Source: Leucoraja erinacea (lineage: Eukaryota). From it: a stretch of DNA of 64,000 nucleotides. This document shows positions 1 through 64,000 of the stretch, piece by piece. The position numbers and the translations under genes were made by a program. Positions within the stretch are counted from its first letter, which is position 1. Every line of letters starts with the position of its first letter. The notes beneath the pieces were generated by a model. It ran no database searches. It saw only the letters and a program-made list of their open reading frames with translations, and was not told the DNA's origin. The DNA lies in the NCBI RefSeq assembly GCF_028641065.1, contig NC_073405.1:15376001-15440000 (forward strand), read 5' to 3'.

Positions 1-564
1 TGAGAGTGTTGGTAGAGTGGAGCTGGCTGTATCTTTTGTCGTAGTAAAGTGGAGGGCTTTAGGACCTTGTGGATGGGGTGTAGAAAGACTGGCCGTCCAC
101 AGCAAAGGTGAGGCTATGTGGGCCGGGAATCAGAAGTTGTGAAAATGGTGGAAGCCATGCAAGGTCTCCTTCACGCAGTTTGTAAGGGACTAGACAAGGG
201 GAGATAGGATAGAATCAAGATATGAAGAGATGTTCATATGTTCAGAAGGGCAACAGCAGGCAGAAACAGTGAGTCTGCTAGGAAAGTCCCAATGATAGAC
301 CTTGTAAGTGATAGAAGGGAGAGTATGGGCTAATTATCAGATTACAGGCAGTGGTGGGGAGATCCCCTGATGTGATGAGGCCTGTGACAATGCCTAGTTT
401 TCATTGGTGGAGCCATGGTCCAGGGGCAGGCATGATGAGGTGCCCAGAGAGCTGCTATCTGGTCTCTGCAATGTAGATGCTCTGATGTTGTCCTAAGCAG
501 CCTCTCCCTCACTCTGACAGAGGCAGACAGCTGGAGCTCATTCAGATACTCCTTTGCTTCACAG

Positions 565-1109
565 ATGGACAAACGCCAAGTATGGATCCCCGCACGGCAT
601 TTCCACACCTGATCCTGTCCACTGGCAACCTCTCTGTGTCGGGTTCCAAACACCGGCAGCCTTACCCGGACAGCCCCAAGAGGTTTGACTACTGGTGGCA
701 GGTTATGTGTACGGAGAGAGTAACCTGTGGCCGCTGCTACTGGGAGGTGGAGGTGGGCGGAGAGCGCCGCCGCTGGGACATCGGAGTGTGTTACGAGAGC
801 CTGAGCCGGAAGGGAGAGGGGAAACAATGTTCTCTGGGACAGAACAAGGAATCATGGTGCCTGTACTCTGAACCTGGTAGTCTTGCAGCCTTGTACGATG
901 ACAACGTTACCAGGCTGACTGTTCCCCTGCCCAGTAGGGTGGGTGTGTTTGTGGACTTTGAAGCTGGAATTATTTCCTTTTACAGTGTAGTGGACAAGAA
1001 ATTATCTCTGTTACACACCTTTCGGCAGCAAGCGTTCACTAAACCCCTCCACCCAGCACTGGGAGTGGCCGATTTCACCACCTCCCTGGCACTGTGCACT
1101 CTTAAGTAA
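565..1109 (+). CDS. Terminal exon of a TRIM-like gene encoding a PRY-SPRY (B30.2) domain; upstream exons lie outside the window
   Basis: Acceptor ctttgcttcacag at 552-564, phase 1. Translation GQTPSMDPRTAFPHLILS..YPDSPKRFDYWWQVMC..GRCYWEVEV..WDIGVCY..LGQNKESWCL..RVGVFVDFEAGIISFY..LLHTF..FTKPLHP; TAA at 1107-1109. These are typical B30.2 motifs of TRIM16/25/finTRIM-type proteins. Confidence 0.9.
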
Positions 1110-1299
1110 TAATCTCAGCAATGATAATACTTTAGATGTAAAGGAAGAATGACTGAAACATAAGAAAATACAAAATAGAAACAGCAATAGGCCACATATC
1201 TGCCCTGCCCTACCCTTGCACAAAACCTGGCTGATCTTTACCTAGATAAACCTCTGCCTTCAGACTTCCCGTGTCCAAACATCCATTGCTCATCCATAC

Positions 1300-2110
1300 T
1301 CAGTGACCGGAGATCAGAGGAAGAGGGTAATAGTGGATGGGCGTTGTTTGTACTGGGTCTGTAATAAGTAGAGTGTAGGTGGTCTGATTAGTAAGTTTAG
1401 AGGCAACGTGGAAATTGGTAGAGTCATAGATGATGAAGAAGTTTGTTTAAAGATACAGCAGGACATAGATCAGCTGGAGAGTTGGGTAGATGGGTGGGCA
1501 CGTGGAAATTAATACAGACCAATGTGAGGTATCACAGTTTGAGAAGTCAAATTCTGGTGGGACATGTGGAATAAATCGCAGGGACAAGAGCATTTATGTT
1601 TGGAGGGAACTTGGGGTGCAAGTTTATAGCTTGCTGAAAGTAGTGACACACGTGGATGATGTAATCAAGAAGGCATTTAATAAGTTTGCCTTCATAGGCT
1701 GAAGCTTTGAGTATAATAGTTGGAACATCATGTTGCAGTTGTACAAAACATTGGTTAGATTACACTTGGAGTTTCACGTACAATTCTTATTGCTACACAA
1801 CAGGAAGAATGTGGCAGCAACAGAGAGAACGCAAAAAAGGTTCACAAGAACTTTGCCTGAACTGAAGGTCTTATATTTACTGGGAATAGAGAGGCTGGAT
1901 TTAAGCATAGGCTTAAGGGAAGAGGCAAAATATTTCAGAGGGACCTTGAGGGCAACTTTTTCATGCAGAGAGTAGATTGTGTCTGGAATGAGCTGACTGA
2001 TGAAACTACAGAAAAAAAAATCCAATCACAACTTTAAAAATACATCTGGATAGATATATGGATCAGATGGGTTTCGAAGGGTAAGGACCGAATGCAGGCA
2101 CATTGGATTA
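1300..2110 (+). mobile_element. Degraded CR1 LINE 3' fragment
   Basis: Remnant LQLYKTLVRLHLEF.VQF..ERTQKRFTRTLP of the CR1 ORF2 C-terminus. Confidence 0.75.
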
Positions 2111-4226
2111 AATGAGTGACTTTTCCTGTTGAGTGAACAGTTCATGAGCCTTTGGCTCACCCAATAAAATACCAGCATTGTACCTATTTGCTATGAACAT
2201 CAGCATGTACCCCAACCCTAGAAACTACACACGAGTCCATGGGGACTTCTACTGCAATCTTGTCTGCAGAAGGACACAAATTGACCCTCCAGATAGCTTC
2301 AATGCCAGGGCTGGAAACAACATAAATCTTTCAGTAGGGCATGGTTAATAAAGAGTAAGCATGGAAAGTTAACATTAACAGGTTTTCGCCTTAAGAAATG
2401 CCTAGTTTTGTCATAACAAACTACTTTTTCACAAGGTGGAAAAGCACAAGACTTCACGGGAATACCCCTGATTAGAACTGTTCAGTTATATAGAATCAAA
2501 GTAAAATGTAGCACAAAACGGGCCCTTCACATCAACTTGTCCATGCCAAACAAGATGCTGATGACATTTACCCAAATATCTTTTAAATGTTGTTATTGTA
2601 CCTGCATCAACTACGTCCTCTGGTAACTTGTTCCATTTGGAAACCACCCTCTGTGTGGAAAACTTTGCCCCTCGTGTTCCTATTATATAATTCTACTCTC
2701 GTTCAACCTCTGCCATCTTGATCTTGATTTCCCTACCCCAGGAAAAATGGTTATTCACCCTATCTATTCCTCTTGTGATTTTATGCACCTTTATTAATTC
2801 ACTGTTCAGCCTGTTGCGCTACAAGAAATAAAGTCTTAGCCTGCCCAACATATGGCTCATGCTTTCGAGTACTGGAAACATCAGGGCAAGTCACAAGCTG
2901 TGAACATTCTGCGGTTTCTGTAGGCTTGGAATTGACAGACTGAGATGTTGTATTAGAACATCCAGCATGGTGGGGTGTTTAAAAACGTTGACACTGAAGT
3001 TCTTTGGGGTGCACTTCTGGCAACAGTAACATTTTGGAGATAGGACAAATTAGAGGAGAGTAGGTGGATGTCAGTCCAGCAGTCATCAGAGCCTGTCATG
3101 GCAAAAGTGATGCTGACATTTAATCCTTGCCGGGACAAAGATATAAGACAACAGGTCCCATGATGTCATATAATTGTCCCTCTGACCAGAAAGGGTTTGC
3201 CTTGTGACAAGAACTTGCTTCAATCCTTTCAAGAGAGGAACTCCATTGGAGTTAGCCTTCCCTACTCCTTTCTTGCTGTGGGTTGCAGCACATCTAATCC
3301 TGTCATTGAAGTCACTCTGGAGAATCAGTTTGTTTCATGATATGGTCCAGGATTTTTTCAGGGTGAGAGTAGGAATCCTCTTAGGTATCATCCAAAGCTT
3401 CTAGGATTCAGGTGTGGGCACCAATGACCATATAATATTGGTTCAATGTTAGAGTCAGCAAATGGCCATCAGATATAGGTGGAGATGGGTGGTTCCTGAA
3501 CTAGCTCATTCTTGATGGCAAAAGTAACTTCATAAAACAGTGTTCCTCTTCTGTTTATCTCTCCAAATTTGGTTTATTAAATAGGCCATATTAGAAATAT
3601 TTGATGCTGCAGTTCTCCAGTGATGCTGTTACTCATCATGCACTAGCTGGGTACTTTTACTATTGAGCACACACCACCAATGGAACTGGATCTCCTTGCT
3701 GATATTATTCGTTCAACCCCCCTGAAATAAATTAACAAGTTAATTATCTAATTTGATGGGTGTAGGACACTGAACAAATTACTAATTTCATATTGTTTTG
3801 AAAATCATTAATTGAGTGCAAAGTATTTAGAGGCTTATAGATGTTCTTCTCACAAACTTCATGTGGTTTTGGACTGTGATAAAATATAAAACATTTAATG
3901 AGTGAATGTTGTTCACATATTGGTGATTATTGCTACAAAACACAGAAAATTTAGCAAATTCTACAGAGATAATTGGTCTTTTTGCACAAAGTGTTTGAGC
4001 TATTCTATACATTTTTCATCCATATCTGCTTGTAACTTGTGTCAAGATTAGAAATATGTTTACTCAGGATTTAAAAACTGGGATATACATAGAACCAGAG
4101 TTTGAAAATCTGCTTTACCAGATCAGCAGCGAGAGATTGATTGCTTTACTGGATAACATTGTTACGAGTACCAATCTTGGCAGCAGTTGCTCTTCTCTCC
4201 ATCGCTGGCAGTGCAAAATCAGGCAG

Positions 4227-18526
<14,300 letters not shown>

Positions 18527-18790
18527 CCTAACAAAGGCACAATACCTGGTCAGGAAAGAGGATTGATGACAGCCATTCTTTCAACAATAAATAAATAAAT
18601 GAATGTTTGCGAACATATTCCCATCTCTGCCCCCAAAAGAGCCACCTCTAGCATCTCTTCCAGTTTTAAATGGTTGGCTGCTAGCAATAGATAGTACAAT
18701 TGTAACCGGTCCTTTTCAGTCTCCAGTCCACACCATGACATCTGGTGTTGCCCTTGGACCTATCCTTGGCCATCTCCAATTTCTCATCTA

Positions 18791-19110
18791 GGGCAACACG
18801 GTGGCGCAGAAGTAGAATTGCTACTTACAGTGCCAGAGATCCGGGTTCGATCCTGATTATGGGTGCTGTCTGTACGGACTTTGTACGTTCTCCCCGTAAT
18901 CTGCATGGGTTTTCTCCTGGTGCACTGGTTTCCTCCCACACCCCAAAGACATTAAAGATTTGTAGCTTAATTGGCTTGGTGAAATTGTAAATTGTCCGTT
19001 GTGTGTGTAGGATAGTGTTAGAATGCGGTGATCAATGGTCGGCACTGACTTGGTGGGCTGAAGGGCCTGTGGCCACGCTGTATCTCTAAACTCAACTAAA
19101 CTAAACTAAT
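18791..19110 (+). mobile_element. tRNA-derived V-SINE (further reversed copies at about 30385-30712 and 38560-38823)
   Basis: A box GTGGCGCAG and B box GGTTCGATCC, V-domain GTTTCCTCCCACACCCCAAAGAC, CR1-like 3' end, (CTAAA)n tail. Confidence 0.85.
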
Positions 19111-19458
19111 CTACACTGACAGTATATTTGAAAACATAATTCCTGATGACCAGAGTTGCAAACCAGGTACAACTTATTGCAGGAAACATAGACCCGAATG
19201 GCCCTTCTGATAAACAAAACATCCATCACCCGGGTTGCTTAATCTGTGGGCTGCTGACTGATCCTATCATTCAGATCCTTTTAATGCCTGTGGCAAACCC
19301 TTTCTATAACCAAAAGCTGAAGGCATTTATGACTTTGGTAGTTATTATTAAATTTTGGCTAGCTGATCCATTCAGCAGCTGTTTCAGCAGGCAGGAAATG
19401 TTTGCAACTACCTGATGTAAGAATCTGAGACACTCGACTCTGACATGTTGAGGAAGCT

Positions 19459-19547
19459 ACACAAAAGTGCTGGAGAAACTCAGCTGAGTTTCTCCAGCAT
19501 TTTTGTGTACCTTCGATTTTCCAGCATCTGCAGTTCCTTCTCAAACA
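19459..19547. mobile_element. Palindromic Penelope-terminus mini-insert with 16-bp TSD
   Basis: TSD ACATGTTGAGGAAGCT at 19443-19458 and 19548-19563; 52-bp palindrome at 19458-19509. Confidence 0.8.
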
Positions 19548-20009
19548 ACATGTTGAGGAAGCTTATCTTTTGCAAGTAAACTGTGCAAATTGGATATATC
19601 TTCCTTCAAACTGTATTCTCTGCTAATCCTCTTCCACTGGGAGCTGCTGCAAGCTGCAACTGTACTGTTTGGATAGGTCAGAACTTCAAGAAGTTGATCA
19701 GCCATAATGACCTTTCAGACAAGTACTCCAGATAAAGCCTTCTACATAAGCAAACAGAAAAGTGGCTATTAGGTGCCAGCACTTATTGGAACAATTCTCA
19801 GTGACGTTGAGCAATAGAGAATGGATCCTGATAAGCATTAAGCATTCTCTGTAATTTTTGTAATAAAAAAGACCAATAATAAACCCATCCTAAACACAAT
19901 TTGATGAAAGACAATTTTAGATGACCAAAATATAAAATTTGAAAATACAAACCTTATTTAACAACACGTCAACAAAGAGCAGTTTACAGTTTGAAGATAG
20001 ACAGTTTAA

Positions 20010-20880
20010 AGAGTTGGTCTACACAGGCAAGACTAAGTGTAGGCAACCTGACAGTTTCGTAAAACATTTGCACTCTCTGCCAAGGTCTGCTGGAGTACCC
20101 GGTTGCTAGCAATTTTAACTACGCATTTCCATACCAATCATTCTGTCCTTGGCCATTCCACTGCCAGGGTGAGGCCATATACAAAATGGAAGAACACCGC
20201 CTCATATTCTGTTTGGATGGCATTCAAGCCACGGGTATGAACACTGATTTCTCCAATTTCAACTAATGCCACACCACTCATCCTTCTCTTCCCAACTCTC
20301 CATTGCATACATATTTCTTAAACCAACCTCTGCATCACCCTGTTCTTTCCCCTTCCTCTTTAGGCTTATTTCCCACCCTTCCCATGTCCCTCCACCTGGC
20401 TTTACATTTCGCATCACTTATCTGATGCCCTTTTGATCTTTTGCACCTCTAGCCTTTGTCACTATCTCCACTTATCTACCAATAACATCCTATTTTATCT
20501 GCATATCACTTTCCAGGATAGATACAAAATGCTGGAGTAACTCAGCGAGACAGGCAGCATCTCTGGAGAGAAGAAATGGGTGACGTTTCGGGCCGAAACT
20601 GGAGAAAGGTGTCGACCTGAAACGTCACCCATTCCTTCTCTCCAGAGATGCTGCCTGTCCCGCTGAGTTACTCCAGCATTTTGGGTCTATCTTCGATTTA
20701 AACCAGCATCTGTAGTTCTTTCCTATCACTTCCAGGCTTTACCCCAACCCCGTCTCTCGTTTCTAGCTTTCTCGTCCCTACTCCATCAACCTGAAGCTGG
20801 AGTAACTCAGCGGGACAGGCAGCATCTCTGGAGAGAAGGAATGAGTGACGTTTGGGATCGAGACCCTTCTTCAGACCTTC
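20010..20880 (+). mobile_element. Penelope 3' fragment (GIY-YIG remnant and UTR) with nested inverted terminal-repeat insert at 20518-20723
   Basis: Remnant VYTGKTKCR..PVASNFN; about 72-bp inverted arms 20518-20589 and 20619-20690; TSD TATCACT(T)TCCAGG. Confidence 0.75.
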
Positions 20881-21044
20881 ATTGGTCTGAACGTGAGCAG
20901 CAATAACCGAACTTTACCTCATCTGCTCCCTCCGCAGCTGTGTGTATTTCTGCTACACAAATGGAGAAATTAATATTTTACATAGACATAGGGTTTTTGA
21001 TCGAACAAACTGAACAAAAGAGTAGGACACAGTTTGACAGTTAC

Positions 21045-21170
21045 CTACCTTACACTATGGGTCCCGTTTCCGGTGTTGCTTAGCGACCGTCCCCAGTGTT
21101 ACGCGGTAATTCCTCCGCGTCCCGGTGTTACACGGATTTGTTTCCGGGCTGTTCGCCGCCAGTGTGAACA
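21045..21170 (-). promoter_or_regulatory. Probable C19orf44 promoter and non-coding exon 1, with RFX X-box
   Basis: Local CpG-rich patch; minus-strand donors AAG|gtaggt and TAG|gtaact at 21043-21049; GTTGCTTAGCGAC at 21075-21087 (GTCGCTAAGCAAC on minus) fits the RFX X-box. Confidence 0.6.
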
Positions 21171-22326
21171 CGTTATGAAATGGTTTATAGTCTGATGGTA
21201 CCAAGTGCGATCCCTGAGAGAATCGAAATTAGGATCTGCTATATAAACACAAAATTCCAGAGTAACTCAGCGGGACAGGCAGCATCTCTGGGGAAAAGGA
21301 TTGGGTGACGTTTTGGGTCGAGACCCTTCTCCAGACTGAGGGTCAGGGGAGGGCAAATATTATAAAGTATAATTATAAGTATCTTTGGGAGAGGGGGAGA
21401 CGAGATATGGAAGGATCTGCTCTGTTGTCAGTGAACATCAAATCAAATATTGTCGGTCGTTGGCAGGAGTTTATATCTAAAAAAAAGGATGCATGCGTAG
21501 GCGACCGTGATCACAAGATCACAAGGTAGGCAAGAAAAAACATTTGGTCCAACCATCCGATAATCATAGTCTATCAATTCAATATACAATCTTTTATTTA
21601 ATTCGGATTTTCATTTTGATGATGTGTGGGAGCCTACAATAAAAACTTTTGTTTTCGAAAATTACGTTTTACAATCTCGGGATGGTTCAAACCATTCACA
21701 AGCAATGAGTTACTGTTGGCGGAATCACACACACATTAATGAATGGCAAATTCCAAGCGACACAAGTTAAATAGTTTTAGCCTAAATTCCCAAACGACCT
21801 TTTCAAAATTGGCTTCTTCTAATTAGGATTTATTTATTTCTATGCTGGTGTTTATAAATATATCTGGAAACGTCTATATTTAATCTATCTCCTTTCTACC
21901 AAAAGTTACTGCAGGCTTTCCTTTTTATTTTCTTATCATTTATGTCATATTTTGTGATATATTTGTAGTATTCGTCTGTGTGCTGGATTAAATCCACGTT
22001 GCCTAATAATTTTGCTTATGCACTACATATATTTATAATGTATATTCTGTCCAACTCTGAGTTAAACAGGCTAGTAGCCAATAACGCAACACTAGCGGAT
22101 TATACTTTAATTCAAATTTCACTGAATGTATAGAACGAAATTCTGCCACCCTGATAATGATCTCAATTCACTATTTGTTGATTTAGATAGGTTGGTATGA
22201 CATTATCAAGTGAATGATCAGGTTTTTATACCATACAAGAAGATAACATATATTGTGTGTAGAAGAGGCTGGTTGAATCGAGAGATCTTTGAGCGTAACT
22301 ACACGGGATCATCCAGAACGGAAAAA

Positions 22327-22385
22327 CGTGGTTGGAGCTGATTTGCGGGGCGGTTGCTGACTGCGGCCAATGGGTTAAGGCCGTG
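22327..22385 (+). promoter_or_regulatory. Calreticulin proximal promoter with two ERSE-like elements and a GC box
   Basis: CGTGG-N9-ATTTG at 22327-22345 (CAAAT-N9-CCACG on minus, 1 mismatch to ERSE CCAAT-N9-CCACG); GGGGCGG at 22347-22353; CCAAT-N9-CCGTG at 22367-22385. Confidence 0.6.
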
Positions 22386-22518
22386 TGTAGAGAAGGGACC
22401 GTCCCCAGCCAAGAATCATCGTGTTGCTGCTGTAGGATCTTTGGCTGCTGCTGCTCGTACACCGCTGTTTCCCTGCCGATTGCTCAGCACGATCACAGGA
22501 ACCCCCGGCCTGGTGTAA

Positions 22519-22609
22519 ATGGAAATGCTGCTTCCGCTCTTGCTGCTCTGCTCGGCGTTCGGCTCCACACAGCCTGCAGTCTATTTCACTGAACAGTTTA
22601 AGGACGGAG
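22519..22609 (+). CDS. CALR3: Calreticulin exon 1 ([30 protein letters not shown])
   Basis: Hydrophobic signal peptide, donor G|gtgaga. Confidence 0.92.
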
Positions 22610-25600
22610 GTGAGATTGTCAAAATTCAGACCTTTCGCTAACTTCCCGGGTTTACAGAACCTTGATTTGCCTAATGCACTCGTTAGCATTGCTGACTAAT
22701 TAGTAAGATAACTGACTGACCACAACTAACTAGCTAGCTAACTGACTGTTAGCAACTAACTTGCCATCTAGATGCAAGGAACTGCATAAGCTGGCTTACA
22801 AAAAAAAGACACGAAGTGCCGGAGTAACTCAGCGTGTCAGGCAGCATCTTTGGGGAGCATGGATAGGTGACATTTCGGGTCGGAACCCTTCTTCAGACTG
22901 AAACTGCACATGGATATAAGCGATATTTGTGGTCGTGACGGGGTCCCGACGTGAAACTTCAGAGATGCTGCCTGACCTGATTTACTCCAACAATTTTTTT
23001 TAAAATACTGGTTAGTTAGCTAACTAGCTCATGTTGGTTTTAAAAGACTAACTTTACTGATTCTCCTCAACCAGTAGAAGTTGTTGTCCACTGAAATCGC
23101 TCTGCCAGATCGGTTGTTTGAACTTCGACGAACCTAGTCCTGTCCTAAGAATTTAGTTATGTTATGTTATTACTTCTGCGAGGGTGAAACTTGCACTGTC
23201 ATTACTTTTTGTGGCGATTTACGTTTTGCTTTCATTTCTAAATCGCGTAGGTACCTGAATCTCATGGTGACACCATTTTCTGGTTAATTTAACCCATCAT
23301 TTACTCGTGTGTTTCTATTTTATGAAGTGAACATGCAAAACAAAAACTACTCAGTGATGTTAATATCCGAACCAATGTTTCTGTTGCGGGCTCGGCATGA
23401 TTGGTTGTGGGATTTTGCATTGTCATCGGGCACAATACTAATCGCCAGTGGACTGCACTGACATGACTGTTTCACAGACCTGTTTAGTTCTTGAGTACAG
23501 TTCTTTCGAGTAATGAACTGGAAATCTTTCTTGCTTCTACTCATGAAACGGGGAAAAAAACGTTATCTATGTTCCATCTCATAACCTCAGGAAATGCCAC
23601 AATATTGGATGGTGGAATAAGTGCCTTTGAAGCACAGGCTATCTGGACTACACTTCTTCCCACCCTGGCTATCAGGACTACACTTCTTCCCACCCTGCTT
23701 CCTGTAAGGACTCCATCCCCTACTCCCAATTCCTCCGTCTACACCGCATCTGCACCCAGGATGAGGTGTTCCACACCAGGGCATCGGAGATGTCCTCATT
23801 CTTCAGGAAACGGTGGTTCCCCTCTTGTACTATACATGAGGCTCTCACCAGGGTCTCTTCTATGCCCCGTAACTCTGCTCTCACTCCCCATCCCCCCCAC
23901 TCCTAACAAGGGCAGAGTCTCCCTTGTATTCGCCTTCCACCCTATCAGCCATCACATATAACAAATAATCCTCCAACATTTTCGCCACCTCCAACGGAAT
24001 CCCACCACTGGCCACATCTTCCCATCTCCTCCCCTGTCTGCTTTCCGCAGAGACCGTTCCCTCCGTAACTCCCTGGTCGATTCGTTCCTTCCCACCCAAA
24101 CCACCCCTTCTCTTGGAACTTCCCCTTGCAACTGCAGGAAATGCTACACTTGTCGCTTTACCTCCCCCCCTTAACTCCATTCAAGGACCCAAACAGTCTT
24201 TCCAGGTGTGGCAGAGGATCACCTGCACCTCCTCCAACCTCATCTATTGCATCCGCTGCTCTAGGTGTCAGCTGCTCTACATCGGCGGGACCAAGCGTAG
24301 GCTTGGCGATCGCTTCACCCAACACCTCCACTCAGTTTGCAATAACCAACCTGATCTCCCGGTGGCTCAGCACTTCAACTACCCCTCCCATTTCAAATCT
24401 GACCTTTCTGTCCTGGGCCTCCTCCATGGCCAGAGTGAGGCCCACTGTAAAGAGTGAGGCCCACCGTTGGAGGAGCAGCACCTCATATTTCGCTTGGGCA
24501 GTTTACACCCCAGCGGTATGAACATTGACTTTTCTAATCTCAGGTAGTCCCTGCTTTCTCCTCCCCTTCTCAGCTCTCCCTCAGCCCACTGTCTCCACCT
24601 CTTCCTTTCTTCTTCCCGCCCCACCCTCACAGAAGGGTCTCAACCCGAAACGTTGCCTATTTCCTTCGCTCCATGGATGCCTCACCCACTGAGTTTCTCC
24701 AGCATTTTTGTCTATCTTTAAAGCACAGGCAATCATTTGTGGGCAACAGTTAGATGATTTCCCAATCACACTGCCTATTAAAATGACTTTAATTTTGTTG
24801 AGTCAAACCATTTGAAGAATCTTAATCTATTCATCTACAGTCTTCCCCTTTCACACCCTCTTAATAACTCCTGCATTAGTGCCTCCTATAGTGCAGTAGT
24901 GACAAGGCTTAAGAAGGAACTTATGCTTATGCTTAAGAAGGAACTGCAGATGCTGGAAAATCGAAGGTAGACAAAAATGCTGGAGAAACTCAGCGGGTAA
25001 GGCAGCATCTATGGAGCGAAGGAAATAGGCAACGTTTCAAGTCGAAACCCTTCTTCAGACAGCAGAAGGCTCTCGACCCGAAAAGTTGCCTATTTCCTTT
25101 GCTGCCTCACCCGCTGAGTTTCTCCAGGCTTTATATGTGATAGGTTGTAAAGCCTCTTATAATATCCTGAGGTCTGAAAAACACAACAAGATAAACAGTA
25201 GAACATTCCAAGGTGGAGACACAAGGAACAGCAGATGCCGGAAACTAAACACGGAGTGGTGCAGTAACTCAGATTCCAATGTATTTGATAATGTCCAAGG
25301 GGCATTATCAAAAATAACTTGATTTGCAGCTCCAATCAGTAAAGCCATTGTAGGTCTTTGACCATTATCGACTCTTGCATTTACTGTATTCACACTTCCA
25401 TGTTGTTTGCCATATGCTTTCAATCCCTGTGGTTCCAAAATCAATAGAAAATAGGTTAAAGAAATGTTAAAAAGGGAGATAGAGGCTTAGAGGGGAATTT
25501 CAGAAATTATGACCCAGTCTGCTGAATGGCCAATTATTGACCCAATCAGTGGTGACCAATTATTTCTGAGCAGAAGTGAAAATTGATTGACTGTAGGAAT

Positions 25601-28600
25601 TCCTGAGGTTTGCTGATTTAAAAAAAATAATAATGTGGGAGGATTTTGAGTTGAGGATGATATCTTAAAATAAGGCCGATGATGTAGGATCCAGCGTAAG
25701 TTGGGGCCACAACTGTAATTGGAGAATAGGACCTAATATGAGGATCACAATTTTTGGTGAATACAAATATATGAAAGATGGAAAAATAGGTGTCTGGTCA
25801 ATATAGTACTGTAGTAAGTAAGTGTAGAGGTAACAAAGGCACAGATGAGGCAGTGGTGCAGCTGGTTTAATAGGGTTGAGGTAGAAAATGGTCATATTGA
25901 TACTGTTGGTGTTTGACCAGAAACTAATCTTGGGTCAGTAGCAGTTTGCAAAATGTCTGGTTTAACCTCAGGAATAGGTTGACTTAGGAATGGAATTTCT
26001 AGTGGACTTTAATACAGTGGATTCTGGTTATCCCAACATTTAGTTGTAGAAATATTTTGTTCTTGTAGTAGTACTGGTACTTTATTTAGGGACAGCATGG
26101 ATATCTATTAGAGAATGATGAAATAAATTTGAGTATCAAAATTGTAGGTGAATCTGATTTTATTGAATGATATCTACAAGGGATGAATAGTTTTAAATTT
26201 AATTTTAGTTTTGGTAGTTGAGGAATAGGCTGGGTGTAGATCTTATGAGGGTGCCAGAGGAAACGCCTCCGGTGTAGGTTGAGAAATTTCTAGTTACAAC
26301 TTAATTGCAGGATTGCACCCAAGCTGGAAGCGACACATCGTGGAAAAGTGCTTTCCAAAATCTATAATCTTCCAATACTTGGCCTTTCATTTTCTTAGTA
26401 AGCTTATTGGAGGAAGATGTTTCTCCTTTAAACAATGGGGTGTTATTTAATTAGTTTCTGATTATAGGAATAATTATTTTACAAAGTAGAAGTGCAATAT
26501 AATATGTACTTGTGCTTGGACTGAAATGAAACATTTCAAAATTGCTTACTATGATTTTTTTTTTGTACAGAAAAAAAAGTTATTTTTACACTATGGAAAT
26601 AGGTGTAAGGAGAGAGGTTTCGTTAAGAGAGATTTTAAGAAGTAGAAAGAGGCATAAAATTCCAGAGCTTGTGGCTAAAGGTTAAAAATTAATCTTCTAA
26701 GTAGGAAACCCTTTCCTGCGATTACTGCCTATGCAATTTTCATTACTTGCAGAAATAAAATGTCCCATAAATCTATTTGAAGAACAGTTTCTCTCCAGTA
26801 ACCGGAACAATAGATATTTCTCAATTCGGAAGTAAAAGGTGACTTTTTGGTCATTATCTCATTACTATTTACTGGACTATGCTGAATGAAAAATACTGCC
26901 ACGTTTTTGCATTCCAACAGTGACAGTTCTTTAAACCACTTTGCGGTGTCCTGAGATTTTATATGGTGCTGAATCAACACCTGGTGAATTAATTAGATAA
27001 TTGATGATTTACCCCTTGTTATATCTAATTTCAGATGCCTGGGAGAGCCGATGGATTGAATCCAAACATAAATCGGACTACGGTAAATTCAAATTGACAG
27101 CTGGAAAATTTTATGGGGATTCAGAAGAAAATAAAGGTGAGTTATCGTAAAACCATATGACGGAAACGGAATTGGCCATATCAAGCCCTTCTTGCCGGCA
27201 CTATAATTCTGTAAAATCTATTGAACTGTTCATGGTTTAAGTTTCCCTTTATTTCCTTCTCTCCAGAACTCTTCTTTCCTGGCAGAATGAAAGTCTGCCT
27301 GCCTTGGCCTTGACTATTCTGAATCTATGTCCTGGATTTCTAGATTTCCTCTGGGGGGGGGAAACATCCTCTTGGCAGCCACTTTTATAAGCCCCTTCAG
27401 GACCTTGCGTTTCACTCCTCATTCTTTTAAATTGCAATGAATATAGGTTCAATCTTGCCTTATAAGCCAACACCACTAACATAGTAATCAATTTCAGGAA
27501 TTTTCTATAGTTCTGTAACAAGACTCTCCTACTTTTAAAATTATTTCTCTTTGTAATGGAGGCCAGCATTCCACTTGCCTTTCTAATTGTTGTACATACT
27601 TGTTAAAAGGTTCAAGGTTACAAGACGCTCAGATCCCTCGTTATCACAGCGTTCTGTAGTTTCTCCCTATTTAAACAATTACCTACCTATCTACCAAGTG
27701 GACAACATCCAGTTTTATCTAGTATACACCATCCTTCAAATTTTTGCTCAAACACAGAGTCAATCTATATCTCTTTGTGTACACTGCATTCTCCTCATTT
27801 GGTTTTCTGTGGTGTCATAAGTAAATGTGACTCCAATGTGCTTGTTTGCAGCATCTTATCCATTAACATGTAAATTTCGTAGTGCCAGACTTTTTTGTGG
27901 CACCGAAAAGTTGCAGTTTTCCAATCTGAAATATTATTTGGCCTGTTTTCCGAGGCAATCTTGCACCCATGTAATGTACAGGTGCACAACCTTTTATCCG
28001 AAAGCCTTGGGACCAGACACCTTTCGTAATTCAGAATTTGTCGGTCTTCGGAATGGAAATTTTTTTGCGTAGATTTTAATGGCTGGCTCAGTGGTAGAGT
28101 GCTCGGCTCATATCCGCAAGGTCGCGAGTTTGCGCCTTGATCCCGGCAGAAGAAGTTGGAGCGGGGCTGGGCTGGGCTGGGCTGCTGCTGGCTGTGGGTC
28201 TCTCGGTTCTCCGTGCTTGCGGTGGGCCTGGTGGTCGACGTCCAATTGGTCCTGACATCTCCGGTGACTGCACAGACCTGCAGCCATCGCTGTCGTGAAG
28301 ACAGTACAAAGCCCCCACGCCGGTGCAATGAGCGGGGAGCTGGGGAGGGAAGGGGTCACACACATGGCCGGGAAGCAGAGGGGTGTAGGTGGGGTGAAAC
28401 TGAAGGGAGCGTCACCTCTGCGGGCCGCCCTCGGTGAACGTTTTCAAGGACCTTTCTTCAAGGACCGAAAAAATGTCGCTATTCGGAGGTTTTCGTTATT
28501 TGGATCGTCGGATAAAAGGTTGTGCACCTGTAGTACCTCCAATATCATGAAGTCTTACTTTGTGCAGTAATGTATCAGATGGGAACCAACCTCATCTCTT

Positions 28601-31600
28601 CTCCCCCCCCCCCCCCCCCCCCCCCCCCCAATCTTCACCTCGATCTCTGCAACAAACCTCATGCTACTGGTGGGTGGGATATGTACTTGGCCTTCACCTG
28701 ATGTAGTTCTGTCCATGTGTTGCTTACATTCTTGCATTATCTTGATAAATTTTGAGATTAAGTTGACATTGTTTAAAAGCTGATGACACCGAGATCGCTT
28801 GATTCCTTATTCATAGGGCCAGACTACCTACCAAACCGCTACACATGAATATGCATGTAACCTCCCTTAACTTGTAAAATATCAGGAGGAAATTCACAGA
28901 GGCCACTTTTTCGCAAAGTTTCTCAGAATCAGCCTTTGTGTGATTGATCACAAACTGTCATTAGGTTGTAGTGTGCACTGATATCATTCCACATCATAAT
29001 TTCTGTCATTTTTCATTGGTGCGTTCATGTCATTTTATTCCTGAATTGTGTTTCTGATGTTTTAGAATTGTCTATGAACTTAAATTCATTTTGTTTCAAT
29101 TCCTTGCAGGTATTCAGACCAGTCAAGATGCTAAATTTTATGCTAGGTCTGCAAAATTTCAACCATTTAGCAATGAGGGGAAAACCCTTATCTTACAGTT
29201 CACGGTGAAACACGAGCAGAAGATTGACTGCGGTGGAGGTTACATTAAGCTTTTTCCAGCAGATGTGGATCAGGAAGCCATTCATGGAGAAACTGAATAC
29301 TATGTCATGTTTGGTGAGTTCACTGAGCCTATTGGCAAAGACGAAACATTTAGTGGAGATGAAAACAGAAAATATTGGATAGGCAGGATCTGGAAATAAA
29401 GGGAGGGGGGGAGGGAGGGATTGCAGAGTGATGATCTTTGCTTTCTCTCATTGAACAGTTCCTGACCCGAGTGTCATCAGCATTTGTAGTGTTTTACTTT
29501 TGTGACGAAGTAAGTTAACTATAAACTGATTGTATCATAATCAAATAGATTAGAATGAAAAGCTGTCAATAAATCATGCTTGAGTTGGGTGACTGGCCAG
29601 AAATGTGTTGGGTGACTGGCCAGCTAAGCTCTCCCATAAAGCCTTAATCATCTGTCTTAGTTTGATATATCCCCACAAAATCCAGGAGATACCCAATCAC
29701 TTGCATTGCATCCAGGAAACGCCTACAAGCTCCTTTTACCTGCACTTTCTGTTGGAGAACTGTAGACCCACAGTGCATTGCTGTCCAATGGACAATGTGG
29801 GTACAGCACTCTTTGTGCCACACCGTACAGTATATTGAAGGCACGGCATTCTTTGGGCAACCTGAACATTTCAAAAGCACTTGGAATCTAATAAACTACT
29901 TTCGTAATTACTAGTGCATGAGCATATTTATAGACAGTAAGTTTTCATAAACAACAGATGTTCTAATAAATGTAAATGAAGCATGTTCAAATCTTTTTTA
30001 AGCAATAGTGAAATTGAACCTGAATTTGTCTATTTACGTGGTGTCCTAGGTCCTGATATCTGTGGATATATAACAAAGAAAGTACATGTAATTTTGAACT
30101 ACAAGAGCAAAAATCATCTCATCAAGAAGGAGATTACATGCAAGGTGAGTAATTAAATTTGTTATGTTCTATCATTTTACCATAACAGTGCATTTTACAG
30201 TCATTTGAGAGAAACTGACTATAAAAGGATTACAAATGTTAACCCAATGCTTGATCAAGGAAGCAAATGTTATGAACGAGGATGGAATTCTGAGATGGTA
30301 CTTTGGATCTTGATGTGTCTGAAAATTAAAGTGGTGAAATGTACAAGAAGGTAGAGATCATATGGAATATTTACAAGTGTATAGAATTAGAGAGATGCAG
30401 CCCCGAAATTAGCCCTTCAACCCACCTAGTTTGTGCCAAACATCAATGCCAATTTCACTAATCCTTCATTAATTCCATTTTATATTCTGCCCAGCTCCCT
30501 CGAGTTTCTACCACTCACCTACACACTTGGTGGTCAATTAATCCAGTAGCCTGCATGGCATTAGGATGTGGGAGGGAGCAGGAGCACCCAGGGGAAGTCT
30601 ACATGGTCATGGAGAGAATGTACAAACTTCACACAGACAACATTAGAGGTCATGATTGAACCTGGGACTCTGGCGTTGGCAGTGGCTCTACTTGCTCCAT
30701 CACTGTGCTGCTCCTAATACCATTAAGTGTTAGAGAAAGCTTTATGTCACAATTTTTATATTTTAGAAATTTAACTTAAATGATTATTGAAAGGATAATG
30801 CAGGTTTTAACAAACCACCAGAATTAGTTCTTTAAAGACTTTTAAATATGTGTCAAACAATTCTGGTCTGTGTTCGGTATTTGTTAGTAGAAGGGTGGGG
30901 GTCACTAGCAGACATGTAAAGCTTTTATTCTGAGGTTTGGGGTGTGCAAATTCTCTTTACATTTTCATTAGGTAGTGGTCAGCCTCACAGCAATTTTAAT
31001 GAAGTATGGGAATTGGCCTGTGTATCTGGTTAAAGAACCTTATGTGATCCAGAAAACCCACAAGTGAGAAATATTAAAAGGAAGTTACATGAATGGGGAT
31101 GAATCCCAGTTTAATTTCCAATTTAGATTGAACAGACAGAGGCCAGTTGAAGGACAAATGACACAAGGGTGCTATATCACAAACTGTGTTCATTAGAGAA
31201 CATAATATTTTCTCATCTGCTGCCGTCTGTCAGTGACAATTTTGCCCATATTTTTTACGGTATTCTACCTAGTTCTTAACTAGACAGATCTGGCTGCGAC
31301 TTGACAGATCCTTCTATAAAAGAAGAATGCAGGCATAAATTGGCACTCAGGCACTAAATTAGTATTGATCCAGAACTGGATTTTGGAAAGATTTGCTTGA
31401 GTCACCACGCAAACACTATTTATTGTTCTTGGCAGGACGATGAGTTAACCCACCTCTATACATTAATCCTCAAACCTGATCAGACGTATGAAGTTAAAAT
31501 TGACAATGAAAAGGTGGAGTCAGGTACTTTAGAGGAAGACTGGGATTTCCTGCCAGCAAAGAAGATCAAAGATCCTGAAGCTAAGAAACCAGAGGACTGG

Positions 31601-34600
31601 GATGACAGAGAGACAATAGATGATGAAAATGATAAAAAGCCAGAGGTAAGATCCGATAACTATTGTTCCTGTTCTGCAGGTGACAAATGTACAGCTTGCT
31701 AAGATCTTCCATTGAGCGTGGAGGTAGAAGGTCTGAGGGCATTGGTGTGCTTGTTTTCTGGCAGAATTTAAGTATGACTTAGCTGGTTACTGTAAAACTG
31801 CTTTACTTGGATATACTTTACATTATCCGGTCTCCTTAACTTTCTCTTGGAGGATTTACTGTAATATTATTTACAGTGGCGGCGCTGCCCTAGCAGCTGC
31901 GGCTCGCCTCCAGTCCGTTTGTCTTTTTTTTGTTTTCTTTTTGTCCCGTTATTACAGTTTATTTCAGTTTATTTTATTTGTGTACGTGTGGGGAGGGGGT
32001 GGGGTGGGAGAAACTTGTTTTAGTCTCTTGCGGAGCTGGCGGCCTCCAACTGGGACTGACCTCGAGGCTCCGGAGGCAGAGCCAGCCAGGACTTACCAAC
32101 GCGAGGCTGGCCGACTTCGGGGCTGTGGTGGCGTTGCGGCGGCGACCCCGACTTCGGGGCTGTTGCGGCGGTGACCCGACTTCGGAGGCTCGGCCGCGGG
32201 CCCAGTGGACGACATCGTCGGGAGCTCTTAGGTCCCAGGATGGTGACCTGTTTTTTCTGGAGCTCCCGCAACAGCTTCGTCCGCTGGACTGGAGGGTGGC
32301 AGCTTCGACCTCTCCGAGCCTCGGAATTTGAACCGGCCCGTTCGCGGAGCTCGGATTCAGCTGCGGGACGTACCATCACCCGGCGGGGTCACAACATCGG
32401 AAGCCTGGATTGCCTCAACGCAGAGGGAGAACAAGGAGGAAGAGACAAGGACTTTAAGACTTTTGATTTCCATCACAGTGAGGTGGGCCTGGTGGACTCA
32501 CTGTGGTGGATGTTAAATCTGTGTTTCTTGTGTGTTTTGTTATTTTTGTTCTATGTTATGACTGCAAGGAACAAAATTTTGTTCAGACTGAAAAGTCTGA
32601 ATACTTGACTACTTGACTTGATAAGGGGAAGTTTAAAAAATCCCTGACCTAGTGACGAAGTGAAAAAGCAAGGTTTCTAGAGTTGCAAAAGGTATTTATA
32701 AGGAATGCCAGTTCAGAGGCTGTTATCTGATCAAAGCACCTCTCTTAATAAATGCAGGATTGGGATAAGCCAGAGAATATACCTGATCCGGAGGCTCAAA
32801 AGCCAGAAGACTGGGATGAGGAAATGGATGGTGAGTGGGAGCCTCCAATGATCCCCAACCAAGAATACAAGGTATGGCAGCTAAACCTTTTGATGAGTGT
32901 TATCATTATGTAAAATCTACAGCTCATAAACAGACCATACAACCCAGATGCGCTACTATGCTGTCTGTATTCCAGACAAATTTTATTTTGCATCCTTTAA
33001 CTGTATCAACATATTATTTTATTATGTTTCCCTTAAGTACTTAGCTTTTCCTGAAATCCATTTATAGATTCCCTAAGCAATTCCATGTGATAACATGTCA
33101 CACATACTACCATCTGGCATTGAATACAAAATCCAGGATATTTTGTTAACCTTCATTTACATTTGTCATGTCTGGCTGGCTGACTTACCCTGCATACCAT
33201 ACTTCAAGCAGGGTGCAAAAGCTTTGAGGCTTCACAATGGAGTTCCTAGAATGCTTCCAAGGAAAATAAGTTGCAGTTATGTGGATAGACTGACTATTTT
33301 ACCTGGACGAGATTTTAAAAACTGATAAAAGGTGAAGGATTTAGAAAGCATAAATGAAAAGAAAGTTGTTAGGCTCAGAAACCAGGGGCACAAATTTAAA
33401 GTCTCAGGCAAGTGAATGAATGGCATGAGGAAAACATATTTGTTGAAACAAGTGATTGGTGTTTGAAATGCACTGCCTGATGAGGCATTGGATTCGATCT
33501 TATGCAACAAGTAATTGGATAAATACTTTAAAAATGAGGATGTAGCAGGAGAGTGTACAACTGAATTGGACTGGGTAGATGCAAGTGAAAATGTGCTGTC
33601 TAAGAGTAGTATTGTTCTGTTTCAGAAAACACATTTAAGACATTTTACCTGATTATCTTATTGCATTTATTGATGACTATATTTCTGGCTTTTCATTGTG
33701 GCCAACCATCTATGGGTCTATCCTATCAAACCATTCACAGTTTTAGACCCTAAAATTATAAGGGAAAGTTAAAAAAAAAAAATGCTGACCTAGTGATGAA
33801 GTGAGATAACCAAGTGAGAAAACCATCTAAAACAAACAAGCTCATATAAAACAAACTGCTGGAAGAGCTCAGCAGGTCAGGTAGTAATGGACAGATGACA
33901 TTTCAAGTTGGGATCCTTTCTCAGTAATTTATGGGGTTTTTTTTCATCATGATTCCAGCATCTGCAGTCTCTTGCGTGTCCAGGTTATTCCTTTACTTTT
34001 CTAGAAGAAATAATCTGGTCCATTTCTACTGTATTATAAGGTCAAATCTGACATAATACTTGTTAGTCTTATGTCCATTCATTAGTGTCTTTATATACAT
34101 TTTATAAATTTGGAGATGAGAATTATGTAGACACCCTCCACTTTGACCAGAAATCAAAGGCACCATCTCCTCTCCAAATCGTGTAAATAGAGTGGTGCAA
34201 CTTATACTTTTTGTTCCTTTTTCTTTTACCTAAATGGTTTTATTGTTACTCCACAGTCATAGCACAGTGCCCTCCATAATGTTTGTGACAAAGACCCATC
34301 ATTTATTTATTTGTCTCTATACTCCACAATTTGAGATTTGTAATAGAAAACATCACATGTGGTTAAAGTGCACATTGTCAGATTTTAATAAAGGTTATTT
34401 TTATACATTTTGGTTTCATCATGTAGAAATTACAGCTGTGTTTATACATTGTCCCCCCCATTTCAGGACACTTTTCTGTTTGGGACACATGGCTTCACAG
34501 ATGTTTGTAATTGTTCAGGTGTGTTTAATTGGCTCCTTAATGCAGGTATAAGAGATCTCGCAGCTCCTAGTCTTTCCTCCAGTTTTTCTATCACCTTTGG

Positions 34601-36609
34601 AAACTTTTATTGCTGTTTATCGACATGAGGACCAAAGTTGTGCCAATGAAAGTCAAAGAAGCCATTATGAGACTGAGAAACAAGAATAAAACTGTTAGAG
34701 ACATCAGCCAAACCTCAGGCTTACCAAAATCAACTGTTTGGAACATCATTAAGAAGAAATAAAGCACTGGTGAGCTTACTAATCGCAAAGGGACTGGCAG
34801 GCCAAGGAAGACATCCACAGCTGATGACAGTAGAATTATCTCTATAATAAAGAAAAATCCCAAAACACCTGTCCGACAGATCAAAAACACTCTTCAGGAG
34901 TCGGGTGTGGATTTGTCAATGGCCACCATCTGCAGAAGACTCCATGAACAGAAATACAGAGACTATACTGCAAGATGCAAACCACTGGTTAGCTGCAAAA
35001 ATAGGATGGCCAGCTTACAGTTTTCCAAGAAGTACTTAAAAGAGCAACCTGTCGTAGGCCCCCCTCGGTCATGATGACCATGGGTGATGAATCCTAGTTG
35101 TTGGCTGCTTGTTCGAAACATCGGCTAGAGCAGCATCGCTTGTGGCTGAAGAGACCAATGCAGGAGTGACAGTCTCTGTGGCAGCGGTCACATTTGTGTG
35201 TGGTCTCTGGTTTGTTGAAGTTGCTGCGTTCCTTTCTGCCTGCCCAATTGTCTGGCGCCGTGTTCATCAGTTTCTCTTCCCCCGTTTTGATATGTTGGTT
35301 CCGGGTACCTCTCCACCTTGTGCGGTCAGCTGCAAGGCTCTCCCAGGACTCCACATTGATGTCGAGCACCTTCATATCTTTCTTGCAGACATCCTTGTAA
35401 TGAAGCTGGTGGTGGCCAATGGTTCTCCTCTCAGATGACAGCTCCCCATAGAGAATATCTTTTGGAATACAGCCATCCTCCATGTGGTGGCAATGGCCCA
35501 GCCACCGCAGTCTGCGCTACCTGAGTAGAGTGTACATACTGGGAAGGCCAGTGCGAGACAGGAACTCGGCGTTGGACACTCTGTCTTGCCAGGATATGCC
35601 CAGGATACAGCGGATGCTTCTACGGTGGAAGGTGTTGCATCTTCTCTCCTGTCTGGCATATGTAGTCCATGTCTCACTGCCATACAGCAGTGTGCTGTTG
35701 ACACAGGTGTTGTAGACTGCTATCTTAGTCTTCACTGTCAGCTTTGGGTTGGTCCACACTCGAGTTGTGAGGCAAACGAGAGTTGTAGCTGCCTTCCCGA
35801 TCCTCTTGTCAATCTCTGTGTCCAAAGAGAGGTAGTCCGTGATGGTGGAGCCTAGGTACATGAACTGATGGACGGCATCGAGTTCGTAGTAGTTGATGGT
35901 GATTACAGGCGGTACCTTAGTATCCTGCCCCAGGACATTCGTCTTCGGTACTTAAAAGAGTAACCACAGTTCAGGAAAGAGGTCTTGTGGACAAATGAGA
36001 CGAAGATTAGCTTATATCAGAGTGATGGCAAGAGCAAAGTATAGAGGAGAGATGGAACTGCCCAAGATCCAAAGCATACCACCTCATCAGTGAAACACTT
36101 TGGTGGGGGTGTTATGGCCTGGGAATGTATGGCTGATGAAGGTACTGGTTCACATATCTTCATTGATGATATAACTGCTGATGGTGGAATTCTGAAGTGT
36201 ATAGATGCATCCTATCTGCTCAAGTTCAAACAAATGCCTCAAAATGCATTGGCCGGCGGTTCATTCTACAGCAAGACCATGATCCCAGACATACTGCAAA
36301 AGCAACAAAGGAGTTTTTCAAAGCTAATAAATGGTCAATTCTTGAGTGGCCAAGTCAATCACCCGATCTGAACCCAACTGAACATGCTGTTTATATTCTG
36401 AAGAGAAAAGTGAACGGGACTAACGATCACTAGCTGCAATACAGGCCTGGCAAAGCATCACCAGAGAAGGCACCCAGCAACTGATGATGTCCATGAATCG
36501 CAGACTTCAAGCAGTCATTGCACGCAAAGGATATGCAACAAAATACTAAACATGACTACTTTCATTTACATGACATTGCTGTATCAAAAACATTATGGTG
36601 CCCTGAAAT

Positions 36610-36651
<42 letters not shown>

Positions 36652-39600
36652 GAGTATGTATAAACACTGCTGTAATTTCTACATGGTGAAACCAAAATGT
36701 ATAAAAATGGCCTTTATTAAAATGTGCACTTTAACCACATTGTGATTTTTTTTTTCTATTACAAATCTCAAATTATGGAGTACAGAGGTAAATAAATAAA
36801 TGGTGAGTCTTTGTCCCAAACATTATCGAGGGCACTGTAAGTAACAGATGCCTTGGCATTTAAATTCAAGTAGTCACGCAATGAATACCGCAAACTTCTC
36901 TTTAACTGCATATTTAACTGTATGCTGCTCATTTTAGTAAGTTATGAATGAAATAAAGATTTCCACCATAGTGTGAGAATGCTAGTTTGTAGTGCTGTAT
37001 AATTACAATTATAATTAACCCTTGTTTCCTGCTAAAGATATTCCATCATTCCACACTTTTCCCACGATTGTAAATGAAGTTCCTTCAGTTGAATCTAGAA
37101 ATAAGCAGAATTCACTATTTTGACTTATTAAAGATGGTTGCTTTTCACAGCTACTAGGAGCAGAATAGCAACTGACCAAAACTGTTTAAAAACTGAATGC
37201 ATTGAAAAGCCAGCTACTGCTTGTCATAACGTGTATTAATGTTCTACTTTAAACACTTTCAAACTTGCATATTGCATTAAAGAATGGCAGGTTGGTTGGT
37301 TGTTGCTATAATAATTTCATTGATTTATTATTGCCCTAGGGTGAATGGAAACCAGGACAATTAAAAAATCCCGACTTCAAAGGTGCCTGGGTTCATCCAG
37401 AGATCGACAACCCCGAATATGCTCCTGATGACAACATGTATAAATTTCAAAACATTGGTGTGATTGGCTTGGACTTGTGGCAGGTCGGTAATTGCGGGTG
37501 TTGCTAACTAATTCAGGAAAGAATGTAACAATTGGCATCCTTCTTTACCTAATCTAGTTTGAATGTGAAGTGCTGATAACCTAATCTCAATAGGTGTCTT
37601 GGAGTCGTCCTCATTACCATGAAGGGGAGAGATTAATTTACTTTGAGTAAACTGCACATTTGTTTAATTTAATGCAGCAGTCAGGATTCTGTTGCTATCT
37701 GATAGGGGGAAAAAAAGTCATCAGATTCAGTATGCTTGATGGCTCTGGTTAACTATGATGCAAACAGACCGATTAGTTCCAACTCTGTCTAATGCTACAA
37801 AAAGGGCAGGATGAAAATTGGGTAGCAGGTTAAGCTACCCAATAGCTCCTTCAACCTGCTCTTTCATTGAATAAAAGCATGACCAAAGCTTAGCCTAAAT
37901 AGCAGTATTGTGGATTGTGCAATATTAAACATTTATTGTTTTTTTTTTGGTCTGGTCCTACAGTGTTTAATGTGGTTTTTTTTCCCCTCACATATTCGTT
38001 CTTTTGTTCCGAGCATATCACACCCCTCTGGCAACTCCATAGTTCTCCTTCTCTGTTTCTTCTGTTAAATTTGATTAGTGTGATATGTTCACTACTCGTT
38101 TGTAAAGCCTCTGGAAGTAAGGCTCAGGTCATGGGACCACTGTGAGGGGGGAGGGGAAGAACAATGAAGGACCCGGGGTGGGGGAAACTGCCGTGAGGGA
38201 GGTAGGGGGAGAACAATGGACAATAAGGGGGGGACCTGGGGTGGGGGGGGGGGCTGGGGGGGGGGGGGGGGGGGGGGGACAAAAGGGGGAGCCGGCATGT
38301 TTGGTAACTTTGTCAGCCCCGTAGGTGGCTGCTATTTGTATACATTGTGTACGCAAGCAAAGAATCTCTGTGCCTAGTCACATGTGACAACAAAGTATTC
38401 CTATTCCTAATTCCACTGAATAAAATCTAACGGTCCTCGGAGAGACTTGATCATAATTGTTCAGTTGATCATAACTTTTCAAAGGTTAACAACTATATTT
38501 CAAAGTTAAAAGAACAATTGACATATGATGTGGAAAACAAATTTCACTTGTGTATTGAGTCTAGTTATAGTTTTTAGAGATATGCCACACAAACAGGCCT
38601 TCAGCCCTCTGAGTCCATGCCGACTTTCGATCACTCTTCAACACTAGTTGTATTTTATCCCACTGTCTACACATGGAGAGCAATTTTAGAGCCAATTAAC
38701 CTACAAGCCCGCATGTCTTTGGAATGTGGAAAGAAACCGGAGTAGCTGGATGAAACCCATGCTGTCACAGGGAGAATGTGTAGTCACCACCGCGGCTCTT
38801 CCAACTGCACCACTGTGCTGCCCTGAAGTTTTTCAGATTAAGTTTGGTCTGTTATTCCAAAGCTGACATTTTATTTTCAGAAAAGAAAGCCTCCCTCCCA
38901 AGTGCATTGAGGAGAGCACTTCCCTGTCGATTCTTTACCTTGGGCAGTCATCCTTGTCTCAGTATTGGCGCCTGCACAGTTGGATGGTTTTGGATGCACT
39001 CTATATAATGTACCGTGAGGGTCTGCACCGTGGTAGTATCTTTCAGATGTTGACATCTGCAGTAGTTCTGATAGACTAGAATATTAAAAGTAGAATCTTC
39101 TGTCTATTCCCAGCACCTTTTTATAATCGTCACTATATATTATGATAATGCTGAATTTTGGATTGTCTGGCTTATGATGTGCCTCCTTGAAAACTGGCCA
39201 AGTACCAACTTTGAAATCTGCAATACAAAATGAAATTGAAGTGCATGAAGATTGGCATACAGCAAGTTCATGCTCACAACTGCAGCCAATGATTTTACTC
39301 CATTCGTTTTTTTTTATATAGGTAAAATCAGGAACGATTTTCGATAACTTTCTGATTACTGATGATGAAAAGTATGCAGAAGAGTTTGGCAATGAGACCT
39401 GGCAAAAGACCAAGGTGAGGTATCTGTTGGTTGAAGTTGGAATGAGTAAAGTTCACACAATCAGTTAATTAATTTTATTGACACGTTGGTTCTGTGGCAC
39501 ATTTTGTCATAAAATTTATTCCCTGGCCACATACAACTCCATTGATATTGCTTTATATCCCGGCCCCATACAACTGTGAACTCCATTGGTATGGCTTTAT

Positions 39601-40982
39601 TATTGACACATACTGAGATGGCACAGAAAAGAATGTTATTATATAACACGTACAATCAAACCATACACGTGCAAGATAGTGCAAAGAGAAAAATACCAGG
39701 ATACAGAGTATAGTGTTACTGTGTTTAAGTGTTACATTTACAGAGAAAGTACAAATTAAAAGTAAGATCCAAAATGAGGCATGTTGGGAGATCGGCACTA
39801 TTCCTTTAGCCAAGGGAAAATCGTTCAGCCAACTGAACAGCAGAAAAGAAGATGTTCCTGAATCTGGTTGTATATGCTTTCAAGCTTTGGTATCTTCTGC
39901 TGATGGGAGTGGGGAGAAGAGGGAATGACCAGGGTGTAAATGGTGCTCTGAGACTTTGCAAGTGTACTAATTTGATATTTGGAAATAATGATTAGATCTC
40001 GGTCGCCTTTTCTTAAGAGCCAACTGATGTCAATCATAACTAGAGTAATCAATTGTGGATATTTATTTAAGTAATGGGCTCTTTTATATTAAAAATAAAA
40101 AATAAAATAAAAAGGAGCAAAAGAAAGGTGTTAACGGTAGAAATCCCTGCCCCGTCTTATCGACGTTATCAGATTTTTTGTTGTTGTATAAATCGTATCT
40201 TCCCCTGGCAGTTTTTTTTTTGGACAATATTACAACATTTGCATCTTAATCACCTGGTCTGAATGATGGACAAACCCAGCACCAGATCAGAGTTAATTTC
40301 ATGGTCTGCAACTATATAAAAGTGTTCCTGGAAGTCTTTGCCACTAACCACAGTCTAGATGGAGTGATACCAGGTTAAAAGAGGAAATGTCCTGCTGATT
40401 ACCACCTGGCTTCTGTCAGTTGCTGAATCAGTTATCCTTCATTTGAACAATACTTAGAACAAACACTGGAAGTAGTCGGGGCAGAGAATTTAATTCTGAC
40501 AGGGAATAAAATGTAATTTACTAAAATGGACAGCACCGCCACTGCCTGATTCAGCTGGGTCTTCACTTGCTTTGTGGCAAATGGTCAGGATTATTTAGAG
40601 TTGTATCTGATGAGTGAGAGGTTTCACAACATCACAAATGAATTACTGTCAAATCTGTATAGTATCTTGTTGAAATAAAATAGCTTAATCTGCTAACTTT
40701 CCAGAGGTTTTTGCAGGTTTTACTCAATGAACTGAGATACTCACTTTAATTGGGTAATTTTTATCTGTTCATGACGAAAATGTGTGTTTTGTTCAAGTGT
40801 TAACTGAATTTAGATCTGGCTTTGAGTACAGTGTCATTCAAGCTTCTTGATGGTTTCATTTAGGACTCTGAGGAGAAAATGAAGAAAAGCCAGGATGAAG
40901 AAGAAATGAAACGCCATGCTGAGGAGGAGAAAAAGAATGATGGTGAGGAAGAGGAGGATAAAGAAAGCAAAGATGAGGAGGT

Positions 40983-41013
<31 letters not shown>

Positions 41014-41073
41014 GAAGAAGAAGAACAAGACAATGAATCAGAAGATAAAACTCTGAAAAAAGATGAATTGTGA
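22519..41073 (+). CDS. CALR3: Calreticulin, CALR3 lineage, 9 exons, 420 aa, signal peptide and C-terminal KDEL (gene span)
   Basis: Exons 22519-22609, 27035-27136, 29110-29313, 30050-30144, 31436-31645, 32758-32871, 37340-37483, 39322-39414, 40864-41073 (91/102/204/95/210/114/144/93/210 nt, the calreticulin pattern). [24 protein letters not shown] and the C19orf44 neighbour point to the CALR3 clade. Confidence 0.92.
22861..22900 (-). ncRNA. Minimal hammerhead-ribozyme motif of a Penelope terminal repeat
   Basis: Minus strand CAGT-CTGAAGA-A-GGGT-TCCG-ACCC-GAAA-T-GTC-ACC: CUGANGA core, stem II, GAAA, GUC site. Confidence 0.6.
23640..24715 (+). mobile_element. 5'-truncated Penelope-like retroelement (RT C-terminus, GIY-YIG endonuclease, terminal repeat)
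   Basis: [25 protein letters not shown]; [34 protein letters not shown]; TSD CTTT(G/A)AAGCACAGGC at 23625-23639 and 24716-24730; 30-bp tandem duplication at the 5' junction (23637-23696). Confidence 0.9.
24935..25128. mobile_element. Inverted pair of Penelope terminal repeats with a hammerhead motif on the minus strand
   Basis: Minus strand 25021-25060 GT-CTGAAGA-A-GGGT-TTCG-ACTT-GAAA-CGTT-GCC; degenerate forward copy follows. Confidence 0.7.
27035..27136 (+). CDS. CALR3: Calreticulin exon 2 ([34 protein letters not shown])
   Basis: AG/GT boundaries, 102 nt. Confidence 0.95.
27979..28530. mobile_element. Tc1/mariner (pogo/Tigger-type) MITE, 552 bp
   Basis: Perfect 23-bp TIR CAGGTGCACAACCTTTTATCCGA, TA TSDs at 27977-27978 and 28531-28532. 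Confidence 0.92.
29110..29313 (+). CDS. CALR3: Calreticulin exon 3 ([28 protein letters not shown])
   Basis: Calreticulin signature motif, 204 nt. Confidence 0.95.
30050..30144 (+). CDS. CALR3: Calreticulin exon 4 ([32 protein letters not shown])
   Basis: AG/GT boundaries, 95 nt. Confidence 0.95.
31436..31645 (+). CDS. CALR3: Calreticulin exon 5 ([22 protein letters not shown])
   Basis: AG/GT boundaries, 210 nt, P-domain repeats. Confidence 0.95.
31877..32621 (+). mobile_element. Unclassified GC-rich non-autonomous retroelement with Rex1-type 3' end; partial reversed copy at about 42407-42580
   Basis: Abrupt CpG-rich block inside an AT-rich intron; 3' end gtctgaat..(cttga)n; shared 3' hairpin with the second copy. 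Confidence 0.65.
32758..32871 (+). CDS. CALR3: Calreticulin exon 6 ([38 protein letters not shown])
   Basis: AG/GT boundaries, 114 nt. Confidence 0.95.
34265..36837 (+). mobile_element. Tc1-like transposon (same family as 13949-15154), long IR/DR-type TIRs, defective transposase
   Basis: CAGTGCCCTCCATAATGTTTG..CAAACATTATCGAGGGCACTG-TA; [40 protein letters not shown]. Confidence 0.92.
35050..35947 (-). mobile_element. 5'-truncated RTE-clade LINE nested in the Tc1 copy
   Basis: [53 protein letters not shown]; TSD GTACTTAAAAGAG(C/T)AACC at 35032-35049 and 35948-35965. Confidence 0.92.
37340..37483 (+). CDS. CALR3: Calreticulin exon 7 ([33 protein letters not shown])
   Basis: AG/GT boundaries, 144 nt. 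Confidence 0.95.
39322..39414 (+). CDS. CALR3: Calreticulin exon 8 ([31 protein letters not shown])
   Basis: AG/GT boundaries, 93 nt. Confidence 0.95.
40864..41073 (+). CDS. CALR3: Calreticulin exon 9, acidic C-domain ending KKDEL*
   Basis: Acceptor tttcatttag, Glu/Asp-rich tail, TGA at 41071-41073. Confidence 0.95.
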
Positions 41074-42212
41074 GATCAACGTACATCCAGACCTCCCTAG
41101 TCATCACTTTTTTTCCCCCCTACAATTTAACCTTTTCAACAGTGCATTCCCATACAAAATTTCAAACTGAAATGTTTCCTGCAGTTTAAAAGCTTCTTTG
41201 TTACATTCTTGAAACTACCAGCCATTATACTACAGAATTGTCTTGTCTTAGAACAACTTCAACACAATATAATTGTGTTGTTGGTGCCCTGGGAGATTCC
41301 AAATAGAAAACTGAGCCCTCTGTTTGAGAATCACAACTACTTTTTATGCCATCGTATTTAATGAAACCTTGAATTGGTTACAGTTTAACCTGCTGATATA
41401 CATGGTCTAAACATGTGCAACTGTGGCTGCGATTTGGCTTGGTGGGTGTTCCTTATTATTTCCCAAGCATTCCCCATCCTCCTCCTTTGACCCTGTCCAT
41501 CCATCATTTAAAATAAAACATCCCAGCATCTAAGGTTTCATTTGGTTGGGGAAAACCAAACTTTTCATCCTGTAGCCATCAAAATTGCAGACCAGAAGAA
41601 TCTCCACAGCAGATAGTTTGTGTTGCTACTATGGGTGGGGAGAATGTTCTGCAACATTTAAAACATTATTTTTTCCAGTGCTGCTGCATGTCTTGTCAGA
41701 CATGGTGAATGTATCACCTTGAATTAAACAGTCTGTGCTTGACCCAATAGATTGGAACATTAATGCTGTCTCGCTTCCAAAGACCAAGGGTGAAACAGTG
41801 ACCTTTTTTTTTAAATAAGGTGTGACTAACCAATATTGTCAATGACATTATGTGGTGTGTAAAAAATGACCTTTTAATCAAAAAGTTTAGTTGTACGTAA
41901 AGGATACTGGAAACCAAAATCAAGAAGAGATTTTTATTGGATTGATTCAGAAAATCAGGAGTATGTTTCATTTTAATGAGAACTGATGAATAAATAAACC
42001 ATCACATCTGAACTGCATTTAACATCAGTGCCTGATGATACATCCTACTGTCAAAATATTGTCAGGACTTGGTGTAAATAATTGCAATCTGAGGTCCCCT
42101 CTTTATTTAGTTGAGGCCTTTTAATTTGGTACATTTTTATATTGAAAAATGAAGTTTGTCTTTAAATGATTTTGTAGAATCTGAATGTATTTCCAGAGAG
42201 ACAGTTCATTTT

Positions 42213-42218
42213 AATAAA
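42213..42218 (+). terminator. Candidate calreticulin polyadenylation signal (alternatives at 41512 and 41989-41998)
   Basis: AATAAA with upstream TGTA motifs and downstream GT-rich sequence. Confidence 0.45.
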
Positions 42219-45066
42219 CCTGTACAAAAATGGGCAATAGAATTATGGTGGATTCTGTTCTCCCTGCAGTGGTACGTGGGCTTCAGTACAGCACAGATTA
42301 CTTAACATTCACCAAAAAGGAATAAACTAGAAATCTGATATGATAACAAGGGTGAAAATTCTCAGCAAATTGGGCAGCACTTTTTAGGCAAGGAGCAGAA
42401 TTAATATCAAAGTCAAAGTAGCCTTTATTGTCATTCAGACCTTATGGTCTCAACAAAATGTTGTTGCCTTGCAGTCCTACATATAGTAAAAATGACAAAA
42501 ACACACAATAAACACAAATTAACATCTACCACAGTGAGTTCACCAGGTACCTCCTCACTGTGGTGGACTGTCTTAAATATTTGTCTCATCCCTTCTTATT
42601 CTCCCTCTGTATTGTAGGTTTTTTGCTTAGGATTCTAGCATCTGTAGTTTATGTCTACAAATAGTGGCCTATCTTTCTCAAAATATCATAATTGCCATGG
42701 TACAATGTTCATCTTTCCTTAACTAAAAGAAAGGAGCACTTGCCTCCCTAAATGTTTATAACTAACAATATTCTTCTGTATCAAAAATATGAAATAGCAG
42801 AAATCCATGAATAAAGAGACAAAATGAGGGAAACTCAGCAGACCAGGTAGCATCTGTGGAGTGAGAAACAATTAACGTTCCAAGTCTGGGACCCTCTGTA
42901 AGAACTGGAAAAGAGAGAAAACAAGTTAGTTTTAAGTTGCAGGAGGGTGGGAGAGTGATAGATAAGTCAAGGGGATTATCTCTAAAAGGAAAATACTTGC
43001 AATGTGGGGAATCATCTGTGGAGAAAAATAAAGTCAACATTTTGGTTGATAACTATTCATTGAAACTTGAATCTATTTTAGTGTAGTCATCATTGCAACA
43101 CAGGAAACATTGCAATATACAGACCCCAATTATATAAAGAAATATGTTTTTTTTTTTTAAACTCAAATATGCAGATATGGTCTTGTTTTATGTTTGATCT
43201 CTCAAACAATGCTTTCAACTGCTTAAGTATTACATTGGAGTCAACTTTGATATTGTGCTCAAGTTGCTTGAATTCAGATGGTATTCATTTAGCAGAACTG
43301 ATATTTTAATAGATTCTGGGGAAACAAAGTGTGGAATGCACACAAATAGGAAGATCCATTGTGATTTTTACAGAGTGGAAATGGGAAATGTAGCATTTTC
43401 GATATATGTTTTGGAAAAGATGATGTGTTGTCTCTCAGGATGCTGGAGGCTGTATGAAAGTTAGCAGTGTTGGGAGAAAATGAAAATAACAGATAATGGA
43501 AGAGGAAGCTGAATTTAGCAATTCATAAAAGCTGAGCAATCATCATGATTTAATACCACACACATCCAAAGCACTGTATACGTGAAGATCAATGGTGGTA
43601 GCTCAAATTTCCAAGCTATTTTATGAGGCAATAAGTAAAACATATATTTAATGCTGCACACTTCTCTTTGATTTTGATTTTTGTTACATCTTTATCCAAA
43701 GGATTTCAAATTATTACATTGTTGTCGGAGCTGCAGGAATTAACAGAATGAGTGAGGCCATGGAAGGGAAATTAAAACATGGATATAATTTTTAAATCAA
43801 ATGTGTTTCTTAGCTAGAAGCTAATGTGGGTTAAGGGTGAATGGGTCTCCGTGTGAATTAGAGCAGATACTTCCAGGTAATTAATGTTGGAACAAGGAGT
43901 CTGGCCGGGAATACATTAGAACTGCCAATTCTAAAGTATTCTAACATAAAGCGGTGAGGGGGAGGGAATTGTAATTGTTTCAGGTTGAGAACCCTGCATT
44001 CTCCACAGATGCTGCTTGACCCCCATTCAACAGTTTGTGTTTTGCAGCCTAGTTCAGCCACAGACGGCTGATAGTTATATTTTCTAGAAAAGCAGTTTAT
44101 GAGATATAATCAAATATGTTTTGGACTTCCTGATGAATATTTTTCCTCACCCTAGTGTTACCTCAATAATATCAAAAACAATCTGCACATCAGAAACATA
44201 TGGCAGCACGTCTTTGGGACCACATGATTCTCTGACCACAACTGGATAGAAAGTGATTGTTCAGGCAACACCCCTCCCAGTTCTAAGTCAGTGGAAAATA
44301 ATTTGAGGAGGATTTGTGATGTCAAAGGTTACAAAAGGTCAAGAAGGGGGCAGTATAACATTTAATACCGAATTACACTTTTTGGCTTAGCTGAGCCGTT
44401 TCTGTATTGTGGCAGAGGTGGAGGTCTAATTTGAACCCAGACATGGAGAACAGTGGGAAATGGTAGATTCAGAAGGCAACATATTCAGGAAGAAAAACTC
44501 AAGATTGGAAATAGGACACTAGTTTACAAAGTTGGATTAGGTCAAGGATTGTTTAATTGAGAAGAGATGTAATGACATTTATGGACCATGGTGAGGCAAC
44601 AAACTACCAATTATATCAGCCATCAAAATAATTAGAAAGAGAATGGAACCACAAGAAACTGCAGATGTTGATTTATACCCAAAATAGATACAAAATGTTG
44701 GAGTAATGCATCGGGTCAGGCAGCATCCCTGGAGAAAATGGATAGGTGATGTTTTGAGTCGGGTCCATTCTTCAGGCTTTCCAATTAGAAAGATAAGTTG
44801 TCTGGTGTGCATTTTAACAAAAATATGAATAAAACACCAATCAACAAACTAAATGCAATTTTACTTTTCTTAAAGTAAAAGCAGTAGGGTGCGGACGAGC
44901 TTAAGGTACAGAAGGAGCCATCTGGTCAATGCTGGTTATCAGTGGAGTATCTTGATAGTCACATTATCTTTTATTTAATGCTTGTAACCCCACCCATATG
45001 TCAATCGACTACTCTAAGGTTATTTTAGTAGTTGCCTCCAAAAATAAGAAATTTACAGCTGCCCAG

Positions 45067-48000
45067 TGTAGATCAGTCACTATTCCTAGTCCATGTCGGG
45101 TGTTCGTACAGACCGTTCCTGTAGTATGTTATCTGGCGCATGTGTGCCACCCAGGAGAGGTTCTGATGGGGAGCACCGAGGTGGAATGCAGGGGCTTTGT
45201 CAGTAGTATGTATGCCTCGTGGCCATTAAACTTTTTATATGAAATTAAACAACTTGTCATTATTTCCACAACTTCATACATGGTGTCAGAAGTTTTATTC
45301 CGGATCTTCATCTGCTTGAGCTTTGAGTTTTTCTCTCTCTATTTCTCAACTAGAGAGATCGAAAAGTTTGTCTGCTAATCGAACATGGTAGGTAGTCATG
45401 CAGCAAAAAGAAAAATGTCCAGCTTTTGGTCAACAATGCTTTGCCTGTAAAAAAACCTAATCATTTCAAGAGATGCTGCAAGTCCACACAACAAATTCAC
45501 AGCAGGCAGAGACCTAAGCAGCCTGTTCACCAGCTGGAATCAGATCAAACTGACAGCAGTCTAAGGAACCTGTCTGTGTTGATGTAATACTGCAAATGGA
45601 TTATTTTGATGCACAGAGAGTAAAAAATGACAAAACTTGGTCACGGTGCAGGTTAATAACAGTTCAGTTGAAATGAAAGTAGACATTGGTGGTAAGTTTA
45701 ATGTGATGCCGAAAAAGTAATTTATGCATCTACAGGATAGCGAACAATTAAAAGCATGCAGTAAAGCCATTACCCTAATTGCATATGGTGGCATAAAATC
45801 ATACCTGTTGGAATGGTAAAGTTGCAGTGCCACCTAGGACAGTTATACACACTACCATTTTATATCGTTAAAGAGGGTGCTGTGTCACTGCTAGGGCTAG
45901 TGCATGCAAGCAAATGGGGCTGGTCTTGTTCAGCAAGGATGTTCACCAGTTGACCCCCGCTAAAGATGATCTATCACACCGATTTTTTTGCGGAATACAG
46001 CGGTCTCTTTACTGACGAGCTTGGAAAGCTACCAGTAACCTACTCGATGACACTTAGCTCGGATGTGAGACCTGTTGTTCATCCTGCACATCACATTCCT
46101 ATGGCAATGCAGGACAGAGACAAAGCTGAACTAGACAGAATGCAGGCATTGGGTGTCATCACGCCTGTGACGGAGCCAACCGATTGCGTGTCATTAATGG
46201 TTGCCACCAACAAAAACAAACAAGAAATCGAATATGCATCAATCCAAGACACCTGAATGCTGCTCTGAAAAGGTCACACCACCCCATGCGCACGGTGGAA
46301 GAAGTGGTTGCACACATGGCAAACGCAATGACATTTTCTGTGTTAGATGCTTAAAATTCCTTCTGGCAGATTCCGCTTGACTATAAGCCTTCAATGCTAA
46401 CCACTTTCAGCACTTCTTTTGGCCGCCACAGGTTCTTACGGATGCTGTTCGGACTCAACTCTGCCAGTGAGGTGTTCCATGGAACAGATTTTCGAAGGTT
46501 ATCATTGACAACGACATCATCATTGCAGGTTAAGACGTTGAAGAACATGACTGAAGAAGGGTCTCGACCCGAAACGTCACCTATTCCTTCGCTCCATAGA
46601 TGCTGCCTCACCCGCTGAGTTTCTCCAGCATTTTTGTCTACCTTTGAAGAACACAACGCTAACTTAAGAAAAGTGCTTAATCGTGCCAGAAAGGTGCACT
46701 TGAAGCTTAATCCACTCGTGCAAGTTCCAAGTGAACCAGGTCAGCAATGTTGGACACATTTTTACAAGCGAAGGCCTTAAAGCCGACGCATCCAAAACGA
46801 TGGCAATCAGTGAGATAATGGCACCGGCAGATGTCCCCGCTCTGCAACGGTTTCTGGGGATGGTCAACTACCTTGGAAAATGTATTTCCAATTTCAGTCT
46901 GCTGTTGGCTCACCTGTGCTAACTCGCACAGACACTGCTTGGACGAGGCACGAGCAGCAAACGGCATATGTCTTCCCCACCTGTTCATCTTACTATATCA
47001 ATAAGCCAGTCGCACTTACCTGTGATGCTGCACAGTATGGCCTTGGTGCAGCATGTTTGCAGGAAGTAAAGCTTGTTGCGTATGCTTCACGGACAATGAC
47101 GGACACTGAAACTAGATAAGCTCAAAATGAAAAAGAGCTGTTGGTGGTGTTTTTTGCGTGTATCTATGGCAAGCCAGTGACCATAGAAACGGACCACCAA
47201 CCACTGGTCACTATACTGAAAGAGCCCATACATACGGCACCAGCAAGACTTCAAAGGATGATGTTAAGTACAGCATTACCCTCATTTCCAAATGTGGAAA
47301 ACAAATGTACCTGGCGAACACTCTGTCTCGGGCTCCCAGGAGATCCACAGCCCAGCATGCAGCCGGGAAAGACAGTTTTGATGTCATGGTGGTCAATCAC
47401 ATTTCCTCTTCTCGCTTAGAGGAATTGGTGTTACACACAGCGGATGGCGTGACTTTGCAGACACTTACCACTATCATCAAACATGGATGGCCCAGCAAAC
47501 AATGCATGCTTCCGCATGCTATTCGCCCTTATTTTCCTTTCAGAGATGAATTAACCATTGAAGATGGGGGTCATCATGAAAGGCCACAAAGCAGTTATCC
47601 CTGTCTCACTACAAAAGGAGTATGTTGGCATCATGCAGAGGGCATCCTGGGGCAGAAGCCACGGTAAGAAGAGCAAGGGGCATCGTTTTCTGGCCTGCAA
47701 TGATGGATGATATCAACCTGGAGGTACACATGTCCGTGTGCAACAGTACAAAGTCACACCAGCAGAGGGTACCACTTCTGCTGCATCCAGTTCCAGAATT
47801 GCCTTGGTCCATGGTGGTAACAGACATCTTTGAATGGCATAATCAATGATACTTGGTGTTAGTAGACTCATATTCCGGCTGGTATGAGATTGACCTGCTT
47901 CGCACTACTACTTCAGCAGCTGTCAATTTAAAACTAAACAGGCACTTTTCAGTTCATGGAGCACCACATACTCTCATATCAGACAATGCTGGGCAGTTCA

Positions 48001-49102
48001 CGCCAGTGCTTTAAAGACTTTGCCATACAGTGGGACTTAACTCATGTTACCAGCAGCCCTGAGTATCCACAATCTAATGGGTTAGCTGAACGAGCCGTCC
48101 GCAGCGCGAAACAAGTCATGGAGAAATCTTAGAGACCGATCGGATGTTTTCTTAAATCTCAATCTCAGTATTGTGCGACGTGACACAATGTTTGGATCTC
48201 CAGCACAAAGACTAATGTCAAGGCAAACACGTACTACCCTCCCAGTCTCGAGGAAACTGCTTGAACCTCACATGTGTAACATTCAGGCGGTTCACGCCCA
48301 ACTTCTCAACAAAAGGCTGTCACAGAAACCGTGTTATGATCAATCAAGGCGAACATTTCAGCCTTTGATGGAAGGACAGGTTGTCCAGTTACAGACCCCA
48401 CAAGGCTACAACCGAACGGGCATGGTAAAGGAGATATGCCAGGAGCCTAGATCTTATATTATTCACTCAGAAGGAAAGTTATACAGGAGGAATTGCAGAC
48501 ACATTTTGCCTGTCGACGAGCTTGCACCAACATAGCAAAGTCCATGTGATGTTGCCATTGATTACCCGGATACTGGAATGGGGTCAGAAAGCGAGAATGT
48601 TCTCACAAGGAATGGACAAGAAACAATGGACTTTGAGCGGTCTCAGGTTCAGGTGCCTGTGCCGGTGGTTAAATCACCTTTGAATGCCACTGAGGGGATT
48701 TACAGGACATGCTCAGGTCGTGTCAGCAAGCCAAATCCTAAATACAAAGACTGAATATTTTCTTTACGAAATTGATTAATTGGTATAAGCGTTGCTTTGC
48801 CGTAGTTATTAGATAGCACATCATTTTATATAAGCTTTGCTAGAATTATATGTTTGCTTTAATTCATGCAGCATGAGCTAAAGAAAGAGGATGTAGATCA
48901 GTCAGATTTGTAGTCCATGTCAGGTGTTCGTACAGACCGTTCCTGAAGTATGTTATTTGGCGCATGCGTGCCAACTAGGAGAGGTTCTGACGGGGAGCAC
49001 CGAGGTGGAATGCAGGGGCTTTGTCAGTAGTATGTATGCCTCGTGGTCATGAAACTTTATATGAAGTTAAACAACTTGTAGTTATTTCCACAACTTCATA
49101 CA
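45067..49102 (+). mobile_element. Gypsy (Mag-like) LTR retrotransposon, decayed, most of gag deleted
   Basis: LTRs 45067-45280 and 48892-49102 (TG..CA, roughly 90% identical by eye); PBS TGGTGTCAGAAGT (tRNA-Leu); PPT AAAGAAAGAGGA; TSD cccag/ccaag; zinc knuckle, protease, RT (FLGMVNYL), RNase H (CDAAQYGLGA, TDHQPL) and integrase (GHPG..FWPAM, YPQSNGLAER) remnants. Confidence 0.93.
46551..46581 (+). ncRNA. Minimal hammerhead-ribozyme core in a Penelope-terminus insert (46548-46643) inside the Gypsy RT
   Basis: CTGAAGA-A-GGGT-CTCG-ACCC-GAAA-CGTC-ACC; TSD TTGAAGAACA at 46538-46547 and 46644-46653. Confidence 0.65.
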
Positions 49103-49530
49103 CCAAGTAACACACAAGCACGATTCTCTGATGTGGGCAGAAATACAGGGAGAAACCAATTAGATCACAGAATTTCTCACGCTTCCAGAACTCCTCCACG
49201 CTCTGAGTGACTCACCAATGAGAATAGTTTTCTGTCGGTGGGTTTCCCGTAAAGAACGAGCAATTTGATTTGGCTTAAGCCCATCGCACACTAATCATGG
49301 GCGGACATCCTGTCGGGGATGTTTTGAGAGGTGGAGGACAAACCCCCCCATGTTTTGTGTAACATGGTCCAGCAAAACCGAAACCTCCTAAGTCGAGTCA
49401 CAGCCGCAATGCCACCACAGCCTCCGAAGTCCGCCAGCACTGTGATGGTAAGTCCACAGGCTCTGCGACCGGAGCCCTCAAGGTCGATTCCAGTTGGAGG
49501 CCGCCAGCTCCTAGAATCTAGAATCTCCCA

Positions 49531-49630
49531 GGACTAGCTGCAGTTCCCAGGTCGGCTTGCCTGTCCCGGGACTGGCTGTAGCACCCAGATTGCCTGCGTG
49601 CCCCGGGACTGGCTGCAGTTCCCAGGTCGC
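49531..49630. repeat. Short tandem repeat, 37-38-bp unit x about 2.6
   Basis: GGACT(A/G)GCTG(C/T)AG.. units start at 49531, 49569 and 49606. Confidence 0.7.
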
Positions 49631-50249
49631 AAAAACTAATTAAAAAAAAACACGCATGTGCGTATTTTGGGTTATGTTGCAGACCCCTGTCCTAGATGTT
49701 AGGCCTCATTCGGCTCATCATTGGACTTTGGTGAATTTAGAAGTTCCACGGCTTCACAGACAGTGACTTTGCACAGTACGCATTTTGTTTATGATTACTT
49801 TGTTTATTTATCTGTGAAGTGAGCGTGTATTAACTTTATTTTCGGGAATTAAGTTTTAAATGGGCAGAAACAAACTAAAGAGGTATCAAGTTAGATTCCC
49901 AACTTCTAAGCTTAAGTTAAACGTTGTAGCTTGTCGTAACTTGTCGCGGGTGGACATAAGTTTACTTCAATTGTCGTAGGTTGTCTCCTGCGTGGTAGTA
50001 GGTTGTTGCCTGTGTGGTCGTAGGTGGACGTCCCAATTCGCGAGGAATTGTGTCGCCGGTCGACGTAGCTTGTGGTAGCTTGACGTCGACTAAGTGGTAG
50101 CATGTCGTAGACATTGTCGTGGAGTGGGTCCAGATTTCTCACTCTCAACTCTCACCCAATGTTGGCAGGTCTTAAGTAGTCATTGACACGAATAGTTCCA
50201 TGACACGAATAGTAGTTAATGGCTGAATGCAGGAAAGGAGGTAAGGTTT

Positions 50250-51250
50250 GATCACAGCTGATCCAAAGGGCCCTCGCACCACCGGCTGCTGCTGACGTCA
50301 CGCTGGAACCCCTCCCTTCCCGCTTCGGTGACGCCAGAGCGCCAGCCACTTGTGACGTCATGCCGGTATCTGCCGGCAGGCGGCCGCGAAAATACAACTA
50401 GAAAATGGCCGAGTGCTGGCTGTTTATCCAAAAGTTAAAGCTGCTCGTTTCGGCGGTTGAATGGGAGACTTTTGCTTAATTTTTCAACACGCCAAGGAAA
50501 GGTTTACAAACACCTCGTTACGGTCCCGCGCCAGGAAGACCGAGAGACTACATACTTATCCAAGCACTAACGGTCTCCGTCTCCAAGATGGCGGCGGTGT
50601 GTCGATCACGTGCTGTGTCCGGACCGCGGAGCGGCGAGTCACAGGTGACGTTGCGCTGAGAGCGCGTTGGACGCTGTGCGTGCTCGCTCCCCGCCGACGA
50701 CGTGCGGCTCTCGTGGCGGCGGAGGTGCGCACACCGCGGCGCGAGGACACTTACCCCTCCTCTCTCGGTTCCAGCGTGATGACGCAGAATTTTGGGCGCG
50801 AGGACGCGTGGTGGCATCGGGAGCGCGCACGTTGACACTCTGAGTGACTGAGCGGCTGCAAGGGGTTAGACGGACCGAGAGCGGGAGAGGGAGACGATGC
50901 AGATCACGCTGAAGACCCTCCAGCAGCAAACCTTTCGCATAGACATCGACTCTGAGCAGACGGTGAGTCCATGTGGTCTGCACTAGGCCCTGCCTCTCGG
51001 CCTCAAGACGCGTGAAGTCGGAGTAGAGGGCGGGTGCAAGAAGAGACGCGGCGCATTCGGACCAGGCCGCGGTAGCAGATAGGAGAGCGGCGGTGTAGGC
51101 CTGGGCCTGGATCAAAAATGGCCAGTCTATTGATGGAGTGAGGAGAAGACTGCAAGCGTTGGACTGGCTTACAGCCCGTGGGAGCGGCTGGCTGAAATTG
51201 GACCTTTCGTTCACCAGGGGTTCGGGGCGCGTGCATCCATAGGATACTTC
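50250..51250 (+). promoter_or_regulatory. CpG island promoter of the RAD23 gene
   Basis: High CpG density; full CREs TGACGTCA at 50293-50300 and 50353-50360; YY1 motif CAAGATGGCGGC at 50584-50595; E-box CACGTG near 50607; ARE-like TGACnnnGC at 50646-50654 and 50845-50853. Confidence 0.8.
50897..50962 (+). CDS. RAD23: RAD23 family UV excision repair / ubiquitin receptor, exon 1 (MQITLKTLQQQTFRIDIDSEQT)
   Basis: RAD23 UBL N-terminus; donor ACG|gtgagt; 66 coding nt as in RAD23B. Confidence 0.93.
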
Positions 51251-53099
51251 GGTGATTCTGGGGGCACCAGGCCTTCGAAAGTCAAGCAGACTGTTTCTCC
51301 CCCTGCCACAAACATTAATGGGTCCATGCGAGTCTCCCTTTCCTACCCCGCGATGCTTTCTGAGAACAGACAACATATTCGTGCCCATGCGGCCAACAAA
51401 ATGTCTGTTTCCTCGCTGCAGGGCCAATATATCTGCTGTGTGGTGATGGATATACGAGTAGTCTTTAACATGAGTAGAGGGGAGAGACTTTCCAGCTTTG
51501 GCGGGTTAATACACCTCTTTTTGACGGTCTGGCGCTCAGCACGGAAGGTGAAGGATAGGGGGATTGTATGATGCATCAAATTAGAAAGACTAACGTTAAA
51601 CGTGCACTGGCAGCAGATCCGAAACAACCATGACACAGCAATGTAATACAGGTTTGATGTTAAGTATGCGGGGCCAGCAGAATCTGAAGCCAACATAACT
51701 GCATTGACAATAAACATGGGGAATTCTTACTAAAAACAGTTGTTGCTACCTCCAACCTAGTCTTCTGAACTGCAAATATAATAACGGAGGACAGGAAATA
51801 CTCAGTGGGTCAGGCAGCATCAGTGGAAAGAAAATAGTTAATCTTTCAGTTTGAAAGACATGTAATGAGCTAAATGTAGGCTTTGTTTGTTTATTGCCAC
51901 TGAAAACACATTTTTTATCTTAAAATATTTAGCGGTATTGAGAGCAAGCAAGTTTTTTTAATGCAATGTTACAGTATTTAAAATATTAGGGTTGTGTGGG
52001 GATTAAATGTTGGTAGTCTGATCCCAGAATAAACATATTGTTCAGAACAAGTATTGTAAGGAAGTTGTGTTTCAAAATGAGTATTGAAGTTGTTTGAGGC
52101 ATGTATGAAACCATATTAATCAGGAAAGAGAAAATAATAAGCCTGAAGGAATGAGTTTGGGGAAAGGTGAATTCAAAACTCGTTAAAAAAAATTTGAAGT
52201 CAAACCAAACTTTGAAGTAACATATCTATGTTTCTGGTAATGGCCTATTAATACATTCAATTTGGCTCTTATAACAACTTGCATTTATTCGCTGCTCTGT
52301 GTGAGAATGTGATAATGCTTCACAAGAATGTAATCAGCAAATGTTGTTATTGAGACAGATTACCAATGGCTTGGTCAGGAAGGTGGGTTTTAAAGGAGGG
52401 AAGAGCAGGACTTGGACCATACATTGTGCGTAAATGGCTTTTATTGATTTTGCATTCCCTGAGAAACAGCTTTTTTGAAGTGGTTTGAAAAAATATAATT
52501 TGGATCAGTGGCTGTATTAAAGCATTTTGAGTAGGGAGCACTTTATGGTTCAATTCCTGGGTTATGGTGTATCTTATCTCAACTTGTGTAGCATTTGGAG
52601 TCCTGCAATTGATATCAGAAATAGGAAGGTAAGATCTGAGGCAGCACTTCTCTATTACTCTCCAGTGACCCCTGCTGGAAACTATGCCTCTGGCAACAGG
52701 ATATAGGCACAGCCTTTCACCATAGAGGCTCATGTGATGGAGAATGATCATTTTAATACGGTAAAGGTTCATATATCAGCGAGAGTTGGTTCTTTCACTC
52801 TGATCAAATTACTGTTACAAAAAATGACTTTAATGTTACCTTATTGTACTTGTGTTGTTCTTTGCCTATTGATCCTGCCTTTTGTTTAGATATCATGGCA
52901 CTTGAATTAGCAGGTACTTGAATAGTTGATGGCTAGAATTCTACCAAATGCAGAATCATATGTTTCTCAAGTTGATAATATTGTTCAGACACTATTTCTG
53001 TTTTCCCTTGAACTTGGAGAATTGTTTTTGGAATAGTTACATATATAATTTGTGTGATTTCTTTCTATTTTGAATGTCATTCTAAACTTTATAAATCGT

Positions 53100-53830
53100 A
53101 AGGTTAGTAGGTAGAGAGGGGTGAGTATTTCATATGTACCTCCCGTTGTGGATCACTCGGAGTAAATTTTAAATAGTGGCAGATTGAAAAGTGCTATTTA
53201 GAGGTTTCTAGGTGTTCTTAGATCATTAAAATGCAGATACAGCAAACAATTAGGAAGGCAAATTTTATATTGGGCTTTATTGCAAGGGGATTGTGAACGT
53301 GGTAAAGATGTCTTGCTGTAATTTTACGGGTCCCTGATGAGATCACACCCAGAATATTGTATGCAGGTCTGGTTCCTCACCTAAGGATATACGTGACAGT
53401 GAGAAAATTTAACCAGATTTGTTCCTGGAATTTCAGAGGGCGGTTGGGAGTGACAAAGCAGCCTGGGCTTACTCCCTTGGGTTTACAAGAAATATGCTAA
53501 ACTTTAATGGGTCTTGACAAAGTTAGCTTGGGCTGTTTCCCCTGCCTGGCTATCTAGAGAAGGGTCACAATCACAATATTCAGAGTAGGCAGTTCAGCAC
53601 TGAGATGTAAAGAAACTTCTGAGAAGATGATGAATCTTTGGAATTCTCTATTAAACAGCCGTGGAGGCTATTGTTGTTGAGTATATTTAAGATGGGATGC
53701 AATAGATTTTTTGATATTATGTGAGTTGAGAATAAGACATGAAAATTGCATTAAGGGAAAATTTTAGTCATTATCTTATGGAATGGTTATGAAAGCTCAA
53801 ATGTCTGGGTTAATGCTATTTCTTATCGGT
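53100..53830 (+). mobile_element. Old CR1 fragment
   Basis: Degenerate match to the CR1 copies at 6013 and 56001. Confidence 0.6.
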
Positions 53831-55778
53831 GCTTACTAGAGGATGGGCATGTAGTTCATTGTGAATTTTGAGAGTGGGCAATTGAATAATTCTTCTCCAA
53901 TAAGAATGACTAAATGCGAGCATAAAGCAAATTAATTAGATTATCTTTTGTGGGTGGTTAGTGAGTTCTCGTCTTAGAATTTAGCAAGTATAAGTCTTCA
54001 CTGTCCAAAGCATTGAGATTTAAACTTGGTTTCAACTGTGCAGTCAGATTAGCTTCAAGTACATAATATTTCGGTGACCCCAGAGGAAGATAGTACTTGG
54101 TGTGAATTTAACAGATGTGAAAGGCTTCCTGTTGACCTCCTACTATGTTCTTGTTTTTAATATATACACATCCCATAAAGGCTTGCTGCAGAGGTGGTTC
54201 ACTGGTGTAGCCAATTTGTTTCTCTTTTTGATAAAGTCCAGATATTCAACTTCAGATCTGTAGTATATTGTGTGAAATTGAAACAGATTTTTGAGTTAGT
54301 TATATAAATATGATGGCAAAAATGTCCCTAATTCTACAAGTCCTTTCAAGAGGATGCTTCCATGCAAAGCATCTGGCACAAATGGCATACCCGACCGAGT
54401 GCTAAAGATCTGTCCGGATCAACTGGATTCATGGAAATCTTCAATTTCTCATTTTTGTGATTTGAGAATTCACCTGATTCAAGAGGGCATCGATTGTACT
54501 TGTAATGGTGCCCAAGAAAAGTCAGATAACCTCCATCAATGACTACCATCCAGTAACACTTGCATTCGCTGTAAGGGAGTGCTTCAAGAGATTGTTTATG
54601 ATGTGAATCAACTCTTGTCCCCAAAATGACCCTGATCTGCTTCAATTTGCCTATCATAAGATCATGTGATAGAGTAGAATTAGGCCATTGGTCCATCAAG
54701 CCTACTCCGCCATTCAATCATTAGTGCAGGCGTTCCCACCCTTTTTCGGGTGAGTGAAAGGGAGAGGGGTGGTGTGAGTGGGTGGATCTAATTGGATCGA
54801 GGGTCTGAGACTGAGCAGGTTATCTAATTAGAGGATGTAATGTTCATGCCGTCAAGTTATATGTTGGAATAATGAGGTGTTGTTTCTAATTGGAATTTGG
54901 CCTCAATCTGGCACTGGAGGAAGCAGTGAGCAGATAGGTGGGAATGCAATGAGAATTGACATTGGTACCAACCGGGAGCTCCAAGTGGCCGTGGCAGAAA
55001 GAGGACAGGTTGCCTAGTCTTGCGCTTGGTCTTGCCAATGTTGAGGCCACAGCGAGAGCACTTAAAACATTGGCTGAGATGGATGGCGATGCATGTGAAT
55101 CTCTGCATCATTTAGAAGGGGTGTTTAGTCCCCTGAAATGCAGTGAGGGTGAAGGTGTAGGGACAAATGTTCCATTCCCTATGATTGCATGAGGTGGCGG
55201 AGAGATGGGTGAGGAGGAATGAAAGAATCAGGGAGTCATGGGGAGAGTGGTTCCTGAAGAAGGTAGAAAGTCGGGGAAGATGTTGATGTGACAGGTGGTA
55301 AAATTGTGTTGTAACTGTGGAAATGTCCGAGAAAGATCAGAATATGTTAAGTAATAGATTAAACCCACTTTGGCCACTGCCAAAGGTTTTACACACATGC
55401 CATTGTTTTCAACCTCTTGCTCTTCATGAAAAATTAAATTGACTTGATCTCTGCCTATACTGTTTCTAAATTTGTCCCTTCCTTTACCTGTACCGTTGAA
55501 TGTTATAACTTGGTTTATGCTGTGTTCCATTTTTATTACCAGATTTTTCTATCTCTATTCCCATCATCAAACACCATCCTTTTTTCGTTTCAACCAAGTT
55601 TAGTCATATGTCTGATATTCCTAAATTATGAGCAGCATTTCTTGGTTAGACGTGATATATAAATGTAAGGTATTGACTTCCCATTAATTTGATTAATAAT
55701 TTACCTGCTGTAGGCATTGTATTTTGAATGGTAAAATCTTATTGTTGAATAGCCAATGTCCACTATGAAAAAAACATG

Positions 55779-55984
55779 GACACAAAATGCTGGAGTGAGG
55801 CAGCATCTCTGGATAGAAGGAATGGGTGACTGTTTCGGGTCGAAACCCTTATTCAGACTGAAGAACGATCTTGACCCATAACGTCACCCATTCTATCTCT
55901 CCCGAGATGCTGCCTGTCCTGCTCAGTTACTCCACCATTTTGTGTCTATGTTTTTAAACCAGTATCTGCTGTTCCTTCCTATAC
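55779..55984. mobile_element. Inverted Penelope terminal-repeat insert with TSD
   Basis: TSD ATGAAAAAA(A)CATG at 55765-55778 and 55985-55997; head-to-head degenerate hammerhead motifs. Confidence 0.75.
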
Positions 55985-56000
55985 ATGAAAAAACATGTTA

Positions 56001-56805
56001 CTTTGGCGGCAAAAACAAGGGAGCAGATTATTATCTCAATGGGGTTAGGTTAGGTAAGGGGGTGGTGCAGCGAGACCTGGGTGTCCTTGAACACCAGTCA
56101 CTGAAAGTTGGCATGCAGGTACAGCAGGCAGTGAAGAAAGTTAATGGAATGTTGGCCTTCATAACGAGATGATTTCAGTATAGGAGTAAAGAGGTTCTTC
56201 TGCAGTTGTTTCGGGCTCTGGTAAGATCACATCTGGAGTATTGTGTACAGTTTTGGTCTCCTAATTTGAGGAAGGGCATCCTTGTGATTGAGGCAGTGTA
56301 GCGTAGGTTCACGAGATTGATCCCTGGGATGGCAGGACTCGTATGAGGAAAGATTTAAAAGACTATGCTTGTACTCACTGGAGTTTAGAAGGATGAGGGG
56401 GATCTTATAGAAACATATAAAATTATAAAAGGACTGGACAAGCTAGATGCAGGAAAAATGTTCCCAATGTTGGGCGAGTCCAGAACCAGGGGCCACAGTC
56501 TTAGATTAAAGCGGAGGCCATTCCAAAGGTTCATTTATTGTCACATTTAAGACTGAGGTGAGAAACTTTTTCACACAGAGTTGTGAATTTGTGCAATTCC
56601 CTGCCACAGAGGGCAGTGGAGGACAAAGCACTGGATGGATTTAGGAGAGAGTTAGATAGAGCTCTAGGGGCTAAGTGGAATCAAGGGATATGGGGAGAAG
56701 GCAGGCACTGGTTATTGAATGGGGACGATCAGCCAGGATCACAATGAATGGCGGTGCTGTCTCGAAGGGCCGAATGGCCTCCTCCTGCACCAATTTTCTA
56801 TGTCT
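56001..56805 (+). mobile_element. CR1 LINE 3' fragment
   Basis: QRDLGVL..QVQQAVKKVNGMLAFI..HLEYCVQFWSPNL; CR1 3' end. Confidence 0.9.
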
Positions 56806-58739
56806 TTGGGATGTGGTTTTGCAATAGAGTTAAGGGCTGGAGTCATCTTGGCATTAATGAGGAACTTTCCCACAGATATGTTTTTGTACATGTTGAATAC
56901 AATAGATGACGGCACGCTTTTACTCCAGTTTTCTTGAGTGAGAATTGCCGTGCATTGAGGAACAAACTAGGATCAGCTGCTGTCCTAGTGATCTGGCAGC
57001 AGCTGCTTTCCCTGTTACACCAGACTTAATATGTGACAGCCCTCTTTGTTTGGTCGACTGTCTGGTCAGGGTAGAACTAGTTGTGAGATGTGATCGATAA
57101 ATGTCAGGAATTTTGCAGCAGGAGGGATGAAGACAAAAAGGAATACAGCAAGTGGAGTGTTCCTTGTTGCTTTTTTGGTCAAGTTTTTTGTTGTTGTGCC
57201 ATAGCTTTTCGGGGAGTAGATGTACAGCATTTGTCATTTCATCATTAGAAAACGGATTTGCTACCCGAACATTGTGGTTAAATAGTGCTATGACCTATAC
57301 ATATCTTACAAATAAAATAAATCGGCTCCTCTCAGATGATCAACTTTTTAGACTTATTTAAATTTCTGTGCTTGTTTTTACATGTATATTATTTGGACCA
57401 GTCTAATTGTCCAATTGTGTTCAGAATCATTTTGTATTTCTATTTATCGTGTTCAGAGTTTTGTTAAAGATTATGTGAACATTTACTTGATTTCTTTGAA
57501 TCAAGACATTTAAAGCAAACAGCAAGTACTTCCATTGGAAAAGTAGCCTGATGGTATTCAAATTACATTGGATGATATGAAACTCCAATTGTGGCACCCA
57601 TTTTATTGAATCTAAGTTAGAAGTAGTACAAAAACTGGCTGAATAAATCTAACTATCAAGGAGTGGTTGAATCAAATACACTAATTTGACAAAACCGGGG
57701 GTTTGCATTTATTGATATCGTGGTCCATCATGTACCATCAGTAGGAACAACCAAGTATGAAGTGTTTGGCCTGTCAAATAATAATTTCGTAATTAATTTG
57801 ATATTTGTACGGATCTCGAAACAAGTGATTTCAAACTAACACCACTGAGAAGATTTGGTAAATCTGTTAATTTTGAGGACAGACATTAGAAAAATCATGG
57901 AAGCTTGTTTTAAAAAGCAGACCAGTTCATGTTGCACCACAAAGTTGCCATAATGGTTTTATATTTCTTCTTAAATTCAGACGTGTTCAAATCAAACATT
58001 TGTTTGAAAATTAAGTGAAAAGTTTTAAAGTGAAAAGGAAATGTCGTAACAGTTGCTTTAACTTTGACTTTTTCCCTGTAAGCTTACTGCAGATATTGAA
58101 AACCTGATCTCTATGTACTCACTAACTTGAAACGCCTTTTAAGACTAGTGGGTATGTAGAGAAAGCAATCAATCATTACTTTGGGACGATAATGTTTATC
58201 ACCCAAGTTGATAATCTTGGTTCTCATCTAATATCTACACTTGAAATGCATGATCTATACTGTTCCACATTTTTCATATGTTGTACCTTAACGAGTCGGA
58301 GAGGCAGATCATTCTAGAACTTGGATCTCGGACACTGCAGCTGGGATGTCATGTTCTATACTGTGCCATCGTGGTCTGCCTTTACTTGGTGTTAGTGAAA
58401 TTCATAGGCCTGGCTGGTTTCTGTGATGATTACAATCTCAGGAGGAAGTGGAGCTGGCTCATCTTTTGAGCATTTTTGCCTGAATGTGCTTGCGAATGCT
58501 TCACCATTGTCTCTAATGCTTCCATGCTGGTCCTTGTATATACTCAGAACATTGTTCTTTATCTCTCCACATCATCGTCTATATTTCTCATTTCCCTTAT
58601 CCCTAATCGGACCTGAGGAGGGGTCTCGACCCAAAATGTCACCCATTCCTTCTCTCCAGGGATGCTGCCTGTCCTGCGGAGTTACTCCAGCTTTTTGTGT
58701 CCATCTCTGAGTTGACATGTCTGTTCTTGAGTCTATTCA

Positions 58740-59420
58740 ATTTAGCACAGCATAGCACGTAGGACTGTACAACTCGGGAAGAGGACCATCTGCACACAAT
58801 GTCGGTGCTGTAATGTAATTTCATCTGCATGCACATGATCCATATACCTCTATTTCCTGCACATCTGTGTCTATCGAAAAGCCTCTTAAATGCCACTATC
58901 ATTGTCCCAAGAAAAAAACACTGCGCACATCTTTTATTCTTTTCCTCGATTACACTAAAGGTACGCCCTGTCGTCTGACATTTTAACCCTGGGGGAAAAG
59001 ATTCTGACTGACTACCCTAGCCGTGCTTCTCATAATTTTATATACTTCTATCAGGTCTCCCTTCAACCTCTGAGGTTTCAAGCTAAATAATCCAAGTTTG
59101 TTCAGCTGCTCCTCGCAGCTAATACCCCTTAATCCAGGCAGCATTCTAGTAAATCTCTTCTGCACCCTCTCCAAAACCTCCATATCGTTTCTGTAATTGG
59201 GTGACCAAACTCCATGGAACGTTCCAATTGCGACCTAACCAAAGTCTTCTAGAGCTACATCATGATGTCCTGACTCTTACTCAATTCACAACCAATGAAG
59301 GCAATCCATCTTTATCACTCAACCTACTTGTGTTGCCACTTTCAGGGAGCTATGGAGCTGGACCCCAAGATCCCTCTGCACATTAATGCTGTTAAGGGTC
59401 TTGCCATCAACCGTATACCT
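58740..59420 (-). mobile_element. CR1 LINE 3' fragment
   Basis: LERVQKRFTRMLPGL..RLKGDLIEVYKIM. Confidence 0.85.
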
Positions 59421-60274
59421 TCCTCGTACAATGAAGAAAGGATTTAACCCCATTGGTTAAATCAGTCATGATCATATTGAATGTCTGAAGGGCCGAATGG
59501 CCTCCTCCTGTGCCTATTTTTCTATGTTTCTGCTAGGACAATACAGTTGTTACTTTAGCAGATATTGGACTTTGTTTCAGGAACTGTGCACTCCATTGCT
59601 GAAAACTATATTTTGGATAATTTTGTGCAATTATAAATTTTCTGTTGGAGCAGAATGAAAGGGGTAAAAATATGTTTCTCTGTAGGAGCCACTTCAGTTA
59701 TTTCCTATTTATTGCAGTTTGTCATGTGACCCTCAATTGCAGTGTTGGTAGGGAACTGATTGGTTCAGAGGCGAGTGGAACTGCTAGATATGCTAGTAAT
59801 CATGGGTCAAGTGATGCAGTTAATTTATCCTGTGCATGAAGCTAAACTGTCAGTAGCACCGGAAAAAAGAGATACATTTTGCAGAATATTGTTGACTGAT
59901 GAAATGCTGTCTCGTGGGTGGTTTAATCTGAGCAGTTATGATTGTATTGATGCCAGTTTTGTATCCATTTATGAAAAGTTTCAAATCTTCTGGGTAGTTG
60001 GCAAAAGACCAAAAGCAAGTGTGTGGTGTGGTTGCTGTGGCACAATTTCATCCTCTCTTTACAAGGCAAGTCTATAGATTTGTGGAAATAAGGGACTGCA
60101 GGTGCTGGTTTACAACAGACATAAAGTGCTTGAGCAACTCAGTGGGTTGGGCAGCATCTCCAGAGAACACTGGTAGGTGACGTTTCAGGCCTGGGCCTTT
60201 CTGCAGACTCATCATGGAGGGAGGGGAGAGGAAAAAAAGCTGGAAAAGGGGAGGGGCAGGACAAAGCCTGGTAG

Positions 60275-61303
60275 TAGCAATGTTACAAAATTTTGAGATT
60301 TAAAAAATCTAATCCCATCTGATAAAGCATAAAAATAAGTTTAATTTGACACCTAATTCACTTTCATATCTTCAGTGTTAAAAATGTTTTGGCCATTTTC
60401 ATACTCGGAAATTAGCATCTTGTTCCCTATTGCTTTTCCATTGACTTAACACAAAAGCTGTGATCGAGGACAGTCAAAAGCCCATAACTTTCTTAAAAAT
60501 TAAGAGAACTGAAAGAAATTTTCAGTTATTCTAGATTGAAGTATTCTGAAACAAATATGAAACAATCTTACTTAGATGACTTGAAATTAAAGCATATAAT
60601 TAGTTAGTTACCTAATTGTAGCTAATTACAAAATTCAATTACTAGATCTAAACATCTATCAATTTCTTAAGAATAGATTAACATTTTTAAATAGCCTAAG
60701 TGTCCAAATAACATTCACACAAGAATTCACAATATAACATGATTTTTAAATCTCATTGTCATGGATTTATAGGCCAAATGGAAGGAATTTAATGTTTAAT
60801 ACCTGTAAATTAATGGCCATTTAAATCCTCTTGCGAGTGGGTTTTTCTGGAACGCGATCATTTGGAACATTGCGGTTTGCGGTGATTTAGTCCCCATATC
60901 GGCAGGAAAAATATTATCGGTTCGTATGGGGACTAAATCACCTTTTCGCAACTTAAAATGTGAATTAAAGGCATTTTAAGGACCACTTTTATACATAAAA
61001 TAAACGGCTTTCTTTTACCTGTCCCGTACCTGAAATCCGTCGGCGTTGACGGCTTTAGAAGCTGATTTTAAAATTACTCCAGCGCTGAAATTGTCGGGTG
61101 ATTTATTTTAAAAAAAAACCACACAGAACGACCGTCGGAACGATTCTTCAGCAAAAGCTTGCACTCCAACCAAATATATTCCAGGACAAGGTAGGAAAAA
61201 AACACATTTTAAACCCCCCCCCCCTCTCAAAGGCGCCAAAATCGCGCACACGGCCAGTGGCAGAATTGCAGCGCCGCTGAAGGTAAGTATTGTAACATAC
61301 CTA
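60275..61303. mobile_element. Non-autonomous hAT-like DNA transposon inserted into a Penelope fragment (about 60090-61620, minus)
   Basis: Imperfect TIRs TAGCAATGTTACAA / TAGGTATGTTACAA; flanking duplication CTGGTAG at 60268-60274 and 61304-61310; Penelope sequence resumes on both sides. Confidence 0.7.
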
Positions 61304-61715
61304 CTGGTAGGTAATAGGGGTAAGGAGGGATTTTTGATATTTAGATGGTTGGACAAAGGCCAGAGCTGAAAATAGGTATGAGATAAAAAGTTGTGAATTG
61401 TGAAGCTCGAAGAAGGAATGTAGGTGGAAGGGAAGGGGCAGGAAGAAATAGTTGTGAGTCCAGCTGGGGTGCAGGGGAGAAGGGCGCAATATACGAGGAA
61501 AGAGGAGGAATGTAGCTACCTTGGAGAATTCAATGTTCATACCGTTAGGTTGTAAACTACCCAGGAACAATGAGGTGCTTCTCCAGTTTGTATATGGGTT
61601 CACTCTGGCAGTGGAGAAGGCCAGTCTTTAGTTTTGGTTTGCTGAAAGTAACAATAATGAATGGCAAAGAAACTTGCATAGCAATCTCTTACCGCCTTTT
61701 CTATTTTTTCTTCAG

Positions 61716-61797
61716 GTAAAGGCACTGAAAGAAAAAATTGAAGCAGAGAAGGGAAATGATGCTTTCCCAGCTACTGGGCAAAAGCTAATATATGCAG
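61716..61797 (+). CDS. RAD23: RAD23 exon 2 ([28 protein letters not shown]); gene continues beyond the window
   Basis: Acceptor ttttttcttcag, donor G|gtaaga, 82 nt. Confidence 0.93.
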
Positions 61798-62048
61798 GTA
61801 AGATGCACCTTCTCTAGTTCCTGAAAAGGTTGGGTGTTCACATGCTTAGCTATTTAGAATGTATTCACATTGATGAAAAACTAGATGTGGGGCTGAGGTA
61901 CTAAATACAAGGTGCTTGTGAATGATTGCACATTCTGTACTGACATGTCTATTTCGACATGAGAATCTTGGCAGTCTGGAAATCTCTCAGAATACCGTGG
62001 TTGCTTTGGGAACACGTTTAGTTTCAGGTTGGCACAATCTCGCCAAGA

Positions 62049-64000
62049 TAAAATAATAATAATAATATCTTTTATTGTCATTGCACGTCAGTGCAACGAG
62101 ATTTAGTATGCAGCTCCAACCGATGAAAAAGAAATAAATATAAATAAATAAGCTGTGTGTCATGACCATCCGAGGGAGACAGTCCGTGGGGGGTGGGGGG
62201 CACTCAGCAGGGCCGGTTCAGAGCCACTATAGCTCTTGGAATAAAGCTGTTTCTGAGTCTGGAGGTTCGGGCGTAGAAGGCCTTGTAACGTCTGCCGGAG
62301 GGAAGTACTTCAAACAGTCCGTTACAGTGGTGTGATAAGTCTTTATGGATGCTGACGGCCTTCCTGAGGCACCGTGTGTGGTAGATGCCCTCCAAGGCTG
62401 GTAGCTCTGTCCCAATGATCCTCTGCGCTCTGTGGACGACGCGCTGAAGAGCTCTCCTCTCCGCCTCCGTGCAGCTGAGATACCACACAGAGATGCCATA
62501 CGTTAATATGCTCTCTGTGGTGCAGCGGTAGAACGTTGTCAGCAGCTGTTGGGGCAGACCAGTCTTTTTTAATGTCCTCAGGAAGAACAGTCGTTGCTGT
62601 GCCTTCTTGACCAGCGCAGTGGTGTTGGTGGACCTCGTGAGGTCCTCAATGTGAGTGCCCAGAAACTTAAAGCTGGACACTCTCTCCACACTTTCTCTGT
62701 AAATGGCGATTGGGGCGTATTCTCCATTGTGGGACCTCCTGAAGTCAATAATCAGCTCCTTGGTCTTGGAGGTGTTTAGTGACAAGTTGTTATGTGTGTA
62801 CCAGTCCGCCAGGTTCTGCACCTCCGCCCTGTATTTTATTTCATCACCGTTGGTGATCAGCCCAATCACTGTTGTGTCGTCTGCAAACTTCACGATGGTG
62901 TTGGTGTCGAATGCAGGAACACAGCCGTGAGCGAAGAGGGAGTAGAGCATGGGGCTTAGTACACAGCCCTGTGGTGTGCCGGTGCTCGGGGTGATAGTGG
63001 AGGACAGGTGCAGGCCCAGTCTCACTGCCTGCGGTCGCTCCGTCAAAAAGTTCAGGATCCAATCGCATATCGGCGAGCTGAGGCCTAGCTGGTGGAATTT
63101 GGTGGTGAGCTTGGTGGGGATGACCGTATTGAATGCAGAGCTATAGTCAACGAAGAGCATCCTCACGTACGTGCCCTGTCAGTCCAGGTGAGTCAAGACA
63201 GTGTGAAGAGCCAGAGAGATGGCATCCTCTGTTGATCTATTTGCCCTGTATGCAAATTGATGAGAGTCCAGTGAGGCAGGGATGCTAGATTTGATATGGG
63301 AGAGGACCAGCCTTTTGAAGCACTTCATTGGGATTGGAGTTAGGGCAACCGGGCGGTAGTCGTTCAAGTTAGTGACTTTGGACTTTTTCGGCACCGGCAC
63401 CATGGTGGCTGTTTTCAGGCACTTGGGGACCGTTCATAGAGATAGATTGAAGATTCTCGTGAATACCTCCGCCAGCTGTATAGCACAGTCCTTTAGTACC
63501 CTTCCCTGTACTCCATCCGGGCCTGCAGCCTTGCATGGATTGATCCTACGCAGAGCGCACTGTACCTCCTGAGTGCTCAGTGTTAAGGCCTGTCCCTCCG
63601 CCATGGCCGGGGTTATTCCACTCCTGGTGGTGTTGCCAGTTTCGAACCGGGCAAAGAAGGTGTTCAGTTCGTTGGCCAGTCTGATATCATCCTGCCACAT
63701 GCTTCTGGTGTCCGCGGCATTGAAGTGTTCTTCTACCCTTTACCTGTGGATGTCTTTGGCCTTTTTTATGCCTTTGTTCAGGTTCGACCTGGCCGCACTG
63801 TAGGCAGAAGTATCCCTGGATTTAAAGGCATTGTTGCGTGCCCTTAGCAGATCCTGAACCTCCTTGTTCATCCAGGGCTTCCGGTTTGGGAACATCTTTA
63901 TTTGCTTGTCCACTGTGACAGTCTCCACGCAGCAGTTGATGTAGGAGAGCACAGTGGATGTGTACTCCTCCAAGTCTACCTCTGTACCACTGGTAGCCTG
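62049..64000 (-). mobile_element. Rex1/Babar LINE (RT region, frameshifted), extends beyond the window
   Basis: [61 protein letters not shown]; 3' end TGACAATAAA plus (TAT)n. Confidence 0.93.

What the first reader, a model, noticed from the sequence alone, without database searches (positions are those of the whole stretch)
50897..61797. RAD23B-like gene next to calr3: candidate third vertebrate RAD23 ohnolog
Seen: the protein starts MQITLKTLQQQTFRIDID and the first coding exons are 66 and 82 nt; the gene sits directly downstream of a CALR3-type calreticulin that is head-to-head with C19orf44. Known: human RAD23B starts MQVTLKTLQQQTFKIDID with an intron after the KLIYAG codons, whereas RAD23A starts MAVTITLK and lacks that intron. 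In human, RAD23A neighbours CALR, RAD23B is on chromosome 9, and CALR3/C19orf44 has no RAD23 neighbour. Inference: this may be the RAD23 copy of the CALR3 paralogon from the vertebrate genome duplications, lost in mammals and likely to be labelled RAD23A or RAD23B-like by automated annotation.
Basis: partly seen in the sequence, partly recalled or inferred. Interest (0 to 1): 0.75.

Follow-up and report, generated by a model that had tools for sequence, protein, structure and literature searches.

The report
Third vertebrate RAD23 gene in skate
This skate gene belongs to a third branch of the RAD23 DNA-repair and protein-disposal family, separate from human RAD23A and RAD23B, that likely arose in the early vertebrate genome doublings; it was already listed for gar and reedfish, survives in sharks, rays, lungfish and bony fishes under misleading names, and appears to be lost in land vertebrates.

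Summary
Coding exons of 66 and 82 nt (50897-50962, 61716-61797) start a RAD23 gene 9.8 kb downstream of a nine-exon calreticulin that is head-to-head with C19orf44. The 49 residues are identical to skate RefSeq proteins labelled RAD23B or RAD23B-like.

Trees place these proteins in a third clade (support 100/97-99) with shark, chimaera and lungfish 'B-like' proteins and gar, bichir, sturgeon and teleost 'rad23ab'. AU tests reject placing them in RAD23B (p=0.002) or RAD23A (p=0.012), and reject rad23aa+rad23ab as a pair (p=1e-7). Little-skate data put the gene between C19orf44 and Eps15l1/Klf2 on chromosome 29. A second Rad23 probably lies in the CALR/RAD23A block.

The idea is not new: Lamb 2021 (PMC8040251, Table S1) lists this ohnolog as [RAD23AL] in gar and reedfish, absent from five tetrapods. 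Added here: cartilaginous fish and lungfish keep it, it sits beside calr3, and teleost rad23ab is misnamed. Whether skates keep a true RAD23B is unresolved. Function (ubiquitin shuttle, XPC partner) is inferred from intact domains.

The parts
50897..50962 (+). RAD23 third-clade gene, coding exon 1 (66 nt; UBL residues 1-22)
50963..61715 (+). Intron 1 (10.75 kb, GT..AG, rich in dispersed repeats)
61716..61797 (+). Coding exon 2 (82 nt; UBL residues 23-49 plus the first base of G50); carries Ala41, found in 11 of 11 third-clade proteins and 0 of 19 A/B proteins aligned (also in the outgroups, so ancestral)
50001..51000 (.). CpG island over the RAD23 promoter and exon 1 (CpG observed/expected 1.09, highest of the 64 1-kb bins); two TGACGTCA motifs at 50293 and 50353
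51326..51547 (+). Alternative first exon of a RefSeq-predicted Leucoraja isoform (XP_055514717.1); would replace UBL residues 1-22; not seen in other species' proteins here
22519..41073 (+). Calreticulin at the CALR3 position: 9 exons (91, 102, 204, 95, 210, 114, 144, 93, 210 nt), 420 aa, acidic tail, KDEL
4895..18147 (-). C19orf44 (DUF4614) coding exons, head-to-head with the calreticulin; exon set not fully mapped, and the large ORF at 17368-18147 has no Pfam hit
45082..49102 (+). Decayed LTR retroelement between calreticulin and RAD23 (terminal repeats 92-94% alike, RNase H remnants); an insertion, not part of the gene

Best explanation
This is the skate copy of a third jawed-vertebrate RAD23 lineage ([RAD23AL] of Lamb 2021; 'rad23ab' in ray-finned fish), separate from RAD23A and RAD23B, likely made by the second vertebrate genome doubling as the sister of RAD23B and predicted to work as an ordinary RAD23. 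Shown: the exons, the neighbourhood, and a separate clade that includes cartilaginous and bony fishes and so predates their split. Inferred, history: the ancestral calreticulin-RAD23 tandem was copied with its chromosome. CALR-RAD23A survived in one copy, CALR3-RAD23AL-EPS15L1-KLF2 in this one, and RAD23B-KLF4 in a third; this copy was later lost in tetrapods. Inferred, function: from established RAD23 biology (recalled) and intact domains, the UBL would dock on the proteasome, the two UBA domains would carry ubiquitinated cargo, and the XPC-binding domain would stabilise XPC in nucleotide excision repair, largely redundantly with the other RAD23s.
For: Clade support is 100/97, 100/99, 100/98 and 100/98 in four IQ-TREE runs with different taxa and models. 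AU tests reject cartilaginous-fish proteins grouped with RAD23B (p=0.0022) or with RAD23A (p=0.012), and reject rad23aa+rad23ab (p=1.2e-7). Gar and Polypterus, which predate the teleost duplication, each have both a 'rad23aa' and a 'rad23ab'. Little-skate promoter baits on Leri_29C: C19orf44 15.39, Rad23b-1 15.42, Eps15l1 15.47, Klf2-1 15.75 Mb; Klf4 is on Leri_3C; Calr-3 and Gadd45gip1 are on Leri_39C (PMC10115646 SI Table 10). A second gene, Rad23b-2 (LE16281), has ID neighbours Ap1m2, Pnpla6, C19orf66 and Kank2. A fused calreticulin+RAD23 model in Rhinoraja shows the same tandem in another skate; one in crow shows CALR-RAD23A. Lamb 2021 Table S1: RAD23B quad A, [RAD23AL] quad B (gar LG19 5.27 Mb, 0.18 Mb from TPM4; reedfish 12), RAD23A quad D. 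Gar XP_015221197 and skate XP_032902616 are close in accession number to the quad-B gene JAK3 of the same species. All four domains are intact; XPC-binding domain 56/59 identical skate to gar and 48/59 to marmoset RAD23B, UBA2 47/47 to both. An unnamed Logan contig of at most 3.9 kb encodes the full 403-aa protein, so a spliced transcript exists in some skate.
Against: Only 49 residues lie in the window; the trees use full-length orthologs as proxies. No cartilaginous-fish RAD23A or RAD23B protein was retrieved, so the trees lack them. The B+third-clade sister relation has only 82/88 support, and the alternatives are not rejected (p=0.17, 0.21); Ala41 versus Val would group A with B. The 2R pairing therefore rests on Lamb's paralogon scheme. 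No lamprey or hagfish sequence was in the trees. Identity of [RAD23AL] with gar XP_015221197 is by elimination and accession proximity, not by an ID match. The calreticulin is CALR3 by position only; PMC5824609 found amniote CALR3 outside the fish CALR-like clade. Reads gave no exon 1-2 joint. No function was tested.
Confidence: 0.92

Rival explanations
1. It is the true skate RAD23B ortholog, moved next to calr3.
For: RefSeq names it 'RAD23 homolog B' in Amblyraja and Callorhinchus. It is closer to human RAD23B than RAD23A (456 vs 414 bits) and shares the intron after KLIYAG. No other cartilaginous-fish RAD23B was retrieved.
Against: The AU test rejects it (p=0.0022). It groups with gar and teleost rad23ab, and Denticeps has both this type and a true RAD23B on different contigs. 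Gar has RAD23B on LG2 and the third copy on LG19. Skate Klf4 is on another chromosome.
Confidence: 0.03
2. It is a third lineage made by a local or segmental duplication before the jawed-vertebrate split, not by whole-genome duplication.
For: The branching order of the three clades is unresolved in my trees. No cyclostome sequences were available to date it.
Against: The calreticulin-RAD23 tandem recurs at two loci. The three genes occupy three different quadruplicates of one paralogon in Lamb 2021, in which JAK2/JAK3/JAK1/TYK2 form a quartet.
Confidence: 0.04
3. It is the skate RAD23A ortholog, and the neighbouring calreticulin is really CALR.
For: Human and crow RAD23A sit directly downstream of CALR in the same orientation (crow fused model; human order recalled). 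Ray-finned orthologs are named 'RAD23 homolog A ... b'.
Against: The AU test rejects it (p=0.012). RAD23A lacks the intron after KLIYAG. The skate has a separate Calr/Gadd45gip1 block on Leri_39C and a second Rad23 among 19p13.2-type genes.
Confidence: 0.01

Closest known systems
[RAD23AL] of Lamb 2021 (PMC8040251, Supplementary Table S1, paralogon 8 quad B; gar ENSLOCG00000003740, reedfish ENSECRG00000021283)
   Same: Same lineage by tree and position: a third RAD23 ohnolog on gar LG19, listed as absent from Xenopus, zebra finch, chicken, opossum and human.
   Different: That table covers seven bony vertebrates at chromosome level. The main text has no mention of RAD23, and it gives no cartilaginous fish, lungfish or teleost copy and no gene-order link to calr3.
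Ray-finned fish 'rad23ab' (RAD23 homolog A, nucleotide excision repair protein b)
   Same: Orthologous: same clade, 100/97-99.
   Different: The name implies a teleost duplicate of rad23aa, which the data reject (p=1.2e-7). Many teleost copies have a longer first linker (439-496 aa against 403).
Human RAD23B (HHR23B; PDB 8ebs_I, 28js_J)
   Same: Same UBL-UBA1-XPC-binding-UBA2 layout, E 8e-136; same first two exon sizes (human sizes recalled); probable 2R sister.
   Different: A separate clade and chromosome. Sites fixed only in the third clade include A206 and L210 near UBA1 and T321 and V328 in the XPC-binding domain; the glycine-rich run before UBA2 is shorter.
Human RAD23A (HHR23A; PDB 1oqy_A)
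   Same: Same domains (E 5e-123); also lies downstream of a calreticulin.
   Different: A separate clade; no intron after KLIYAG; shorter protein (about 357-363 aa).

Membership tests
RAD23 family (UBL-UBA shuttles) | N-terminal ubiquitin-like domain | tested here: met
   Window exons match RAD23 UBL chains; PF00240 on the ortholog P0002, E 9e-21
RAD23 family (UBL-UBA shuttles) | Two UBA domains flanking an XPC-binding domain | tested here: met
   On the ortholog P0002 (outside the window): PF00627 with two stretches, PF09280 E 4e-23
RAD23 family (UBL-UBA shuttles) | Binds proteasome, ubiquitin chains and XPC | not testable with these tools
   Inferred from domain conservation; no complex prediction was run, since a pass would only mirror solved human structures
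RAD23B orthologs | Monophyly with coelacanth, tetrapod and teleost RAD23B | tested here: not met
   AU p=0.0022; separate clade
RAD23B orthologs | Linked to KLF4 | tested here: not met
   Rad23b-1 on Leri_29C, Klf4 on Leri_3C
RAD23A orthologs | Monophyly with RAD23A/rad23aa | tested here: not met
   AU p=0.012
RAD23A orthologs | No intron after the KLIYAG codons | tested here: not met
   GT donor at 61798 against read-through in A-type ORFs
[RAD23AL] / rad23ab lineage | Monophyly with gar and reedfish third copies | tested here: met
   100/97-99; identity with Lamb's gene IDs by elimination and accession proximity
[RAD23AL] / rad23ab lineage | On the chicken-28 / human 19p13.11-type block | tested here: met
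   C19orf44 and calreticulin in the window; Eps15l1 and Klf2 on Leri_29C; TPM4 beside it in gar; human order recalled
2R ohnolog, sister of RAD23B | Tree ((B, third), A) | tested here: inconclusive
   Best tree has it at 82/88 (84/49); alternatives p=0.17 and 0.21
CALR3 orthologs (neighbour) | Monophyly with amniote CALR3 | not tested
   No CALR3 sequences were in hand; assignment is by position, and PMC5824609 reports amniote CALR3 outside the fish CALR-like clade

The most novel reading that the evidence does not exclude
Reciprocal loss: cartilaginous fishes have lost RAD23B and use this third ohnolog in its place, while tetrapods lost the third copy and kept RAD23B, so every shark or skate 'RAD23B' in databases is a hidden paralog. 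None of the 66 B-clade proteins carries a cartilaginous-fish name, only Rad23b-1 and -2 appear in the readable skate tables, and Lamb's reedfish row also has [RAD23AL] without RAD23B. Against this, the same searches also missed the skate's probable RAD23A, and the tables are partial.
Probability: 0.3. Interest if true: 0.45.

Novelty: new member of a known kind. Interest (0 to 1): 0.27.

Why it matters
It fixes orthology in a well-studied repair family. Fish studies that treat rad23ab as a copy of RAD23A, or shark 'RAD23B-like' as RAD23B, are using a gene that humans lack, and single knockouts in fish may be buffered by a third paralog. It adds a gene-order example (calreticulin-RAD23 tandem kept at two ohnologous loci) to the KLF1/2/4 paralogon. 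It is not a new mechanism, and the ohnolog was already in a published table.

Tried and rejected
No whole genome is held for this window, so the skate's other RAD23 loci could not be searched directly.

Searching for shark RAD23A/B proteins: three homolog searches (120 listed of 298, 3995 and 3546 hits) and the 50%-identity representative search (150 listed of 6982) returned none I could identify. This is weak evidence of absence, since each list is cut.

Laying four runs on 50400-62000 was swamped by intronic repeats. No exon 1-2 joint was among the 15 joints shown (393 more were hidden) and the exon-2 bin was almost empty. Run X24 (another organism) had one-strand reads at depth 3.3 over the exon-1 bin only. 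Inconclusive. The run search was used only to choose those runs.

The ESM Atlas returned RAD23 clusters, a rad23ab-named one first, and adds nothing independent. Earlier scan findings: none by words or by sequence.

Supplements: PMC8302630 had no RAD23 hit (zip read only to 4 million characters). PMC11979771's supplement could not be read. PMC10972751 showed only two adjacent hagfish models that look like halves of one gene. The sole BAC in PMC6579814 lists calr, eps15l1 and klf2 without a rad23.

Rejected as evidence: the N-terminal motif (shared with fish RAD23A) and the protein labelled Lampetra planeri (nests among percomorph teleosts; left out of the later IQ-TREE runs).
Full report
Observation. 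The window sequence shows an ATG at 50897 inside a CpG island (observed/expected 1.09 in 50001-51000). Exon 1 is 66 nt with a GT donor; exon 2 (61716-61797) is 82 nt with an AG acceptor and a phase-1 GT donor. Each exon matches human RAD23 UBL chains. The rest of the gene lies beyond the window. Upstream on the same strand is a complete calreticulin (nine exons, 420 aa, KDEL), 384/412 identical to the calreticulin part of a Rhinoraja model and 186/264 to crow CALR. C19orf44 (DUF4614) exons are on the minus strand. A decayed LTR element fills part of the 9.8 kb gap.

Organism and proxy. The 49 encoded residues are identical to Amblyraja XP_032902616.1 and Leucoraja XP_055514719.1. A RefSeq-predicted Leucoraja alternative first exon matches intronic window sequence at 100% over 74 residues, so the window is little skate or a very close relative. 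I used the 403-aa Amblyraja protein (P0002) as proxy. It has UBL, two UBA and XPC-binding domains.

Phylogeny. Four IQ-TREE runs (49, 36, 24 and 28 proteins chosen from those retrieved; LG+G4 or LG+C20+F+G4) give three clades. RAD23A has support 95/83, 86/99, 95/92, 94/89. RAD23B has 99/99, 92/82, 99/99, 99/99. The third clade has 100/97, 100/99, 100/98, 100/98 and holds skates, rays, sharks, elephant shark, lungfish, bichir, sturgeon, gar and teleost proteins. AU tests on the 24-protein set reject cartilaginous-fish proteins with B (p=0.0022), with A (p=0.012), and ray-finned rad23ab with rad23aa (p=1.2e-7). With five invertebrate outgroups the best tree is ((B, third), A) at 82/88, but the two alternatives are not rejected (p=0.17, 0.21). 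A FastTree of 322 proteins of 300-560 aa put 93 in the third clade, 66 in B, 157 in A and 6 outside (five invertebrates and one Takifugu RAD23B). Of the 93, 81 carry names: none is a tetrapod or coelacanth, and one labelled Lampetra nests among percomorphs. These lists are cut at 120-150 hits, and the divergent lungfish model P0021 did not make the top 120, so a fast-evolving amphibian or coelacanth copy could be missed. No cartilaginous-fish RAD23A or RAD23B protein was retrieved.

Synteny. In the little-skate paper's supplement (PMC10115646; rows of SI Tables 5 and 10 seen, file cut when stored, main text not read) promoter baits on Leri_29C run C19orf44 15.39, Rad23b-1 15.42, Eps15l1 15.47 and Klf2-1 15.75 Mb. 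This fits the 28 kb between the calreticulin and RAD23 start codons in the window. Klf4 is on Leri_3C; Calr-3 and Gadd45gip1 are on Leri_39C. A second gene, Rad23b-2 (LE16281), has ID neighbours Ap1m2, Pnpla6, C19orf66 and Kank2, which I recall as human 19p13.2 genes; I infer it is RAD23A, though no coordinate was seen. No third Rad23 appeared in the six hits. Fused calreticulin+RAD23 gene models in Rhinoraja and crow show the tandem at both loci. The human order KLF2-EPS15L1-CALR3-C19orf44, with no RAD23, is recalled; a sole BAC shows calr-eps15l1-klf2-ap1m1-tpm4 (PMC6579814, passages).

Prior art. Lamb 2021 (PMC8040251; passages of the main text and supplement rows seen, supplement cut when stored) lists the trio RAD23B (quad A), [RAD23AL] (quad B) and RAD23A (quad D) in paralogon 8. 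[RAD23AL] is present in gar (LG19, 5.27 Mb) and reedfish (chr 12) and blank in Xenopus, zebra finch, chicken, opossum and human. His scheme pairs quads A and B at the second doubling, matching my weakly supported tree. Gar TPM4 lies 0.18 Mb away, and the gar and skate proteins have accession numbers close to JAK3 of the same species. So the third ohnolog is known as a table row. Ten full-text searches found no paper that discusses it, places it in cartilaginous fish or lungfish, or notes that rad23ab is misnamed. That library lacks most subscription papers, and unread or cut supplements (PMC8302630, PMC11979771, parts of PMC10115646 and PMC8040251) may bear on this. Other papers seen: PMC5824609 (passages; fish CALR-like genes date to the second doubling, and amniote CALR3 falls outside them), bioRxiv 10.1101/794404 (one passage, RAD23A beside DAND5 in coelacanth), PMC10972751 (two supplement rows), bioRxiv 10.1101/2022.12.08.519562 (one irrelevant passage).

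How it likely works. With domain limits I set by eye, the skate protein matches gar rad23ab at 62/76 (UBL), 41/46 (UBA1), 56/59 (XPC-binding) and 47/47 (UBA2), and marmoset RAD23B at 66/76, 39/46, 48/59 and 47/47; linkers have diverged. This is strong conservation of every working part, so I expect a standard proteasome shuttle and XPC partner (family knowledge, not tested). A few sites are fixed only in the third clade (A206, L210, T321, V328 among them) and could tune binding, but nothing suggests a new activity. A spliced transcript is indicated by an unnamed Logan contig of at most 3.9 kb that encodes the whole protein; the read lay was uninformative.

Verdict. The additions are its presence in cartilaginous fish and lungfish, its position beside calr3, and the naming error in fish. 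The open and more interesting question is whether sharks and skates still have a true RAD23B. Interest 0.27.

Noticed in passing
window 51326-51547 (+): Alternative first exon of a RefSeq-predicted Leucoraja isoform; it would replace the first 22 UBL residues and probably break the fold.
   Followed up: partly
window 45082-49102 (+): Decayed LTR retroelement with terminal repeats 92-94% alike and RNase H remnants, between calreticulin and RAD23.
   Followed up: partly
window 486-1085 (+): Terminal PRY-SPRY exon of a TRIM-like gene, tail-to-tail with C19orf44; in human the neighbour on that side is CHERP (recalled).
   Followed up: no
P0028 (CAM9333757.1): Labelled Lampetra planeri but nests among percomorph teleost rad23ab; probably a mislabelled or contaminated record.
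   Followed up: partly
P0012 (XP_078280006.1) and P0040 (XP_017598232.1): Fused calreticulin+RAD23 gene models in Rhinoraja and crow; likely annotation read-through across the tandem, as the calreticulin here has its own stop after KDEL.
   Followed up: partly
window 50293, 50353, 50585: Two TGACGTCA palindromes and an AAGATGGCGGC motif in the CpG island, recalled as CRE- and YY1-type sites of housekeeping promoters.
   Followed up: no
window 14044-14334, 34763-35071, 23969-24454: Tc1-type transposase remnants and a GIY-YIG fragment in introns of C19orf44 and the calreticulin.
   Followed up: no
PMC10115646 SI Table 10, Leri_10C: Eps15 and a 'Klf2-2' lie on skate chromosome 10, the probable fourth copy of this block; whether a calreticulin or RAD23 remnant survives there was not checked.
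   Followed up: no
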